This document shows, piece after piece, positions 1 to 64,000 of a DNA stretch of 64,000 nucleotides. Source of the DNA: Nannocystis pusilla (GTDB lineage: Bacteria > Myxococcota_A > Polyangia > Nannocystales > Nannocystaceae); NCBI RefSeq assembly GCF_049337375.1, contig NZ_JBMPIV010000015.1; one strand, written 5' to 3'. The notes below the pieces were generated by a model. That model searched no databases. It worked only from the letters and a program-made list of their open reading frames with translations, and was not told where the DNA came from. Within the stretch, counting starts at the first letter, position 1; every line of letters starts with the position of its first letter. The position numbers and the translations under genes are program-made.

Positions 1-450
1 TGCAACCCGGACACGAACGCGGGCTTGCCGGCCAACCTGGTCGGGCGCACCGGCCCCGATCGTGCGGCGCACCACGGCTTCAAGGCGATGCAGATCTCGG
101 CCTCGGCGCTGGCGGCCGAGGCGTTGAAGCTGACGATGCCGGCCAGCGTCTTCAGCCGCAGCACCGAATGCCACAACCAGGACAAGGTGAGCATGGGCAC
201 GATCGCGGCGCGCGACTGCCTGCGGATCGTCGAGCTGACCGAGACGGTCGCCGCGATCGGGCTGCTCACCATGTGCCAGGCGGTCGACCTGCGCGCGGGG
301 CACAACGTCCACGCGCGGGCGCGCACGCTGCACGCGGCGGTGCGCGGCGTCATCCCGATGGTCGACGCCGACCGCCGTCAGGACCGGGACATCGCGGCGG
401 TGCTGACGCTGCTGCGCGCGGGCGCGTTGCCGATCGGAGCGCTGTCGTGA
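1..450 (+). CDS. Aromatic amino-acid ammonia-lyase (HAL/PAL/TAL family), C-terminal fragment; the start lies upstream of the window
   Basis: Open frame from nt 1 with no stop. C-terminal region contains STECHNQDKVSMGTIAARD and other conserved lyase C-terminus motifs. Stop at 448-450 overlaps the next start (GTGA). Confidence 0.75.
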   Translation, partial: CNPDTNAGLPANLVGRTGPDRAAHHGFKAMQISASALAAEALKLTMPASVFSRSTECHNQDKVSMGTIAARDCLRIVELTETVAAIGLLTMCQAVDLRAGHNVHARARTLHAAVRGVIPMVDADRRQDRDIAAVLTLLRAGALPIGALS

Positions 451-851
451 GCCGGCTGCACGAGGTCTCGGTCGAGTTCGAGGTCCCGTTCCACGACGTC
501 GACATCCTCAACATCGTCTGGCACGGGCATTACTACAAGTACATGGAGTACGGCCGGACCGCGCTGATGCGCTCGCGCGGGCTCGACGTCGAGGACATCC
601 GCCGCGCGGGTTACGCCCTCCTGCTGGTCGACAGCCACTGCCGCTACACCTACCCGCTGCGCTACGCGGACCGCGCCCGCGTCGACGCGTGGTTCGTGGC
701 GGTTGCGCCGCGGCTGGTCGTGGCCTATCGCATCCGCAACCTCAAGGACGACCGCTGCTCGGCTCGCGGGCAGACGATCCTCGTCACCACCGACCAGGAA
801 GGTCGCCTCTTGCCGGAGACGCCCGATGCTCTGCTCCAGCGCCTGGTGTAG
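447..851 (+). CDS. Hotdog-fold acyl-CoA thioesterase (4HBT/YbgC-like)
   Basis: GTG start overlapping the previous stop. Sequence VSRLHEVSVEFEVPFHDVDILNIVWHGHYYKYMEYGRTALM is typical of 4HBT thioesterases. High GC3. Confidence 0.65.
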   Translation: MSRLHEVSVEFEVPFHDVDILNIVWHGHYYKYMEYGRTALMRSRGLDVEDIRRAGYALLLVDSHCRYTYPLRYADRARVDAWFVAVAPRLVVAYRIRNLKDDRCSARGQTILVTTDQEGRLLPETPDALLQRLV

Positions 852-879
852 CTCGCCATCCTCGCCCGCCCGTAAGGGC

Positions 880-1599
880 ATGTCCGTTTGGACAGGTCTT
901 TTCGCGCATGTCCTCGCGGCCATGGTCTTTCTCACCGGTCCGATCGGCCAGGCGAACGCCGCCGAGCCGCTGCCGATCACCGTGGCCGCGCCGGTGGTCG
1001 CCAGCATCACGCTCGACCAGCTGCTCGGGCAGTTCGCCGGGATGAGCGGGCTGCAGGCCAGCTTCCGCGAGGAGAAGCACATGGCGCTGCTGGCCGCGCC
1101 GCTCGTCAACGAGGGCACCATCTACTTCGTGCCGAACGGCAAGAAGCCGCGCCTGGCGCGGCACACGGCCAAGCCGGCCCGCTCGGTGGTGGTGATCGAC
1201 GGCAGCGCGCTCAAGCTGGCCGACGACGCCGGGCGCGAGGAGATCGCGCTCGACAAGAGCCCGGCGGTGCGGCTGTTCGTCGACTCGTTCGTCAAGATCT
1301 TCGCCGGCGACCGCGAGGCGCTGACGACCATGTACGCGATGGACCTGCAGGCCGACGGCCAGCGCTGGACGCTGAAGCTGAAGCCGAAGCTGGCGCCGCT
1401 CGACAAGCTGATCGAGCGGGTCGAGATCGCGGGCGACGGGGTGGTGATCGCGACGATGCGCGTGGTCGAGGTCGGCGGCGACGAGGCCGTGACCACGTTC
1501 TCGGCCGTCGACCCCAAGCGCAAGTTCTCCGCCGAGGAGCTGGGCTCGCTGTTCAGCCTGCCGCCGAAGCCGGCCGCGGCCCCGCCGGCGGCCCGCTGA
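880..1599 (+). CDS. LolA-like outer-membrane lipoprotein carrier family protein (aryl-polyene cluster type)
   Basis: N-terminal signal peptide MSVWTGLFAHVLAAMVFLTGPIGQANAA. Size and position between thioesterase and MMPL exporter match aryl-polyene/flexirubin clusters. Pro/Ala-rich C-terminal tail. Confidence 0.5.
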   Translation: MSVWTGLFAHVLAAMVFLTGPIGQANAAEPLPITVAAPVVASITLDQLLGQFAGMSGLQASFREEKHMALLAAPLVNEGTIYFVPNGKKPRLARHTAKPARSVVVIDGSALKLADDAGREEIALDKSPAVRLFVDSFVKIFAGDREALTTMYAMDLQADGQRWTLKLKPKLAPLDKLIERVEIAGDGVVIATMRVVEVGGDEAVTTFSAVDPKRKFSAEELGSLFSLPPKPAAAPPAAR

Positions 1600-1627
1600 G
1601 CGCGGCCTCCCGCTGGTCACCTGTTCC

Positions 1628-4012
1628 ATGGAACCTGCCCGATCAGACAGGCCGAGCGCGTTGCGGGCGGGCCTCGGCGCGGCGCTCGTGGCCGGGCTGG
1701 TGGCGTTCTGCGCGCTGCGCCTGCAGGTGGTCACCGACATCACCGCGTTCATGGCCGACGTCGCCGACCCCAAGCTGGCGGCGCTGTCGCGCGGGATGGC
1801 CAGCTCGGAGCTGACGCGCACCCTGGTGCTGTCGGTCTCGGACGAGCGCGGCGAGCCGGACGTGGCGATCGCCGGGGCGCAGGCGCTGGCCGATCGGCTG
1901 CAGGATCGACCGGAGGTGGCGTGGCTGCGCACCGGGCCGGGCGAGCTGCACGCCGAGGCGATCCACAACCTCTACTACCCGCGGCGGTTCTACCTCCTGG
2001 CCGACGAGGCAGCTGGCCTTCAGGACAGGTTGTCCGACGACGGACTGCGCGCGGCGGCCCGCGAGCTGCGGCGCCAGCTCGGCCTGCCGACGTCGGGGGT
2101 GATCAAGCAGATCGCGCCGGCCGACCCGCTGCTGGCCTATCCGGCCCAGCTGCGCCGGCTCGAGGCGGCCCAGGGCGGCGGGGTCGCGCTGCGCGACGGG
2201 CACTTCGTGGCCGAGGACCAGCACGCGCTGGTGATGCTGGCGACCCGCAGCTCGCCGTTCGACGCCGCCGACCAGGCGCCGCTGCAGGCCGCCATCGAGG
2301 CGGCGTTCGCCGAGGTCGACGCGCAGTCGGGCGGGCGCCTGGTGCTCGAGCAGTCGGGCGTGGCCCGCTTCGCCCTGGCGGCCGAGACCAGCATGCGCGA
2401 GGACATCGGCCGGATCTCCACGGTCTCGCTGGTCGGCATCGTCGCGCTGTTCCTGCTGATGTTCCGCTCGCCGCGGCTGGTGCTGCTGTCGCTGGCGCCG
2501 CTGGTGGCCGGCGTGGCGGCGGCGCTGGCGGCCTGCCTGGCGCTGTTCGGGGCGGTCCACGGGCTGACGCTGGCGTTCGGGGCGACGCTGATCGGCGTGT
2601 GCATCGACTACTCGGTGCACCTGTTCAACCACCACATGCTCGACCCGCGCGGCGGGCCGCGCCAGAGCGCGCGGCAGATCTGGCCGGGCCTGCTGCTCGG
2701 GGCGCTGACGACGGTGGCGGGCTTCGCCGGGCTGGCGTGGACGAGCTTTCCGGGGCTGCGCGAGGTGGCGCTGTTCGCCTCGATCGGGGTGCTGGTGGCG
2801 GCCCTGGCCACGCGCTACTGGCTACCTGACCTCTTGCCCATGGCCCCAAAGCCAGGTTGGTTGCAGCGGCGGGCCGCGGCCGGGCTGGCGCGGGTGGTCG
2901 CGGGGATGCGACGCCGGCGCTCGGCGGTGGCGGTGCTGCCGGCGGTGGCGCTGGGCCTGTGCGTGGTCGGGCTGCCGCGCATCGAGTGGTCGGACGACGT
3001 GCGGCTGCTGACGGCGCTCGACCCGGGGATGCTGGCCGAGGACGAGCGGGTGCGGACGCGGGTGTCGCGGATGGACGCGGGGCGCTTCGTGGTCGCGTTC
3101 GGGGCCGACGAGGAGGAGGCGCTGGCCGGCAACGACGCGGCGGCGGTGCGCCTGCGCGCGGCCCAGGCGGCCGGCGAGATCGAGGCGTTCCGCAGCCTGC
3201 ACGCGCTGGTGTGGTCGGCGGCGCTGCAGAAGGACAACCAGGCGGCGCTGGCCGACCCGAGCCTGCCGGCCCGGCTCGACGCGGCGTTCGTGGCCGAGGG
3301 CTTCCGCGCCGGCTCGTTCGCCAAGTTCTTCGCGGACATGTCCCATGGGCCAGACGTGATGCGGCCGGCCGACCTGGCCGCGACGCCGCTGGCCGAGGCG
3401 GCGCGGACGTTCCGGGCCGAGCTCGACGGCGGCGAGGTGGCCGTGGTGACGCTGCTGCGCGGGGTCGCCGACGCGACGGCGCTGCAGGCCCGCCTGGCCG
3501 ACCTGCCGCAGGTGCGCTACTTCGACCAGCAGGGCATGATGCAGGCGGCGTTCGGCCGCTACCGCGCGCGCACGCTCGAGCTGGTGGTGTTCGGCCTGTT
3601 CGCGGTGCTGGCGATGGTGTGGGCCCGCTACCGCCGGTTCGGGCTGGCGCTGGCGGCGTTCGCCCCGGCCGTGCTGGCGGCCGCGACGGCGCTGTCGGTG
3701 GTGGCGCTGTCGGGGGTGACGATCGGCATCCTCCACGTCGTCGCGCTGCTGCTGGTGCTCAGCATGGGGGTCGACTACGGGGTGTTCCTGGCCGAGAGCC
3801 GGCGCGACCCGGGCGGCTTCGACGCGACGGTGCTGAGCGTGCTGCTGGCGTGCCTGTCGACGGTGCTGGCGTTCGGGCTGCTGGCGATGTCGCAGAGCCC
3901 GGCGCTGCGGGCGATCGGGGTGACCGTCGGGCTCGGGGTGCTGCTCAGCCTGGTGCTGGCCCCGGCCGCCCTGGTGCTGGTCGGCGCGGGCGAGGGGAAG
4001 GAGCGCGGATGA
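1628..4012 (+). CDS. MMPL/RND-superfamily exporter (predicted exporter of aryl-polyene-type clusters)
   Basis: 794 aa with two blocks of transmembrane helices separated by large soluble loops, the MMPL architecture. High GC3 throughout. Confidence 0.7.
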   Translation: MEPARSDRPSALRAGLGAALVAGLVAFCALRLQVVTDITAFMADVADPKLAALSRGMASSELTRTLVLSVSDERGEPDVAIAGAQALADRLQDRPEVAWLRTGPGELHAEAIHNLYYPRRFYLLADEAAGLQDRLSDDGLRAAARELRRQLGLPTSGVIKQIAPADPLLAYPAQLRRLEAAQGGGVALRDGHFVAEDQHALVMLATRSSPFDAADQAPLQAAIEAAFAEVDAQSGGRLVLEQSGVARFALAAETSMREDIGRISTVSLVGIVALFLLMFRSPRLVLLSLAPLVAGVAAALAACLALFGAVHGLTLAFGATLIGVCIDYSVHLFNHHMLDPRGGPRQSARQIWPGLLLGALTTVAGFAGLAWTSFPGLREVALFASIGVLVAALATRYWLPDLLPMAPKPGWLQRRAAAGLARVVAGMRRRRSAVAVLPAVALGLCVVGLPRIEWSDDVRLLTALDPGMLAEDERVRTRVSRMDAGRFVVAFGADEEEALAGNDAAAVRLRAAQAAGEIEAFRSLHALVWSAALQKDNQAALADPSLPARLDAAFVAEGFRAGSFAKFFADMSHGPDVMRPADLAATPLAEAARTFRAELDGGEVAVVTLLRGVADATALQARLADLPQVRYFDQQGMMQAAFGRYRARTLELVVFGLFAVLAMVWARYRRFGLALAAFAPAVLAAATALSVVALSGVTIGILHVVALLLVLSMGVDYGVFLAESRRDPGGFDATVLSVLLACLSTVLAFGLLAMSQSPALRAIGVTVGLGVLLSLVLAPAALVLVGAGEGKERG

Positions 4013-4653
4013 ACCTTGGAGCATGGTCGATCGGTCCTGTCGTCACGGCCATGCTCCTCGGGGCATGTGCGAAGGGACAGGCGACCGAGACGGCGCCGCC
4101 GCGCGAGCTCGCCGAGGCCGACTACCCGGGGGCGCTGGCGACGACGCTGACGGGGCCCGACTTCATGGCCCGCCAGCGGCTGCGCGGGACGGCCCGGGGG
4201 CGCGAGATCGGCGGCGAGGTGGTGCTGCAGAAGCAGGGCGACGCGCTGACGCTGATCGGGCTGACGCCGTTCTCGACCAAGGCGTTCGTGGCCAAGCAGC
4301 AGGGCGCGGAGGTGAAGGTCGACGTGTTCGCGCCCGAGGGCAAGCTGCCGTTCCCGCCCCGCTTCATGCTGCTCGACGTCCACCGGGTGCAGTTCCTCGG
4401 CCTGCCGGGAGCGCCGCTGGCCGACGGGACCCACCGCGGCGAGGTCGGCGAGGAGAAGGTGACCGAGGTGTGGCAGGGCGGGGCGCTGCTCGAGCGCCGC
4501 TTCGAGCGCAAGGACGGCAAGCCGGGCGGGGAGATCGTCGTCACCTACGAGGGCGGGATGAAGGACGGGGCGCTGCCGTCGCGGCTGAGGCTCGTCAACG
4601 GGTGGTTCGGCTACGAGATCGCGGTCGAGACGCTGCAGTGGCAGCCGCTGTGA
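4009..4653 (+). CDS. DUF3261-like lipoprotein
   Basis: ATGA overlap with the MMPL stop. Lipobox MLLGAC. About 214 aa, as expected for the lipoprotein that follows the exporter in aryl-polyene clusters. Confidence 0.5.
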   Translation: MNLGAWSIGPVVTAMLLGACAKGQATETAPPRELAEADYPGALATTLTGPDFMARQRLRGTARGREIGGEVVLQKQGDALTLIGLTPFSTKAFVAKQQGAEVKVDVFAPEGKLPFPPRFMLLDVHRVQFLGLPGAPLADGTHRGEVGEEKVTEVWQGGALLERRFERKDGKPGGEIVVTYEGGMKDGALPSRLRLVNGWFGYEIAVETLQWQPL

Positions 4654-4722
4654 GCGCGTAGAAAAGGCCATGTCGTGGAGGACATGGCCGAAAAGACAGA
4701 AGTATTGCCGGCCGGCGCGCGT

Positions 4723-4762
4723 CGCCGGGGGGGGGGCCGCCCCGCCCCCCCCCCCCCGGCCG
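4723..4762. terminator. Homopolymeric G10 / C13 stem-loop between convergent genes (putative bidirectional terminator)
   Basis: cgccGGGGGGGGGGccgccccgCCCCCCCCCCCCCggccgg. It follows a GGCCATGTC-n6-GACATGGCC hairpin at about 4664-4690. Confidence 0.45.
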
Positions 4763-4768
4763 GGGCTC

Positions 4769-5128
4769 TTAGCGGGTCTCGAGCTTGAAGCCGGTGAGGC
4801 AGCGCTCGCCGCCGTTGCCGGCCTTGTAGGTCGGGGTGACCTCGACCTGCTTCTTGGCGCGCAGGGCCTCGAACAGCAGGTTGATCGAGTTGGCGCTGAG
4901 CTCGCGGCCGGGGCACAGCGAGCCGCCCCACTTGTAGTCGCGCTTTTGGCCGGTCTTCTCCTTGATGGAGACCGAGCCGTTGAACATGGCGTGGTTGTCG
5001 CTGCTGCTCTCGTAGAGGGTGACCGCTTCGACGTTGCCGACCGTGCCGTTGGAGTCGGCGAAGGCGGCGGCGGGGAGCATCAACGCCGTCAGGGCGGCGA
5101 GCAGGGACAGACGAGGACGTTGCGACAT
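4769..5128 (-). CDS. Small secreted Cys-containing protein, hypothetical
   Basis: Signal peptide MSQRPRLSLLAALTALMLPAAAFA. SD-like aggaga 6 nt upstream. 119 aa with good GC3. Confidence 0.55.
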   Translation of the reverse strand: MSQRPRLSLLAALTALMLPAAAFADSNGTVGNVEAVTLYESSSDNHAMFNGSVSIKEKTGQKRDYKWGGSLCPGRELSANSINLLFEALRAKKQVEVTPTYKAGNGGERCLTGFKLETR

Positions 5129-5284
5129 TGTGATTCTCCTGGGGGGTCGGCCCGTGGTGGGCACTCGGACTGCGGGCGCCAGGGTCCTATTTGCGTCCCC
5201 GACCTGCAACACCCAGTGAGCTCTCGATCTGGGCGAGATCGCGGGACGAGGGCGCGTGAGCGCCCCCTGCGGGCAAGCAGCGAC

Positions 5285-5600
5285 AGGGTCGGCCTGGAGA
5301 CAGAGATGTCCTTCGGGACATGTCGCGCTCGCGCGCGCCGAGGACACGTGACCGCCCTGAGGCGAGAGTGTCTCTTGGGACATGGCGAGCGCCGGCCCGA
5401 GGGCAGGCGGCCGCCGGAGAAGGAGTGTCTCTCGGGACATGTCGCGCGTGCGCAGGGTCGAAGGCCGGGTGACTGCCCCGGGACGAGAGTGTCTCTCGGG
5501 ACATGTCGATCGCACGTGGCGGACAGTCGACCGATCGGAGACAAACATGTCTCGCGGGACATGTCGAATGCGACAGTGTCCCGAGGGGCAGCTCAGCCGC
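5285..5600. repeat. Array of five degenerate ~24-nt palindromic units (GAGAGTGTCTCTCGGGACATGTCG) spaced about 62-66 bp apart
   Basis: Copies at about 5297, 5357, 5423, 5489 and 5550. CRISPR-like geometry, but the repeats are degenerate and belong to the genome-wide CATG hairpin family. Sits 3' of the 5593-6513 gene. Confidence 0.7.
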
Positions 5601-6513
5601 GCGCGCGCAGGGCCGCGCGGATCTTGGCGAGGGTGTCGTCGAGGCGCGAGGCGGGCACGCTGACGCGCGTCGGCATGCCGCCGCCGAGGCCGAGCAGGGC
5701 GACGAAGTCGAGGCCGCTGGCGAAGCTGGCGGCGATGTTCAGGGTCTGGCCGTCGATGACGACCGCCACGGGGGCGCGCTCCTGGCCGAGCAGCAGCAGC
5801 TCGGTCTTGTCGAACGGGCGCGGATTGCCGGGCACGCGCACGAGGGCGACGCCGTCCGCGACGACGTAGGCGCGGGCCAGCGCGGCGGCCTCGGCGGCCA
5901 TGGCGTCGAAGTCGGCGGCGGCGGCGGCGATCGCCTCCTGCTCGGCGCCGCGCGGGCGGCCGGCGACCAGCCAGCGGACGATCTTGTTGAGGAGGACGGT
6001 GTCCTCGTAGTGGGCCCGCAGCGCCTTGTCGACGAGGGCGCCGATCGGGCCGACCTCGCCGATCCGGGTGTCGACGGCGCGGGCGTCGGCGTCGGCGCCC
6101 GGGTAGGGCTCGACGCCGCGGAGCAGCCACTTGGCGGCCGAGTAGAGGCCGTCGAGGTCGAAGTGGGCGACGATGGTGTCGACCGGACCTGTCTCTTCGA
6201 CCATCTGCGGCGTGACGATCTCGGGGCAGGCGCCGTGCTCGGCCTTGGTGTGGAGCACGAAGCGCGGGTCGCCGCGGAACTGGGCGTGGCGCTCGTGATC
6301 GTGGTGGTCGACCCACCGGGCCAGGCGCGCGCCCAGGCCGGTGAGGAACTTGCCCGTGATCTTCTCGAAGCCGCTGCCGATGCCCTCGGCCGCGAAGGCG
6401 ACGTCGAGCACGACCACGCGGCCGCGCAGGTTCGCGGGCTTCGGCAGCCGTCGCGGACTGGCGAACACCAGGTCGATCGCGGCGGCGTCGGCGAGCCTGG
6501 ACGTGGCGCTCAC
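5593..6513 (-). CDS. Hypothetical protein (His-rich stretch VDHHDHERHAQF)
   Basis: GTGA overlap with the upstream TPR gene. 306 aa with high GC3. No family recognised. Confidence 0.5.
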   Translation of the reverse strand: MSATSRLADAAAIDLVFASPRRLPKPANLRGRVVVLDVAFAAEGIGSGFEKITGKFLTGLGARLARWVDHHDHERHAQFRGDPRFVLHTKAEHGACPEIVTPQMVEETGPVDTIVAHFDLDGLYSAAKWLLRGVEPYPGADADARAVDTRIGEVGPIGALVDKALRAHYEDTVLLNKIVRWLVAGRPRGAEQEAIAAAAADFDAMAAEAAALARAYVVADGVALVRVPGNPRPFDKTELLLLGQERAPVAVVIDGQTLNIAASFASGLDFVALLGLGGGMPTRVSVPASRLDDTLAKIRAALRARG

Positions 6514-6821
6514 CCTTCCAGCGCGGCGCGGGCGGATTCGAGCTCGCCGAGCGCGTGCGCGTCGCCGGCCGCGCGTGCGGCCTGAACGCCCTGATCGAGG
6601 ACCTGCAGGGCGCCGTCGCGGTCGCCGGCCTCGACCAGGGTGTTGCCGGCCATCAAGTAGGCCGGCACGTATTCGGGGATCTTGGCGATGAGCTCGCGGA
6701 ACTCGACGATCGCCTCGGCGAGCTGCCCGCGGCGCTTCAGCTCCATGGCCAGGCCGTAGCGCGGGAACGCCTCACCTGGCTTTTGGGCCACGAACTGTCG
6801 GAGCATCGCCAGGCGATCCAC
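6510..6821 (-). CDS. Small TPR-repeat protein
   Basis: 103 aa, GTG start. TPR-like sequence AIVEFRELIAKIPEYVPAYLMAGNTLVEAGDRDGALQVLDQGVQAA. Operonic with its neighbours. Confidence 0.6.
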   Translation of the reverse strand: MDRLAMLRQFVAQKPGEAFPRYGLAMELKRRGQLAEAIVEFRELIAKIPEYVPAYLMAGNTLVEAGDRDGALQVLDQGVQAARAAGDAHALGELESARAALEG

Positions 6822-6830
6822 GGCGGGACC

Positions 6831-7391
6831 TCAGGAAGCGGCCTGCTGCTGGCGCATGCGCGGCTTGTAGGTCTGCTTGTGCTTCTCGATGTACTCGCTG
6901 GCGGCCGCGTCCTCGACGCCGAGGGCCTTGAGGACCTCGGGGGTCTGGTCGAACACCGGGGTGTCCTGCAGGTGGCCGACGAGCAGCAGGTAGCTGGCGA
7001 CGTGGGCCGGCGGGTACTTCTTGAGCAGCTCGGCGACGCCCTCGCGCAGCTTCTCGGGCGGGTTGGTGACGCAGAAATCCTCGTCGGTCTCGCCCATGGT
7101 GTGCTTCACGCCGAGGAAGTCGAGGTAGTCGACCAGCATCTGGCGGTGGTGGCGCATGAGCCACTCGAGCAGGAGCGCGAGCGCGAGGTTGTCGTTGCCG
7201 CCGGTCAGCTCGGTGTCGAAGCGGCGGCGCCACGCGCGGCGGCGGGCGGCCTGCGTGTACGCGGTCGGCGGGACGTTGACGCTGCAGCCGCCGGCCTTGA
7301 GCACCTCGCGGACTTCCTTGCCGGAGAGCTCGTCGTAGTACGCGTCGATGTGGCCTTGGCCCAGGTGTTGACAGATCTCGATCGGCTTCAC
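6831..7391 (-). CDS. Hypothetical protein (186 aa)
   Basis: GTG start (MKPIEICQHLGQGHIDAYYDEL) preceded by ggaag. Only the C-terminal third of the 1122-aa ORF has believable composition. Confidence 0.45.
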   Translation of the reverse strand: MKPIEICQHLGQGHIDAYYDELSGKEVREVLKAGGCSVNVPPTAYTQAARRRAWRRRFDTELTGGNDNLALALLLEWLMRHHRQMLVDYLDFLGVKHTMGETDEDFCVTNPPEKLREGVAELLKKYPPAHVASYLLLVGHLQDTPVFDQTPEVLKALGVEDAAASEYIEKHKQTYKPRMRQQQAAS

Positions 7392-7484
7392 AGCGCTTCC
7401 TTCGGGTGGGCGGCACCCTAACCGCCCTGCCGGTTCCGCGCAACCCGGCCGCGCCGGGAACGCCGTCCGGCAGCAGGCCGGCTT

Positions 7485-10367
<2,883 letters not shown>

Positions 10368-10374
10368 GCGGGCC

Positions 10375-10725
10375 GGGATGTCTCATGGGGCATGTCCCCA
10401 GGGACATGCAGGGTGGGCGCGGCGAGACGGATGCATGGGGGAATGAGGATGCCTCGAAGGGCATGCCTTGAAGGACATGCATTGGCGGGCGGCGGGATGT
10501 CTCGATGAGCATGTCTTGAAGGACATGCAGAAGTACGGTGGGCCGGTGCGGGCGGCGCAGGGCGAGGCGGTGGATGGCTCGTGGGAAGGGAGTCCGTCGC
10601 CGCGACCGTGACTCAGCGGCGCTCTGCTCGGCAGGTGGCGCCTGTCTCGAAGGACATGCCACGTGGATCCTCGACGACGCTCACATATGTCTGTTTAGGC
10701 ATGTTCATTAGGACATATCGTGCGA
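10375..10725. repeat. Cluster of CATG-core hairpins (GGGCATGTCC..GGACATGC etc.) 3' of the VWA gene
   Basis: At least five stem-loops, e.g. GGGCATGTCCccaGGGACATGC, GGGCATGCCttgaaGGACATGCa, GAGCATGTCttgaaGGACATGC. Confidence 0.7.
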
Positions 10726-10789
10726 GGCGTGACGCGCAGCACGGGCGGCGTTTGCATCGCGGACGGCGCCGCGCATCCCTGGAGAAGGG

Positions 10790-11644
10790 GTGGCGATGCA
10801 GGGGAGCGGCTCACACATTCGACCCGGGCGCAGGGCCGCGGCGCTCGTGGCGCTGCTCGGCTGTCACGCGCCCGAGGTCGTGGGGCTCGACGGAATGGTG
10901 CCGGACGCGGTGCCGGGGTGCGCGGGCCCGGGCGGGCGCGGGTTCGCGTTCACGGGCGGGCCGCAGGTGTTCGTGGTGCCGGAGTGCGTGACGACGCTGT
11001 CGGTCGAGCTGTGGGGCGCGCAGGGCGGGCCGAGTCGCTGTGGGATCGACGAGATCCACGGGCTGCCCGACGTGCAGATGGACGGCGGTCGCGGCGGCTG
11101 GCTGCGCGCGGAGCTGCCGGTGCGACCCGGCGAGGTGCTGCTGGTGCTGGTCGGCGGACGCGGCGGGATCGACGGGGCGCCGGGATGGAACGGAGGCGGA
11201 CGCGGCGGCGTGTGGGCCGGGGGCGGCGGCGGCGGATCGGACATCCGGATCGGCGGCGCCAGCTTGATCGATCGCGCGCTGGTGGTAGGCGGCGGAGGCG
11301 GCGGCTCGTGCGGCTTTCCGGACCACGGGGCGGGCGGCGACGGCGGGGGGCTCGTCGGCGACGACGGGATCGTGGGCGAGGACTTCTGGAGCGCGGGCGG
11401 CGGCGGCAGGCAACACGCCGGAGGCGCAGGCGGCTCGTCGCCCGGGCAGTCCGGGGTGTTCGGGCTCGGCGGCGGAGCGGCGCGCTATCACGTGGCAGGC
11501 GGCGGCGGCGGCTGGTACGGCGGCGGCGGGGCGTTCGGCGCGGGCGGTGGCGGCGGTTCGTCGCACGTGGGCGTCGATGCGGACGAGGTGGAGTTCGAAG
11601 CGGGAGCGCGTCGCGGCGACGGTGCGGTGCAGATCTACTGGTGA
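10790..11644 (+). CDS. Glycine-rich lipoprotein (ALK-like Gly-rich domain family)
   Basis: Lipobox LVALLGC. Long GGGGxGG tracts with conserved blocks ELWGAQGG, VAGGGGGWYGGGG and a C-terminal GDGAVQIYW. Paralogous to the 11929 gene. Confidence 0.65.
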   Translation: MAMQGSGSHIRPGRRAAALVALLGCHAPEVVGLDGMVPDAVPGCAGPGGRGFAFTGGPQVFVVPECVTTLSVELWGAQGGPSRCGIDEIHGLPDVQMDGGRGGWLRAELPVRPGEVLLVLVGGRGGIDGAPGWNGGGRGGVWAGGGGGGSDIRIGGASLIDRALVVGGGGGGSCGFPDHGAGGDGGGLVGDDGIVGEDFWSAGGGGRQHAGGAGGSSPGQSGVFGLGGGAARYHVAGGGGGWYGGGGAFGAGGGGGSSHVGVDADEVEFEAGARRGDGAVQIYW

Positions 11645-11928
11645 GCGCGGTCCGCTTGGCGTGACGCGGGGTGATGGTTGCGATCGCTACCACGTCGAGG
11701 CGGGCGCGCGTATGCCTCGCGGTCGACGGTCGACGACCGCGATACGTGGCGAGGATCGCCGGCGACGAGCCACGGCTGCTTCGCGGCGGTGGTGATGCGT
11801 CACGTAGTTCTTTGGGACATGTCTCGATGGACATGTGATGGGCGATCGCTCGTGACTGGCGACACAGGGGTGTTTGCGTGGATGCCTCGTGCGCATCATG
11901 CCTACAGGTCGCAGGGGAGGCCGCGCAG

Positions 11929-12966
11929 ATGGTTGTCGAGGGTCGGTGGCGTACGGTGTCGGTGATGCTCGCAATCGTGTCCGGCGGCTGCGACGAGATC
12001 ACGGATACTCGCCACCTGCGACCGGTGCCGAGCACGGTCGCCGGTGCCGGGGCCGAGGCCGACGACGCGCTGGCGCTCGAGTGCGAGGCGGAGGCGCTCG
12101 ACGTGTGCGAGGCCGAGTGCGTCGACGTCGCGAGCGACGCGCGTCACTGCGGCGGCTGCGGGCGCGTGTGCGCCGGCACGTGCGCGGCGGGCTACTGCGA
12201 GGCGCAGTGCGGGCCCGGCCAGATCCGCTGCGACGGTCGCTGCGTCGACCGCACGCGCGTGACGCCCGACGGGAGCGCGCGCGAGTTCGAATTTACCGGG
12301 GCGCCGGAGACGTTCGTGGTGCCCGAGTGCGTGTCGCGGCTCACCGTCGAGCTGTGGGGCGCGCAGGGCGGCGGTTCGCGCTGCTGCGACGGGCTCGAGC
12401 AAGCGGACGGAGGGCTCGGCGCCTACGTGCGGGCGGAGCTCGAGGTGGAGCCCGGCGAGGCGCTGCAGATCCGCGTCGGCGGGCGCGGCGGAATCGAGGG
12501 CGCGGCGGGCTACAACGGCGGCGGCCTCGGCGGCGCGTTCGCGGGCGGCGGCGGTGGAGCCAGCGACGTGCGCCAGGGCGGCGGGACGCTCGACGACCGG
12601 ATCTTCGTCGCGGCCGGCGGCGGGGGCGGGCAGTGCGGCTGCCCGGACCACGGCGCAGGCGGCCCGGGCGGGCTTGCGATCGGCGGCCCCGGGGTGGCGC
12701 TGCTGCCCGAGTGGCACGCGGCCGGCGGCGGGACGCAGAGCCACGGCGGGGCCGAGGGCTCGACGCCCGGCGAGGCGGGCGGGTTCGGTGAGGGCGGAGG
12801 CGGCGGGGTCTACCACGTGGCGGGCGGCGGAGGCGGCTGGTTCGGCGGCGGCTCGGCCCACGCGGCGGGCGGGGGCGGCGGGTCGTCGCGCCTCGGCGCC
12901 GACCCGGACGGCAGCGGGCTGCCGGCGGTGCGCGAGGGCGACGGGCTGGTGCGGATCCGCTGGTGA
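11929..12966 (+). CDS. Glycine-rich lipoprotein paralog with N-terminal Cys-rich repeats
   Basis: Lipobox-like AIVSGGC. Cys-rich region CEAECVDVASDARHCGGCGRVCAGTCAAGYCEAQCGPGQIRCDGRC. Shares the same conserved blocks as 10790-11644 (ELWGAQGG, VAGGGGGWFGGG, GDGLVRIRW). Confidence 0.65.
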   Translation: MVVEGRWRTVSVMLAIVSGGCDEITDTRHLRPVPSTVAGAGAEADDALALECEAEALDVCEAECVDVASDARHCGGCGRVCAGTCAAGYCEAQCGPGQIRCDGRCVDRTRVTPDGSAREFEFTGAPETFVVPECVSRLTVELWGAQGGGSRCCDGLEQADGGLGAYVRAELEVEPGEALQIRVGGRGGIEGAAGYNGGGLGGAFAGGGGGASDVRQGGGTLDDRIFVAAGGGGGQCGCPDHGAGGPGGLAIGGPGVALLPEWHAAGGGTQSHGGAEGSTPGEAGGFGEGGGGGVYHVAGGGGGWFGGGSAHAAGGGGGSSRLGADPDGSGLPAVREGDGLVRIRW

Positions 12967-13020
12967 GCGAGGGCGAGGTCACGTGTCCGTTCGCACATGA
13001 CCGGAAAGACATCCACTCGA

Positions 13021-13069
13021 CCCGCCGGCCCGGCCTTCCCCCTCTGCCGCGGCCGGCGGGTTTTCTTTT
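13021..13069 (+). terminator. Rho-independent terminator
   Basis: Stem cccgccggcc ... ggccggcggg followed by ttttctttt, just 3' of the second Gly-rich gene. Confidence 0.7.
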
Positions 13070-13102
13070 GCCGAGGTCGTGGCATCCTCGCCGCGGCCGC
13101 GC

Positions 13103-13984
13103 ATGACCGCTCCCGATCGCACCATCGTCGCCGCCGACGGCACCCGCGTGGTCTACCGCCGCGAGGGCGAGGGGCCGGCGCTGCTGCTGTGCAATGGCAT
13201 CACCACGTCGCGGTTCTTCTGGACCCACCTGGCGCCGCGCTGGGCCAGGCGGTTCACGGTGATCACGTGGGACCTCAAGGGCCACGGGCGCAGCGACCCG
13301 GCGCGCACGGCCGCGGGCGTCGAGATCCCGGCGCTGGCGCGCGACGCCCTGGCCATCCTCGACGCCGAGGGGCTGGCGGAGGCGGTGCCGGTCGGCTTCT
13401 CGATGGGCTGTCAGGTGGCGCTCGAGATCTATCGCGCCGCGCCGGCGCGGGTGCGCGGGCTGGTGCTGCTGCTCGGGCCCTCGGGGCGGGTGTTCGACAC
13501 GGCGCTCGGTCCGGTCGGGCCGGCGCTGCACGGGCTCATCGCTCGCCTGCCGGCGCCGGGGTTCCGGGTGGCGTTCCGCGGGGTGCGCTCGATCGTCGGT
13601 CTGCCGGGCAGTCGGCGTCTGGGGCAGCTGCTCGGGCTCATCGGCCCCGCGGCCACGCCGGCCGACGTGAAGCTCTACATCGATCACTTCGTGCGCGACC
13701 TCGACCCCGGCACGTTGGCGGCGATGGCGCTGGCGGCCCAGAGCCACTGCGCGGGCGACCTGCTGCCGAGGATCGCCGTGCCGACGCTGGTGGTGGCCGG
13801 CGACCGCGACGTGTTCGCGCCGGCGCCCCGGGTCGGCCTGCCGCTGCATCGCGCGATCCCGGGCAGCCAGCTGCTTCGTCTGGCCCACGGGACTCACACC
13901 AGCCTGTTCGAGCACCACCAGGAGATCGGGGCGGCGGTCGAACGGTTCTGCGAGGGCCTCACGGGGCGCCGCGAGGTCGGGTAA
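13103..13984 (+). CDS. Alpha/beta-hydrolase fold protein
   Basis: HGxS motif region WDLKGHGRS. Nucleophile elbow GFSMGCQVA. About 290 aa. Confidence 0.7.
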   Translation: MTAPDRTIVAADGTRVVYRREGEGPALLLCNGITTSRFFWTHLAPRWARRFTVITWDLKGHGRSDPARTAAGVEIPALARDALAILDAEGLAEAVPVGFSMGCQVALEIYRAAPARVRGLVLLLGPSGRVFDTALGPVGPALHGLIARLPAPGFRVAFRGVRSIVGLPGSRRLGQLLGLIGPAATPADVKLYIDHFVRDLDPGTLAAMALAAQSHCAGDLLPRIAVPTLVVAGDRDVFAPAPRVGLPLHRAIPGSQLLRLAHGTHTSLFEHHQEIGAAVERFCEGLTGRREVG

Positions 13985-13993
13985 AACGGCGGC

Positions 13994-15277
13994 ATGCGCC
14001 GCTTCGCTTCGCTTACTCTCCTCCTCGCCGCCTGCAGCACCGCGGCGGCCACCTCCGGCCCCGACAGCGCCGGCGGCACCGATGGCACAAATTCTTCGAT
14101 CTCGTCGACGACCGGCGAGCCACCCGGCCCCGGCTCGTCGGCGGCGACGGATACGCCGACGACCGGCGCGGGGACGACGGAGGGTGGCACGCTGGATCCG
14201 AACGCGACCACCACGGGCCAGGGCTCCGAGGAGGACTACGACGCGCCCGGGGCGGCGCCGGTCGGCAACGCGACGTTCTCGGTGGTCGCCGGCGAGCGCA
14301 CGCTGCTGGTCGAGGCGTGGTATCCGGCCGACATCTCGGCGCAGGCGGCCGCCGACGCCGGGCATCCGATCGCCGAGTTCGTGCCGGAAGGCCCGCAGCG
14401 CGACATGATGGTGGCGCTGCTGGCCAAGCTGTCGGAGCACGGGCAGGTCGGCGTGCGCGAGCAGACCCGCTCGGCGCGCGACGCCGCGTCGGCGGGCACG
14501 GGGCCGTACCCGCTGGTGATGTTCTCGCACTGCCACGGGTGCGTGCGCTTCTCGATGTTCACGATCGCCGAGCACCTGGCCAGCCACGGATTCGTGGTGG
14601 TCGCGCCCGACCACGCCGGCAACACCCTGTTCGACGACCCGCAGGCGCCGCTCGACGAGGCGTTCCTGCAGGTCCGCGTGGCCGACCAGATGGCGGTGCT
14701 CGACGCGGTGCTCGACGCCGGCAACTCGGCGGTCCCCGAGGCCATCCGCGGCGCGATCGATCCGGCCCGGATCGGCGCGATGGGCCACAGCTACGGGGCC
14801 GCGACCGCGGGGCGGCTGGCCCAGGAGGACGACCGGATCGTGGCGGCGCTGCCGATCGCGGCGCCGGTCCAGAACCCGATCTTCTCCGGCACCAAGCTGG
14901 CGGAGATCGACGAGCCGCAGCTGTTCGTGCTCGCCGCCGAGGACAACAGCATCGGCAAGATCGGCAACCAGCTCATCGAGTCCAACTTCGACGCCGCGGC
15001 CACGCCGGCCTACCTGGTGCGGATGAAGGACACCGGCCACTGGGGCCCGACCGACATCTGCGGCCTGGCCGAGCAGTTCGACGCCGGCTGCGGCCCGGGC
15101 GCGCGCCAGACCGACGGCTCCGAGTTCGTCTACCTCGATCCGCTGCAGGCGCGGGCGATCGTCGCGGCTTACGCGGCCGCGTTCTTCGACCACCACCTGC
15201 GCGGCAACGCGGCGGCGCTCGAGTTCTTGCAGACGGCGACGCCGCCGGAGTTGGTCGAGGTCGAGGCGCGGCTGTAG
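13994..15277 (+). CDS. Lipoprotein alpha/beta hydrolase (esterase/lipase, dienelactone-hydrolase/PAF-AH-like)
   Basis: Lipobox LLLAAC followed by a Thr/Gly-rich linker. Catalytic core PLVMFSHCHGC...GHSYGAATAG contains a GxSxG motif. Confidence 0.65.
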   Translation: MRRFASLTLLLAACSTAAATSGPDSAGGTDGTNSSISSTTGEPPGPGSSAATDTPTTGAGTTEGGTLDPNATTTGQGSEEDYDAPGAAPVGNATFSVVAGERTLLVEAWYPADISAQAAADAGHPIAEFVPEGPQRDMMVALLAKLSEHGQVGVREQTRSARDAASAGTGPYPLVMFSHCHGCVRFSMFTIAEHLASHGFVVVAPDHAGNTLFDDPQAPLDEAFLQVRVADQMAVLDAVLDAGNSAVPEAIRGAIDPARIGAMGHSYGAATAGRLAQEDDRIVAALPIAAPVQNPIFSGTKLAEIDEPQLFVLAAEDNSIGKIGNQLIESNFDAAATPAYLVRMKDTGHWGPTDICGLAEQFDAGCGPGARQTDGSEFVYLDPLQARAIVAAYAAAFFDHHLRGNAAALEFLQTATPPELVEVEARL

Positions 15278-15282
15278 CGAGG

Positions 15283-15365
15283 TGAATGTCTGAAAGGGCA
15301 TGTCGTGAAAGACATGCCTTTGAGGCATAGCCCTGGGGACATGTCGCCGGGGACATGCGTTTCTT
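15283..15365. repeat. CATG-core hairpin cluster (GGCATGTCgtgaaaGACATGCC, GGGACATGTCgccGGGGACATGC)
   Basis: Perfect 8-bp stem directly after the stop of the esterase gene. Confidence 0.7.
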
Positions 15366-15720
15366 TGGCGCGACCCGAGCGACGGATGACCGGGGCCGCT
15401 CGAGTTGCGGGCATGCGGTCTCTCGGTGCGACCTGAGCGGCGGCTACCCGGGGCCGCTTGAGTTTGAGCGGCCCATGCGGTGAGCGGGGCGACGTGGGCC
15501 CGTCGTGCCGCGCGGGAGCGTCGGGCGCCCGGCGGGCGCGCGAGTCGAGGAGTCCAGCGCCCTGCGCCCGGAGGTTGCCTCTCGAGGTCTCGCTCGCGCC
15601 GCGCGGTCCTGGTTTTTTGAACTGTCGCGGGGTCGCCGAGCAACGCCGTTCCGTCGCGGCTTTCTCGGGCGATGACGGGCGGGTTCGTCCGCGCGGGTCG
15701 GCCCGGCGCGGGCGGGGCTC

Positions 15721-16815
15721 TTGTCGGGCGGGCCTTCGCGGGCCATGCTGCGGGGCATGGACTTCGCACGGCTCGCGGAGGCGCTCGGCGGCGAGACCCT
15801 GGCGGCGGAGGCGGGCGGGCGGAGCGAGCTGGCGCCGTTCGTCCTGCGCTTCGGGACAGGTCCCGAGGTACATGTCTATCCCGAGCTCGAGGACGGCGCG
15901 TGCGTCGGGGCGGTGTTCGCGGTGCTGCGCGCCGACGCGGGCGAGATGCCGCGGATCGTGCTGCGGGCCGAGGACGCGCTCGACCGCGGCGGCAAGGCGG
16001 TGGGCCTCAACCGCGAGCTGCAGCTCGGCGACCCGGCGTTCGACGCGGCGGTCTACGTCGAGTCCGAGGCCCCGGACGCGCTCGTGGCCCGGGTGCTGGC
16101 CGAACCGGCGGCGCGGGCGGCCGCGGTGGCGCTGGTGCGCGGGCCGGCCCGCGAGGCCCAGCTCGGCGAGGGTCGGGTGACCGCGCGGCTGTCGGCGGCG
16201 CAGCTGGCGGAGACGACGGTCGCGGAGGCGCTGCTCGCGTCGCTGCGCGCCCTGGCGGCGGCGATGGCTGTCCCGAAGGACATGCCGACGCGCGGCGAGC
16301 TGGTGAGCCGGCGCGCGGTCGGCCACATCTTCGTGATCGCGTTCGCGTGGCTGGTCACCCTCGGCCTGGCGGTGCTGCTGCGCCCGCCGCCGGTGCTGGC
16401 GTGGGGGCCGGTGTTCGGGGCGCTCGGGCTCGGGGGCCTGTTGTGGCTGGTGGTGCTGGTCCCGCTCGGGCTCATCCTGCGCGGCGCGCCCGACTCCCTG
16501 CGGTGGTTCACGCTCAGCGCGGCGGCCTTCCTGCTGACGACGCCGTTCGCCGGGATGAAGCTGGCGCTGTGGGTCAACGCGGCGCTCGACCGCGGCCCCG
16601 AGGTCGCCGTCCGCCTGCCGGTGCAGCTGGTCGACCGCAGCGAGACGCTGGTGCTCGTCGACGTGGTCGGGCTCGAGGTCGGTCGCACGTCGACGCGCCT
16701 GTCTGTCCCGATGGACAGGGTCTTGGGGACATTGCCGAAAGCGCCTGGCTCGTTGGTCCTGACCCAGCGGCCGGGGGCGCTCGGCTGGCCGTGGCTGGTC
16801 GACCTGCGGCCGTGA
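15721..16815 (+). CDS. Hypothetical integral membrane protein
   Basis: High GC3 ORF with about 4 transmembrane helices. Contains three in-frame CATG/CAGG palindromic islands with rare codons (15852-15885, 16268-16285, 16698-16740). The start may be internal. Confidence 0.45.
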   Translation: MSGGPSRAMLRGMDFARLAEALGGETLAAEAGGRSELAPFVLRFGTGPEVHVYPELEDGACVGAVFAVLRADAGEMPRIVLRAEDALDRGGKAVGLNRELQLGDPAFDAAVYVESEAPDALVARVLAEPAARAAAVALVRGPAREAQLGEGRVTARLSAAQLAETTVAEALLASLRALAAAMAVPKDMPTRGELVSRRAVGHIFVIAFAWLVTLGLAVLLRPPPVLAWGPVFGALGLGGLLWLVVLVPLGLILRGAPDSLRWFTLSAAAFLLTTPFAGMKLALWVNAALDRGPEVAVRLPVQLVDRSETLVLVDVVGLEVGRTSTRLSVPMDRVLGTLPKAPGSLVLTQRPGALGWPWLVDLRP

Positions 16816-16829
16816 GCGGTCGCCAGCGA

Positions 16830-16925
16830 GGAGCATGTTCGGATGGACATGTCGTATCGAGCATGTCGCATGGGATATGTATTTAAGGACATGCCCATGG
16901 GGGCATGTCCCGATCGACAGGCCTT
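16830..16925. repeat. CATG-core hairpin cluster between convergent genes
   Basis: GGACATGTCgtatcGAGCATGTCgcATGGGATATGT..GGACATGCCCATGGGGGCATGTCC. Confidence 0.7.
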
Positions 16926-16928
16926 GGA

Positions 16929-18263
16929 TCAGCGCGCCAGCAGGGCCCGGCGCAGCACGCTCGGGTGGAACAGGTCGCGGCTCGGGCGCATCAGGTGCAG
17001 GACCTCGATCAGGCGCAGGTAGAGCTCGGGCGAGCGGGTGGCGGCGGCGAAGATCCGGTCGACGAAGCGGTGCATGAGCTTGAGGCCGGGCGAGACCTTG
17101 CCGGTGGTGCCCGGCCAGCGCAGGTCGTCGCTGCTGGCGGTCATGAAGGCGGCGAGGTTGCCGGCGGCGAGGCGCTTCTGGAAGCGCAGGCCGAGCGGCT
17201 CGTGCGGGCGCGCGCGCAGGGCGGCGTCGAGGACCGTGGCGGCGACGGCGGCGACGCTCATGCCCTGGCCGTAGACGGGGTTGAGGGCGCAGGCGGCGTC
17301 GCCGAGGACGACGAAGCCGTCGGGCCAGCGGCGCAGGCGCTCGTAGTGGCGCAGGCGGTTCTCGGTCCTGCGATAGCCGTGGATGGCGGAGCAGGGCGTG
17401 GCGCCGACCAGGACTTCGCGCAGGGCGGGGGTCTCGAGCGCGCCGGCGAACTCGAGGAAGCCGGCCTCGTCGACCGGCGGGAACACGCCGCCGTAGCCGA
17501 CGAGGGTGACGATGTGACGCCCGCCCTCGACCGGGTAGACGACGCCGCCGCGCGGGTTCTTGCCCGGCTTGCCCATGGCGTAGAGGACCTTCCAGTCGGG
17601 TCGGGCGCGCAGCTCGTAGAGGCGGGTGGCGTAGCCGAGCTGGGCGTCGATGATGGTCTCGGGCGGCTCGGGATAGCCGAGCGCGGCCAGCCAGGTCGGG
17701 GCCTTGGAGGCGCGCCCGCCGGCGTCGACGACGAGGTCGGCGCGCAGCTCGTCGGCCGCGAGCTCGGGCGCGCCGGCGCGGCGGTGGACCTGGACGCCGA
17801 CGATCCGCTCGCCGGCCGCCTGCAAGCCGGTGACCTCGAGGCCGGAGTGGATGCGCACGCGCTCGTCGGCGACGAGGGCGGCGCGCACCTGGTACTCGAG
17901 CAGGCCGCGGGTGCAGGCGCGCGAGCGCAGCGGCGAGGGGACCCGCGGGGCCTGACCGAAGGGGGTGTGCCAGGCGACGTCGTCGAGCCAGTCGATCTCG
18001 TGGGCGCCCGCGGCCGCGAGGGCGTCGCCGAGGCCGGGGAACTGCTCGCTCAAGATCTTCCAGCCGCGCGTCAACAGGACGTGGACGTGGTGGCTCTGCG
18101 GCGCGCCGGCGCGCGGCTCGGGCCCGGCCGGCAAGCTGTCGCGATCGAGGAGAGTGACGCGCTCGAAGTGACGCGTGAGCACGCGGGCGGCGAGGAGGCC
18201 GGCGATCCCGGCGCCGATCACGATCGCGCGGCGAGGCGCCGACGCGGAGCCTGTTGTGGGCAT
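16929..18263 (-). CDS. FAD-dependent monooxygenase/oxidoreductase
   Basis: N-terminal Rossmann motif RRAIVIGAGIAGLLAARVL. 444 aa. DG and GD FAD-binding motifs (VDAGG, VVLGDAA). Confidence 0.75.
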   Translation of the reverse strand: MPTTGSASAPRRAIVIGAGIAGLLAARVLTRHFERVTLLDRDSLPAGPEPRAGAPQSHHVHVLLTRGWKILSEQFPGLGDALAAAGAHEIDWLDDVAWHTPFGQAPRVPSPLRSRACTRGLLEYQVRAALVADERVRIHSGLEVTGLQAAGERIVGVQVHRRAGAPELAADELRADLVVDAGGRASKAPTWLAALGYPEPPETIIDAQLGYATRLYELRARPDWKVLYAMGKPGKNPRGGVVYPVEGGRHIVTLVGYGGVFPPVDEAGFLEFAGALETPALREVLVGATPCSAIHGYRRTENRLRHYERLRRWPDGFVVLGDAACALNPVYGQGMSVAAVAATVLDAALRARPHEPLGLRFQKRLAAGNLAAFMTASSDDLRWPGTTGKVSPGLKLMHRFVDRIFAAATRSPELYLRLIEVLHLMRPSRDLFHPSVLRRALLAR

Positions 18264-18589
18264 GGCGGAGTGATACGACAGCGCGGCCACGGCCGGAAGC
18301 GGGCCCGCACGCAGGCGGGGCGCGCGATCGCTCGCGCCCCGTGCCAGGCTGGTCGAAGAGACAGGTCGGGCGGGGCCGGGCGGCGCTGCCCCGAGCGGGC
18401 GCCGGTGGCCGCCGGAACGGCGTGCTCGGCCGCGGCCCGAGGGGAAGGCGAGCTGACCGAAGGGACATGTCCGGGGCGGTCTGCAGCGGCGGGGTGCGCG
18501 GCGGAGGTCGGCGAGGGCGATCGCCGGCCGGGCGATCGAGGCTGGCCGAAGAGACATGTCGCGGCGGCTGCGGCGGCGAGGCGGGTGAG

Positions 18590-18830
18590 GCGAGCGGGCA
18601 TGGAGCGCGGGTGCCGAGGCGGGGACGCGGCGGCGAACGGGCCGAGCTCGGGAGGCGAGCGACGGCCGCGAGCGGGCATGGAGCGCGGGTGCCGAGGCGG
18701 GGACGCGGCGGCGAACGGGCCGAGCTCGGGAGGCGAGCGACGGCCGCGAGCGGGCAGCGAGCGCGGGTGCCGAGGCGGGAGCGCGGCGGCGAACGGCCTG
18801 GGCTCGGCCGCGAGTCGGCCGGCTGCGGCA
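18590..18830. repeat. 78-bp tandem direct repeat, three copies
   Basis: The unit begins gggcatggagcgcgggtgccgaggcggggacgcggcggcgaacgggccgagctcggg. Copies start at about 18597, 18675 and 18753. It lies in a ~1 kb intergenic region that also carries CATG hairpins at 18350-18560 and 18900-18935. Confidence 0.75.
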
Positions 18831-19062
18831 TGACGCGGTTCGACGGGTAGGCGGTGGCTGGCTGAAGGGACAGGTTCGGCGCGGGCGCCGGGGTCGGTCC
18901 ATTATTAGATGTCCGAAGGGACATGTCGTCGCGGGCGACGCGGCGATCGGTGACACGCGAAAGGAGGTGATCGCAATCGCAGGTGTGGGATTGACGAGCC
19001 CACGAGCTTCCGCACGAGCGCTCGCCTTGACCGCTCCAGAGGCCGCGTGTATCCCCAAATCG

Positions 19063-19137
19063 ATGCTCCGGCGCGCCACCACCGCGACTACTACCACCAC
19101 CCTTCCGGGTGGGGTCGGTCGCGTGCGCGTGCGCTGA
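19063..19137 (+). promoter_or_regulatory. Thr-codon-rich leader peptide (MLRRATTATTTTTLPGGVGRVRVR), part of a putative transcription attenuator
   Basis: 24-codon ORF with 7 Thr codons (ACC/ACT) within 9 positions. It lies in a lower-GC leader about 110 nt upstream of the ThrRS-like gene. Confidence 0.55.
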
Positions 19138-19164
19138 GAGCTCTCGAGACACACGCCCTGCGAA

Positions 19165-19190
19165 GCCCCGCCCGAGCCGGCGGGGCTTTT
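19165..19190 (+). terminator. Intrinsic terminator/attenuator hairpin downstream of the Thr leader peptide
   Basis: GCCCCGCC cgagcc GGCGGGGC followed by TTTTG, between the leader stop (19137) and the thrS-like ATG (19249). Confidence 0.55.
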
Positions 19191-19248
19191 GCGCGCATGG
19201 TGGCGTCGCTCCGTCCGGCCGGTCCTTTCACCCCCGGAGACCGCCGCC

Positions 19249-20469
19249 ATGAGCCACGACATCAGCCCCCACTCCGTCCTCGACGCCCACGACCACCGCG
19301 CCCTCGGCCCTCGCCTCGGCCTGTTCCACCTGCAGGAAGAGGCGCCGGCGATGGTGTTCTGGCACCCCCGCGGCCTGGTCCTCGCCCGCGCGCTGGAAGA
19401 CGCGGCCCGCCGCCGCGCCAGCGCCGACGGCTATCACGAGGTCCGCACGCCGCAATTGCTGCGACAGCCGATCTGGGAGAAGAGCGGCCACTGGCAGCAC
19501 TTCCGTCAGGGAATGTTCGCAGTCGCCGACGAGGGCTGCTGCGCGGCGCTGAAGCCGGTGAGCTGCCCGGGTCACATCCAGATCGCCCAGCGCAGCGCGC
19601 TGTCGTACCGCGACCTGCCGCTGCGCCTGTGCGAGTTCGGCCTGTGCCACCGCGACGAGCCGAGCGGGACGCTGCACGGGCTGTTCCGCCTGCGCCAGTT
19701 CACGCAGGACGACGGCCACGTGTTCTGCGCTCCCGACCAGATCGCGGCCGAGATCGTGCGCTTCTGCCAGGGCGCCCGCAGGTTCTATGCGGGCTTCGGG
19801 TTCGATGACTTCGCGGTCGGGCTGTCGACGCGCCCGCCCGAGCGGGTCGGCGACGATGCGCTGTGGGACCGCGCGGAGGCGGAACTGGCTGCGGCGGCCC
19901 GCGAGGCGGGGCTCGATTACGTGGTGCAGCCGGGCGAAGGGGCGTTCTACGGGCCGAAGCTCGAGTTCTCGCTGCGCGACCGCCTCGGCCGGTCGTGGCA
20001 GTGCGGGACGATCCAGCTCGACTTCAACCTGCCGGAGCGCTTCGGGCTGCATTACATCGACGAGGCCGGCCAGCGCCGCCGCCCGGCGATGCTGCACCGG
20101 GCGATCTACGGCAGCCTCGAGCGCTTCCTGGCGATCGTGCTCGAGCACCACGCAGGCGCGCTGCCGGCCTGGCTGGCGCCCGTGCAAGTGGTGGTGGCGC
20201 CGGTGGGCCCGGCCCAGCAAGCGGCGGCGGAGGCGGCCGTGGCCGAGCTGCGCGCGGCGGGGATCCGGGTCGAGCTCGACGACCGCCGCGAGACGCTGGC
20301 CCGCCGCGTGGCGGAGGCGCACGCGCAAGGAGTGCCGATGCTGGCGGTAATCGGGGCGCGCGAGGCGAGCAGCGAGGCGCTGACGCTGCGGATCCGCGAG
20401 GAGCAGCAGGTGCTGCCGCGGGCTCAGGCGGTGGCGCAGATCGCGAGGCATTGCGCGCCGCCGGTGTGA
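19249..20469 (+). CDS. thrS: Threonine--tRNA ligase paralog, N-terminally truncated (catalytic core plus anticodon-binding domain only)
   Basis: Class II motifs match ThrRS: SCPGHIQ, LCHRDEPSGTLHGLFRLRQFTQDDGHVFC, HRAIYGSLERFLAIVLEHHAGALPAWLAPVQVVVAPV. Zn ligands Cys/His/His are conserved. 406 aa, against about 640 for full-length ThrRS; the TGS and editing domains are absent. Confidence 0.85.
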   Translation: MSHDISPHSVLDAHDHRALGPRLGLFHLQEEAPAMVFWHPRGLVLARALEDAARRRASADGYHEVRTPQLLRQPIWEKSGHWQHFRQGMFAVADEGCCAALKPVSCPGHIQIAQRSALSYRDLPLRLCEFGLCHRDEPSGTLHGLFRLRQFTQDDGHVFCAPDQIAAEIVRFCQGARRFYAGFGFDDFAVGLSTRPPERVGDDALWDRAEAELAAAAREAGLDYVVQPGEGAFYGPKLEFSLRDRLGRSWQCGTIQLDFNLPERFGLHYIDEAGQRRRPAMLHRAIYGSLERFLAIVLEHHAGALPAWLAPVQVVVAPVGPAQQAAAEAAVAELRAAGIRVELDDRRETLARRVAEAHAQGVPMLAVIGAREASSEALTLRIREEQQVLPRAQAVAQIARHCAPPV

Positions 20470-20982
20470 ACGGGCCCGACCTTCAAGAGCGGTGCGCGGG
20501 TCGCTCGGCGCGAGGCCAGCGCGATTCATCGCAGGCGGCGGCCGATTCATGCGAGTGATGGGAATCGTCGACTCGTCGTTCGAGTCGCTACCGGTAGCGA
20601 GCGCTCGCGCCGGGATCCGTCGATTCGCAAATGCACCGAGGAGGCGGCGAGCACGGGAGCTCGCCGCATGGGTCGTCGGTGTTTCGGCTGCGAACGGCAC
20701 GGCGGGATCGGGTGGTCGTCGCCGAGGGACTCGAGTGTCGAGAAACGCGACGCGGTGTTTCAAATTCGACAGCCGCGCGGAGGCGAGGGAGATCGCCCGG
20801 GCCGCGTGCGGCGGAGGTGGGGCGTCCGGGCCGCCGGCGGGCGCGAGAGACGGGCTCGCTGCGCGGCTGGGGGGCCGTAGCCGCGGGTCTGGCTCCGGGC
20901 GGCGGGCGAAGGCGCGCGTCGCGCTCCGGGCCATCTGCCACTCGTCGGCGGGACCGTGGTGAGCGACAGTCGGGCCCCCGGC

Positions 20983-22053
20983 ATGTCCGTAAACGTTCCC
21001 AAGCCCATCACCGCGCTCGAGGCGCTGGAGCGTGCGCAGTGGATCGCGTTCGCCCCGTTCGTGTTCCAGGCCACCCGCGTGCTGCGCGACCGCGGGATCC
21101 TCCTCGCCATCGAGCGCAGCCGCGAGGGCCTCACCCTCGAGGAGGTCGCGGCGGCGGCGGAGTTGCCGATCTACGGCACGCGCGTGGTGCTCGAGGCGGG
21201 GCTCGGGATCGGGCTCGTGACCGAGGTCGACGGCCGCTATCGCATCACCAAGACCGGCGTGTACGTGCAGCACGATCCGATGACGCGCGCCAACTTCGAC
21301 TTCGTGCGCGACGTGAACTACCACGGGATCGCGGGGCTCGACGCGGCGGTGGCGTCGGGCAAGCCGGAGGGGCTCAAGGTGTTCGGCGAGTGGCCGACGG
21401 TCTACGCCGGGCTGTCGCAATTGCCGGAGTCGGTGCGAAAGTCGTGGTTCCAGTTCGACCACTACTATTCCGACGGGGCGTTCGGCGCGGCGCTGCCGCT
21501 GGTGTTCGCGGGCAAGCCGAAGCGGCTGCTCGACATCGGCGGCAACACGGGCAAGTGGGCGGCGGCGTGCATGCGGCACGACCCCGACGTCGAGGTGACG
21601 CTGATGGACCTGCCGGGGCAGCTCCGCAACGCCGAGCAGAACCTGCGCGAGGCGGGGCTGCTGGCGCGGGCGCGCTTCCACGAGGCCGACCTGCTCGACG
21701 AACGCTCGCCGGTCCCGACCGACTTCGACGCGATCTGGATGAGCCAGTTCCTCGACTGCTTCTCCGAGGCCGAGATCGTGTCGATCCTGCGCCGCTGCGT
21801 CGCCGCGGCCGGGCCGAATTGCAAGATCTACATCCTCGAGGCGTTCTGGGACCGCCAGCGCTTCGAGGCCGCCAGCTTCTGCCTGCAGATGACGTCGCTG
21901 TACTTCACGGCGGTCGCCAACGGCACCAGCCAGATGTACCGCTCGACGACGTTCCTCGCGTGCGTCCACGCGGCCGGCCTCGAGATCGAGCGCGAGTACG
22001 ACGACCTCGGGGTCAGCCACACGCTGCTGGTGTGCCGCCCGCGACCGATGTGA
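20983..22053 (+). CDS. Class I SAM-dependent O-methyltransferase (natural-product type with N-terminal dimerisation domain)
   Basis: SAM-binding motif LLDIGGNTGKWAAAC with a downstream acidic motif. 356 aa. Typical small-molecule OMT architecture. Confidence 0.75.
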   Translation: MSVNVPKPITALEALERAQWIAFAPFVFQATRVLRDRGILLAIERSREGLTLEEVAAAAELPIYGTRVVLEAGLGIGLVTEVDGRYRITKTGVYVQHDPMTRANFDFVRDVNYHGIAGLDAAVASGKPEGLKVFGEWPTVYAGLSQLPESVRKSWFQFDHYYSDGAFGAALPLVFAGKPKRLLDIGGNTGKWAAACMRHDPDVEVTLMDLPGQLRNAEQNLREAGLLARARFHEADLLDERSPVPTDFDAIWMSQFLDCFSEAEIVSILRRCVAAAGPNCKIYILEAFWDRQRFEAASFCLQMTSLYFTAVANGTSQMYRSTTFLACVHAAGLEIEREYDDLGVSHTLLVCRPRPM

Positions 22054-22152
22054 CGCGCGCACGCGTGGGCTCGGCCCGCGGGTGAGGACGGGCGCCGCGT
22101 CCGATCGACGACCGCGGCGCCGCGGCGTGGGGCCGCGGTACGTTGACCGTGG

Positions 22153-23445
22153 ATGGTCGTCGCCGTGCTCGCGCTGCTGGCCGCCCCGGTCGTGACGCCG
22201 GGGCAGGACGCTCACTACCGGCTCGACAACGGGCTCGAGGTGATCCTCCGCCACGACCGACGCACACCGCTGGTGGCGGTGCGGCTGCGGGTCCACGCGG
22301 GCAGCGTCGACGATCCGCGCGATCGCAGCGGGCTGGCCCACGTGGTCGAGCACGTGGCGCACGAGGGTTCGGCGCACGTCGATCGCAACCGGCGCGAGGG
22401 CCTCGAGTACGCGCTGTCGGCCCACGCGAACAACGCGGAGACAGGGTTTTATGCCACCGAGTATTATTATACGGCGCCGGCGCAGGCGACCGAGCACGTG
22501 CTGTGGATCGAGGCCGATCGCCTCGGCTTCGTGCGCGGGCAGCACGGCGCGCCGACGCTGGCGGGCGTGCGACGGATCGTGCTCAACGAGCGGCGCCAGC
22601 GGGCCGAGCAAGATCCGCTGGCGCGGCTCGAGATCCAGGCGCTGACCGCGTTGTTCCCCACGGGGCACCCGTATCACGGGGCGATCATCGGCAGCGCCGA
22701 CGACCTGGCGGCGGCGACGATCGCCGACGTCGACGCGTTCCTCGATCGATGGGTGCATCCGGGCAACGCGACGCTGGTGCTGGTCGGCGATCTGCCGGCG
22801 GAGACGCCTGGGTGGATCGAGCGGCAATTCGGCGGCCTGCCGGCGCAGCCGCGACCGCCGGCGCGCACGGTGCCGCCGGTGAGGCGAGCGACCGAGCTGC
22901 GCGTGACGGCCGAACGAGCGGTGGGGGCGGCGCCTGCCGTGCTGATGGCCTGGCCGTCGCCGGCGCTCGACGGCGACGGCGACGCGACCGCCGACGTGCT
23001 GGCAGAGGCGCTGGAGCGCGGCGGATATGTCCGGCTGGCGCGCGCGGAGGGTCCGCCGGAGGCGGCCGAATTTCAGGCGACGCAGCGCAGTCTGCCGAAT
23101 CAGTCGGTGTTCTTCGTGCGGGTGATCGGCCGCGTCGGCGGCGATCCGGGGCGCCTCGTGGCAGAGGTCGATCGCGTGCTGGCTCGCGTGGCCGAGGGAG
23201 CGCTGGCGGAGCCGGCCGTGCGACGCGCCCGCTTGCGGATCGCGCGGGAGCATCGCAGCGTACAGCAAGACCTGCAGGACCGTGCGGCCCTGCTGGCGGC
23301 GGAGGCGGCCGCCGGGAAGCCGCTCGGTGGGGCGCAGGACGTCGCGGAGTGGATGGCGGTGACGCCCGCGGAGGTGGCTCGCTTCGCGCGCGAGGTGCTG
23401 CGGCCGGAAGGACGCGTGGCGGTGTTGGCGGAGGGGGAAGGATGA
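22153..23445 (+). CDS. M16 family zinc peptidase (catalytic subunit, inverted HxxEH motif)
   Basis: AHVVEHVAHEG zinc-binding motif and downstream E. Confidence 0.8.
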   Translation: MVVAVLALLAAPVVTPGQDAHYRLDNGLEVILRHDRRTPLVAVRLRVHAGSVDDPRDRSGLAHVVEHVAHEGSAHVDRNRREGLEYALSAHANNAETGFYATEYYYTAPAQATEHVLWIEADRLGFVRGQHGAPTLAGVRRIVLNERRQRAEQDPLARLEIQALTALFPTGHPYHGAIIGSADDLAAATIADVDAFLDRWVHPGNATLVLVGDLPAETPGWIERQFGGLPAQPRPPARTVPPVRRATELRVTAERAVGAAPAVLMAWPSPALDGDGDATADVLAEALERGGYVRLARAEGPPEAAEFQATQRSLPNQSVFFVRVIGRVGGDPGRLVAEVDRVLARVAEGALAEPAVRRARLRIAREHRSVQQDLQDRAALLAAEAAAGKPLGGAQDVAEWMAVTPAEVARFAREVLRPEGRVAVLAEGEG

Positions 23446-24791
23446 GGCGCGGAGGCGTCACGAGGGCGTGGTTGCTGGCGTGGCTCCTCGGCGCGTGCGC
23501 GAGCAATCAGTCGTGGCGGCACACTGCGCCGGAGCTACCGGTGGCGGCGCCGCCGGTGGTCGCGCCGCGGATCGAGCGGCTGGGGCCGTCGCTGCTGCAC
23601 GTGGGGCGGGCGGGGCCGACGACGGCGATCGGGCTGGTCTTGCGGACAGGTGCGGAGATCGATCCGCCGCTGGCGAGCTTCACCCTCGAGCTGCTGGCCC
23701 GCGGGCCCGATCGGGCCGTCGAGGACGCGCTCGGCGAGCTCGGCGGGGCGATCGAGGTGGTGTGGCTCGGAGACGGGGCGCTGCTGCGGGTCGAGGTCGA
23801 GGCGTCGGCGTGGCGCGAGGCGCTGGCGATCGTGACTGCGGCGCTGCGCGGCGCGGAGCTCACGGCGGAGGACGTCGAGGCGCTGCGGCGCGAGCGGCTG
23901 GCGGCCCAGCAGCGGCGCGACGGCGATCCGGCGAGGCGGGGGCTGCACTTGCTGCAGCGCCGCCTGGCCCCGCGGCTCGACGCGCTCGGGGAGGCGCGCG
24001 CGACCGCGGGCTATACGATCGAACATGTCCGAAAAGCGCAGGAGCAGTGGCTGCGGGCCCGGCCGGCGCTGGTGGTCGTCGGGGAGGCGCCGCGGGCCGA
24101 GCTCGCGCGGGCGGCCGCGGGGGCGCTGGGCGAGTGGCCGGGGTCGTCCGACATGCCCGCGCCCGCGCCCGAGCTTGCGACGGCGCGCCGCGAGGTGCTG
24201 GTGGTGCCGCGACCGGGGCTGGCCCAGACTGCCATCGTGGTGGGTCGAGCGATCGCCGGCGACGCCGACGACCTCGCGCTCGAGCTGGCGTCGGCCGTGG
24301 TCGGCTCGGCCCTGCGCGAGGTGCTTCGGCGCGATCGCGGCGACACGTACAGCGTGGCGGTGAGCCACGCGCCGGTCCGGGGCGGCGGAATGCTGGCGAT
24401 CGAGACCCAGGTCGACGCGGCCGCCACCGGTTCGTCGCTGCGGGCCATGCTCTCGCAGCTGAAGGCGGCGCAGGGCCGCTTCTTGACCGGAGACGTGCTG
24501 CGCCTGCTCGGCCGCGCGTTCCAGGTCGAGCGCATGCTGGAGCACCAGCGACTTGCCGCCGTCATCGAGGCGGTGGCGCGGCTGCAGGTGGCGGGGCGGC
24601 CCGACGACGCCCTGGCGGCCGAGCTGCGCCGGCTCGGGGGCGTGCGCGACGACGACGTCGAGCGCGCGCTGGCGCGGTGGTTCGAGCCGGCAGCGATGCA
24701 GGTGGTGCTGGTCGGCGATCCCGCGACGATCCGCGCCCAGGTCGAGCCGCTCGGGCTCGGGCCGCTCAAGGTGATCGACGACGGGATCTGA
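23442..24791 (+). CDS. M16 family peptidase, lipoprotein, probably the non-catalytic partner subunit
   Basis: ATGA overlap with the preceding M16 gene. Lipobox LLGAC. M16 fold features without the HxxEH motif. Confidence 0.7.
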   Translation: MRRGGVTRAWLLAWLLGACASNQSWRHTAPELPVAAPPVVAPRIERLGPSLLHVGRAGPTTAIGLVLRTGAEIDPPLASFTLELLARGPDRAVEDALGELGGAIEVVWLGDGALLRVEVEASAWREALAIVTAALRGAELTAEDVEALRRERLAAQQRRDGDPARRGLHLLQRRLAPRLDALGEARATAGYTIEHVRKAQEQWLRARPALVVVGEAPRAELARAAAGALGEWPGSSDMPAPAPELATARREVLVVPRPGLAQTAIVVGRAIAGDADDLALELASAVVGSALREVLRRDRGDTYSVAVSHAPVRGGGMLAIETQVDAAATGSSLRAMLSQLKAAQGRFLTGDVLRLLGRAFQVERMLEHQRLAAVIEAVARLQVAGRPDDALAAELRRLGGVRDDDVERALARWFEPAAMQVVLVGDPATIRAQVEPLGLGPLKVIDDGI

Positions 24792-24860
24792 ATGATAGGA
24801 CATGTCATTTGTGACATGTCGGAAATATAAGTGTCACAAGGACATGTCTTGAAGAACATG
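24790..24860. repeat. AT-richer CATG-core hairpin cluster between convergent genes
   Basis: GGACATGTCatttgTGACATGTCgg...GGACATGTCttgaagaACATGTCC. Confidence 0.7.
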
Positions 24861-24986
24861 TCCTGGAGGCGTCGATACGATCCGGATCGACGCGAGGTCG
24901 CTCGTATGACGAGCCTCGCGCGTAGGAAAAGCCGGGGACCGACGCGGGCGCCCGGCTCGTGGGGGGACGCAGCGCTCACGCGCGGC

Positions 24987-26318
24987 TCACGACTTCGGCG
25001 GGAGCACGCGGAGGGCGATCCGGCGGTTCTGGGCGCGGCCCTCCTCGGTGGTGTTGGCGGCGACGGGGTGCTGCTCGCCGTAGCCCTCGGTCTCGATGCG
25101 ATCGCCGGGGACGCCGCGCGCGACCAGCTCCTTCTTCACGTTGTCGGCGCGCTCCTGCGACAGCTTGAGGTTGGCGTTCGGGTCGCCGGTGTTGTCGGTG
25201 TAGCCGCCGATCTTGATGTGCACGCTGGGATAGGCCTTGAGGATCGCGGCCAGGTTCTCGAGCTGCTCGTGCGAGCCGGCGGCCAGCGTCTGCGCGTTGG
25301 TGTCGAACACCAGGCGGTCGAACTCGAACCAGGTCTTGTCGTCGTACTTGGCGCCCTTGTCGCGCAGGAAGGCGAGCAGCTTGGCCTCGACGCCGTTCTC
25401 GGCGAACCGCAGCTCGCGGTTGACCTCGGCGACGTGGACGGGCTTGAGCTCGGGCTGGGCCTTCTGCGCCGGCGCGGCCTGTGGGGTCGGCGTGGTCGCG
25501 GGGGTCGGGGGGGTCGGGGGGGTCGCGCGCTTGCTCGCGGGCGGCGGAGCAGAGGGAGGCGTGCGCGTGGCGACGGCCGCCGGGGTCTCGTAGCGCGAGG
25601 CGGTGGTGTCGACCTGGCGCTCGGTCCGGCGGGCGTCGAGGAACCACCAGGCGAGCAGCGCCAGCGGCAACAGGGCCAGCGGGATGGCCCACCAGGCCGG
25701 CCGCCTGGGCTCGACGGCCGCGGGGTGCGGCAGGTGAGGCACTTGCGGCTGGGCCTCGCGGACGACGTCGTAGATCTGCGCGCGGCCGATCGTGCCCGCC
25801 AGCGACGGCGGCACCGCGTTCATGATCTCGCTCTGGTTGCCGAGCAGCGCCTGCCCGAGCGAGCCGACCGTCAGACCGCCGCCGCGCACCAGGCCGCCGA
25901 CCGCCCGCAGGACGAGCGGCGCCGCCATGCTCATCAACGAGGCGGCCGCGGTGCTGCCGATGCCGGCGTGGCGGGCCAGGCCGCCGACGACGTCTTCGGT
26001 GCGACCGCCGAACAGACTCGAGGTCAAGCGGGTGCCGAGGTCGCGCGCGCGGGTGGCCTCGGCGGCGCCGCTGAGCAGACGCGCCGGATCGTCGAGCGCC
26101 GAGCTCGTGAGCGCCGGATCTTGGGCCATGTTGAAGAATTCGCCGAGCGCCAGCGGATCGCGGGCTTTGTTGGCCAGACCGGCGAGCATGGCCGAGCCCG
26201 CGGCGGCCAGGCCCTTCGACGCCGAGGCGCTCGAGATCCCGAGGGCGGACGCGGCGCCGTTGACGATGCCGCCGGAGGTCAAGGCGTCGCGAACTGTGTC
26301 TGTCAGGGAGAACGTCAT
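24987..26318 (-). CDS. OmpA/MotB-family peptidoglycan-binding protein with N-terminal DUF937-like region and Pro/Thr-rich linker
   Basis: C-terminal OmpA-like domain GGYTDNTGDPNANLKLSQERADNVKKELVARGV...NRRIALRV. Transmembrane helix WWAIPLALLPLALLAWWF. Confidence 0.75.
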   Translation of the reverse strand: MTFSLTDTVRDALTSGGIVNGAASALGISSASASKGLAAAGSAMLAGLANKARDPLALGEFFNMAQDPALTSSALDDPARLLSGAAEATRARDLGTRLTSSLFGGRTEDVVGGLARHAGIGSTAAASLMSMAAPLVLRAVGGLVRGGGLTVGSLGQALLGNQSEIMNAVPPSLAGTIGRAQIYDVVREAQPQVPHLPHPAAVEPRRPAWWAIPLALLPLALLAWWFLDARRTERQVDTTASRYETPAAVATRTPPSAPPPASKRATPPTPPTPATTPTPQAAPAQKAQPELKPVHVAEVNRELRFAENGVEAKLLAFLRDKGAKYDDKTWFEFDRLVFDTNAQTLAAGSHEQLENLAAILKAYPSVHIKIGGYTDNTGDPNANLKLSQERADNVKKELVARGVPGDRIETEGYGEQHPVAANTTEEGRAQNRRIALRVLPPKS

Positions 26319-26527
26319 GGTGTTCCTTTCGAGTCGCGCGAAAGAGTAATCGGGACGCGCGATGCGACAACCCGACGCTGCGGCCGTCCGCTCGCGCTCA
26401 TGAAGGTCACCGGCGGCGCCGCGAGCGGCGCGGCGGCCCGCTCGTCACAATGACTCGAAGGACATGTCGAAACGGATATGTGGGCAGCGCCCGGGTCCGC
26501 GGGTCGGCGCTGTGATCCGCGCCGCGC

Positions 26528-28846
26528 TCACGAGGCCGCCGGCTCGCCGTCCTCGCCGTCGAGGATCCGCCGGACCAGACCGACCAGGGCCTCGCCGGTG
26601 AACGGCTTGGCGATGAAGCTGGCGGCGGCGTCGAGCTCGGCGGCGGCCTGCAGGGCGCGCTCGGGCGAGCTGCTGGTGAACAGGACGCGGAGGCCGGGGC
26701 AGCGCGCCGCGACCCGCTGGGCCAGGCTGGCGCCGCTGGTCCACGGCATCACCAGGTCGGTGACGAGGAGGTCGATCGCACCGCCGTTGCGCTCGCAGAT
26801 CAGCAGCGCCTCGGCCGCGTCGGCGGCCGCCAGCACGTGGTAACCGGCGGCCCCGAGCACGCGCAGCACGAGCCGCCGCACCGGCTCGCTGTCCTCGACC
26901 AGCAAGATGGTCTCGCCGCCGGGCTCGCGCGTCTGCGGCGCGGGCGCCGTCGACGGCCGGCGCGGCAGCGGCTCCTGGTCGCGCGGGAAGTAGATCCGGA
27001 AGGTCGTGCCGCGGCCCGGCTGGCTGTCGACGACGATCGCGCCGTTCGCCTGACGGACGATGCCGTAGACGATCGCAAGGCCCATGCCGGTGCCGAAGCC
27101 GGGCGGCTTGGTGGTGAAGAAAGGTTCGAAGATCCGCGCCCGCGTCGCCTCGTCCATGCCGCTGCCGTCGTCGCGCACGGTCATGACGACGCGCGGACCG
27201 GGCGGCAGGTCGAGGTGAGCGCCGTCGTCGTCGCCGGCCTCGAGGGTGGCGGTGGCGATGACGACGCGGCCGCCGACGCGGGTGGCGTCGCGGGCGTTGA
27301 TGACGAGGTTGACGAGCAGCTGATCGAGGTGGCCGGGGCCGATCCGCACCGGACACGGCGCGCCGGCCAGCGAGATGGTCAGGGTCCGCTCCTCGCCGAG
27401 CAGGCGGACGAGCATGCCGCGGAGCTCGCGGATCTTGGCGCCGAGGTCGATGACCTCGGGGGCGACGATGTCGCGCCGGCTGAAGCTCAGGAGCTGCTGC
27501 GTGAGCGCGGCGGCCCGCTCGCTGGCCTTGCGGATCTCCTCGAGGTCGGCGACGTCGGAGCCGGTGGCCTCGCTGGCGCCGACGCTCTTCTCGAGGATGC
27601 CGGTGTAGCTGAGGATCACGGTGAGGAGGTTGTTGAAGTCGTGGGCGACGCCGGCGGCCATGCGCCCGAGCACCTCCATCTTCTGCGCCTCCTGGAAGCG
27701 CCGCTCGAGGTGACGCTCGCGGGTGACGTCGACCACGTGGGTGAGCACGAGGTCGGGCGGGACGAAGCCGAACGAGACGACGAAGATCGCGGGCGGCCCA
27801 TCGCGTCGCGCGACCTCGACCTCGCGGCGGAGGGCGCCCTGGGTGGCGACGCAGGTCCTCATGGCGTCGACGAGCTCGGGGCGGTCGGGCAGCAGATCGG
27901 CGAGGTCGCGCCCGACCCAGGCCGACACGTGGCCGTCGCTGAGGGCGAAGGCCGCCCGGTTGTGATCGACGAGCACGAAGGCGTCGCCGCGCTGCTGCCA
28001 GCACACGGTGGCGATCGGCAGGCGCTCGTAGAGCTCGCGGGCGTGGCGCTCGCTGGCCCGCAGCGCGTCGACGATGTTGGCCCGCTCGACCAGGGCGCCG
28101 ATCCGGCCGGCGACGACGTGGAGCATCTCCTGCTCCTCGCGCAGGAAGTAGCGCGCGCAGGGGACCTGGGAGTCGGCGATCCGGCACACCTCGAGCACGC
28201 CGGCGGCCCGACCGCCGACGTTGATCGGCGCGGTCTGGCTGCACGGGTCGGCGGCGAAGCGCGACGAGGTGTAGAGGCGGTCGCCGAGCTGGATCCGCGC
28301 CGCGACCTCGGGCGGGTAGCAGTAGCCGCGCGGGATCCGGTCGGCGATCTGCCACAGCGCCTCGTCGAGCGTGATCTCGTCGCCGGCGATCGACGAGACC
28401 TCGTAGAGCAGCTCGAGCTCCTTGATCCGCTCGCGCAGGTCGTGCTCGGCGCGGCGCAGCGGCGAGATGTCGGTGACGAAGCCCTCGAGCACGGCGGCGG
28501 TGCCTTCGCCGCGCAGCAGCCGGCCGCGCTCCCACACGTGCTTGAGGCGGCCGGCGCGGTCGCGGATCCGGTACTCGATGGTGAACGACTGACCGGCGGC
28601 GATGGCCGTCTCGATGGCCGCCTCGACGGCGCGACGGTCCAGGGGAAAGATGAGATCGGCGTAGGACCGCCGCTCGCTCGCCAGCAATTCGTCGGGCCGA
28701 TAACCGGTCAGCTCGAGCGCGCCGGCGCTGACGTAGTCGAGCGTCCAGACGCGGTCGGCCCGGCAGCGATAGACCATCCCCGGCAGGCTGTCGACCAGCG
28801 CCGCGAGGTCGCACGGGGCGCCGGCGTGTCCCTCGGACTCGTGCAT
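26528..28846 (-). CDS. PAS-domain hybrid sensor histidine kinase with C-terminal receiver domain
   Basis: H-box [17 protein letters not shown]. HATPase G-boxes DDGSGMD and GTGMGLAIV. Receiver domain [15 protein letters not shown]...[10 protein letters not shown]. Confidence 0.85.
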
Positions 28847-29163
28847 ATGCGCCTCAGCATAGCGGACGGGCCGCGCGTCTTCTCGCCCGCGAGCCGACGA
28901 CGCAGCCTCGACGCGAGGGACGGCGTTCGTGGCGCGGCGGCCGCGACACCTGATTCAAGGGATAGGTCCGTCGAAAAACGGGCTGTGGTCATTCAACCGC
29001 GCGTCGTCACCGCCGAGCGTCGGCAGCAGCAGACGAGCGGAGGACCTCGATCGTCGCTCCGCGGTCCACACGTGGGGGCCGGCCTCCTCGAGTCGTCAAT
29101 GAACCATGAGGCATGGCCTTCGGGACATGTCCCGACCGCCAGTCGGGGCCGGCGAGCCCGCGT

Positions 29164-30186
<1,023 letters not shown>

Positions 30187-30243
30187 CGGCGCGACTTTAC
30201 CGCGCTTGCGCGCGCGCGTGCGCCGGCCTACGGTCGCTCGCGC

Positions 30244-30867
30244 ATGGGCACCTGGGACGATGGCCTCTACGACAACGACTCCGCGCTCGACCTCGTCGGC
30301 AGCCTGGTGAAGCTGCCCGCGATCGACGCCCCGCCGGTCGCGCTGGCGGTGGGCATCGGCCTGGTCGCGTGGCTGCAACCGGTGGTGCTGAAGCTGCGCG
30401 GGGCGGACCACGTGGCCGCCGCGCTGGCGCACGGCGAGGCGCTGCCGGCGGACGCGCGCGAGGTGCTGGCCGGGCTCGCGCGCGATCTCGAGGGCGCGCT
30501 CGAGGGTCGCTCGCGCAGCGCGGCCGCGGAGGCGGTGATCGGCGGCTACAACGACGGCCCGCGGTTCGACGCGCTGCTGCGCGTGCCCGGCGGGCAGGCG
30601 AGCATCGACGCCCTGGGCGAGCGCGCGGGCGCGGTCCTCGATCGCGCCGACGACGGCGATCTTTACGAGGGCGCGGGCGACTACGGGGCGCTCGGTCTCG
30701 TCGTCGAGCTGGTCGACGCCGGTCTGTGGAAGCCTGCGCCGGAGCGCGTGGTCGCGTGGCAGGGTCGCTTCGACCGCGCCGACGCGGGCACGCCCGACGA
30801 GCGGGACTTCTGGGACAGCTACGCCGCGCGCGTGCGCCGGGGCTTCGAGCTCGTCCTGCGCGCGTGA
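30244..30867 (+). CDS. DUF4259 domain protein
   Basis: N-terminus [21 protein letters not shown] is the DUF4259 signature. 207 aa. Confidence 0.55.
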
Positions 30868-30970
30868 GCGCGCCTCTCGCGATCGTGAGGCGCGGCCGCG
30901 GGGCTGCCGTCGCGCTGCGTCGACTCGTATGCTCGGGGCCCGCGACGTCCGCCGTCGCGACAGGAGCCCC

Positions 30971-38935: not shown

Positions 38936-40645
38936 ATGCAGACGCCGTCGTTCATCGCGTGCTGGTCGGCTCATGGCGGGGTGGGGCGCACTCTGGCCGT
39001 GTGGGGCGTGGGGCGGGTGCTGGCGGCGCGCGGGCTGCGGGTGCTGCTGGTGGACCTCGACCTCGAGGCGCCGGGGCTGACGCGGATCGTCGCCACGGAC
39101 GGCGAAGGGGTCGTCGAGTGGGCGGCCAGTCGGGGCGATGCACAGGCGCTCGTCGAGCGGTGCGTGGCGATCGGCGAGGGGCTGCGGGTGCTGCCGGCGG
39201 GGCGGCTCGGTGCGGATTATTGGGATCGGCTGGACGGGTGGGCGGCCGCAGAGCGCGGCGCGGCGTGGGACGGGCTGCGCCGGGCGATCACGGGGGCCGA
39301 CGTCGCCGACGTCGTGCTGATCGACGCGCCGACTGGTTCATCGCGGGCGGCCGAGCGCGGGGTGCGGGCGCTCGCCGATCGCGTGGTGCTGTTCACGGCC
39401 CTCGCTCGCCAGCACGTGGCCGGCACGGCCGAGCTGTTGCGTCGCTGCGAGGACGCGGGGCTGGCGACGCGGGTGGTGGGCAGCCCGCTGGCGGTCGGCG
39501 AGGACGAGCTGAGGGCGGTGCGCGAGGCGGCGGCGCGCGCGGCGGGGATCGAGCTGTCCCTGGTGATCCCGCAGCACCCGCGCGCGGCCCTGGACGAGCG
39601 GGCGAGCGAGCGCGGGCCGATCCTCGCGGCGCACGTCGAGCTGGCGCGTGGGATGGTGCTCGACGCGGGGTTCGAGGTGCGATCGATCCTCCGCGCGATC
39701 GAGGCGGCGGTCGCCGAGGAGGCGTGGCCGCGCGTGGTGTCGCTGGTGCGGGTGGCGAAGGTGGTCGAGCCGAGCGGCGAGTCGCTGGCGGCGACGCTGG
39801 GCTGGCTGCGCGGGCACGCGGGGCCGGGCGCGGGCGACCCCGTGTTCGCGCTGCTGGTGGAGGCGTTGCCGGCCGATGCGCCGGTCCACGCGAGCTTCGC
39901 CACGGCGCTGCACCGGGCCGGCAACCCGCTGGCCCGCGGCTTTTACGAGAAATTTCTGGCGGAGGTGCCCGAGCACGCGGACATGCTCGGCAACTTCGCG
40001 GCGTTCCTCAGCGACGTGGGCGGCGAGCACGACCTGGCCGAGGCTTACTACGAACGGGCGCTGGCGGCCGACGGCGAGGACGCCGACCATCGCGGCAACT
40101 TCGCCAACTTCCTCGCGCTGATCCGCGGCGACAGGGCGCGCGCCGACGCGTGTTACCGCGAGACGATCGCGCTGGCGCCGGAGGACGCGCATCACCTCGG
40201 CAACTACGCGAACTTTCGCGTCGGCGCGTTCGCCGACGCGGCCGGGGCGGAGGCGCTGTACCGCCGGGCGCTGGCGATCGAGCCGGACGACGGCAACTTG
40301 CTCGGGAACTTCGCCCGGCTGCTGTTCGCGGAGGGTCGCGCGACGGAGGGCCGCGAGCTGCTGGCGCGCGCGCTGGAGGCGTCGGAGCCGGAGTCGGCGC
40401 TGCGCTGCGAGCTGTGCTTCTACGCGTTCGCGCACGCGCCGGAGCTGTGCCCGGACGCGCTGCCGCAGCTGCTGGCGGCGCTTTCGGCCGGGGTCCGCTC
40501 GCCGGGGTGGGACCTGACGGCGAACGTGGCGCGGGCGCGAGGCGAGGGGCATCCGCAGGCCGAGCTGGTAGCTGCGCTGGCGACGGTGATCGCCGACGAG
40601 GCGCCGCTGACCGTGCTCGATGCATTCACGCGAGGCAGCGCGTAG
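38936..40645 (+). CDS. ParA/MinD-like P-loop ATPase (deviant Walker A) fused to C-terminal TPR repeats
   Basis: Walker-A-like SAHGGVGRT (Lys replaced by His and Arg). Followed by VLLVDLDLEAPGL as in ParA/MinD. The C-terminal half has repeated GNFANFL / GNYANF / GNFARLL TPR-like units. Confidence 0.55.
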   Translation: MQTPSFIACWSAHGGVGRTLAVWGVGRVLAARGLRVLLVDLDLEAPGLTRIVATDGEGVVEWAASRGDAQALVERCVAIGEGLRVLPAGRLGADYWDRLDGWAAAERGAAWDGLRRAITGADVADVVLIDAPTGSSRAAERGVRALADRVVLFTALARQHVAGTAELLRRCEDAGLATRVVGSPLAVGEDELRAVREAAARAAGIELSLVIPQHPRAALDERASERGPILAAHVELARGMVLDAGFEVRSILRAIEAAVAEEAWPRVVSLVRVAKVVEPSGESLAATLGWLRGHAGPGAGDPVFALLVEALPADAPVHASFATALHRAGNPLARGFYEKFLAEVPEHADMLGNFAAFLSDVGGEHDLAEAYYERALAADGEDADHRGNFANFLALIRGDRARADACYRETIALAPEDAHHLGNYANFRVGAFADAAGAEALYRRALAIEPDDGNLLGNFARLLFAEGRATEGRELLARALEASEPESALRCELCFYAFAHAPELCPDALPQLLAALSAGVRSPGWDLTANVARARGEGHPQAELVAALATVIADEAPLTVLDAFTRGSA

Positions 40646-40669
40646 GTGCAGTGGTTCTGACGCGGACGA

Positions 40670-41092
40670 TCAGAGGTACGCGGTGATCGCCGGAGTGCGG
40701 TCCTGGCGGTCGCGCTTGCCGTCCTCGTAGATGACGGGCGCGGCGGCCAGCGCCTCTTCGGTGGCGTCGTCGAGGCAGGCGATGTTGACGGCCCAGAAGT
40801 CGCCGCCCATCTCTTTCTCGAGGTAGCCGCGCGAGCACACGTGCGCGCCGCAATGGCCGCAGTGATAGTGATGGATGTCGCCGGGCGGCCAGTGCAGCGG
40901 GGTCGGCTGGTAGTCCTTCATGGCGTCCTGGCCGGCGGTGATGCGCACGGCGGCGTAGGGCACCAGCGCCTTGCGGTAGCCGAGCTTCCAGCAGAAGCTG
41001 CAGTTGCACTTGCGGATGCCGGCGGCCAGGTCGATGTCGGCCTCGAAGCGGATGGCGCCGCAGTGACAGCTGCCGTGGTAGGTGGTGGGCAT
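40670..41092 (-). CDS. GFA family (glutathione-dependent formaldehyde-activating / CENP-V-like) Cys-rich protein
   Basis: CHCGAIRF ... CNCSFC ... CGHCGAHV zinc-binding Cys motifs. 140 aa. Confidence 0.7.
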   Translation of the reverse strand: MPTTYHGSCHCGAIRFEADIDLAAGIRKCNCSFCWKLGYRKALVPYAAVRITAGQDAMKDYQPTPLHWPPGDIHHYHCGHCGAHVCSRGYLEKEMGGDFWAVNIACLDDATEEALAAAPVIYEDGKRDRQDRTPAITAYL

Positions 41093-41405
41093 GGGGGAGG
41101 TCTCCGCGGGGAGCATGCGCGACGATGGCCGTCGTGCCAGCGCGAGCCGATGCGTGCCCGCGTGCTGCTGCGGCGGTACCATCGCGGTCGCGGCCGCGTC
41201 GTCACAGCTCGCCGGACGGACCTGAAACTCGATCGCAGACATCGCGCGGCCCACGGGTTCGTGAGCGAGGGCCCGGCGATGCACACGCTGCGCAGCGGCC
41301 GGGCCATGGCGTGCGTGAAGATGCGAAAGCCGCTGACGTGAACGCGCGAGGACCCGCGGGCCGGAGCGCGCGGGTCCTCGAGGCGGAGCGTGGCGGACCT
41401 GTCTC

Positions 41406-42824
41406 TCAGGCCAGCAGTTCGGCGTACTCGCCCTGCTCGAGGCCGGCGCGGCCGAACTGGGTGACTGGGCCGCCGTTGTCGGTGCAGCCGACGGCGTTGA
41501 GCAGGGTGATGAGCAGGCGGTTGTGCGGGTGGGTCTGGACCCACGGGTCCTGGCCGCCGATGAGGTCGATGTAGTGGCCCTGCTTGAGGTAGCCGCCGGC
41601 GCCGCCGGCGATGATGACGGGCAGGTCGAGGTACGAGTGGGCCTTGCCGTCGGACAGCTCGTTGAACCAGACGACGGCGCTGTTGTCGAGCACGGTGCCG
41701 TCGCCCTCGCTGTACGAGGACAGGCGGTCGAGCAGGTGGCGGTACTGCTCGGCGTGCCAGCGATCGATCTGGGTCAGCATCTCGAGGTAGCCGGCGACCT
41801 CCTCGCCCGAGTTGTCGTCCTTGGTGTTGCCGTGCGACAGCTTGTGGTGGTTGAACTCGTGGTTCATGCCGTCCCACTTGTAGATCGGGCCGCCGGAGCC
41901 CGAGGCCCACTGGATGCTGCCGACGCTGGTGGCCCCGCAGGCGACCGCCATGGCGAGGATGTCGAGCTGCATCAGACCGATGGTCTTGAACTGCCAGTCC
42001 TCGAGCACCGAGTTGGGATCGATGGCCTCGATCTCGGCGGCCCGCGCCGGGTCGAGGGCGCACTCGATGAGGCCGTTGCCGACCATGTCGATCTCGAGGT
42101 CGCGGATCGAGTCGGCGTGCATCTCGAGCTTCTGGGCGTCGGCCTGGCTGAGGTTCTTGGCCTTGAGCGCCTTGAACTCCTCCTCGACGAGGTCGAGCAC
42201 GCTCTGGCGGCGCGTGGCGATCTGCATCTTGACGGCCTCGTCGAGGCCGCCCAGGCCCATGAGGTCCTGGTAGGTCAGCCACGGGTTGCCCTCGGGCGTG
42301 ACCGGGGTGTTGTTGCCGGCGTAGGAGATGTGGCCGAGCCAGTTGGTGTGGCGCCAGCCGACCGAGAGCGTCATCGACGGGCTGCCGTCTTGGTTGAGCT
42401 CCTGGGCGGCGCGCTGGTCGACGGAGATCCCGCGGGCGTACAGGGTGCCCGGATCGAGGGCCTCGGCGGTGAGCTTGTGGCCCATGCCCTTGGCGTGGTC
42501 GTCCCCGGGGGTGTCGGCGTCCTGGCCCCAACCCTTGGGCACCATGTGCATGCCGCGAGGGATCAGCAGCTTGCCGGCGTAGTCGGCCAGCGGCTCGATG
42601 CTGGTGCCCATCAGCGACGCGGCCGTCAGCGGGCCGGGCGCGGCGGGGAAGAAGCTCTCCATGTTGACGCCGTTGCACATGAAGAACACGACGAGCCGCT
42701 TGCCGCCGGGCTCGGCCGCCCTGGCGGTCTTGATGAAGCGCCGCCAGCCGAGCGACTCGAGGAAGGGCAGCGCGACCGCGACTCCGCACGCGCCTCGCAA
42801 AAAGTTGCGCCGTCTCATGGTCAT
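41406..42824 (-). CDS. DUF1552 domain protein with TAT signal
   Basis: [21 protein letters not shown] twin-arginine signal. 472 aa. The family is paired with DUF1592-type proteins in Myxococcota and Planctomycetota. Confidence 0.65.
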   Translation of the reverse strand: MTMRRRNFLRGACGVAVALPFLESLGWRRFIKTARAAEPGGKRLVVFFMCNGVNMESFFPAAPGPLTAASLMGTSIEPLADYAGKLLIPRGMHMVPKGWGQDADTPGDDHAKGMGHKLTAEALDPGTLYARGISVDQRAAQELNQDGSPSMTLSVGWRHTNWLGHISYAGNNTPVTPEGNPWLTYQDLMGLGGLDEAVKMQIATRRQSVLDLVEEEFKALKAKNLSQADAQKLEMHADSIRDLEIDMVGNGLIECALDPARAAEIEAIDPNSVLEDWQFKTIGLMQLDILAMAVACGATSVGSIQWASGSGGPIYKWDGMNHEFNHHKLSHGNTKDDNSGEEVAGYLEMLTQIDRWHAEQYRHLLDRLSSYSEGDGTVLDNSAVVWFNELSDGKAHSYLDLPVIIAGGAGGYLKQGHYIDLIGGQDPWVQTHPHNRLLITLLNAVGCTDNGGPVTQFGRAGLEQGEYAELLA

Positions 42825-44602
42825 CACTCCTCCACCGCGCGGAAGCGGAAGGTTCGGGTCAGGGTGAGGGACACCAGCAGCTCCTTGATGTTGTAGCCCG
42901 AGGCGGCCAGCTCGGCGTCGAGGGCGTCGATCGTGCAGCGATCGATGGGGGCGACGTCGCGGCCGTAGCCGTAGCGGAACCAGTTGGTGAGGTAGCAGCG
43001 GGTGCCGTTGGCGGACTCGCCGATCTGATGGACCATGTCGACCGCGTCGGTGAACGAGAGCAGCCACGAGCCCGAGACGGCCTCGCCGCTGGCGTCGACG
43101 GGGGCGCCGTTGTCGAGGTCGCGCCACTTGCCGAGGGCGTCGTAGTGCTCGAAGGCGAAGCCGGGCGGGTTGATGATGCCCTTGTGGCAGCCGGCGCAGT
43201 ACGGGTCCTGCTGGGTGTGAGCCTCGACCTGGTCGCGGGTGGTGACGATGTCGTCGCCGAGCGGCGGCAGGTTGGGGTCGATGCCGCCGGGCGGGGGCGG
43301 CGGCGGGGTGCAGAGGATCTGCTTCTGCACGAAGGCGCCGCGGAAGATCGGCGACGACATGCTCTGGTAGGCGTGGGTGGCGAGGAAGCTCGGCTGGGTG
43401 AGGATGCCGGCGCGCTTCTGCGGGTCGAGGGCGGCCTCGGTGAACTCGGCGCCGAACTGGCCCTGCAGGCCGTAGAGGGCGGCGAGCTCGGCGTTGACGA
43501 AGGTGACCGGGGCGGAGAGCAGGGCGGCGTAGTCGCCCTCGAGCTCGAACACGACGTGACGCACGAACCGCTGGGTCTCCTCGCGCATGGCGTGGGCGAG
43601 GGTCTTGTTGAACTCGGGGTAGAGGTCGCTGTTCTTCTGGAGGTTGTCGACCTTGTCGAGCTCGAGCCACTGGCGGTGGAAGTCGGCGACGGGCGCCTCG
43701 GCCTTGGGGCTGTCGAGCAGGCGCCGCGCCTGCGCCTCGACGCCCTCGGCGGTGTCGAGCTCGCCGGCCTCGGCGGCGGCGAGCAAGGCGTCGTCGGGCA
43801 TGCTGCCCCACAGCAAGTAGGACAGGCGCGAGGCGAGCTCGTAGCCGGCGAGCGGGATGACCTGGTCGCTGTCGACGCTGTCGCTCAGCTCGACGCGGTA
43901 GAGGAAGTGCCCCGATTGCAGCATGGCCTCGATGATGAATCGGATGCCCTGCTCGAACGGGGTGCCCTCGGGGTAGAGGCCGGCGCCCTGGCTGAACAGG
44001 CCGCTGTAGGTGGTCTGCTCGGTCGGGGTGAGCGGGCGACGGAAGGCGCGGCGGCCGAACTCGGCGACGAACTGCGACGCGCACTGCGAGCCGTCGCCCT
44101 CGGGCTGACACGGCAGCAGGGCGGCGAGGGCGTCGGGCTTGGTGGCCTCGCCGGCGAGGCGCTCGGCGGCGCGGCGATAGTCGCGGCCGAGGCGATCCTT
44201 GACGACCATCTGCTGGGCGTTGTTGTCGAAGCCGGCGACCGCAGGGTCGGCCAGGAACTCGGCCGAGGGCAGCGGGTCGAGGTTCAACTTCAGGAGGTCG
44301 GCGACGGTGAGGTCGTACTGCGAGTGGGTGAGCCGGACGAGCCGCGGCATCGGGCCCGGCTGCGGGCCCTCGTCGCACGAGACGGGCTGGCTGCCGCCGG
44401 TCGGATCGTCGCTGGTGTCGGTGCCGCCTTCGGTCGGATCGCCGCCGTCGGTCCCGGCAGAACCCTGGGTCGGTCCGGGGTTCTCCGTGGCGCCGACGGT
44501 CGCGCCGGCATCGTCGTTGCCGCCTCCGCCTCCGCCGCCGCAGCCGATCGCCGGCGCGAACAGGGCCAGCGCGGCCAGGTATCGTGGTAGGGATCGTGAC
44601 AC
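42824..44602 (-). CDS. DUF1592/DUF1588/DUF1585-family lipoprotein with cytochrome-c-like CxxCH motif (partner of DUF1552)
   Basis: Lipobox ALFAPAIGC followed by a Gly/Thr/Asp linker. Conserved blocks [21 protein letters not shown] and [27 protein letters not shown], which contains a heme-binding-type CxxCH. Confidence 0.6.
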
Positions 44603-44746
44603 TCGGTCGCCTCCTGGGAAGCCACGGTAGAGGCCGGCCAGAGGGCTTGCAACGCAGAATCGGCGCGGGGCCGAAGGCCCCCACGGAGCCCCTTGTCGAG
44701 GCCGCGGCAGGGAGCCCCGAGGGCGCGGACGCGCTATGTTGGGGGC

Positions 44747-45157
44747 ATGTCCGACCGAGAGGTAGAGAAGACCGACGCGGAGTGGCGCGCGACGCTGAGC
44801 CCGGAGCAGTACCGGGTGCTGCGCCAGGCGGGGACCGAGCGCGCGTTCACGGGCGCGTACTGGGACGAGAAGGCGCCGGGCCAGTACCGCTGCGCCGGCT
44901 GCAAGGCGCTGCTGTTCGACGCGACGACGAAGTTCGACTCGGGCTGCGGCTGGCCGAGCTTCTTCGACGCGGTCGACCGCTCGGCCATCGAGGAGCGGGT
45001 CGACACCAGCCACGGAATGCGCCGCGTCGAGGTGCTGTGTCGCCGCTGCGGCGGCCACCTGGGCCATGTGTTCCCCGATGGTCCGCAGCCGACACGTCTG
45101 CGTTATTGCATCAACTCGCTGAGCCTCGACTTCGAGCGCGAGGGCGGATCGCAGTAG
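44747..45157 (+). CDS. msrB: Peptide-methionine (R)-S-oxide reductase MsrB
   Basis: YRCAGC...GCGWPSF...[17 protein letters not shown]. Two CxxC zinc motifs plus the catalytic Cys. 136 aa. Confidence 0.9.
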
Positions 45158-45171
45158 GCCGATCTCGCCGC

Positions 45172-45768
45172 TCAGTCCGACAGCCAGTGGCTGCGAAAAT
45201 GGGCGCCGTCCCAGTAGAGGAGCGCGCTCGAGGACTCGAGCTTCATCATGACGATGCCGTCGCCCTGGAGCACCGGTGCCTTGCCGCCGGGCCCCGCGGG
45301 CACGGAGGTGCCGCGGTCGTGGACGTACCAGGCGTCGCGCGCGGGTAAGGTGAGGCCGGCCTTGGGATCGTCGTCGAGCCAGACGGCCGGGCGCCCGCCG
45401 CCGCGCAGCACGACCAGCCGCGGCAGCGCGCCGGCGCCGAGCTTGGGCACGACGCTGACGAGGTAGTCGGGCGCGGCGTCGCCGTCGAAGTCGCCGCGCA
45501 GGTAGAACGGGTTGATGCCGCGATCGATGGCGTGGTCGGCCCAGATCTTGGCGGCGGCGCCGCGCTCGAGCAGCTCGGGCGGGGTGTTGGCGTCGCCGAG
45601 GCGATCGGCGAGCGCGGCGTCGTCCTGAGCCGGCGGTGGCGGCGGCGGCGGCGACGCGGCTGGCGTGGGCTCGGCCTTCGCGGGCGCGGGCGAGGGGACC
45701 GCGGCCGGCGCGGTGCAGGCGAGGACGGACAGGCCGAGGGTGACGAGGAGGTCGATGCGAGCGCTCAT
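45172..45768 (-). CDS. Hypothetical lipoprotein
   Basis: MSARIDLLVTLGLSVLACTAP lipobox, then Pro-rich linker. 198 aa. The longer ORF extension upstream is composed of repeat elements. Confidence 0.45.
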   Translation of the reverse strand: MSARIDLLVTLGLSVLACTAPAAVPSPAPAKAEPTPAASPPPPPPPAQDDAALADRLGDANTPPELLERGAAAKIWADHAIDRGINPFYLRGDFDGDAAPDYLVSVVPKLGAGALPRLVVLRGGGRPAVWLDDDPKAGLTLPARDAWYVHDRGTSVPAGPGGKAPVLQGDGIVMMKLESSSALLYWDGAHFRSHWLSD

Positions 45769-45959
45769 GAGAAGGAGGCGGAGCGTCACGACAACGGCGG
45801 CGGCCGGCGGCGCATTCCGTCGCGCGACGGGATAGCACGCACGCCGGCGACGCCCAGCCGCACGGCGTTGGCGCCGGACGCAGCGGCGTAGAAGGGATCG
45901 GCAGCGGCGAGGGCGCGGATGGCGGCGAGCGGGCTCGGCCGTGGGGCGGTCGAGCGAGG

Positions 45960-46250
45960 GGTGATGAAAGACATGGCGATTTGGACATTCTTGAAGGGAC
46001 ATGTCGCATCGGGCATGTCCAATGCGACATGTCATCACGTCTCCGGTCGGAGCTGTTCGAAATGCCACGTTCTTTCGGACATGTCCTCGGGGCCATGTGC
46101 AGCGCCGAGGCGCTCGGGACCGCTCGACGGCGCGCGCTGAAGCGTCCTTACCGGATGGGGGCGCTCAGCGCTCGCGCGTGGGCGAGAAGCGGGGCCTGTC
46201 AAAAAGGAATGACTTCAAGAACATGTCCAGCGGGCCATGTTCTTGGGCCC
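45960..46250. repeat. CATG-core hairpin cluster
   Basis: GGGACATGTCgcatcGGGCATGTCCaatgcGACATGTCATC, GGACATGTCCtcgGGGCCATGT, GAACATGTCCagcgGGCCATGTTC. Confidence 0.7.
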
Positions 46251-47241
46251 GCCCGGGGGCGGTCGGCGCTCGCTCGGGCGAGAAGCCGGGGCCGGGGTCG
46301 GGGCCGATCGGGGCCGGGCTCGGCGGCGGATCGGGCGGCGGCGGCTCGGGGCTGGTCTGCGGCGCGGCGTCGGCGGTGCCGAGCTCGGTCTCGGCGCTGA
46401 CGTCCTCGGGCAGCACGGGGGCGTCGTAGGGGCGGAAGCGGGTCTTGCCGGCGCGGCCGGCGTTGAAGCGATCGAGCTCGGCGTCGGTGAAGGCCTGCGG
46501 CGAGCCGTACGGCGCGACCTGGCGGACGAAGGCCTCGATCTTGGCGCGGGCGGTGCGGGCGACCTCGAGGCGCATGCGGTCGACCTCGGTGCGGCGCGTG
46601 CTGGTCGGGTCCTCGCACTCCTCCCAGCGCTCGAAGATCCGCCGCTTGCGCTCGATCAGCGGCAGCTTGGCGTCGCGCCAGACCTCGAGCAATTGGCCGC
46701 CGAGGTCGGCGAGCTCGCTGCGCAGGCGCTGCTTGTACCAGGCGTTGGCGAGGTGGAAGCGCAGCTGCTCGGTGGCGATCATGAAGGCCTGCTTGGCGCT
46801 CTTGTGGCGGTTCTTGCGGCGGCCGTCGGCGAGGCCGCCGAAGCGGGCGCCGAAGCCGGCGAGGATCGGCGCGCGGCCGTACGGGGCGGCGTTGCGGGGG
46901 AACAGCGCCTCTTCGATGACGCCCATGAACCACGGCGGATGACGCTCGGGCTCGGGCTCGCGGAGGCGGCGGCGCCACAGGTCGAGGCCGAGGAAGTTGA
47001 TGTCGGCGGTGCCGCCGTGGTCGCGGAACTCGACCGCACCATCGGGGTGGATGATGGCGGTGAAGCCGTCGCCGCGGTGCTTCAGGCGACCGGCGCCGTC
47101 GGGCTCGAGGTCGACCGAGGGGCGCGGGATGTTGGGCGGCAGCTTGGCCGGAGCAGCGTGGAGGTCGGGCGCGACCGACAGGCCCAGCACGATCGCGCTC
47201 GCGCGGACGAGACGGGGCAGGGGCGGAAGGCGCGGACGCAT
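46165..47241 (-). CDS. Hypothetical secreted protein
   Basis: Signal peptide MRPRLPPLPRLVRASAIVLGLSVAPDLHA. The C-terminal about 20 codons run into the hairpin cluster, so the true stop is uncertain. Confidence 0.4.
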   Translation of the reverse strand: MRPRLPPLPRLVRASAIVLGLSVAPDLHAAPAKLPPNIPRPSVDLEPDGAGRLKHRGDGFTAIIHPDGAVEFRDHGGTADINFLGLDLWRRRLREPEPERHPPWFMGVIEEALFPRNAAPYGRAPILAGFGARFGGLADGRRKNRHKSAKQAFMIATEQLRFHLANAWYKQRLRSELADLGGQLLEVWRDAKLPLIERKRRIFERWEECEDPTSTRRTEVDRMRLEVARTARAKIEAFVRQVAPYGSPQAFTDAELDRFNAGRAGKTRFRPYDAPVLPEDVSAETELGTADAAPQTSPEPPPPDPPPSPAPIGPDPGPGFSPERAPTAPGRAQEHGPLDMFLKSFLFDRPRFSPTRER

Positions 47242-47446
47242 CGACGAGCTCCGGCACAACACGGCGGGCTGGGCCGGCATTTCTGCGGTCGTCGCCGCCG
47301 GGCGTGGACCCTTCGAGTTCATCGCTGAACGCGGCGGCTGTAAAGCGGCGCGGAGGTCGCTCGAATGCGCGAAGCCGAGGACCGAGGTGATCGCCGTCGA
47401 GGTGCGAGACGGGACCGCCGGGGATGGCGAGGGAGGTCGCCCGCCG

Positions 47447-48559
47447 TCAGTCGCGCTGGCCGCGGGTGCGCGGGTCCTTGTAGTAGGCGCGCAAGACCCG
47501 GTGATCGGCCTTGCGGGCGCGATTTCGCGCGGCGACGTCGCGGTCGCGCGCCAGCGAGGCGAGCTCGGCGACCAGCTTGCGGTAGCTGTCGAGGCGCTCG
47601 GGCTCGATCTGGCCGGCGGCCGCGGCGGCCACCACGGCGCAGCCGGGCTCGTGGGCGTGGGTGCAGTCGCGGAAGCGGCAGCCCTCGGCGACCGCGGCGA
47701 TGTCGGCGAAAGCCTCGGGCACGCTCTCGTCCGCGTTCCACAGGCCGAGCTCGCGCATGCCGGGGGTGTCGATGACGAGGCCGCCGCGCGGCAGCACCAG
47801 CAGCTCGCGGTGGGTGGTGGTGTGGCGGCCCTTGCCGTCGTCGCGCAGGCCGCCGGTGCTGAGGCGCTCTTCGCCGAGCCAGCGGTTGATGAGCGTGCTC
47901 TTGCCGACGCCCGAGACGCCGATCAGCGCGGTGGTCTGCGGGCGGGCGACGTAGGCGTCGAGCTCGTCCAGGCCCTGGCCGCTGACGCTCGAGAGCACGT
48001 GGATCGGGATGGTCCGCTCGCCGGCGACGCGGGCCAGCAGCGGGCGGATGGCCGCAAGGACAGGTTCGGCGCTGTCGACCAGGTCGGCCTTGGTCAGCGC
48101 GATCACCGGGGCGGCGCCGCTGGCGAGGGTGATGGCGAGGTAGCGCTCGAGCCGGCGCAGGTTGGGCGCCTGGTCGAGCGGATGGACGATGAAGACGCTG
48201 TCGACGTCGGCGGCGACGATCTGCGGGGCGGCGGCGCCGCGGCCGGCGGCGCGGCGGGTGAGCACGGTCTTGCGCGGGAGGACGGTGTGGATGGTGGCGG
48301 TGCCGGCGGCGGCGTGGACGTCGAGCGCGACCCAGTCGCCGACGGCCGGCTTCTGCATGGCGTCCTTGGCCGCGGCCTTGCGCAGCTTGCCGGCCAGCTC
48401 GCCGCGCAGCTCGCCGGCGGCGGCGAGGACGATGTAACCGCCGCGATGCTCGGCGGCGACGCGACCGGGCAGGTTGCCGTCGCCGCGGTGGTTCGCCCAG
48501 GCCGCGGCGGCGTGCTCGTCCCAGCCGAGGCGCGCCAGCGGATCTGGCGCTTCGGTCAT
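47447..48559 (-). CDS. rsgA: Ribosome small-subunit-dependent GTPase A (RsgA/YjeQ)
   Basis: G-motif order circularly permuted: LTKADL precedes GVSGVGKSTLIN (P-loop), then DTPG. C-terminal zinc finger CRFRDCTHAHEPGC. Confidence 0.85.
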   Translation of the reverse strand: MTEAPDPLARLGWDEHAAAAWANHRGDGNLPGRVAAEHRGGYIVLAAAGELRGELAGKLRKAAAKDAMQKPAVGDWVALDVHAAAGTATIHTVLPRKTVLTRRAAGRGAAAPQIVAADVDSVFIVHPLDQAPNLRRLERYLAITLASGAAPVIALTKADLVDSAEPVLAAIRPLLARVAGERTIPIHVLSSVSGQGLDELDAYVARPQTTALIGVSGVGKSTLINRWLGEERLSTGGLRDDGKGRHTTTHRELLVLPRGGLVIDTPGMRELGLWNADESVPEAFADIAAVAEGCRFRDCTHAHEPGCAVVAAAAAGQIEPERLDSYRKLVAELASLARDRDVAARNRARKADHRVLRAYYKDPRTRGQRD

Positions 48560-50043
48560 GTCTTTTTGCTCATGTTGATGATGACCTTCTTCGACCCGGT
48601 ATGGATCACCGGGCGCGGGTCGGCGAACTTGCGCACGCAGGCGACGCCGTCGCCGAACGGGCCCGCGCCCTCGTAGATCGGCTCGATGACGATGCGGCCG
48701 GCGCGATCGATGAAGCCCCACTTGTGGTCGACGCGCACGGCGGCCAGGCCCTCGCTGAAGCTCTGGGCCAGGTCGAAGCGCGGCTCGATGACCATGCGGC
48801 CCTCGCGGTCGATGAAGCCGGTCTTGGCGCCGACGCCCACCGGGGCCAGGCCCTCGGCGAAGTTGCCGGCGCGGAGGAAGCGGAAGTCGACGGCGGCGGT
48901 GCCGCTCTTGTCGCAGTAGCCGTACTGGCCGCTGTCGCCGACGGCGGCGAGGTCCTCGTGGAAGTCGCCGGCGTCGGTGAAGCGCGGCTCGATGGCCCAG
49001 GCGCCGCTCACGTCGATGAAGCCGAACAGGTCGTCCTGCTGGACGCAGGCGAGGCCCTCGCAGAACTCGCCGGCGTAGTCGAAGCCGGCGGGCACGACGA
49101 CCTGGCCGGTGCGATCGATGTAGCCCCACGCAGGCACGCCCATCCGCGACAGCGCGCGGAACGGGGCCCGACCCTCAGCGAACCGCCCGAGCTGCGAGGC
49201 CTGCGGCGGGGCCGGGACGAACGCGCCGGCGCGGTCGCAGTAGCCGGTCTGGTCGCCGAGCTGCACGCACGCGAGGCCGTCGGCGAAGCTGGCGGCGGCG
49301 GCGAAGCGAGCCGGGATGACGAGCTCGCCGCGGACGTCGATGAAGCCCCAGCCGCCGTCGAGCTTGACCGCCGCGAGGCCCTCGCTGAAGCCGAGCGTCA
49401 GCGCGTAGGCCGGGGCGATGGCGACCTCGCCGCCGGCGCGGACGAAGCCGAAGCGGTCGCCGTCGCGGAACGGCAGCAGGCCGCTGGCGTGGGGCAGGGC
49501 GAACCGCAGCGACGAGGCGGCGAGCACCTGCCCGCGCGGGTCGATCAGCAGGAACGCGCCCGGCTCGCCGTGCGGGTTCACGTACGGGAAGTCGATGTTG
49601 CGCAGCAGGGCGCCCATCAGCGCGTCTGGCGATTCGGACAGGTCGGCGCCGGACTCGACGCGGCTGGCCACGCGGTCGAGCAGGGCCACGACTTCCTTCA
49701 TGCCGATCGGCGCGTCGCCGAGGTAGGTGCCGAACTCGTGGCCGAGCCGCAAGGTGCAGCGCGACTTCTTCTTCGGGCCCTCGAGCACCTCGATCTCGTG
49801 CTGGTAGTCGGCCATCGCGTCGCCGTGCAGGCCGGTCGCCGCCTTGAAGCCGTACTGCGCCAGGCGGCCGAGGACGTCGCCGTACACCTCGGGCGGCAGC
49901 TGCACCTCGCAGTGGCGGCCCTGCGAGGTCCACGTCGCCCGTCCGTCGGGCTCGAGCGTCAGCGTGTCGACCTCGCTCGAGTGGCGGGAGCCGACGCGAT
50001 AGACGATCTGGGTCGCACGGCTGAGGGTGCCGGTGGCGTTCAT
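48556..50043 (-). CDS. WG-repeat (KWG-like) beta-propeller protein
   Basis: More than 8 repeats of GF(I/V)D..G..VI.P.F......F.EGLA.V. 4-bp overlap with the rsgA start. Confidence 0.7.
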   Translation of the reverse strand: MNATGTLSRATQIVYRVGSRHSSEVDTLTLEPDGRATWTSQGRHCEVQLPPEVYGDVLGRLAQYGFKAATGLHGDAMADYQHEIEVLEGPKKKSRCTLRLGHEFGTYLGDAPIGMKEVVALLDRVASRVESGADLSESPDALMGALLRNIDFPYVNPHGEPGAFLLIDPRGQVLAASSLRFALPHASGLLPFRDGDRFGFVRAGGEVAIAPAYALTLGFSEGLAAVKLDGGWGFIDVRGELVIPARFAAAASFADGLACVQLGDQTGYCDRAGAFVPAPPQASQLGRFAEGRAPFRALSRMGVPAWGYIDRTGQVVVPAGFDYAGEFCEGLACVQQDDLFGFIDVSGAWAIEPRFTDAGDFHEDLAAVGDSGQYGYCDKSGTAAVDFRFLRAGNFAEGLAPVGVGAKTGFIDREGRMVIEPRFDLAQSFSEGLAAVRVDHKWGFIDRAGRIVIEPIYEGAGPFGDGVACVRKFADPRPVIHTGSKKVIINMSKKT

Positions 50044-50135
50044 CTCGGGGGTCCTCGGGGGGCCCGACTATAGCGCGGCGGTCCTCCGCAGGAGGCCGGC
50101 GAAGCAGCCTCGCGGCCGGCCGCCGGCGCGCGCGC

Positions 50136-50795
50136 TCACGAACCGGTCGCGGCCGGACCGGCGTCGCCGTCGTCGCGGTCGAGGGCGCGGCGGATGCTGG
50201 CGGCCCAGCCTTCGAGGTCGGTGAGGGTGGCCTGGAGCTCGGCCGGCGAGCGGGCCAGCTCGGCGAGGCGGGCCCGCAGCTGGTCCTTGCCGAGGCGCAG
50301 CCGGCCGCGCACGGTGCCCTCGGGCACGCTGAGCAGCTCGCTGATCTCGCGCCCCGACAGGCCCTCGAAGATGTTGAGCTCGAGCACGATTTGCTGGTCG
50401 AGCGGGATCTCTCGCAGCGCCAGCACGAGCAGCTGGGCCTCGCGCCGGCGCATGACGATCGAGCTCATCGACGACGGCGACAGGTCCTTGGCGCACAGCG
50501 CCCCGAAGTCGAGCGCCTCGCCCTGACGCTTGTGCTTGGTGCGGATGTAGAGGCGCAGCACGTTGAGGGCGATGGCGAAGACGAACCGCTTGAAGCTGGT
50601 CTCGCCGCGGAAGCCGTCCTTCGCCTTGGTGCACTCGAGGAAGGTCTGACTGACGAGGTCGGCGGCGTCGTGCTCGCTCGAGACCTTGTTGCGGAAGAAC
50701 CGGGCGATCGCGCCGAAGTGTCGCTTCACCAGCCGCTCTCCCGCGCCGCGATCGCCGCTGCGCCAGGCCGAGAGCAGTTCCCAGTCGGGGTCCAT
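50136..50795 (-). CDS. ECF (sigma-70 family group 4) RNA polymerase sigma factor
   Basis: Region 2 FFRNKVSSEHDAADLVSQTFLE. Region 4 LSGREISELLSVPEGTVRGRL. Divergent from the kinase gene. Confidence 0.85.
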   Translation of the reverse strand: MDPDWELLSAWRSGDRGAGERLVKRHFGAIARFFRNKVSSEHDAADLVSQTFLECTKAKDGFRGETSFKRFVFAIALNVLRLYIRTKHKRQGEALDFGALCAKDLSPSSMSSIVMRRREAQLLVLALREIPLDQQIVLELNIFEGLSGREISELLSVPEGTVRGRLRLGKDQLRARLAELARSPAELQATLTDLEGWAASIRRALDRDDGDAGPAATGS

Positions 50796-50868
50796 GGCGC
50801 CTCGATCTTACCTCCGATCGCGCCGCCCGCGGGGCCGCTCCGCCTGTTATCTTCACTGCGATCCGACG

Positions 50869-53800
50869 ATGTCGACGCCGCCCCACACGCCGCCCGACAC
50901 GCCTCCCGACTTGAGGGCCGCCCGCGGTGCAGGTGCGGGCACGTGGGGTGACGTCGACGTCCATCGTCTCCACGCGCGCGTGATGGGCCGGCTGTTCGGC
51001 GAGCCGGCCGCGCCCACCATGATCGGGCGCTTCCACGTCGAGCGCCGGCTCGGGGAGGGGGCCATGGGCGTCGTGTATGCGGCCGTCGACGCCCAGCTCA
51101 ATCGCCGCGTCGCCATCAAGCTGCTGCACCCGCACCTCCAGGGCGACGACCAGGGTCGCGCCCGCCTGCTGCGCGAGGCCCGGGCGATGGCACGCCTCGA
51201 GCACGAGCACGTGGCGCGGATCTACGAGGTCGGCGCGTGGGGCGACCAAATCTACATCGCCATGGAGCTCATCGAGGGCGTGACCCTCGAGGCGTGGCTG
51301 CGCGAGCGCCCGCGGCCGTGGCAGGAGGTGCTCGCGGTGTACCTGCAGGCCGGGCGGGCGCTGGCCGCGGCCCACCACGCCGGCCTGCTGCACCGCGACT
51401 TCAAGCCCGAGAACGTGCTCGTCGACAGCCGCGACCGCGCGCGCGTCCTCGACTTCGGACTCACCTGCGCCCTCGATTTCGGCGAGGCCCTCGACGACGA
51501 GCTGATGCCGCTGACGCGCACCGGCAGCATCCTCGGCACGCCCGCCTACATGGCGCCCGAGCAGCAGCGCACTGGCAACGCGGAGCCGCGCTCCGACCAA
51601 TTCAGCTTTTGCGTGGCGCTGTTCGAAGGTTTGTTCGGTCTGCGGCCGTTCGGCTCGCTTCCGCGCTTCGGGCAGGTCGAGATCGCGCCCATTCCGCGCG
51701 AAAGTCGCGTGCCGTTGCGCGTCCGCCGCGCGATCATCCGCGGCCTGTCCGAAAAGCCAGCCGAGCGCTGGCCGACGATGGAGGAGTTGCTCGCGGCCCT
51801 GCAGCCGCGGCGGCGCTTCGCCGAGAACCCCGAGCCGGTGCCCATACGGACGTGGCTGATCGCCGGCGGCGCGGCGGCCACCGCGGCGGGCCTGGTCGCG
51901 CTCGGGGTGTCGCTGGCACAGCCCGAGGCGGGCGCGGCCGCGGCCGCGGTCCCGCAGGCCGCCGCGCCCGAGAGCGCCCCGGCCGACGCGCAGGCCGGCG
52001 AGCTGGCGGTCGAGCGCGCGGCCGCGGAGCGCCAGGCCCACGCGCTGCGGGTCCGCGACGCCGCGTTCTCGCTGCTGCCGCGCGACCCGACCGCCGCGGC
52101 GCTGCTGCTGCGCGAGCTCGACGAGCCGGGCGCGCTGGCCCAGCGCGTGCTGGCCGAGCCGATCAGCCAGGCGATCCTGCGCGGTCACGACGGCGCGGTG
52201 ACGGCGGTGCGCTGGGTCGAGGCTGTCCCGGGGGACAGGGGCGCGGTGCCGGGCGCGGTGGGGGCTGTCCCAGAGGACATGTCGAGCGCGAAGGCGGGAG
52301 ATGTCCTCAAGGACAGGTCGAACGCGCGCCGGCGCGAGGTCGCGCTGGCGAGCGGGGCGGTGCCGGTCGCTGGCGCGCCTGTCCTTGCGGACAGGTCGTC
52401 CCCGCTCGGGCGCGAGGTCGTGCTGGCGAGCGGGCTCTCGGCGGGCGCTGGTGCGCCTGTCCGCGCGGACAGGTCGGACGTACACGTGCGGGAGGTCGTG
52501 CTGGCGAGCGGGGCGGTGCCGGTCGACGGTGCGCCTGTCCCTGGGGACACGTCGCCTGTCCCGCAGGACAGCCCGCGGCCTGCTGCGGCCGCTGAAGATC
52601 TGCGCGGCGCGATCGAGACGGTCGACGCCGCCGGCAACGTCCGCCGCTTCGCGCTGGCCGGCGGGCCGCCGACGCCGGGGGCAGGCGGCTCCGTGGCCGA
52701 TCCGCGGCGCGGCCCCGGCGGCGAGCAGCTCCGCACCGACGCGCGCGGCGGGGTGTCGCTGGTCGCGGTCGATCGGGTCACGCCGCTGCGCGGCGTCGCG
52801 GGTCCGCTCGCGGCGGTCGCCTGGAGCCCCGACGGCGCGCGCGTGGCCGCGGCCGGCGCGCGCGGCGAGGTCTGGGTGGTCGCGGAGGGCCGCGCGGCCC
52901 TGGTCGTCGCTCGCGGCGCGGCGGTGGGCGCGTTGGCGTGGGACCGCAACGGGCGCCAGCTGGCGATCGGCCGCGACGACGGCGGCGTCGAGGTCTGGCG
53001 GGTCGACGGCACCCCGCGGCGGGTCGCCGCGGTGGTCGGCGACGGCGGCGTCACCGGCCTGGCTCTCGGGACAGGATGGTTCGCCAGCGGCAGCGACGAC
53101 GGCAGCGCGCGGGTGTGGCGGATCGGCGGGACCGCGCGCCCCTACGTGCTGCGCGGCCACACCGGGCCGGTGCGGGCGCTGGCGTTCGCGCCGGTGGGCG
53201 TCCGCTTGATCACCGGCAGCGACGACGGCAGCGCGCGGGTGTGGCGGCTCGCGCCGGCCGCCTTGCGCGAGCACGACCTCGGCGCGGCCGTGCACGCGCT
53301 CGCGTGGAGCCCCGACGGCACCGCCCTGGCCGCCGCTGGCGCGCGCAGCGTGTGGCTGCTGCCGACCGACGACGGCCCGGTGCGCCGGCGCGACCACGCC
53401 GGCACCGCGCTGGCGCTGGCCTGGCGGCGCGACGGCCAGGAGCTGGCGATCGCCGACGACGGCGGCGCGGTCACCTGGATCCCCCGCGGTGAGGGGGCGA
53501 CGCGGCGCGTCAGCCTCGACCGCCGCCCGGTCTCCGCCCTGGCCTGGGATCCTCGCGCCGATCGCCTGGCCGCCGGCGGCAGCGAGGGCGCGTTCTTCCT
53601 CTGGCCTTCGGGACATGACTTCAAGGACATGCTCGATCCGTCCCGCGCGCCGCAGGGGCGCGGGGCCATCACCGCCATGGCGTGGTCGCCGGTCGACGAG
53701 CGGCTGGCGGCGGTCACCGCCTCCGGCTTCGTGCTGGTGCGCGTCGAGCAGACGGTGTTCATCGAGCTCGGCCACCCGCTGCGCGCGCTGGCGTGGAGCC

Positions 53801-54258
53801 CCGCCGGCGACGCCCTCGCGGTCGCCGGCGAGGGCAGGGCGCTGATCCGCGTGGCGGCCGCCACCGGCGTGCGCACCGAGCTGGGGCGGGCCTCGGCGGC
53901 GCTGACGAGCGTGGCCTGGGACCCGCGCGACGGCTGGATCGTCGCCGGCGCGGCCGACGGCGCGCTCCTCTTCTGGTCGCTGCAGGGCGACGCCGGGCCC
54001 GAGCTGCTCGCGGGCCACGGCGGCGGCGTCAACGCCCTCGCGTACGACGCCGGCGGCGATCGCCTCGCCTCGGCCGGCGCGGATGGCCGCGTCGTCGTGT
54101 GGCCGCGGCCCGGCGAGGGCCTGCGCGCGCGCCTCGCCGCCGCCACGCGCGCGTGCCTGCTGCCCGCGGAGCGCCGGCGCCACCTCGGAGAGGCCGACGA
54201 CGTCGCGGAGGCGCGGGCCGGCGCCTGCGAGCGATCATTTGGTAATTCGAATTACTAA
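50869..54258 (+). CDS. Ser/Thr protein kinase with C-terminal WD40 beta-propeller and an internal tandem-repeat linker
   Basis: Kinase subdomains GEGAMGVVY, VAIK, HRDFKPENVL, DFGL, APE. Linker has three ~20-aa repeats REVVLASGAVPV.GAPV.ADRS encoded by palindromic CTGTCC..GGACAGG DNA. The C-terminal half has WD40-like repeats. Confidence 0.85.
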   Translation: MSTPPHTPPDTPPDLRAARGAGAGTWGDVDVHRLHARVMGRLFGEPAAPTMIGRFHVERRLGEGAMGVVYAAVDAQLNRRVAIKLLHPHLQGDDQGRARLLREARAMARLEHEHVARIYEVGAWGDQIYIAMELIEGVTLEAWLRERPRPWQEVLAVYLQAGRALAAAHHAGLLHRDFKPENVLVDSRDRARVLDFGLTCALDFGEALDDELMPLTRTGSILGTPAYMAPEQQRTGNAEPRSDQFSFCVALFEGLFGLRPFGSLPRFGQVEIAPIPRESRVPLRVRRAIIRGLSEKPAERWPTMEELLAALQPRRRFAENPEPVPIRTWLIAGGAAATAAGLVALGVSLAQPEAGAAAAAVPQAAAPESAPADAQAGELAVERAAAERQAHALRVRDAAFSLLPRDPTAAALLLRELDEPGALAQRVLAEPISQAILRGHDGAVTAVRWVEAVPGDRGAVPGAVGAVPEDMSSAKAGDVLKDRSNARRREVALASGAVPVAGAPVLADRSSPLGREVVLASGLSAGAGAPVRADRSDVHVREVVLASGAVPVDGAPVPGDTSPVPQDSPRPAAAAEDLRGAIETVDAAGNVRRFALAGGPPTPGAGGSVADPRRGPGGEQLRTDARGGVSLVAVDRVTPLRGVAGPLAAVAWSPDGARVAAAGARGEVWVVAEGRAALVVARGAAVGALAWDRNGRQLAIGRDDGGVEVWRVDGTPRRVAAVVGDGGVTGLALGTGWFASGSDDGSARVWRIGGTARPYVLRGHTGPVRALAFAPVGVRLITGSDDGSARVWRLAPAALREHDLGAAVHALAWSPDGTALAAAGARSVWLLPTDDGPVRRRDHAGTALALAWRRDGQELAIADDGGAVTWIPRGEGATRRVSLDRRPVSALAWDPRADRLAAGGSEGAFFLWPSGHDFKDMLDPSRAPQGRGAITAMAWSPVDERLAAVTASGFVLVRVEQTVFIELGHPLRALAWSPAGDALAVAGEGRALIRVAAATGVRTELGRASAALTSVAWDPRDGWIVAGAADGALLFWSLQGDAGPELLAGHGGGVNALAYDAGGDRLASAGADGRVVVWPRPGEGLRARLAAATRACLLPAERRRHLGEADDVAEARAGACERSFGNSNY

Positions 54259-54264
54259 ATGATC
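54233..54264. promoter_or_regulatory. AT-rich 32-bp near-perfect palindrome overlapping the kinase stop codon
   Basis: GATCATTTGGTAATTCGAATTACTAAATGATC. Conspicuous in a ~70% GC background. Confidence 0.4.
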
Positions 54265-54671
54265 GAATGCGGCCCGACGGTGGCCGCAATGCGTGCAGTC
54301 GAGCGCGCGGCGGCCTGTCGCCCCCAAAGCTCGTCGGCGACCCGGGCAACCACGCAACGCGGCGGAAAATCGCCGTCATACGTCTGTTGCACGGTTTTCT
54401 CGAAATTTTTGTCGGGGGCGGTGATCGATCGGGCGGGTGCCGTTACTCGAGTGACAGGTCGGGTCCCGCGGTCGTCGCGGACTTCCCGCCCCATGCGCCA
54501 CGGAAGGTGCTCTGCCATGGAGGCTGTCTTTTAGGCCAGGATGGCCAATCCTATTTCTCGCGGTCCGCCCAGGCCGTCGCCAGCCTTGTGTGTCCCATGC
54601 AAGGCCGGCCTGTAGGACAGCAACGTCGCCGCGCGCCGCAATGACGCGGCCGCGGCCCTCAAGGAGAGCAC

Positions 54672-55670
54672 ATGTCGACAGTACGATCGCAGGGGCGCAG
54701 TTCGCTCCTGATGGTGGGGATCGCATTGTCCCTGGTGATGCCGGCGCCCGCGTGGGCCGGTCAGCCGGGGGAATCCACGAATGGATGGAAGACCGAATCG
54801 GCGGCCGCGCCGGCCGCGGACGACGATACCGTCGTCCTCGACGATTCGCCGGGGCCCGCGAAGAAGAAGAGCGGGAGCGGCAAGAAGAAGGCCGCCAAGG
54901 CGCAGCCGCGCGAGGCGATGATCAAGGCCCAGGTCGAGAAGGCCGAGGCCGAGCGCGCGCCGCTGCAGGACCAGGCGCAGCAGCTGTCCGACGCCGGCAA
55001 CCTCGAGGGCGCCGTCGGCCTGCTCGCCGGCGGGGCCGAGGCCCTGCGCGACCCGGTGCTGCACCTCGCGGCCGCCGACGCCCGGCAGAAGCTCGCGCGC
55101 AAGCGCAGCGCCGACCAGGCCAAGGCCGAGTGGGAGGCCAGCCTGCGCCACATCGACCGCGCGGACGCGTTGCTCGCGGCCAACAGCGGCGGGGCGGTCG
55201 ACGGCATCCGCGTCAACCCGGACGACCTCGAGACGATGCACGCGTGGAGCACCGAGCTGCGGACCGCGGCCGACGGCGCGCTGCCGGACCTCGTGCGGCG
55301 CACCAACCCCGTCCGTCGCAACGCCCGCGGCGAGCTGATCGCCGGCTCGATCTTCCTCGCCGGCGGCCTCGCGGCCCTCGGCGTCATGGGCGGCGGCATC
55401 TACCTCAGCAAGTCGGCCGACCGCGAGCTGCCGAAGGCCGGGGACAACCCCGAGTACCTCGCCCCGCTCGAGGCGCAGAAGAAGCAGGGCGACACGATGA
55501 CCGCCGCGGGCGCGGTCGCCGGGGTCCTCGGCGTCGCGCTCGGCGTCACCCTGGTCGCGCTCGGCGCGACCGACCTCAAGAAGGCGCGCCAGGAGCAGCT
55601 CTCGCGCGTCCGCGTCGCGCCCGCCGTCTCGCCGACGTTCGGCGGCATGTTCCTGTCCGCGCGCTTCTGA
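54672..55670 (+). CDS. Hypothetical secreted/membrane-anchored protein
   Basis: Signal peptide MVGIALSLVMPAPAWA. Lys-rich segment. C-terminal transmembrane helices. Good GC3. Confidence 0.5.
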   Translation: MSTVRSQGRSSLLMVGIALSLVMPAPAWAGQPGESTNGWKTESAAAPAADDDTVVLDDSPGPAKKKSGSGKKKAAKAQPREAMIKAQVEKAEAERAPLQDQAQQLSDAGNLEGAVGLLAGGAEALRDPVLHLAAADARQKLARKRSADQAKAEWEASLRHIDRADALLAANSGGAVDGIRVNPDDLETMHAWSTELRTAADGALPDLVRRTNPVRRNARGELIAGSIFLAGGLAALGVMGGGIYLSKSADRELPKAGDNPEYLAPLEAQKKQGDTMTAAGAVAGVLGVALGVTLVALGATDLKKARQEQLSRVRVAPAVSPTFGGMFLSARF

Positions 55671-55764
55671 CCCCTGGCCCGAGGCCGCCGATCGTCGCCC
55701 CGGCCCGGGCCCCGCGATCCCCCACCTGTCCTACGGGCCACATCTTCCAGGAGCACCTTCGACC

Positions 55765-57606
55765 ATGACTCAACGATTCTACTCATCGATCCCGCTGATC
55801 TCCGCCGCAGCGCTCGCGCTGATGCTGGGCGGCGCTTGCAAGACCGTCGTCCTGCCGGGCAACGACAGCGGCGACGAGACCGAGGGCACCGGGGGCACCT
55901 CCGCCGGCGGCGGCACTGACGGCGGCAGCAGCACCGGCGGTGACGGCGAGCAGGGCGAGGCCAACTGCGGCGAGCTGTCGGCGCAGACCCTCAACATCCT
56001 CGACAAGAACTGCAAGCAGTGTCACGGGGCCGACAGCGCGGCTCTCGGCAGCATCAACTACATCACCAACCTCGACGCGCTGATCTCGAACGGCAAGGTC
56101 GTGCCCGGCGAGCCGAACAACTCGGCGATCTACCGCCGCATGGCCGCGACCATGCTGCCGATGCCGCCCGAGGGCCAGGAGCCGCGGCCGAGCGAGGACG
56201 ACATCCGCGCGGTCGAGCAGTGGATCGCCGAGTGCGCCGGCGTGACCGGGTGCGGCGAGAACCCGTGGATGACCCGCACGCAGGTGATCGACCTGATCCG
56301 CAACGACCTGCTCAACACGCAGGAGATCTCGGCGGACGCGCGGCCCTTCATCCGCTACTTCAGCCTGGTCCACCTCTACAACTACGGCTGGTGCGACGAC
56401 CAGATCGAGATCTACCGCCACGCCCTGTCGAAGCTGGCCAACAGCCTGTCGAACGAGATCAAGGTCGTGGCGCCGGTCCCGATCGATCCGGACAAGCTGA
56501 TCTTCCGCATCGACATCCGCGACTACGACTGGGACGCGCCGGGCCGCGTGCTCGACATCGAGACCAACACCTTCGTCGAGGAGTTCCGCGACACCTGGGA
56601 GCTCATCGCCGACAAGGACCCGTACGCGATCGAGTTCATCGGCGACAGCGCCGAGGACGTGAAGCAGGCGACCAACACCAAGTTCTTCCTGCTGCAGGCC
56701 GACGCGTTCGTCGAGGTGTCGGCCCAGCCGCCGCTCTACCACGACATCCTGCGGATCCCGCGGACCCGCTTCGAGCTCGAGCAGAGCTTCGGCATCGACG
56801 TGGACGCCAACGTCACCGAGGAGATCGAGACCAACCCGAACCGGGTCGCGCGCGCCGCGTTCCACGAGTCGGGCGTGTCCGAGAACCACCGCGTGATCGA
56901 GCGCCACGACTTCCCGAACGCCAGCAACCGCGTCTACTGGATCAGCTACGACTTCCAGAGCAACGCCGGCGACGCCAACGTGTTCGTCGACCCGTTCGGC
57001 TTCGTCGAGGACGGCAGCGAGATCATCTACAGCCTGCCGAACGGCCTCCAGGGCTACATGATCGTCGACGGCCAGGGCGTCCGCATCGACGACGCGCCGA
57101 TCCAGATCGTGCAGGACAAGAACGCGCCCGACGGCGTGGTCCGCAACGGCAAGTCGTGCATGGGCTGCCACAACGTCGGCATGATCAACAAGGAAGACGA
57201 CCTGCGCTGGGAGATCGACAACAACCTCGGCGAGGGTGACTTCGACGACAACCAGCTCGACGCCGTCCGCGCCCTCTACCCGAAGCGCGACGACTACAAC
57301 GTCCTGCTCGCGCTCGACTCCGACCGCTTCAACCTCGCGGTCAAGTCGGCCGGCGTGCCGCTCGGCGGCGACAAGGAGCCGATCGTCACGGTGTTCAACG
57401 CCTTCGACGAGGACGTCGAGATCCGCCGCGCCGCCGCCGAGCTGTGGACCACCGAGACGACCCTGCGCGAGAAGCTCGGGCAGCTGAGCCCCGACCTCGA
57501 CGATCTCGGCAAGAGCCAGACCGGCGTCCGCCGCGACGTGTTCACCGCCGCCTACAGCGACGCGATCTGCCAGCTCAAGGTCGGCATCACCAAGGCCTGC
57601 AAGTAA
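55765..57606 (+). CDS. Lipoprotein with two CxxCH heme-binding-type motifs (putative diheme c-type cytochrome domain protein)
   Basis: Lipobox LMLGGAC, Gly/Thr/Ser linker. Motifs NCKQCHG and SCMGCHN. 613 aa. Confidence 0.55.
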   Translation: MTQRFYSSIPLISAAALALMLGGACKTVVLPGNDSGDETEGTGGTSAGGGTDGGSSTGGDGEQGEANCGELSAQTLNILDKNCKQCHGADSAALGSINYITNLDALISNGKVVPGEPNNSAIYRRMAATMLPMPPEGQEPRPSEDDIRAVEQWIAECAGVTGCGENPWMTRTQVIDLIRNDLLNTQEISADARPFIRYFSLVHLYNYGWCDDQIEIYRHALSKLANSLSNEIKVVAPVPIDPDKLIFRIDIRDYDWDAPGRVLDIETNTFVEEFRDTWELIADKDPYAIEFIGDSAEDVKQATNTKFFLLQADAFVEVSAQPPLYHDILRIPRTRFELEQSFGIDVDANVTEEIETNPNRVARAAFHESGVSENHRVIERHDFPNASNRVYWISYDFQSNAGDANVFVDPFGFVEDGSEIIYSLPNGLQGYMIVDGQGVRIDDAPIQIVQDKNAPDGVVRNGKSCMGCHNVGMINKEDDLRWEIDNNLGEGDFDDNQLDAVRALYPKRDDYNVLLALDSDRFNLAVKSAGVPLGGDKEPIVTVFNAFDEDVEIRRAAAELWTTETTLREKLGQLSPDLDDLGKSQTGVRRDVFTAAYSDAICQLKVGITKACK

Positions 57607-57817
57607 TCCTCACCCACCAGACCGCCCGGGCAGATCTGGCGACCTGCCCGGGCGGTCGTCTGTCAGCTCGCCGACCTGTCTGAAAGGACATCTCGCGCGC
57701 GGGCCCGCCAGGGACGGGCATAGGTCCGCGCGTGGCCCGGCGCACGCGGGGTGGGGCGCTCGCGCCCGTGCGCGATAGCGTCCTCGCCGCAGGGGCACAG
57801 GTCGTGTACCGTCCTCC

Positions 57818-60709
57818 ATGGTGGGTGCCCACTCGCCCGACGACAAGCGCTCCGGGCCCTCGGACCCGGACCTGCTCGCGACCACCGACACCAAGTCGCC
57901 GGCGCTGGACGTCACCGCCCGGGCCCGCCCGAGCCCGATCGAGGAGACGGCCCTCGCGGCACCTGGTCGAAGGGACAGCACGCCGCTCCACGCGGCCTCG
58001 GCGGTCGGCCTGCGCGGCGCCGCGGCCCCGCTCGAAGATTCGCTGATCCGCCAGTCGCGGCGGATCGGCCGCTACGCGATCCTGAGCGAGCTCGGCGAGG
58101 GCGGGATGGGCGTCATCCTGTCGGGCTACGACGAGGTGCTCGAGCGCCGCGTCGCCATCAAGGTCGTGCGCTCGCACCACCGCCAGGACGAGCGCCTGCA
58201 GGCCCGCCTGCTGCGCGAGGCGCAGGCGCTGGCCCGCCTGTCGCACCCCAACGTCGTCCAGGTCTACGAGGCCGGCGCGATCGGCGACGAGCTGTTCATC
58301 GCCATGGAGTTCGTCCGCGGCGTCACCCTGTCGGCCTGGCTGGAGGACCGCGAGCGCTCGCAGCAGGAGATCCTCACCGTCTTCTCGGAGGCCGGGCGGG
58401 GCCTCGCCGCGGCGCACCGCGTCGGCCTCACGCACCGCGACTTCAAGCCCGGCAACGTCCTCGTCGACCTCGAGGGCCGCGTCCGCGTGGTCGACTTCGG
58501 CCTGGCCGCGCTCGCCGAGCAGGCCGAGCGCCCCGCGGGCGACGAGCTCGTCGACGTCGGGGTCGAGCGCACCGTCTTCTTCGCCGGCACCCCGGCGTAC
58601 ATGGCCCCGGAGCAATGGCTCGGCGGACAGGTCGACGCCCGCACCGATCAGTTCAGCTTCTGCGTCGCCCTGTGGGAGGCGCTGTGGGGCTCGCGTCCGT
58701 TCTCCGGCGACACCGTCGACGAGCTGCGCGACCAGGTCCTGGTCGCCGACCTGCCCGAGCGCGTGCAGGTCGGCCCGCGCGTGGGCAAGCGGCTCTACCG
58801 GGTGCTCGCCCGCGGCCTCGCGCGCGTCCCCGACGCCCGCTACCCGAGCATGGACGCGCTGCTGGCCGACCTCGCCGGCCCGCAGGTGCGCGCGCGGCAT
58901 GCCGTGGTCGGCCTCGGCCTCGGCGCGGTGATCGGCCTGGCCGCGGCCGCGTGGAGCTTCCAGGACGAGGGCCGCTGCCTCGGCGGCGAGGCGCGCCTGG
59001 TCGGCGTGTGGGACTCGGCCCGCCGCGACGCCGCCGCCGACGCCTTCGAGGCTAGCGGGCTCGGCTTCGCCGACGAGGCGTGGACGCACGTGGCCGGCCG
59101 CCTCGACGCCCGCGCCGAGGCGCTCGTCGCCATGCACCGCGACGCCTGCGAGGCCCACGCCCGAGGCGAGCAGTCGGAGCACCTGCTCGACCTGCGCATG
59201 GCCTGTCTTTCACGACATGTCCATGAGGTCAGGGCGGTCACCGACCTGCTGGTGGCCGCCGACGCCGGCGTGGTCGAGCGGGCCGTCGACGCAGTGGCCG
59301 CGCTGCCGCCGATCGAGCGCTGCGCCGACGTCGGGCTGCTCCGCGCCGAGGTGCCGCCGCCCGCCGATCCGGCCACCGCGCTGGCCGTCGACAGCGTCCG
59401 CCGCGCGCTCGCCAACGTCGCCGCGCTCGAGCACACCGGCCGCTACGAGGCCGGCCTGCTCGGCGCCGACCAGGCCGTCGCCGCCGCCGAGGCCGCCGCC
59501 TACGCCCCGGCGGTCGCCGAGGCCCAGCTCGCGCGCGGCCGCTTGCTCGCGCTCGTCCAGCGCGACGCCGAGGCCGAGACCAGCCTGCGCGCCGCCTTCA
59601 CCACGGCCACCGCCAGCCGCCAGGACGCGGTCGCCCGCGACGCCGCGGCCGCCCTCGTCGACACCCTCAACACCCTCGGCCGCCTCGACCACGCCGAGGT
59701 CTGGCTCGAGATCGCCGGCGCCGCCCAGACGCGCGCGCCCGACGACGGCGCCGCCGCCTTGCTCGCCCTCGCCCGCAGCAAGCTGCTGTGGTCGCTCGGG
59801 CGCTACGCCGAGTCCGAGGCGCTCATCGAGCGCAGCGTCGCCGCCTACGACGCCCTCCACGGCGCCGACAACCCGGCCACCGCGCGCGCCCGCCAGTGGT
59901 TCGGCACCGCCCTGTGGGCCCGCCAGGAGTTCGACCGCGCCAAGGCTGTCCTTCCGGACAGCCGCGCCCGCCTCGAGCGCGCCTTCGGCCCCGAGCACCC
60001 CGAGGTCGCCGCGGCCCTGCGCTACGAGGGCAACCTCTACTTCGTCCTCACCGACTTCGACGCCGCGCTGGCGACCTGGCGCCGCGGCCTCGACATCATC
60101 CTCCGCACCCGCGGCGAGGACGACCCGCTGGTGGTCGTGTTCCAGGGCAACATCGCCGCCGCGCTGGCCCGCGCTCGCCGCCCGATCGACGCCGTCGCCG
60201 CCTTCGAGGCGGTCGTGCGCTCGCTCGAGCGCCGCCACGGCCCCGACCACATCGAGCTGTGCACGCAGCTCGACAACCTCGCCGCGTCGTACCTCGAGGC
60301 CGGCCAGCTCGACGCGGCGCGCGCGGTCATCGACCGCTCGCTGGCGATCCGCCGCCGCGTCCTCGGCGAGGACCACGCCGAGGTCGCGCGCTCGCTGCTG
60401 GGCCTGGGCGAGTGGGGCCTCTACGCCAGGGACTACGCGACCGCCATCCCCGCCTTCGAGCGCGCCCTGGCGATCCGCGCCGGCACCGACGTCCATACGC
60501 TCCTGCGCGGCCGCGCCGAGTACGGCCTGGCCCGCGCGCTGTGGCTGTCCGAGCGCGACCGCGTCCGTGCCCGCGCGCTCATCGATCAGTCCGTCGCCAC
60601 CTTCACCGCCCTGGGGCCCGCCGGCTCGCTCGACCTGACCGAGGCCGCCGCGTGGCGCGACGAGAACGTCACGCCGGGCGGAGCCGCGCCGGTCCAGCCG
60701 AAGCGGTGA
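57818..60709 (+). CDS. Ser/Thr protein kinase with C-terminal TPR-repeat domain
   Basis: GEGGMGVILSGYD, VAIKVVR, HRDFKPGNVLVD, DFGLA, APEQ. Transmembrane helix AVIGLAAAAW. The C-terminal ~550 aa are TPR-like. Confidence 0.85.
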   Translation: MVGAHSPDDKRSGPSDPDLLATTDTKSPALDVTARARPSPIEETALAAPGRRDSTPLHAASAVGLRGAAAPLEDSLIRQSRRIGRYAILSELGEGGMGVILSGYDEVLERRVAIKVVRSHHRQDERLQARLLREAQALARLSHPNVVQVYEAGAIGDELFIAMEFVRGVTLSAWLEDRERSQQEILTVFSEAGRGLAAAHRVGLTHRDFKPGNVLVDLEGRVRVVDFGLAALAEQAERPAGDELVDVGVERTVFFAGTPAYMAPEQWLGGQVDARTDQFSFCVALWEALWGSRPFSGDTVDELRDQVLVADLPERVQVGPRVGKRLYRVLARGLARVPDARYPSMDALLADLAGPQVRARHAVVGLGLGAVIGLAAAAWSFQDEGRCLGGEARLVGVWDSARRDAAADAFEASGLGFADEAWTHVAGRLDARAEALVAMHRDACEAHARGEQSEHLLDLRMACLSRHVHEVRAVTDLLVAADAGVVERAVDAVAALPPIERCADVGLLRAEVPPPADPATALAVDSVRRALANVAALEHTGRYEAGLLGADQAVAAAEAAAYAPAVAEAQLARGRLLALVQRDAEAETSLRAAFTTATASRQDAVARDAAAALVDTLNTLGRLDHAEVWLEIAGAAQTRAPDDGAAALLALARSKLLWSLGRYAESEALIERSVAAYDALHGADNPATARARQWFGTALWARQEFDRAKAVLPDSRARLERAFGPEHPEVAAALRYEGNLYFVLTDFDAALATWRRGLDIILRTRGEDDPLVVVFQGNIAAALARARRPIDAVAAFEAVVRSLERRHGPDHIELCTQLDNLAASYLEAGQLDAARAVIDRSLAIRRRVLGEDHAEVARSLLGLGEWGLYARDYATAIPAFERALAIRAGTDVHTLLRGRAEYGLARALWLSERDRVRARALIDQSVATFTALGPAGSLDLTEAAAWRDENVTPGGAAPVQPKR

Positions 60710-60724
60710 GGGGCTCGCTCCCGG

Positions 60725-60790
60725 TGGTTCGCTCGTACATGTTAGAATATACATGCCCATGAAGACATGTCGATAAAGGCATGTCTGAAC
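60725..60790. repeat. CATG hairpin cluster 3' of the kinase gene
   Basis: TACATGTtagaatataCATGCCCATGaaGACATGTCgataaaGGCATGTC. Confidence 0.65.
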
Positions 60791-61195
60791 GAGCAGCCGT
60801 AGCGCGGCTCCGGCCGAGCGCCTCGGCCAGCCGTCGGCGCGCAGCCTCGGCCGAGCGCACGGACGGGGCTCCACGAATTCGAGGCGCAGCGCCGCCCGTG
60901 CGCCTGGCCTGAAGAACAGGTCCGGAGAGGCACGCACGCGAGCCCGAGCGGGTGCCAAGCCGGCAGGACACTCGAGGCATGCGCGTCCGCCTGCCGACGC
61001 GCAGCTGCGGTCGCGGTCGCGGCGGCGGGACCGGGGGGTCGCGGTCGGCCGGCCACGTCCGCGAATCGCCGGCCGCCCGGGACTGAGTCGCTTCATGGCA
61101 GTCACACCGGAATAGCGACGGCTACCCGATGGGCCGCCCGCAGCGGCGCGAACATCCTCTCGCCATCGCGGGCCGGGCCGCGCTACCTTCCGCGG

Positions 61196-61939
61196 ATGCG
61201 CCACGTCATCGTCTTCGGGGCCACCTCCGCCATCGCCGCCGAGGTGTGCGCGCGCTGGGCCGCGCGCGGCGATCGGCTCCACCTCGTCGGCCGCGACGCC
61301 GACAAGCTCGCGGCCGTGGCCGCCCGCTGCGCCGGCGCCGAGGTCACCACCGGGGCGGGGGACTTCACCGACCTCGCGCGCGCCGAGGCGCTGGCGAACG
61401 AGGCCGTGGCCGCGCTCGGCGGCCGCGTCGACGTCGTCCTCGTCGCCCACGGCGACCTCGGCGATCAGCAGCGCAGCGAGCACGACGTCGCCGAGGCCGC
61501 GCGCATCGTCCAGGTCAACTTCCTCTCGGTGATCGCAGTCCTGGTCCCGCTCGCGGGCGTGCTCGAGCGCCAGCGCAGCGGCACCCTCGCGGTCATCACC
61601 TCCGTCGCCGGCGAGCGCGGCCGCCCGCGCAACTACACCTACGGCGCCGCCAAGGGGGCGCTGCACGTCTATCTGCAGGGCCTGCGCAGCCGCCTCTACC
61701 CCGCGGGCGTCAGGGTCACCACGCTCAAGCTCGGCCCGGTCGACACGCCCATGACCGTCGGCCACCCCAAGAACGCCCTGTTCGCCACGCCGCAGCGCGC
61801 CGCTAGCGACATCGACCGCGCGATCGCCCGCCGGGCCGTCGTCGCCTTCGTCCCGTGGTACTGGCGCCCGATCCTGTTCGTCGTCCGCCACACCCCCGAG
61901 CCCCTGTTCCAGCGCCTCGGCTTCCTGTCGGGCCGCTAG
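61196..61939 (+). CDS. SDR family short-chain dehydrogenase/reductase
   Basis: Cofactor-binding motif VIVFGATSAIAAEV. Catalytic motif YTYGAAK. 247 aa. Confidence 0.8.
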   Translation: MRHVIVFGATSAIAAEVCARWAARGDRLHLVGRDADKLAAVAARCAGAEVTTGAGDFTDLARAEALANEAVAALGGRVDVVLVAHGDLGDQQRSEHDVAEAARIVQVNFLSVIAVLVPLAGVLERQRSGTLAVITSVAGERGRPRNYTYGAAKGALHVYLQGLRSRLYPAGVRVTTLKLGPVDTPMTVGHPKNALFATPQRAASDIDRAIARRAVVAFVPWYWRPILFVVRHTPEPLFQRLGFLSGR

Positions 61940-61969
61940 GGGCACGGGCGAGCCGCTCGCGGCCAGGCG

Positions 61970-62040
61970 TTCGGGACATGCCTTACAGGCATGCTCTCTC
62001 GGACACGCCTTTTCGAGCATGTCCTTTCGGCCATGTCAAT
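61970..62040. repeat. CATG hairpin cluster between convergent genes
   Basis: GGGACATGCCttacaGGCATGCtctctcGGACACGCCttttcGAGCATGTCCtttcGGCCATGTC. Confidence 0.65.
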
Positions 62041-63884
62041 CAGCCGAGCTCACCCCAGCGGACGATCGTGCCGTCCTCCGAGCTGCTCCACAGCGCCCCG
62101 CCGGCCCACGTCAGCGCGCGGACCGCGTCCGTGTGGAAGCGCAGCGTCGCCAGCGTCGCGCCGTCCGACACCCGGTGCTGCACGATCGGGCCCGCAGGAT
62201 GGCCGATGAACAGCCAGCGCCCCTCGTCATCGAAGCAGATGCCGCGGTGGAGGTCCGGCTCGCCGTGTAGGTCCGGCGCCAGCTCGACGAGCGTCCCCGT
62301 GGCCACCTCGACGATCCGCGGGCGATCGACGCCGATCACGCCCACGCGCGCGCCGTCGCGGCTGATCGCCACGCTCACCGCGAGCGTCGGCAGCTCGAGC
62401 GTCAGGAGCGTCTTGTTCTTGGCGAGGCCGACCACGACCAACTGCTTGCCGACGGTGACCACCGCCGCGGTGTCGCACAGGGCGATCCGCGACCAGCGGC
62501 CCTTGAGCTTGAGGTTCTTGGCCCACTTCGTCGCTCCGAGCGCGCGCCACTGGGCGTGAACCGTCGGCTCGGTCGCGCGCGACGCCGGATAGTTGTGCGA
62601 CGTCACGCCCCAGGTCCGCCCGTCGGGCGCCAGCGCGAGCTGGCCCGCGCCTTGCTGGACCTCGAGCGACTCGCCCGGCTGGCCGGCGCCGTCGAACTGG
62701 GTGACCTTCAGCGGCCGCATGGGGTAGGGCGCGTGAAAGACCAGCAGGCGCTGCCCGTCCGCAGTCGCGGCGATGTCGTGGATCGTGCCCAGATCCAGCA
62801 GCTTCATCGCGCCGCTGCCGAGCTCGATCGTCATCACCGCCGGCAGCGAGTTGGCGGGCTGACACGACTGCATCGTCAGCGCGTCGTCGCGGACCACCAG
62901 GCGCTGCGCGCCGAGGCTGTAGTCGGTCAAGGCGGTCATCGGCTGCTCCGGCTGGTCGATGCGCCAGATCAGCACCGCCGCGGTGGCGTGATCGATGGCC
63001 GCGACGTGGGTCGAGCTCGCGGCCGCGGCCTGGCCCGCCCAGCCTGGCATCCTTCCGGTGGCGGACTCGAGTTCGGCGGTGAACACCACCCGCTGCTCCG
63101 CGACGTCCCACACCTGCACCGCACCCAGCTCGGCGAAGAGGGTGAGGCGGCTGCGGTCGTACGCGATCGTCCCGCCGCTGGCCCGCTCGGGCAGGTTCTC
63201 CAGCCGCTCGATCGCCCCGTCGACGAACGCCGCCCGTTCACCGCCCTCGCCGATCAGTCCGCGCGCGTCGGCGAAGAACGGCTGGAAGCCGGCGACGAAC
63301 GGCGAGTCGTCGAGCGCCTCGATCCTCCCGTCGGGGTGAATCGCCGCGACCGCGTCGTCACGAAGATAAATCATTCCGTCGGGGCGCACGGCCAGGCACC
63401 TCGCGTCCGCGAGCTCCGGCGGCAGCGCCACTTCTCCCAGCGGCGCCCCCGTCATCGCATCGACGGAGCACAACGCCACCGGCGTGCCCTCGCGGCGCCA
63501 CACCAGCCGCGCGCCGTCGGGCGAGAGGGCGCCGCGGAAGGATTCGCCGAAGCGGTCGCTCGCCAGCACCTCGACCACGCGCCCGGTCGCCGGCCACACG
63601 CGCACGACGACGCGACCACTCGAACCGTGGGCCCACGCGAGCACCGACTCGCCGTCGGGGTGCGCGACCATCCACCACACGCCGACGACCTCGACCCTGG
63701 CCCGCGGCGGCGACGGTGCGGCCGGATCGTGGAGCGTGATCCCGTGGCTGCCGCCGACCACCAGCGAGCCGTCGGCGAGGAACGCCAGCGCGTGCGGCTT
63801 GCCGGCGAAGATCCGCAGCGACGGCGCGCGCGGGGCAGCGGGGAGGTGGGTGATCGGGGCCGAGGGAGACGGGGTCCAGCGCAT
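62040..63884 (-). CDS. WD40-like / beta-propeller repeat protein
   Basis: 614 aa from MRWTPSP. Repeated W-containing blades (VVRVW, VQVWDV, VLIWRI, ALWSSSEDGTIVRW). The upstream ORF extension is rejected on composition. Confidence 0.55.
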   Translation of the reverse strand: MRWTPSPSAPITHLPAAPRAPSLRIFAGKPHALAFLADGSLVVGGSHGITLHDPAAPSPPRARVEVVGVWWMVAHPDGESVLAWAHGSSGRVVVRVWPATGRVVEVLASDRFGESFRGALSPDGARLVWRREGTPVALCSVDAMTGAPLGEVALPPELADARCLAVRPDGMIYLRDDAVAAIHPDGRIEALDDSPFVAGFQPFFADARGLIGEGGERAAFVDGAIERLENLPERASGGTIAYDRSRLTLFAELGAVQVWDVAEQRVVFTAELESATGRMPGWAGQAAAASSTHVAAIDHATAAVLIWRIDQPEQPMTALTDYSLGAQRLVVRDDALTMQSCQPANSLPAVMTIELGSGAMKLLDLGTIHDIAATADGQRLLVFHAPYPMRPLKVTQFDGAGQPGESLEVQQGAGQLALAPDGRTWGVTSHNYPASRATEPTVHAQWRALGATKWAKNLKLKGRWSRIALCDTAAVVTVGKQLVVVGLAKNKTLLTLELPTLAVSVAISRDGARVGVIGVDRPRIVEVATGTLVELAPDLHGEPDLHRGICFDDEGRWLFIGHPAGPIVQHRVSDGATLATLRFHTDAVRALTWAGGALWSSSEDGTIVRWGELG

Positions 63885-64000
63885 GGGGGTGCGACCTCGA
63901 TAGCAGCGCGCGGGTCGCGTCCGCAAGCGCCGTCCGGATCGCCGGAGCGTCGGGTGGCTCCCTCCTATGACCGAAAAGACAGGTGGAAGGACCTTCGCCT

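Follow-up and report, generated by a model that had tools for sequence, protein, structure and literature searches.

What a run of short, partly palindromic units is doing between two minus-strand genes of Nannocystis pusilla is the question raised by the gap that separates 5593-6513 from 4769-5128 in the 64,000-nucleotide stretch of DNA analyzed here (the window). An initial annotation, made from the letters of the sequence, had read this gap as a five-copy array of a hairpin element, amplified locally and acting as a multi-hairpin terminator of 5593-6513, with a degenerate or orphan CRISPR-like array as the alternative. The upstream gene (5593-6513, minus strand), in whose 3' flank the array lies, codes for a 306-aa protein that is conserved across Myxococcota; the downstream gene (4769-5128, minus strand) codes for a 119-aa protein with a signal-peptide-like N-terminus and is preceded by a GGAGAA ribosome-binding site. 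A Pfam/NCBIfam scan gave no family match for either protein, and an exact-protein look-up returned no record for either. Nannocystis is a myxobacterium with a large genome of 73% GC that seems to be short of canonical U-tract terminators.

The array itself is present as described, and its repetition lies far above that of shuffled sequence. A repeat search of the window recovered a 30-nt segment in five copies, with starts at 5296, 5358, 5415, 5479, and 5537, and TRF called 5296-5566 as a tandem repeat of period 121 (2.2 copies, 74% matches, score 277), with a second tandem call of period 57 at 5313-5448. The quoted copy 1, agagatgtccttcgggacatgtcg, is found at 5302-5325, the quoted unit GAGAGTGTCTCTCGGGACATGTCG at 5485-5508, and the quoted copy 5, caaacatgtctcgcgggacatgtcg, at 5542-5566. 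In the window as a whole, GGGACATGTC with at most one mismatch occurs 53 times (3.7 +/- 2.0 in shuffles) and ATGTCCCGAGAGACA with at most three mismatches 34 times (1.5 by chance). The copy-to-copy steps are 62, 57, 64, and 58 nt, and the intervals of 62-66 bp originally given have to be corrected to 57-64 nt. The units are indeed degenerate, the 30-nt copies being 63-83% identical to the reference copy. The additional GAGAG..CTCTC inverted repeat, which had been assigned to every unit, is found in three of them and is perfect in one; both end units have a register-shifted GAGACA..TGTCTC repeat in its place.

On the gene-sense (minus) strand, the array core reads GACATGTCCCGAGAGACA, and the array starts 3-27 nt past the stop codon of 5593-6513. 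Unit 1, the closest to this gene (full unit ~5510-5567), has the core GACATGTCCCGCGAGACA at 5548-5565; units 2 (~5446-5509) and 3 (~5389-5445) both have the core GACATGTCCCGAGAGACA, at 5490-5507 and 5426-5443, respectively; unit 4 (~5327-5388) has GCCATGTCCCAAGAGACA at 5369-5386; and the terminal unit 5, closest to 4769-5128, has GACATGTCCCGAAGGACA at 5307-5324, followed by an TCTCTGTCTCC arm that extends to ~5296. The five tandem cores, all on the minus strand, are thus spaced by 57-64 nt. At 5576-5590, a sixth element of the family, incomplete and reading TGCCCCTCGGGACAC in the minus-strand direction, adjoins the stop codon of 5593-6513; the corresponding site reads CCTGTCC-TTCG/CTCG-GGRCA in N. 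radixulma and N. bainbridge. A coding repeat was ruled out, since none of the unit lengths (58, 64, 57, and 62 nt) is divisible by 3 and the GC3 signal is absent: GC at the three codon positions is flat (0.64-0.70) across the array in all frames, and GC3 reaches 0.97 in 5593-6513.

The four stretches between the cores (5326-5368, ~5387-5425, ~5444-5489, and ~5508-5547, minus strand), which give the array its look of repeats and spacers, are homologous to one another. The 69-nt linker-containing blocks detected by the repeat search are 74% and 61% identical, the former value being that of 5324-5392 against 5445-5513, and an alignment of 18 units from five genomes revealed a degenerate GGTCACNTGTCC motif in every linker. 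In the same alignment, a 19-nt core, CGACATGTCCCGAGAGACA on the gene-sense strand, is near-invariant in all 18 units while the remainder of the unit drifts. Because the linkers are homologous, the array is a diverged tandem repeat with a unit of ~60 nt and a 121-nt super-period, whose units arose by duplication of a whole segment.

The history of these duplications can be followed at the same locus in other species of the genus. A scan over genomes, each species being represented by one, with the 306-aa protein of 5593-6513 as the query yielded orthologous loci in Nannocystis sp. RBIL2 (L001; 97% amino-acid identity to the 306-aa protein), N. exedens DSM 71 (L002; 95%), N. bainbridge (L003; 92%), and N. 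radixulma (L004; 90%). The two genes flanking the gap are conserved in all four related genomes, with proteins 90-97% identical, and the gap itself holds five units in the window, four in RBIL2, about three to four in N. exedens (one of them degenerate), five in N. bainbridge, and one in N. radixulma. The unit beside the downstream gene is orthologous in, and the only one common to, all five genomes; its identity is 80-91% among the four genomes with several units and falls to 61-70% when these are compared with the lone unit of N. radixulma. At the opposite end, the first units of the window and RBIL2 are 85% identical. Inner units, on the other hand, are only 45-77% identical between species: unit 4 of the window is 77% identical to unit 3 of RBIL2, unit 3 of the window is an extra copy without a clear RBIL2 counterpart, and units 4 and 5 of N. 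bainbridge form a species-specific duplicate pair with 73% identity.

Given flanking proteins that are 90-97% identical while the number of units and the inner units differ, the array is a fast-evolving variable-number tandem repeat (VNTR), in which inner units have been gained and lost and the end units are orthologous. Head-to-tail units whose number varies at one locus among related genomes are the mark of a minisatellite of this type. A close parallel in this respect is offered by the MIRUs, mycobacterial VNTR loci made of tandem intergenic units of ~50-100 bp, whose copy number differs among related genomes while the flanking genes are conserved. MIRUs are found within operons, and some contain short reading frames overlapping the genes on either side; the Nannocystis units differ from them in having lengths that are not multiples of three and in being built around a dispersed palindrome.

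This palindrome belongs to a family with many members outside the array. The dispersed family consists of GGACATGTCC-type palindromes whose CATG centers lie exactly 14 nt apart: in the window, CATG-CATG spacings of 14 nt occur 30 times and of 28 nt 11 times, as against one spacing of 13 nt and none of 15 nt. The 18-19-nt array core is a dimer of this family, with a second CAT 14 nt after the first CATG, and hence the annotation was right to derive it from the dispersed GGGACATGTC hairpins. The family is specific to Nannocystis. The 14-nt CATG phasing is also found in the four orthologous loci and is absent from loci of other Nannocystaceae and Polyangia; the five Nannocystis sequences hold 0.38-1.0 copies of the GGACATGTCC 10-mer (at most one mismatch) per kb, compared with 0.19 or fewer in 76 other Myxococcota loci; and no 9-mer is more frequent than GACATGTCC in the window, in RBIL2, or in N. 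bainbridge, despite the 73% GC.

The position of the family relative to genes is equally distinctive. The 19.3 kb of intergenic DNA contain 76 family-type hairpins (6-bp stem, 4-nt loop) and the 125.8 kb of coding DNA 24, and the density of the family is ~15-100 times greater in the former. By our own GC3-based gene calls, on which the intergenic classes rest, convergent gaps hold 7.2-9.1 elements per kb (7 of 9 gaps with an element), co-directional gaps 3.2-3.4 per kb (32 of 65), and divergent gaps 0-0.5 per kb (1 of 9), with 0.03-0.22 per kb in coding DNA; as the window and the four related loci overlap in orthologous regions, these pooled counts are not fully independent, and the window alone gives the same trend. 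Within co-directional gaps, the median distance of an element is 84 nt from the upstream stop and 176 nt to the next start. This distribution is that expected of a gene-3'-end element and not of a promoter or an operator.

A further line of evidence comes from metagenomes, in which the exact 18-mer GACATGTCCCGAGAGACA was found in 36 stretches, with one copy in each; 33 of the 36 have a GC content of at least 69.6%. Further members of the family are present in several of these contigs, which places their origin in Nannocystis-like organisms. Among intergenic loci, with duplicates collapsed, there are 11 unique ones at which the 18-mer follows a stop codon at -1 to 68 nt and is in sense, and two at which it stands just behind a stop in antisense (binomial p ~0.02). 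The array core is therefore an element that recurs as a single copy at gene ends and has undergone amplification at this locus, where it has the usual orientation to 5593-6513. AT-rich hexamers behind the 18-mer in some metagenome contigs had also brought up a promoter reading; this was set aside, for in most contigs the motif immediately follows a stop codon, and such hexamers are missing from the array units.

Downstream of the array, the region leading to 4769-5128 behaves differently from the inner units. The ~165 nt from the last unit to the start codon (5129-5295, minus strand), a presumed promoter and 5' UTR with the invariant blocks GGTGTTGCAGGTCG and GCAAATAGGAC, have a mean column identity of 81% in the five genomes, and this conservation fits a gene, 4769-5128, with its own promoter and leader.

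The dispersed clusters and the array units also differ in how well they fold. Twelve of 16 dispersed clusters have z < -1.7; their stems measure 8-15 bp, their energies reach -43 kcal/mol, and the strong hairpins among them span the CATG cores. The non-Watson-Crick pairs of family hairpins are biased in strand: counted over unique hairpins in co-directional gaps, with the array locus excluded, G.U pairs fall on the sense strand of the upstream gene in 21 hairpins as against four antisense (binomial p = 0.0009). This bias fits selection on the sense transcript, but it, like the orientation bias, could also be the product of mutation linked to transcription or replication, or of transposition with a strand preference. 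The array units are weaker, with stems of 4-6 bp, energies of -7.5 to -14.6 kcal/mol, and a mean z of -1.1; in the 6+4+6 arrangement of the family-type hairpin, they are better paired on the antisense (plus) strand, with G.U pairs, than on the gene-sense strand, with A.C mismatches. For the 18 units, the sole consensus pairing in RNAalifold is a TGTC/GACA stem of 4 bp, which is invariant and shows no compensatory change. The segment that follows the core is complementary, from one unit to another, to differing registers of a constant CCGAGAGACA, by way of the arms TGTCTC, CTCTCG, TCTCTC, TCTCGG, and CTCGG, and so nearly every unit has kept, or regenerated, a small stem.

In light of these observations, the array probably represents a cluster of genus-specific, palindromic gene-3'-end elements, amplified locally, REP-like, noncoding, and variable in number. 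The proposal of a local amplification of the hairpin element is borne out by the homology of the linkers and by the range of one to five copies at the orthologous locus of five Nannocystis genomes. A segment of ~60 nt, comprising one family element and its flank, would have been duplicated locally by unequal recombination or slippage between neighboring copies. The elements would sit in the transcribed 3' flanks of genes and, at the RNA level, either act on the 3' untranslated region of the upstream gene or be tolerated in it. As small stem-loops, or as a motif recognized by a factor, they might bring about 3'-end protection, pausing, or partial termination. One possibility is that the five copies insulate or stabilize the transcript of 5593-6513 before 4769-5128, with its separate promoter, is reached. 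That there are as many as five probably reflects the instability of repeats and not design.

Protection of 3' ends, pausing, and partial termination have been reported for REP elements and proposed for the mycobacterial TRIT motif, and these two are also the nearest relatives of the Nannocystis family in organization. With the REP, BIME, and REPIN sequences of Enterobacteria and Pseudomonas, the family has in common that it is made of short, imperfect, extragenic palindromes, which are lineage-specific and present in many copies, and that these occur as singlets, doublets, and ordered tandem clusters inclusive of flanks in transcribed gaps after genes (PMC3116915). In Pseudomonas fluorescens, the ordered tandem clusters likewise arose with each element duplicated together with its flanks (PMC3116915). 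The Nannocystis elements are extragenic, highly repeated in their lineage, located after genes and in convergent gaps, and rare in divergent ones, and the short palindromes of the dispersed clusters are capable of forming stem-loops, those of the array units being weaker. Nevertheless, the basic unit is much shorter than that of REP sequences, consisting of a palindrome of 10 bp that recurs in a 14-nt phase; the array units all point the same way instead of alternating; and no 5' tetranucleotide of the GTAG type, a REP/REPIN hallmark, is obvious in the unit profile.

In Mycobacterium, the ends of genes carry TRIT, a largely bidirectional palindrome restricted to the genus, for which a binding factor was suspected by the authors on account of its sequence conservation (PMC3152330). 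The Nannocystis family resembles it as a palindromic, sequence-conserved gene-end motif of one genus with a high-GC genome poor in canonical U-tract terminators. The two differ in sequence, and TRIT is a single long hairpin at about -8 from the stop codon that has not been described as forming 14-nt phased runs or higher-order tandem arrays. A literature search for the motif returned only papers on p53 response elements, and one for Nannocystis repeats nothing relevant; hence, the REP/TRIT-like family of gene-end palindromes in Nannocystis is apparently documented here for the first time.

The strongest competitor of this explanation is that of an intrinsic (factor-independent) terminator of 5593-6513, in which the five stem-loops would form a fail-safe before the next gene. 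A terminator role is plausible in view of the position of the array immediately past the stop and the enrichment of the family after stops and in convergent gaps, and three family members of the window have a T-rich tail (4689-4666, 15340-15357, and 881-894). The first of these is a two-unit family hairpin, GGCCATGTCC-TCCA-CGACATGGCC followed by TTTTCT (4666-4689, minus strand; -17 kcal/mol, z -6.0), which lies downstream of 4769-5128 and is the only terminator-like site near the array. Such a role is, however, weakened because the array units are without U-tracts and their stems are weak: a terminator scan of 5130-5600 detected no site combining a stem with a T-run, nor a U-tract in any array unit. 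Across the family, T-rich tails are not enriched, with a T frequency of 0.17 in the 15 nt downstream of elements as compared to 0.20 upstream, and terminator-like sites in the window are at or modestly above chance (6 versus 3.7, 4 versus 3.7, and 9 versus 3.9 +/- 1.9). By analogy, the requirement of mycobacterial RNA polymerase for a U-tract at intrinsic terminators (PMC3993855) also tells against it. We therefore regard an intrinsic terminator as unlikely; of the multi-hairpin terminator originally proposed, what stands, in part, is the link to gene 3' ends, through the post-stop position, the convergent enrichment, and the metagenome cores 0-70 nt past stops.

A second possibility is that the units are recognized as duplex DNA, forming an array of binding sites for a sequence-specific protein, with the 19-nt core as the operator and the protein as either a regulator of 4769-5128 or a reader of a genus-specific gene-end marker. 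Several features speak for it. The core is near-invariant without covariation, and pairing between adjacent 14-nt units is not above that given by column composition (p = 0.3-0.5, with isolated pairs at 0.04-0.07), so that recognition of the sequence by a protein could explain the conservation as well as structure could. The rigid 14-bp CATG phasing with variable spacers resembles phased protein sites, the TGTC-N6-GACA arrangement has the geometry of a site for a dimeric regulator, the motif extends to a perfect 20-24-bp palindrome, TCTCTCGGGACATGTCCCGAGAGA, in some metagenome contigs, and the block close to the promoter of 4769-5128 shares its conservation with the terminal unit. Against it stands the distribution of the family, which is nearly absent from the divergent gaps that hold only promoters, commonest in the convergent gaps that hold only terminators, and closer to upstream stops than to downstream starts. 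Moreover, the strand-specific G.U and orientation biases would be unexpected for symmetric duplex sites, and inner units have been gained or lost between close species with the flanking genes unchanged. Hence, we rate such a protein-site array as unlikely as well.

A bolder proposal is that the 18-nt core and the 14-nt-phased CATG family constitute a genus-specific "gene-end punctuation" that is read in a strand-specific manner by a dedicated protein, which might work on RNA or DNA in termination, in processing, or as a roadblock. In that case, the elements would be more than passive hairpins or selfish repeats, and the array might serve as a dosage-tuned platform that sets how much transcription of 5593-6513 continues into the next gene. 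We give this proposal a slim chance.

Returning to the cluster of gene-3'-end elements, its REP-like character also raises the possibility that the elements were spread and clustered by a RAYT-type single-strand transposase, with the array as a site of repeated insertion. In favor of this, the elements are short extragenic palindromes in high copy number, lineage-specific and biased in orientation, and they form clusters like those described for REPINs (PMC3116915). The homologous linkers, however, point to duplication of a segment and not to independent insertions, and no conserved GTAG-like tetranucleotide is evident at the 5' side of the unit profile; spread by a RAYT is accordingly very improbable as the origin of the array.

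Even less can be said for a set of tandem small-RNA genes, one per unit. The model for such an arrangement is the tandem copies of the NsiR1 small RNA reportedly present in Anabaena, and the even ~60-nt spacing, the small stem-loop in each unit, and the somewhat better folding of the whole 491-nt region than of its shuffles (z -2.9) would be in keeping with it. Yet there is no promoter- or terminator-like signal per unit, covariation is absent, and the inner units are poorly conserved between species. An Rfam scan of the whole window gave no match at the gathering level and, within 4600-5700, at E <= 1 only one match, at chance level (E = 0.46), so that the array matched no known RNA family. 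We consider tandem small-RNA genes extremely improbable.

Finally, a degenerate or orphan CRISPR array has virtually no probability left, as its likeness to the present array is one of geometry alone, that is, a short, partly palindromic conserved core of ~24 nt every ~60 nt with ~35-40 nt between cores, and it is ruled out by homologous spacers that are pieces of the repeated unit and are shared with the orthologous arrays of other species, by repeats of just 63-83% identity over 30 nt with near-invariance confined to the 19-nt core, by the occurrence of this core singly after stop codons elsewhere, and by the lack of a cas gene nearby or a protospacer match. None of the 16 proteins encoded between 1 and 16815, within ~10 kb of the array, has a Cas domain detectable with Pfam, the matches among these neighbors being to lyase, thioesterase, LolA-like, MMPL, DUF3261, TPR, VWA, glycine-rich, and hydrolase domains. 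The comparison of the spacers with phages and plasmids that had been suggested gave no match for the array when it was run by blastn against 50,697 phage and 72,556 plasmid records, and no exact match of the four spacers in IMG/VR. With this, a false CRISPR lead is removed from the locus.

The gene-3'-end family may be of use beyond this gap. The 14-nt phasing, the sense bias, and the post-stop position could together make it a practical marker for transcript ends, and the family could help in the study of how large genomes with 73% GC end or insulate transcription. Owing to its variation in copy number, this locus, along with similar ones, would be usable as a strain-typing marker. Further higher-order arrays of family elements are found in the window at 38658-38795, with a 69-nt period and 71% identity, and at 10376-10530, and in the N. 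exedens locus at 5671-6006, with periods of ~95 and ~190 nt. These too lie in long 3' gaps and have homologous linkers, so that the pattern is a common one, of which the array at 5296-5566 is the most regular case.

Across the window, the dispersed palindromes with CATG centers are built from a unit, GGRCATGYC plus 5 nt, with a period of 14 nt; within runs of this family, consecutive CATGs lie exactly 14 or 28 nt apart, and spacings of 13 or 15 nt hardly ever occur. Many of the gaps directly 3' of stop codons in the window are filled by runs of 2 to 7 such units. Runs are found at 852-921, 4654-4700, 10368-10720, 11805-11842, 15278-15360, 16816-16928, 24792-24866, 38440-38860, 45966-46106, 60730-60790, and 61966-62039. 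In the literature searched, this 14-nt-phased family appears to be undescribed.

At one gene-end site (4654-4700; 11790-11860 in the orthologous N. bainbridge locus, L003), the number of 14-nt units differs by species, with two in the window, two in Nannocystis sp. RBIL2, and five in N. bainbridge. Hence, repetition is unstable at the 14-nt level as well as at the 60-nt level of the five-copy tandem array. Close to this site, directly 3' of the stop codon of the gene at 4769-5128, the stretch 4724-4768 consists of about 10 G, then CCGCCCCG, and then about 13 C, a potential very stable G/C hairpin or assembly-prone homopolymer; the orthologous RBIL2 sequence differs.

In a more distant Nannocystis MAG (L005), the orthologous position (10960-11040) is without the GGACATGTCC family and instead holds another small, repeated palindrome, TGTATCG-TTTC-GATACA, which hints that lineage-specific families of the same kind exist. 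The 18-mer core of the array also occurs in Nannocystis-like metagenome contigs, in some of which it lies within a perfect 20- to 24-bp palindrome, TCTCTCGGGACATGTCCCGAGAGA (L108, 8031-8058; L089 and L107, around the motif), which could fold with a CAUG loop. AT-rich hexamers (gattat, ggtata, gttaaa, and tattaa) follow the 18-mer in several contigs.

Two further tandem repeats have a period of 78 nt. One, at 18590-18807 (2.8 copies, 95% identity), sits in an 898-nt gap separating divergent genes, with family elements on either side of it at 18462, 18551, and 18918. The other, at 52302-52554 (3.2 copies), lies within a long reading frame (50686-54258) with a protein kinase-like N terminus and a WD40-like C terminus, where it encodes, in frame, a 26-aa linker repeat and carries hairpins of the form CTGTCC-N4-GGACAGGTCG. 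The coding sequence may therefore have taken in a family-like palindrome. Elsewhere, the neighboring proteins encoded at 10790-11644 and 11956-12966 both match the ALK/LTK glycine-rich domain (Pfam code PF12810; E value of about 1e-19), whose name derives from animal receptor kinases.

Follow-up and report, generated by a model that had tools for sequence, protein, structure and literature searches.

A threonine-codon leader in front of a short threonyl-tRNA synthetase gene of Nannocystis: a putative attenuator with a translational relay

Known leader systems and the locus studied here

In E. coli, threonyl-tRNA synthetase (ThrRS) binds tRNA-like hairpins near the ribosome-binding site (RBS) of its own gene, thrS, and represses its translation. 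E. coli pheM-pheST, where the target is a synthetase, and enterobacterial thrL-thrABC are classical attenuators, whose leader segments pair as 1:2, 2:3 and 3:4. In the translational attenuation of ermC and cat, it is an antibiotic, acting together with the nascent peptide, that stalls the ribosome, and no terminator takes part. The trpRS1 leader of Streptomyces coelicolor reportedly has experimental support, and thrZ of Bacillus subtilis is said to be a second ThrRS gene that is induced on reduced charging of tRNA-Thr.

Leader-peptide attenuators have been predicted for trpS and leuS of Streptomyces in a study that cites pheST too (PMC1262725). A His-leader in front of the hisS paralogs hisZ and hisS* of bacilli was discovered computationally (PMC2965389, where ermC is also mentioned), and a leaderless thrL-thrS arrangement has been described in Streptomyces lividans TK24 (PMC8079986). 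Synthetase genes controlled by leader peptides are on record, and the Thr leader of a short thrS gene analysed here is most likely a so far undescribed example. In the full-text literature searched, no myxobacterial thrS gene with a Thr leader was described. A first-pass annotation of the 64-kb stretch of Nannocystis DNA that we analysed (the window) had called a Thr-leader attenuator on a ThrRS gene unusual. In view of pheST, Streptomyces trpS/leuS, the hisS paralogs and thrL-thrS as precedents, it is less unusual than that.

The leader in the window consists of six alternating complementary segments, numbered 1 to 6. Like the leaders of Streptomyces trpRS1, trpS and leuS, it combines an ORF rich in cognate codons with a terminator and an antiterminator, in front of the gene of a putative auxiliary synthetase in a high-G+C soil bacterium. 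It differs from them in amino acid and phylum, shows no sequence similarity to them, has a Thr target without an editing domain, and connects the switch to the RBS via a third hairpin pair; unlike trpRS1, it is known from computation alone. The four-segment logic and the overlap of the regulatory codons with segment 1 are shared with pheM-pheST and thrL-thrABC, but the Thr leader is apparently leaderless and carries an extra 4:5/5:6 relay to the Shine-Dalgarno (SD) sequence, and it precedes a synthetase gene, where thrL controls the thr biosynthetic operon. As in ermC and cat, a stalled leader ribosome would rearrange hairpins such that a downstream SD is exposed, although the stall proposed here would result from a shortage of charged tRNA. 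B. subtilis thrZ, as a second ThrRS gene (putatively so here) responding to low tRNA-Thr charging, would be a functional analogue; there, however, a T-box is said to read uncharged tRNA directly, without a translating ribosome, and ThrZ is full length.

The S. lividans system (PMC8079986) resembles the locus in having a leaderless short ORF with Thr codons 5' of a threonine-tRNA ligase gene, and its thrL hairpin has no clear U-tract, as is the case for most relatives of the element in the window. In contrast to the 4-8 consecutive Thr codons found here, its peptide MKRVRPFLETTPGFVPAR has two; there is no apparent homology, and an analysis of alternative structures is not reported in that paper. 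The His-leader of bacilli (PMC2965389) is likewise a computational find of a cognate-codon-rich leader peptide in front of synthetase genes, duplicated in bacilli, but amino acid and phylum differ, and its target hisZ is functionally no synthetase.

The leader ORF, its putative promoter and the short thrS gene

A Thr-rich leader ORF of 24 codons upstream of thrS had been proposed for the window, and each of its elements was confirmed in the sequence. The ORF (19063..19137, + strand) starts with ATG at 19063, ends with TGA at 19135-19137, and encodes MLRRATTATTTTTLPGGVGRVRVR in 24 codons plus stop. Seven of the 24 codons specify Thr (T6, T7 and T9-T13); these regulatory codons occupy 19078..19101 on the + strand and read ACC ACC (GCG) ACT ACT ACC ACC ACC. 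A six-frame scan of the 64-kb window encountered at least seven Thr codons in nine at only two places, one in the leader ORF and the other at 35430(-) in a low-complexity protein rich in Thr, and such clusters occurred in none of 100 dinucleotide shuffles.

The arrangement was then followed into related genomes, as the first-pass annotation had advised. All 30 related short-thrS loci have kept the Thr-rich ORF, which comprises 16-28 codons upstream of the gene with 4-8 consecutive Thr codons. The loci stem from Nannocystis, Sorangium, Myxococcus, Kofleriaceae and a few non-myxobacterial records, and cover at least four myxobacterial families. Leader stop and thrS start are 84-120 nt apart in all of them except for the outlier L025 (295 nt). 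Among the full-length thrS loci used as controls, only 2 out of 47 have any run of at least four Thr. Since the flanking genes are not conserved, leader and short thrS travel as one module. Judged by its conservation across myxobacteria at the sequence level, the arrangement of Thr leader and short thrS is real.

Family-wide, Thr accounts for 32% of the last 22 leader codons, and the third position of the Thr codons varies synonymously (ACC 53%, ACG 34%, ACT 13%). The GGCGGG after the Thr run, which forms the core of segment 2, is almost invariant as nucleotides, which indicates a constraint at the RNA level. Halogenase-like, methyltransferase and M16 peptidase genes lie nearby, and a RiPP precursor belonging with them was also considered for the ORF. 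This candidate was rejected because that gene neighbourhood does not persist beyond Nannocystis, in contrast to the association with thrS.

The leader ATG at 19063 has no SD in front of it. A putative -35 hexamer TTGACC (19027..19032, + strand), which we assign to the leader promoter, is followed after a 17-nt spacer by a putative -10 hexamer TATCCC (19050..19055, + strand), located 7 nt before the ATG. Hexamers of the TTGAC/TTGC type occur 35-39 nt 5' of the leader start codon in approximately 26 of the 30 loci, and the geometry of a 17-nt spacer, a TAnnnN hexamer and 6-10 nt to the ATG or GTG recurs across families. From the position of this -35/-10-like pair, transcription likely starts at about 19062-19063. 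The conserved geometry points to a leader ORF that is leaderless or nearly so, and such a start would be the sole explanation for the absent SD. A scan for consensus promoters and terminators returned nothing on the + strand; its criteria are stricter than the -10 hexamer and the U-tract found here.

A lower-GC leader of about 300 nt had been described on first reading. The dip itself holds, with a GC content of 0.63-0.70 over 18800-19200 as compared to 0.73-0.82 on the flanks, but the transcribed leader is probably shorter, with 18940-19060 taken up by the promoter and divergent intergenic DNA.

The gene just 3' of the leader (19249..20469, + strand) encodes a short-form ThrRS of 406 aa, which consists of the catalytic core and the anticodon-binding domain and lacks the TGS and editing domains. 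Its ATG was correctly recognised before, except that it lies at 19249 and not at 19250. Pfam reports tRNA-synt_2b and HGTP_anticodon only, and TIGR00418 scores 456.7 bits (cut-off 383.65) over model positions 170-548 of 565. The protein aligns with residues 242-612 of E. coli ThrRS and keeps the CPGH, QDDGH and HRA motifs, which align with solved ThrRS structures as well. With the alignment beginning at E. coli residue 242, the TGS and editing (N2) domains are not in the short protein. Nor does the 64-kb window hold a ThrRS N-terminal domain elsewhere, given that a tblastn search with full-length ThrRS matches residues 269-637 of the query only. This is in agreement with the truncation claimed earlier: by Pfam and by alignment to the E. 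coli enzyme, the N-terminal editing half is missing.

The short ThrRS is poor in Thr, with 7 residues in 406 aa (1.7% vs 4.7% in the neighbouring genes). The canonical thrS-infC-rplT-pheST context is found in none of the 31 short-form loci, and neither is adjacency to infC, rplT or pheS, which 40-47 out of 50 full-length loci show. The low Thr content and the position outside this cluster fit the control proposed below; together with the missing editing domain, they speak indirectly for the putative paralog status that the first-pass annotation had given the gene. In the part of the duplication table of PMC4787780 drawn on here, M. xanthus and Sorangium are listed for other synthetases.

Competing hairpins and their predicted response to a stalled ribosome

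The 161-nt leader folds with -89.3 kcal/mol (z = -4.7 vs shuffles); all of its segments lie on the + strand. In the ribosome-free minimum free energy (MFE) structure, segment 1 (ACCACCACCC, 19093..19102) pairs with segment 2 (CGGGUGGGGU, 19106..19115), and the core of this 1:2 helix has a folding energy of -14.5 kcal/mol. Downstream of the ORF, a GC-rich hairpin with a T-tract had been placed at 19165-19190. It is present but longer, a terminator-like hairpin at 19160-19192 that reads GCGAAGCCCCGCC / CGAGCC / GGCGGGGC-UUUU-GC (-23.4 kcal/mol). Its 5' arm is segment 3 (GCGAAGCCCCGCCCG, 19160..19174), and its 3' arm is segment 4 (GGCGGGGC, 19179..19192) with the U-tract UUUU at 19187-19190.

Both arms have a second partner. 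Segment 2 (19106-19115) can pair with 19165-19174 within the terminator 5' arm and thus forms a mutually exclusive antiterminator; in the stalled-state MFE structure, a hairpin around the leader stop codon (19119..19163) is nested within this 2:3 helix, and helix and enclosed hairpin together amount to -40.4 kcal/mol. Segment 4 alternatively pairs with segment 5 (19196..19219), of which 19208-19219 is used in the ON state (4:5, -25.4 kcal/mol). Segment 5 in turn contains CAUGGUGGCG, which pairs with the start-codon region, and CUCCG as anti-SD. The 5:6 helix (-26.7 kcal/mol) sequesters segment 6 (19235..19251) in the OFF state, and with it the SD GGAG at 19236-19239 and the thrS ATG at 19249-19251.

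RNAalifold, applied to the family, independently chooses 2:3 and 4:5. Pairs are retained in 81% of the cells for 2:3, 88% for 3:4 and 84% for 1:2 (the latter counted as equivalent helix in 29 sequences), as compared to 39-65% in slid controls. In the 3:4 core, compensatory changes occur at three pairs; true covariation is weak since the paired segments are almost invariant.

The U-tract comprises merely four U, followed by GC. A simple terminator scan passes over the hairpin in the window because four T fall short of its threshold of 5 T in 8. At least four U after the hairpin are found in only about 10 of the 29 family members, and about two thirds of the relatives (Sorangium, Myxococcus, Kofleriaceae) have no U-tract there. 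With most relatives lacking it, termination may not be the output that the family has conserved.

Folding, recommended earlier as a check for mutually exclusive terminator and antiterminator pairings, recovered both, with the antiterminator confined to RNAs whose Thr codons were masked by a ribosome. The stall was modelled by constrained folding, where the ribosome was assumed to reach 13 nt, counted from the first base of the A-site codon. The ribosome-free RNA of the window has P(3:4) = 0.99; for stalls that place Thr codons 9-11 in the A site, P(2:3) amounts to 0.96 and P(3:4) drops to 0.01-0.04. With a shuffled segment 2, the stalled RNA keeps a P(3:4) of 0.91. Equilibrium folding gave no switch for stalls on the first two or the last two Thr codons, and this restriction to Thr 9-11 depends on the assumed 13-nt reach. 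In the family, the mean P(3:4) under stall is 0.39 for native and 0.77 for shuffled sequences (Wilcoxon p = 8e-5, with shuffle controls computed on truncated RNAs), and this crude model shows no switch for about one third of the members. Terminator and antiterminator share a strand, and the antiterminator is blocked by the segment that carries the regulatory codons, as is required of an attenuator. These features of the leader, from its sequence and conservation to the competing pairings and the specific reliance of the switch on the native sequence, are direct results of the computation.

Proposed mechanism, rival explanations and significance

We consider it likely that the short, editing-less and Thr-poor ThrRS is under the control of a leader-peptide attenuator, which is ribosome-mediated and senses charged tRNA-Thr, with a translational relay in addition. 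Transcription would probably start at or next to the leader ATG at 19063. With Thr-tRNA plentiful, the ribosome would pass the Thr codons and reach the stop at 19135, segment 1, which holds the last Thr codons, would re-pair with segment 2 behind it, and the 3:4 hairpin with its UUUU would terminate transcription. In RNAs that are read through nevertheless, 5:6 would bury the SD and AUG of thrS. With Thr-tRNA scarce, the ribosome is predicted to stall at Thr codons 9-11 and to mask segment 1. The 2:3 antiterminator could then form, RNA polymerase would read through, and the freed segment 4 would pair with segment 5, the anti-SD, such that the thrS start region becomes exposed. As the stall would drive both 2:3 and 4:5, transcription and translation would be released by a single event. 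Within this scheme, we infer the translation of the ORF, termination at the hairpin, the leaderless start and the physiological inducer.

The first-pass annotation had read the locus as classical transcription attenuation. This is supported, but probably describes only half of the device, in view of the coupled hairpin that sequesters SD and AUG and of the many relatives without a U-tract. On the two points where computation could have spoken against sensing of Thr-tRNA, it did not: an antiterminator exists, and the ORF is conserved.

How much of the control is exerted on translation is the point on which the first rival turns. It assumes purely translational control, where a stall triggers the relay from 2:3 to 4:5 and frees SD and AUG, and 3:4 is an element of this relay and no terminator. 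The RBS data, which also support the relay of the attenuator favoured above, fit it. By per-sequence folding, an SD-sequestering hairpin is present in the MFE structure of 29 out of 29 family members, and the probability of an unpaired SD is 0.08 as compared to 0.25 in shuffles (p = 2e-6), against a high background of pairing in G+C-rich RNA, where shuffles are still about 75% paired. In the window, opening the thrS RBS costs 14.7 kcal/mol in the free and 5.4 kcal/mol in the stalled RNA, and a comparable drop (about 9.4 kcal/mol) was seen in none of 12 shuffled window RNAs. Across the family, the drop under stall is 4.8 kcal/mol for native and 2.0 kcal/mol for shuffled sequences (p = 9e-5); stall-dependent opening is thus specific to the native sequence. 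The U-tracts missing in most relatives and the hairpin left unscored by the terminator scan point in the same direction. However, the window and its closest relatives have a hairpin of -23 kcal/mol with UUUU directly after it, and two loci, L017 and L031, possess a U-tract but show no translational relay in folding, which suggests that some lineages really do use termination as an output. We therefore hold control by translation alone to be unlikely, though deserving of attention.

The scarcity of U-tracts in the family would also suit attenuation by Rho or polarity, in which the ribosome is released at the leader stop, Rho terminates transcription in the untranslated RNA beyond it, and a stall or an alternative fold keeps Rho from loading. 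Two of the segments, 3 and 5, are rich in C, and Rho-dependent leader-peptide systems exist, such a mode having been proposed for mycobacterial cys leaders (PMC1262725). Yet the spacer of about 110 nt is strongly structured and hence a poor loading site, a rut-like unstructured C-rich tract was not identified, and a polarity model has no need of precisely conserved alternative pairings. Altogether, this explanation appears quite improbable.

Still less credit is due to a protein-binding operator, according to which ThrRS would bind tRNA-Thr-like hairpins near its own RBS and repress translation, the Thr ORF being incidental. The short enzyme has retained its anticodon-binding domain, and the hairpins adjoin the SD. 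But the conserved loops measure 4-6 nt (UUCC/ACCG, CGAGCC/GAU), and an anticodon-like NGU triplet is not conserved in them; an NGU triplet in a 7-nt loop 5' of the SD, as in E. coli thrS, was not found in the leader. Moreover, an operator leaves the in-frame, synonymously varying ACN run, the conserved start and stop codons and the ORF length unexplained, and we judge it very improbable.

A T-box-like RNA that senses tRNA through an ACC specifier, or a chance ORF beside a hairpin, can practically be dismissed: although thrS and thrZ of Bacillus are under T-box control and the GGGUGG in segment 2 of Nannocystis superficially resembles the T-box core, other lineages carry GGCGGG instead, the element of about 187 nt, 75 of them ORF, could by no means accommodate both Stem I and the antiterminator, 18800-19300 gave no T-box match even at E < 10, and chance is ruled out by the 30/30 conservation and the shuffles. 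In line with this, no Rfam family reached its gathering score in the window and six related loci, and at E < 10 the leader matched neither the Thr leader (RF00506) nor a T-box, only terminator-like models at chance level.

Returning to the attenuator with translational relay, a wider reading may be sketched, which we offer tentatively and rather doubt. The locus might be an 'emergency ThrRS' module, in which a leaderless peptide that senses Thr acts with a relay of three hairpins to let one stall free both transcription and translation, and whose output is an editing-less, almost Thr-free ThrRS; it would occur in myxobacteria and, seemingly by acquisition, in a few other lineages. If the short ThrRS is active and unedited, its induction would trade Thr/Ser fidelity for continued translation in starvation. 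Alternatively, it could confer inducible insensitivity to ThrRS-targeting antibiotics from competitors. In this reading, the leader of lineages without a U-tract would work purely at translation, as an amino-acid-sensing translational attenuator.

The leader represents a well-conserved, uncurated cis-regulatory RNA family for Myxococcota, where very few RNA switches have been described. It provides a testable handle on the purpose of the widespread short, editing-less ThrRS of myxobacteria, which would be to respond when the charging of Thr-tRNA is low. If one stall is coupled to termination and start-site exposure, as predicted, this would be a compact design. Together with the drift from terminator to non-terminator hairpin among the relatives, it offers a natural series of attenuators between transcriptional and translational control. 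Knowledge of the family would also improve the annotation of leader ORFs and short thrS starts. At present, leader ORFs and start codons of short thrS genes are annotated inconsistently.

A threonine-rich leader and its short ThrRS gene

The leader ORF extends on the + strand from an ATG at 19063 to a TGA at 19135-19137, and its 24 codons encode MLRRATTATTTTTLPGGVGRVRVR. Seven of them are Thr codons (ACC ACC at 19078-19083 and ACT ACT ACC ACC ACC at 19087-19101), so the Thr-rich leader peptide proposed in the first-pass annotation can be read directly in the sequence. When the window is read in all six frames, at least seven Thr codons in nine are reached only here and in the protein at 35430 (-), and in none of 100 dinucleotide shuffles of the window. 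The Thr codon density is thus no by-product of composition, and a chance origin of the Thr-run leader was excluded. G+C is 0.63-0.70 at the leader region, compared with 73% for the window. The second Thr-dense place belongs to a 190-aa ORF, 35248-35820 (-), whose N-terminus resembles a zinc ribbon (CPEC...CPFCGH) and whose low-complexity tail, GDTTTTTGDTSTTTNTTPGTTTTTTTN, is rich in Thr, Ser and Asp.

The thrS-like gene does begin with an ATG, at 19249 and hence one base before the position annotated at first. It spans 19249-20469 (+) and encodes 406 aa, with the class II core and an anticodon-binding domain as its sole domains. The protein scores above the NCBIfam thrS equivalog cut-off, covers model positions 170-548 of 565, and can be aligned to residues 242-612 of E. 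coli ThrRS, the part crystallised as N-terminally truncated enzyme. A full-length ThrRS query matched the window with query residues 269-637 only and revealed no ThrRS N-terminal domain in the entire 64 kb. Since core and anticodon-binding domains are present, the CPGH, QDDGH and HRA motifs (zinc-ligand motifs of solved ThrRS structures) are intact and the N-terminal half is absent, the product is plausibly an active ThrRS minus its editing half. It is strongly Thr-depleted, with 7 Thr in 406 residues (1.7%) versus 3.3% in the equivalent full-length ThrRS region and 4.7% in 16 other window ORFs; the short family averages 1.9% (window plus 29 related loci), with 3 of 400 in M. xanthus. Such a composition suits an enzyme whose synthesis is required while Thr-tRNA is limiting.

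Short ThrRS proteins of about 400 aa are common in Myxococcota. Our genome scan, in which the window gene showed 99% identity to Nannocystis pusilla, gave 50 full-length loci, mostly betaproteobacterial, and 30 short-form loci from Nannocystis, Sorangium, Byssovorax, Myxococcus, Citreicoccus, Kofleriaceae, Desertibaculum, and MAGs of Polyangia or labelled Steroidobacteraceae, Holophagaceae and Pseudomonadota. All 30 short-form genes are preceded by an ORF in which 4-8 Thr codons stand in a row, whereas a run of at least four Thr was found upstream of only 2 of 47 full-length controls. The leader peptides have 16-28 residues, mostly 24, with Thr at roughly positions 6-13 and usually R/L-x-G-G next. 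Their Thr codons vary synonymously at the third position (ACC 53%, ACG 34%, ACT 13%), as expected under attenuation if selection at these codons acts on decoding and not on the RNA sequence. The leader stop lies 84-120 nt from the thrS start in all loci except L025:1541-1952, a Polyangia MAG, where the Thr leader is located 295 nt upstream of thrS.

Gene neighbours of short thrS are not conserved beyond Nannocystis. Within 4 kb, not one of the 31 short-form loci carries infC, rplT or pheS, compared with 47, 44 and 40 of 50 full-length loci, respectively. Leader and short thrS thus form an independent module that sits apart from the canonical thrS context. The module also occurs in L031 (Desertibaculum subflavum) and in loci L022, L045, L065 and L017, records labelled Alphaproteobacteria, Steroidobacteraceae, Holophagaceae and Pseudomonadota, which suggests either that the module has spread horizontally as a whole or that MAG contigs were mis-binned.

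Competing pairings in the leader RNA

An alignment of 29 leaders, A1, displays six alternating C-rich and G-rich segments, all on the + strand. Segment 1 (19093-19102, ACCACCACCC) carries the last Thr codons; segment 2 (19106-19115, CGGGUGGGGU) reads GGCGGG in most other lineages and is nearly invariant as nucleotides. Following a hairpin around the leader stop codon, segment 3 (19160-19174) includes CCCCGCC and forms the 5' terminator arm, and segment 4 (19179-19186) is GGCGGGGC, then UUUU. Segment 5 (19196-19219, CAUGGUGGCG...CUCCG) is anti-AUG and anti-SD to segment 6 (19235-19251), which comprises the thrS SD, GGAG at 19236-19239, and the AUG. The G+C-rich hairpin with T-run anticipated between leader ORF and thrS is present as GCGAAGCCCCGCC-CGAGCC-GGCGGGGC-UUUU-GC (19160-19192), 22 nt past the leader stop, at -23.4 kcal/mol.

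Compared with its own shuffles, the 161-nt leader is more stably folded by 4.7 standard deviations. Free window RNA adopts 1:2 + 3:4 + 5:6 (-104.6 kcal/mol), and RNAalifold on the leader family returns the alternative register, 2:3 and 4:5. In A1, 81% of cells are paired in helix 2:3 (slid controls 39-54%, little covariation), 88% in 3:4 (39-55%, compensatory changes at three pairs) and 84% in 1:2 (49-65%, no covariation); covariation is weak because the segments are nearly invariant.

To imitate a stalled ribosome, everything between the 5' end of the RNA and a point 13 nt beyond the first A-site codon base was masked, a crude, equilibrium-based footprint model on which all switching figures rest. 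With the stall at Thr 9-11 of the window RNA, 3:4 and 2:3 exchange as mutually exclusive pairings: P(3:4) falls from 0.99 to 0.04 and P(2:3) rises from 0 to 0.96; segment 4 then joins segment 5, releasing the AUG. Stalls at the first two or last two Thr codons leave the terminator in place. In RNA ending just past the terminator, P(3:4) is 0.99 for the free form, falls to 0.01 under a stall and is still 0.91 under a stall once segment 2 has been shuffled. The family mean of stalled P(3:4) is 0.39 for native versus 0.77 for shuffled sequences (p = 8e-5), with about a third of members not switching in the equilibrium model.

All 29 members have a paired thrS SD in their MFE structure, its unpaired probability being 0.08 versus 0.25 in shuffles (p = 2e-6), whose pairing background is itself high. 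On stalling, the SD-to-AUG opening cost in the window drops from 14.7 to 5.4 kcal/mol, a decrease matched by 0/12 shuffles of segments 2-4; across the family it drops by 4.8 versus 2.0 kcal/mol for shuffles (p = 9e-5). L017 and L031, both with U-tracts, lack this translational relay. Leader sequences, conservation, competing pairings and dependence on native sequence were all computed directly.

Proposed mechanism, alternatives and known systems

The best-supported reading is ribosome-mediated attenuation that would sense Thr-tRNA-Thr with two outputs in the window. With ample charged tRNA, the ribosome would clear the Thr run, 1:2 would re-form behind it and 3:4 would terminate transcription; in read-through RNA, 5:6 would block thrS initiation. 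With scarce charged tRNA, the ribosome would park on the Thr run, 2:3 would prevent termination and 4:5 would remove the anti-SD, so that thrS is transcribed and translated. Folding favours the transcriptional attenuation claimed in the first-pass annotation, but probably not as the sole output, as start-site exposure switches too. We infer that the leader ORF is translated from a leaderless start and that the hairpin acts as a terminator, and likewise the inducer.

Purely translational control by the leader is a serious alternative for relatives without the U-run, namely most Sorangium, together with Byssovorax, Myxococcus, Citreicoccus and Kofleriaceae. In the window, where UUUU directly follows the hairpin, this reading is less likely; a U-run is likewise found in N. 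pusilla, N. exedens, N. punicea and loci L013, L016, L017, L024 and L031. Rho-dependent polarity at the leader is possible, but could do without the conserved pairings. A ThrRS-binding tRNA-mimic operator is not supported, the leader loops being of 4-6 nt without an anticodon-like triplet, and neither is a T-box, as the leader matches no curated Rfam family.

Attenuation by a leader peptide matches the window element in those defining features that are open to computation. The auxiliary trpRS1 of S. coelicolor is reportedly another such case among synthetase genes. B. subtilis thrZ is a functional analogue of the module, but its sensor is a T-box. Leader-peptide attenuation is established or predicted for E. 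coli pheST and Streptomyces trpS and leuS (PMC1262725), and for hisS paralogs of bacilli (PMC2965389). For S. lividans TK24, RNA-seq uncovered thrL (MKRVRPFLETTPGFVPAR), which is leaderless and precedes thrS; a hairpin is present there, a U-tract is not (PMC8079986). Control of synthetase genes by leader peptides is therefore known as a class, to which this Thr leader would add a further member; a prior description of a Thr leader with short thrS was not found in the searchable literature. Three features distinguish it: the truncated, Thr-poor ThrRS target, a start that looks leaderless, and the additional 4:5/5:6 relay.

Upstream region and neighbouring genes

About 26 of 30 loci carry a TTGAC-type hexamer 35-39 nt ahead of the leader start codon, separated by a spacer of 17 nt from a TAnnnN hexamer, with 6-10 nt left to the start codon. 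The putative promoter hexamers of the window, TTGACC (19027-19032) and TATCCC (19050-19055), both +, share this conserved geometry. Transcription probably starts at or beside the leader start codon, which would explain an ATG without SD.

Between the leader and a divergent FAD-oxidoreductase/halogenase-like gene lies a 78-bp tandem repeat (18590-18807; 2.8 copies, 95% identity), G-rich on the + strand. Its - strand would encode a 26-aa Pro/Arg-rich repeat, but a coding role is doubtful because codon-position G+C is flat. A palindrome at 18910-18925, ATGTCC-GAAG-GGACAT, overlaps what looks like a - strand promoter, ACGACA-17-AATAAT (region 18901-18929), and may be the operator of the divergent gene, 16929 to about 18300 (-).

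Downstream of thrS, 20881-24814 holds a FlxJ-family methyltransferase-like gene (NCBIfam NF053543, 491 bits, below the cut-off of 560), an M16 peptidase gene (22153-23445) and a 448-aa ORF (23468-24814) without Pfam or NCBIfam match. Together with the upstream halogenase-like gene, these could form a small natural-product cluster, a candidate neighbourhood conserved within Nannocystis only.

Follow-up and report, generated by a model that had tools for sequence, protein, structure and literature searches.

A putative attenuator-controlled cassette encoding a shortened, editing-less threonyl-tRNA synthetase in Nannocystis pusilla

We analyzed a gene for a short threonyl-tRNA synthetase (ThrRS) and its surroundings in a 64,000-nt stretch of Nannocystis pusilla DNA (the window). 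The functional unit is probably a one-gene thrS cassette, in which an attenuator controls an editing-less ThrRS that is induced when charged tRNA-Thr is scarce. The conserved unit consists of a promoter, a Thr-codon leader ORF, three complementary G/C-rich elements, a hairpin at the ribosome-binding site, and the short thrS itself (Table 1). Here we document the anatomy of this cassette, its conservation, and the alternative folds predicted for its leader; no description of it was found in the literature searched. An earlier note, made from the sequence of the window, had combined thrS with a downstream O-methyltransferase gene and two M16 peptidase genes into a stress- or inhibitor-responsive module. 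GC3 frame analysis and Pfam/NCBIfam scans recovered every gene it had listed. The analysis retains from that proposal a regulated enzyme answering a shortage of charged tRNA-Thr, but not the four-gene module.

Table 1. Features of the short thrS cassette and its downstream neighbours in the window
Feature	Coordinates	Strand	Remarks
Promoter-like TTGACC-17 nt-TATCCC	19027..19055	+	Read from sequence
Leader ORF MLRRATTATTTTTLPGGVGRVRVR, then stop	19063..19137	+	Thr-codon-rich
Element 2 CGGGTGGGGT	19106..19115	+	Inside leader ORF; pairs two ways
Terminator-like hairpin AAGCCCCGCC-CGAGCC-GGCGGGGCTT, then TT (four T in all)	19163..19190	+	Predicted fold
Hairpins over Shine-Dalgarno (CGGAG with CUCCG) and thrS AUG (CGCCGCCAUG with CAUGGUGGCG)	19195..19251	+	Predicted fold
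Short thrS	19249..20469	+	406 aa; GC3 frame analysis and Pfam/NCBIfam scans
Intergenic spacer	20470..20982		513 bp; outside thrS cassette
SAM-dependent O-methyltransferase, FlxJ type	20983..22053	+	Pfam Dimerisation2-like and Methyltransf_2
M16a, catalytic subunit	22153..23445	+	HVVEH at residue 63; hydrophobic N-terminus
M16b, non-catalytic partner	23442..24791	+	No HxxEH; lipoprotein-type signal LLGAC

Pfam/NCBIfam scans of the short ThrRS detected tRNA-synt_2b and HGTP_anticodon domains, the anticodon-binding domain (PF03129, 63.8 bits) being located at the C-terminus. The protein scored 456.7 bits against TIGR00418 and passed the curated whole-protein cutoff of 383.65, with a match restricted to model positions 170-548 of 565. 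Residues 14-384 align with E. coli ThrRS 242-612; the protein is equivalent to E. coli residues 242-642, i.e., a catalytic core plus the anticodon-binding domain, and lacks two domains found at the N-terminus of canonical bacterial ThrRS, TGS (N1) and editing (N2). A tblastn search with the N-terminal domains of 27 full-length ThrRS found no TGS/editing-domain coding sequence in the window, and tblastn found none near any short thrS locus. Domain scans, alignment, and tblastn thus agree with the earlier description of a shortened ThrRS, and the Zn ligands it had reported (C334, H385, and H511) are indeed present, as are the arginines of motifs 2 and 3 (R363 and R520). Among 117 family members C334, H385, H511, R363, and Y462 are invariant, and R520 is found in 116. 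The two-domain architecture is the same in all of the best 120 homologues, nearly all of which are about 370-430 aa long (the exceptions are one 300-aa and one 473-aa entry); the protein of N. pusilla strain Na p29 is 99% identical to that of the window. From these sequence features we infer that the short ThrRS is an active catalytic core with a tRNA anticodon-binding domain that would charge tRNA-Thr. If a ThrRS without editing is switched on when Thr runs short, however, misloading of Ser is to be expected, a cost that counts against this reading.

The promoter-like element ends 7 nt 5' of the leader ATG, so the leader-peptide mRNA would be leaderless or nearly so. With a strict pattern, TTGAC-N16-18-TAnnnY followed by a start codon 6-9 nt on was found at 14 of 33 loci, Burkholderia included. 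A generic sigma-70 scan made no call on the thrS leader promoter, because TATCCC fits only three of six positions. Between 19078 and 19101 the leader ORF has eight codons in a row of which seven encode Thr (ACC/ACT), and the leader ORFs across short-thrS loci have roughly 24 codons, 5-9 of them for Thr. The attenuator that had been proposed upstream of thrS is borne out by the sequence, which has both a leader ORF and a hairpin with TTTT. Element 2 has two possible partners: the Thr codons at 19093-19102, or element 3 at 19165-19174, with which it forms the antiterminator. When a ribosome footprint was masked to 19100-19105 in RNAfold, a 10-bp antiterminator formed and the terminator was absent; the terminator hairpin appeared in the free fold and with a mask reaching at least 19107. 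This thermodynamic modelling predicts mutually exclusive antiterminator and terminator structures chosen by ribosome position.

The three mutually complementary elements (GGCGGG/CCCGCC/GGCGGG) are kept in 19-21 of 22 loci; antiterminator core pairs are present in 19-21, and terminator core pairs in 17-21, of the 22 aligned loci. Covariation values for all three helices were reached by many shuffles, the paired cores being nearly invariant. The leader hairpin is strong, but a strict terminator scan made no call on it because its T run is short. In the orthologue from B. arboris the terminator hairpin is followed by six T, and clear T runs occur in B. arboris and at one other locus (L091). Several orthologues have no U tract in their leaders, which leaves room for some control at the level of translation. 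Across 29 loci the Shine-Dalgarno sequence has a mean unpaired probability of 0.15; the "stalled" state opens it further at nine of these, the window's locus not among them.

Under a stricter test the Thr-codon leader was found upstream of 28 of the 32 short-thrS loci (background rate for a Thr-run leader: 0.0019 per 350 nt). Equivalent leader ORFs were detected at 29 of 30 short thrS loci, whereas none of the seven full-length thrS loci had one. The cassette is present in a large number of soil bacteria. Its Thr leader occurs in Myxococcota, Burkholderiaceae, Acidobacteriota, and Alphaproteobacteria, and also precedes divergent short ThrRS genes in genomes of 50% and 60% GC. Many myxobacterial genera have members of the short-ThrRS family; among Burkholderia and Paraburkholderia species its occurrence is patchy, one copy is borne by the conjugative plasmid pM7012 (Burkholderia), and order-level relatives of the Burkholderiaceae carry full-length thrS. 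In an NJ tree (no bootstrap values) all leader-bearing short ThrRS fall together, separate from the full-length enzymes of the Burkholderiales. By this distribution, the short ThrRS is most likely an auxiliary copy that has spread horizontally and works alongside a canonical ThrRS of full length, a status that for Nannocystis is extrapolated from the Burkholderiaceae.

In the proposed mechanism, the promoter would fire straight into the short Thr-codon-rich leader ORF. With plentiful charged tRNA-Thr the ribosome would reach the leader stop codon and cover element 2, elements 3 and 4 would make the terminator hairpin, and transcription would end before thrS. With scarce charged tRNA-Thr the ribosome would stall on the leader Thr codons, leaving element 2 (GGGUGGGG) uncovered. 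Pairing of element 2 with element 3 (CCCCGCC) would then keep the terminator from forming, and the short thrS would be transcribed. The product would raise Thr-tRNA-Thr charging capacity and thus close a negative feedback loop. Both read-through in vivo and enzymatic activity of the short ThrRS are presumed in this scheme.

Downstream of thrS, the spacer of about 510 bp mentioned in the earlier note measures 513 bp in the window, and its length differs between strains (513, 516, 582, 1244, and 2465 bp). In the alignment its 5' half is variable and is the insertion point in other strains, strain Na p29 holding a 2.4-kb foreign insert there; the 3' 240 nt or so (20741-20982), directly 5' of the methyltransferase gene, are highly conserved. 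The spacer had been called lower in GC, but its 73.3% equals the window mean (69% in the 5' half and 78% in the 3' half), and the lower-GC stretch is the methyltransferase gene (69.4%). As to small ORFs or sRNAs at 20470-20980, the spacer gave no GC3 coding frame, no Rfam match, and a fold z-score of -1.07. The O-methyltransferase gene was found after the spacer as described; its product scored 491.6 bits against the FlxJ family NF053543, below the cutoff of 560, and is a close relative. A 67%-identical homologue sits in an aryl-polyene cluster (MMPL-MTase-halogenase-DUF3261-ApeP-KR-KS) with neither thrS nor M16 genes. Judged by sequence comparison, the O-methyltransferase appears to belong with aryl-polyene/flexirubin-type tailoring genes and is an unrelated neighbour of the short thrS. 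The catalytic/non-catalytic M16 pair was likewise borne out, with HxxEH in one subunit only as in heterodimeric M16B peptidases; the M16b ATG overlaps the M16a stop codon (ATGA) and the two genes appear translationally coupled. The PqqF/PqqL-like label does not suit M16a, which scored 37 bits against TIGR02110 (cutoff 320). Both M16 proteins are predicted to be exported, and the pair is an unrelated neighbour as well.

It is very improbable that the short ThrRS, the O-methyltransferase, and the M16 proteins serve one natural-product or peptide pathway, with the ThrRS as a self-resistance gene or an aminoacyl donor/ligase. The genes are adjacent on the same strand in four Nannocystis sequences and aryl-polyene-type genes are dispersed across the window, but only three species, N. 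pusilla, N. exedens, and N. punicea, have the methyltransferase and M16 genes next to it. These neighbours are missing at short-thrS loci of 79% and 73% identity, the latter in a Nannocystis MAG, and the adjacency is lost in every other lineage. Co-conservation of the neighbours, which the earlier note had itself named as the test of a module, thus fails beyond the close Nannocystis species, and no neighbour family was common to the short-thrS loci across 29 loci (about 30 others compared). Against a module also stand the variable spacer with its foreign insert, the separate promoter and attenuator of thrS and conserved upstream region of the methyltransferase gene, the homologue's cluster without thrS or M16 genes, the predicted export of the M16 proteins, and the retained anticodon-binding domain. 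No PKS or NRPS gene was found in the 64-kb window. An amino-acid:carrier-protein ligase derived from an aaRS, as suggested earlier, was rejected: it is disfavoured because the anticodon-binding domain is retained and control senses tRNA-Thr, and no neighbour is conserved.

An inducible resistance function is unlikely in our view. The short ThrRS would then be an inhibitor-insensitive isoform, induced once a ThrRS inhibitor such as borrelidin or obafluorin has drained the pool of charged tRNA-Thr; this would be a special case of the attenuated cassette and not another mechanism, with the indolmycin-resistant trpRS1 of Streptomyces coelicolor as its precedent. The attenuator would answer any fall in tRNA-Thr charging, the cassette is mobile, sitting on a plasmid and scattered unevenly among soil bacteria in competition with antibiotic producers, and L489M, one of two ObaO-specific changes, is carried by 12 of the 117 short-ThrRS members. 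However, L489M alone confers no resistance, and the sole validated determinant, G463S, is absent, Gly being kept in 116/117 members including the window's protein (PMC11252418). Furthermore, ObaO has its full length of 637 aa, the literature examined does not tie resistance to a loss of N-terminal domains, and no biosynthetic cluster is conserved beside the short thrS. Self-resistance of the gene-cluster type, which the earlier note had considered, is not upheld by these findings, and a cluster-embedded self-resistance aaRS (ObaO/BorO/MupM type) was rejected on Gly at 463 and on the lack of any neighbour conserved past genus. We also regard it as quite doubtful that the short ThrRS is the only ThrRS of Nannocystis, perhaps of Myxococcota, its attenuator providing housekeeping feedback like that of E. 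coli pheST. The spread of the family over many myxobacterial genera and the TIGR00418 score would be in line with such a role, and full-length myxobacterial ThrRS was looked for and none was found. Nevertheless, in Burkholderiaceae, whose order-level relatives have full-length thrS, members of the same clade sit on a plasmid or are patchily distributed, and canonical thrS entries of full length exist for Myxococcus, Sorangium, and Anaeromyxobacter. An editing-less sole ThrRS would moreover be disfavoured by selection in free-living bacteria, following the argument of PMC4787780.

The attenuated thrS cassette is like B. subtilis thrZ in that low tRNA-Thr charging would trigger a ThrRS gene via a transcription antitermination leader. 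The thrZ gene, reportedly a silent second ThrRS gene that is turned on when cells starve for Thr or are depleted of ThrS, has a T-box RNA that senses uncharged tRNA directly and a full-length, editing-competent product, whereas the cassette has a translated Thr-codon leader peptide and an enzyme without the N-terminal domains. Leader peptides rich in cognate codons also precede the aaRS genes trpRS1 of Streptomyces coelicolor, said to encode an auxiliary indolmycin-resistant TrpRS under ribosome-mediated (leader-peptide) attenuation, and pheST of E. coli (leader pheM), which encodes the sole housekeeping enzyme. These concern other amino acids and another enzyme class, and the resistance phenotype of trpRS1 is demonstrated whereas resistance of the short ThrRS is only a candidate function. 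The E. coli thr operon leader thrL (RF00506) similarly combines a Thr-rich leader peptide with alternative terminator/antiterminator hairpins, but it is gammaproteobacterial, contains Ile codons too, and controls threonine biosynthesis genes instead of thrS; the cassette leader matched neither RF00506 nor any other Rfam family at E-values up to 10.

Among ThrRS duplicates, Anabaena ThrRS T2 and other zinc-starvation paralogues are stress-induced and have weakened editing (PMC4787780, PMC2770081); they are full length and zinc-regulated, whereas the short ThrRS is shortened and apparently Thr-codon-sensing. The ThrRS genes on plasmids of Klebsiella, Pantoea, and Thioclava, which lie amid metal-stress genes, also belong to this zinc-starvation type. 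The self-resistance enzymes ObaO and BorO are second copies beside the housekeeping enzyme (10.1101/704981; PMC11252418). ObaO is full length, lies inside the antibiotic's gene cluster, and owes its resistance to G463S (PMC11252418); the short ThrRS shares none of the three. In the alignment the natural short ThrRS starts where the engineered E. coli delta-N truncation starts. The delta-N ThrRS (PDB 1EVK/1EVL), yeast mitochondrial ThrRS (a distant match to the short ThrRS at 253 bits), and crenarchaeal ThrRS-cat have the same domain content of catalytic core plus anticodon-binding domain, and the delta-N protein, residues 242-642, is active (constructs in PMC11252418). Delta-N is a laboratory construct, the yeast enzyme is organellar, and ThrRS-cat is half of a split archaeal enzyme, whereas the short thrS is a natural and, by its predicted leader, regulated bacterial gene.

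The object of interest in this part of the window is a conserved, mobile cassette that joins a Thr-codon attenuator to a delta-N ThrRS. The earlier note's observation was confirmed overall, save for a remark on GC content. In a window of 73% G+C, third-position GC analysis resolved four genes, all on the same strand, within the stretch that the note had marked (see the table), and the domains assigned beforehand to thrS, the methyltransferase and the M16 pair were recovered with Pfam and NCBIfam. By these searches the product of the short thrS has two domains, a class II core and one for anticodon binding; its TIGR00418 score is 456.7 bits (cutoff 383.65), with only model positions 170-548 covered. 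Comparison with solved structures aligned E. coli ThrRS 242-612 with residues 14-384 of the short protein, and therefore the natural enzyme starts where the engineered delta-N enzyme starts. No sequence resembling the ThrRS N-terminal domains was found across the 64-kb window. The short protein retains the Zn ligands as well as the arginines of motifs 2 and 3, and these invariant residues suggest that the short ThrRS is an active enzyme.

Features of the cassette and its neighbours in the window
Feature	Position	Strand	Details
Promoter-like element	19027-19055		TTGACC-17 nt-TATCCC, read from sequence
Leader ORF	19063-19137		MLRRATTATTTTTLPGGVGRVRVR, then stop
Terminator-like hairpin	19163-19190		AAGCCCCGCC-CGAGCC-GGCGGGGCTT, then two more T
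Short thrS	19249-20469	+	GC3 frame, Pfam/NCBIfam
Methyltransferase	20983-22053	+	GC3 frame, Pfam/NCBIfam
M16a	22153-23445	+	HVVEH present
M16b	23442-24791	+	no HxxEH-type motif; start overlaps M16a by ATGA

The short ThrRS shares 99% identity with a protein of N. pusilla Na p29 and 94-95% with the N. exedens and N. punicea counterparts. Every one of the best 120 database homologues has only the two C-terminal domains, nearly all being about 370-430 aa long; named homologues at 60-65% identity come from Sorangium, Myxococcus, Corallococcus, Pyxidicoccus, Stigmatella, Melittangium and Archangium. When genomes were scanned, the stop-to-stop frames of the myxobacterial matches were all below the size of the full-length enzyme, and betaproteobacterial and alphaproteobacterial matches at about 50% identity measured 635-660 aa. 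Many other ThrRS sequences of about 400-430 aa (40-47% identity; P0262, P0273, P0339, P0349, P0352, P0354, P0357, P0360, P0380, P0381 and others in the representative library) are scattered among full-length sequences in the tree; they could be truncations that arose independently in other lineages, or else fragments of genes.

In RNAfold the Thr codons of the free leader pair with GGGUGGGG and the terminator hairpin is present. With a mask reaching 19100-19105, which mimics a ribosome stalled at the Thr codons, CGGGUGGGGU (19106-19115) pairs with 19165-19174 and the terminator is lost; with a mask farther 3', mimicking a ribosome that has moved on, the terminator returns. A Thr-run ORF was found upstream of 29 of 30 short thrS loci, versus none of seven full-length thrS loci, and a stricter definition gave 28 of 32 short loci, where 0.0019 per 350 nt is the background. 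When 22 leaders were aligned, the conserved blocks were the Thr run and three complementary elements, with the core pairs kept in 17-21 (terminator) and 19-21 (antiterminator) of the 22 sequences. For terminator, antiterminator and 1:2 hairpin alike, covariation counts are uninformative because the paired cores barely vary across this set. A strict terminator scan did not call the hairpin since its T run is short; the run is wholly absent in several orthologues. No Rfam family matches the leader, and its structures are predicted from thermodynamics and conservation.

The mRNA from which the leader peptide is translated is probably leaderless, because the promoter-like hexamers end 7 nt before its ATG and no Shine-Dalgarno sequence precedes it (19027-19065). 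A strict pattern of this promoter-leader geometry was matched by 14 of 33 loci, Burkholderia and Caballeronia included. Two predicted helices, CUCCG/CGGAG and CAUGGUGGCG/CGCCGCCAUG (19195-19251), bury both the ribosome-binding site and the start codon of the short thrS. Conservation of the anti-Shine-Dalgarno CUCCGU extends to Burkholderia; its complementarity with the terminator 3' arm GGCGGGG suggests a second, translational layer of control. In a pairing-probability test, freeing this arm (arm 4) opened the ribosome-binding site via CUCCGU at 9 of 29 loci, the window not among them, so that this route of opening is weakly supported.

The same leader type precedes divergent short ThrRS genes (47-50% identity) on contigs of 50% and 60% GC. 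A tblastn search of plasmids located the short gene on three replicons of Burkholderiaceae, namely pM7012, the 582-kb conjugative plasmid of Burkholderia sp. M701 (annotated thrS, 402 aa), a B. arboris replicon of 3.5 Mb and a 2-Mb megaplasmid of Caballeronia. All three have a Thr-run leader and the CCCCGCCGGAAACGGACGGGG hairpin, which in B. arboris is followed by six T. Used as a query, the B. arboris protein matched solely two-domain proteins of about 395-450 aa in a patchy set of hosts (B. vietnamiensis, B. ubonensis, B. pseudomultivorans, Paraburkholderia xenovorans, Trinickia, Caballeronia, Inquilinus and Acidiphilium). In a neighbour-joining tree without support values the leader-bearing short enzymes group together, separate from the full-length Burkholderiales enzymes. 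Plasmid location, patchy distribution and separate clade argue that the short ThrRS is an extra copy in Burkholderiaceae. ThrRS copies on Klebsiella, Pantoea and Thioclava plasmids are full-length, lie amid metal-stress genes and are distinct from the short family. The ThrRS query matched 566 Klebsiella plasmid records; in the one plasmid examined, pBio30, the full-length thrS adjoins genes for a metal ABC transporter, an M14 peptidase, dihydroorotase and hemB, and that of the Pantoea soli plasmid adjoins folE2, dksA, dihydroorotase and hemB. These regions (loci L092 and L097), with that of Thioclava (L094), look like zinc-starvation paralogue islands.

The genes downstream of thrS had been proposed to form a four-gene module with it, to be given up if the neighbours were not co-conserved in related genomes. 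Co-conservation fails there, and the proposed module is not supported. The order thrS-methyltransferase-M16-M16 was found in three species, N. pusilla, N. exedens and N. punicea, and in a metagenomic contig of 95% identity, and at no other locus compared. Contigs at 79% and 73% identity carry other genes on either side of the short thrS, a Nannocystis MAG (73% identity) has none of the methyltransferase and M16 genes within 6 kb, and clustering of neighbour ORFs from 29 loci gave no family common beyond genus level. The thrS-methyltransferase spacer varies by strain (513, 516, 582, 1244 and 2465 bp). In the window its 513 bp have 73.3% GC, equal to the window mean, and the label "lower-GC" was therefore wrong. 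Across Nannocystis species its last 240 nt or so before the methyltransferase start (20741-20982, 78% GC) show high conservation, unlike the 270 nt before them. A small ORF or structured RNA was looked for in the spacer: neither the spacer as a whole nor this conserved segment has a coding frame or an Rfam match, and the fold is no better than shuffles (z = -1.07). The Na p29 spacer holds a 2.4-kb insert of lower GC (66%; 7222-9686 of that locus, L006, corresponding to window positions of about 20470-20740) that is absent from the window; its apparently frameshifted ORFs, AAA-type ATPase-like and HNH nuclease-like, resemble a Septu-like defence pair. In N. punicea another sequence, of 1.2 kb, fills this site, apparently a hot spot for insertions.

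The methyltransferase comes close to membership of the FlxJ family, scoring 491.6 bits at a cutoff of 560, and is 60-88% identical to proteins of Enhygromyxa, Solimonas and others. One homologue, at 67% identity, is encoded within an aryl-polyene-type cluster arranged MMPL-methyltransferase-halogenase-DUF3261-ApeP-KR-KS. At the start of the window itself are genes for an aromatic amino-acid lyase (truncated at the window edge) and for LolA-like and MMPL proteins (1-4012), and a halogenase-like flavoprotein is encoded on the opposite strand just 5' of thrS (16929-18400); no PKS or NRPS genes were found in the window. The enzyme is thus of natural-product type, as first described, but because of the homologue's cluster and these window genes it is assigned to a pigment-type pathway. 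The lyase, LolA-like and MMPL genes are apparently the end of an aryl-polyene/flexirubin-type cluster. The methyltransferase and halogenase-like genes that usually accompany such a cluster are 13-17 kb distant and flank the thrS cassette, as though the cluster had been split apart. The M16 genes do encode a catalytic/non-catalytic pair. M16a falls below the PqqF cutoff (37 bits versus 320), and the export-signal-like N-termini of both proteins (LLGAC in M16b) argue against the suggested cytoplasmic removal of a leader peptide. Elsewhere in the window, a 975-aa protein with major-vault-protein shoulder and repeat domains plus a Band 7/SPFH domain (30539-33466) is followed by a radical SAM enzyme (33627-34955). 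Two adjacent genes (10733-11644 and 11839-12966) each encode a protein with PF12810, the ALK/LTK glycine-rich domain familiar chiefly from receptor kinases of animals.

The best-supported reading of the cassette is a feedback device on Thr-tRNA-Thr shortage. Such a shortage would stall the leader ribosome, the stalled ribosome would allow the antiterminator to form, and a ThrRS core, active but editing-less, would then be made. Inducible drug resistance is a possible but unlikely special case of this feedback. A Gly-to-Ser change at G463 explains the obafluorin resistance of ObaO and also lowers borrelidin sensitivity (PMC11252418), and G463 is Gly in 116 of 117 members of the short family. 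L489M is seen in 12 members, but by itself confers no resistance (PMC11252418). ObaO is moreover full length, whereas the short family is two-domain only. The idea of a carrier-protein ligase fails because the anticodon-binding domain and the charging-dependent control are both retained. It is very unlikely that the short gene is the sole thrS of Nannocystis. A representative-library search and cluster-name lookups returned no full-length ThrRS under a Myxococcota name, and two high-GC full-length candidates are on contigs of only about 3 kb. For Nannocystis we infer the status of an extra copy.

Textbooks attribute Ser/Thr discrimination to the editing domain of ThrRS. The ThrRS described here, without that domain, is conserved in several phyla and plasmid-borne in at least one host. 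It is conceivable, though on the unlikely side, that the cassette represents a horizontally mobile class of editing-less ThrRS switched on specifically at Thr-codon stalls. The gain may then lie in the missing domains: translation under Thr shortage at the cost of tolerated Ser-for-Thr substitution, a programmed relaxation of fidelity, or escape from an inhibitor or inactivation acting via the N-terminal domains of the housekeeping enzyme. A natural editing-less ThrRS wired for expression when Thr-tRNA is scarce raises the question of fidelity under starvation. For genome mining there is a caution, as a duplicate "target" gene near tailoring and protease genes is here no marker of a resistance-guided biosynthetic cluster. 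The literature searched yielded no relevant account of truncated ThrRS enzymes or of thrS leader peptides, and no description of the cassette. With an RNA element outside Rfam, the cassette combines two known kinds of system, auxiliary synthetases and cognate-codon attenuators, and adds one more synthetase gene to the short list of those under cognate-codon leader peptides.
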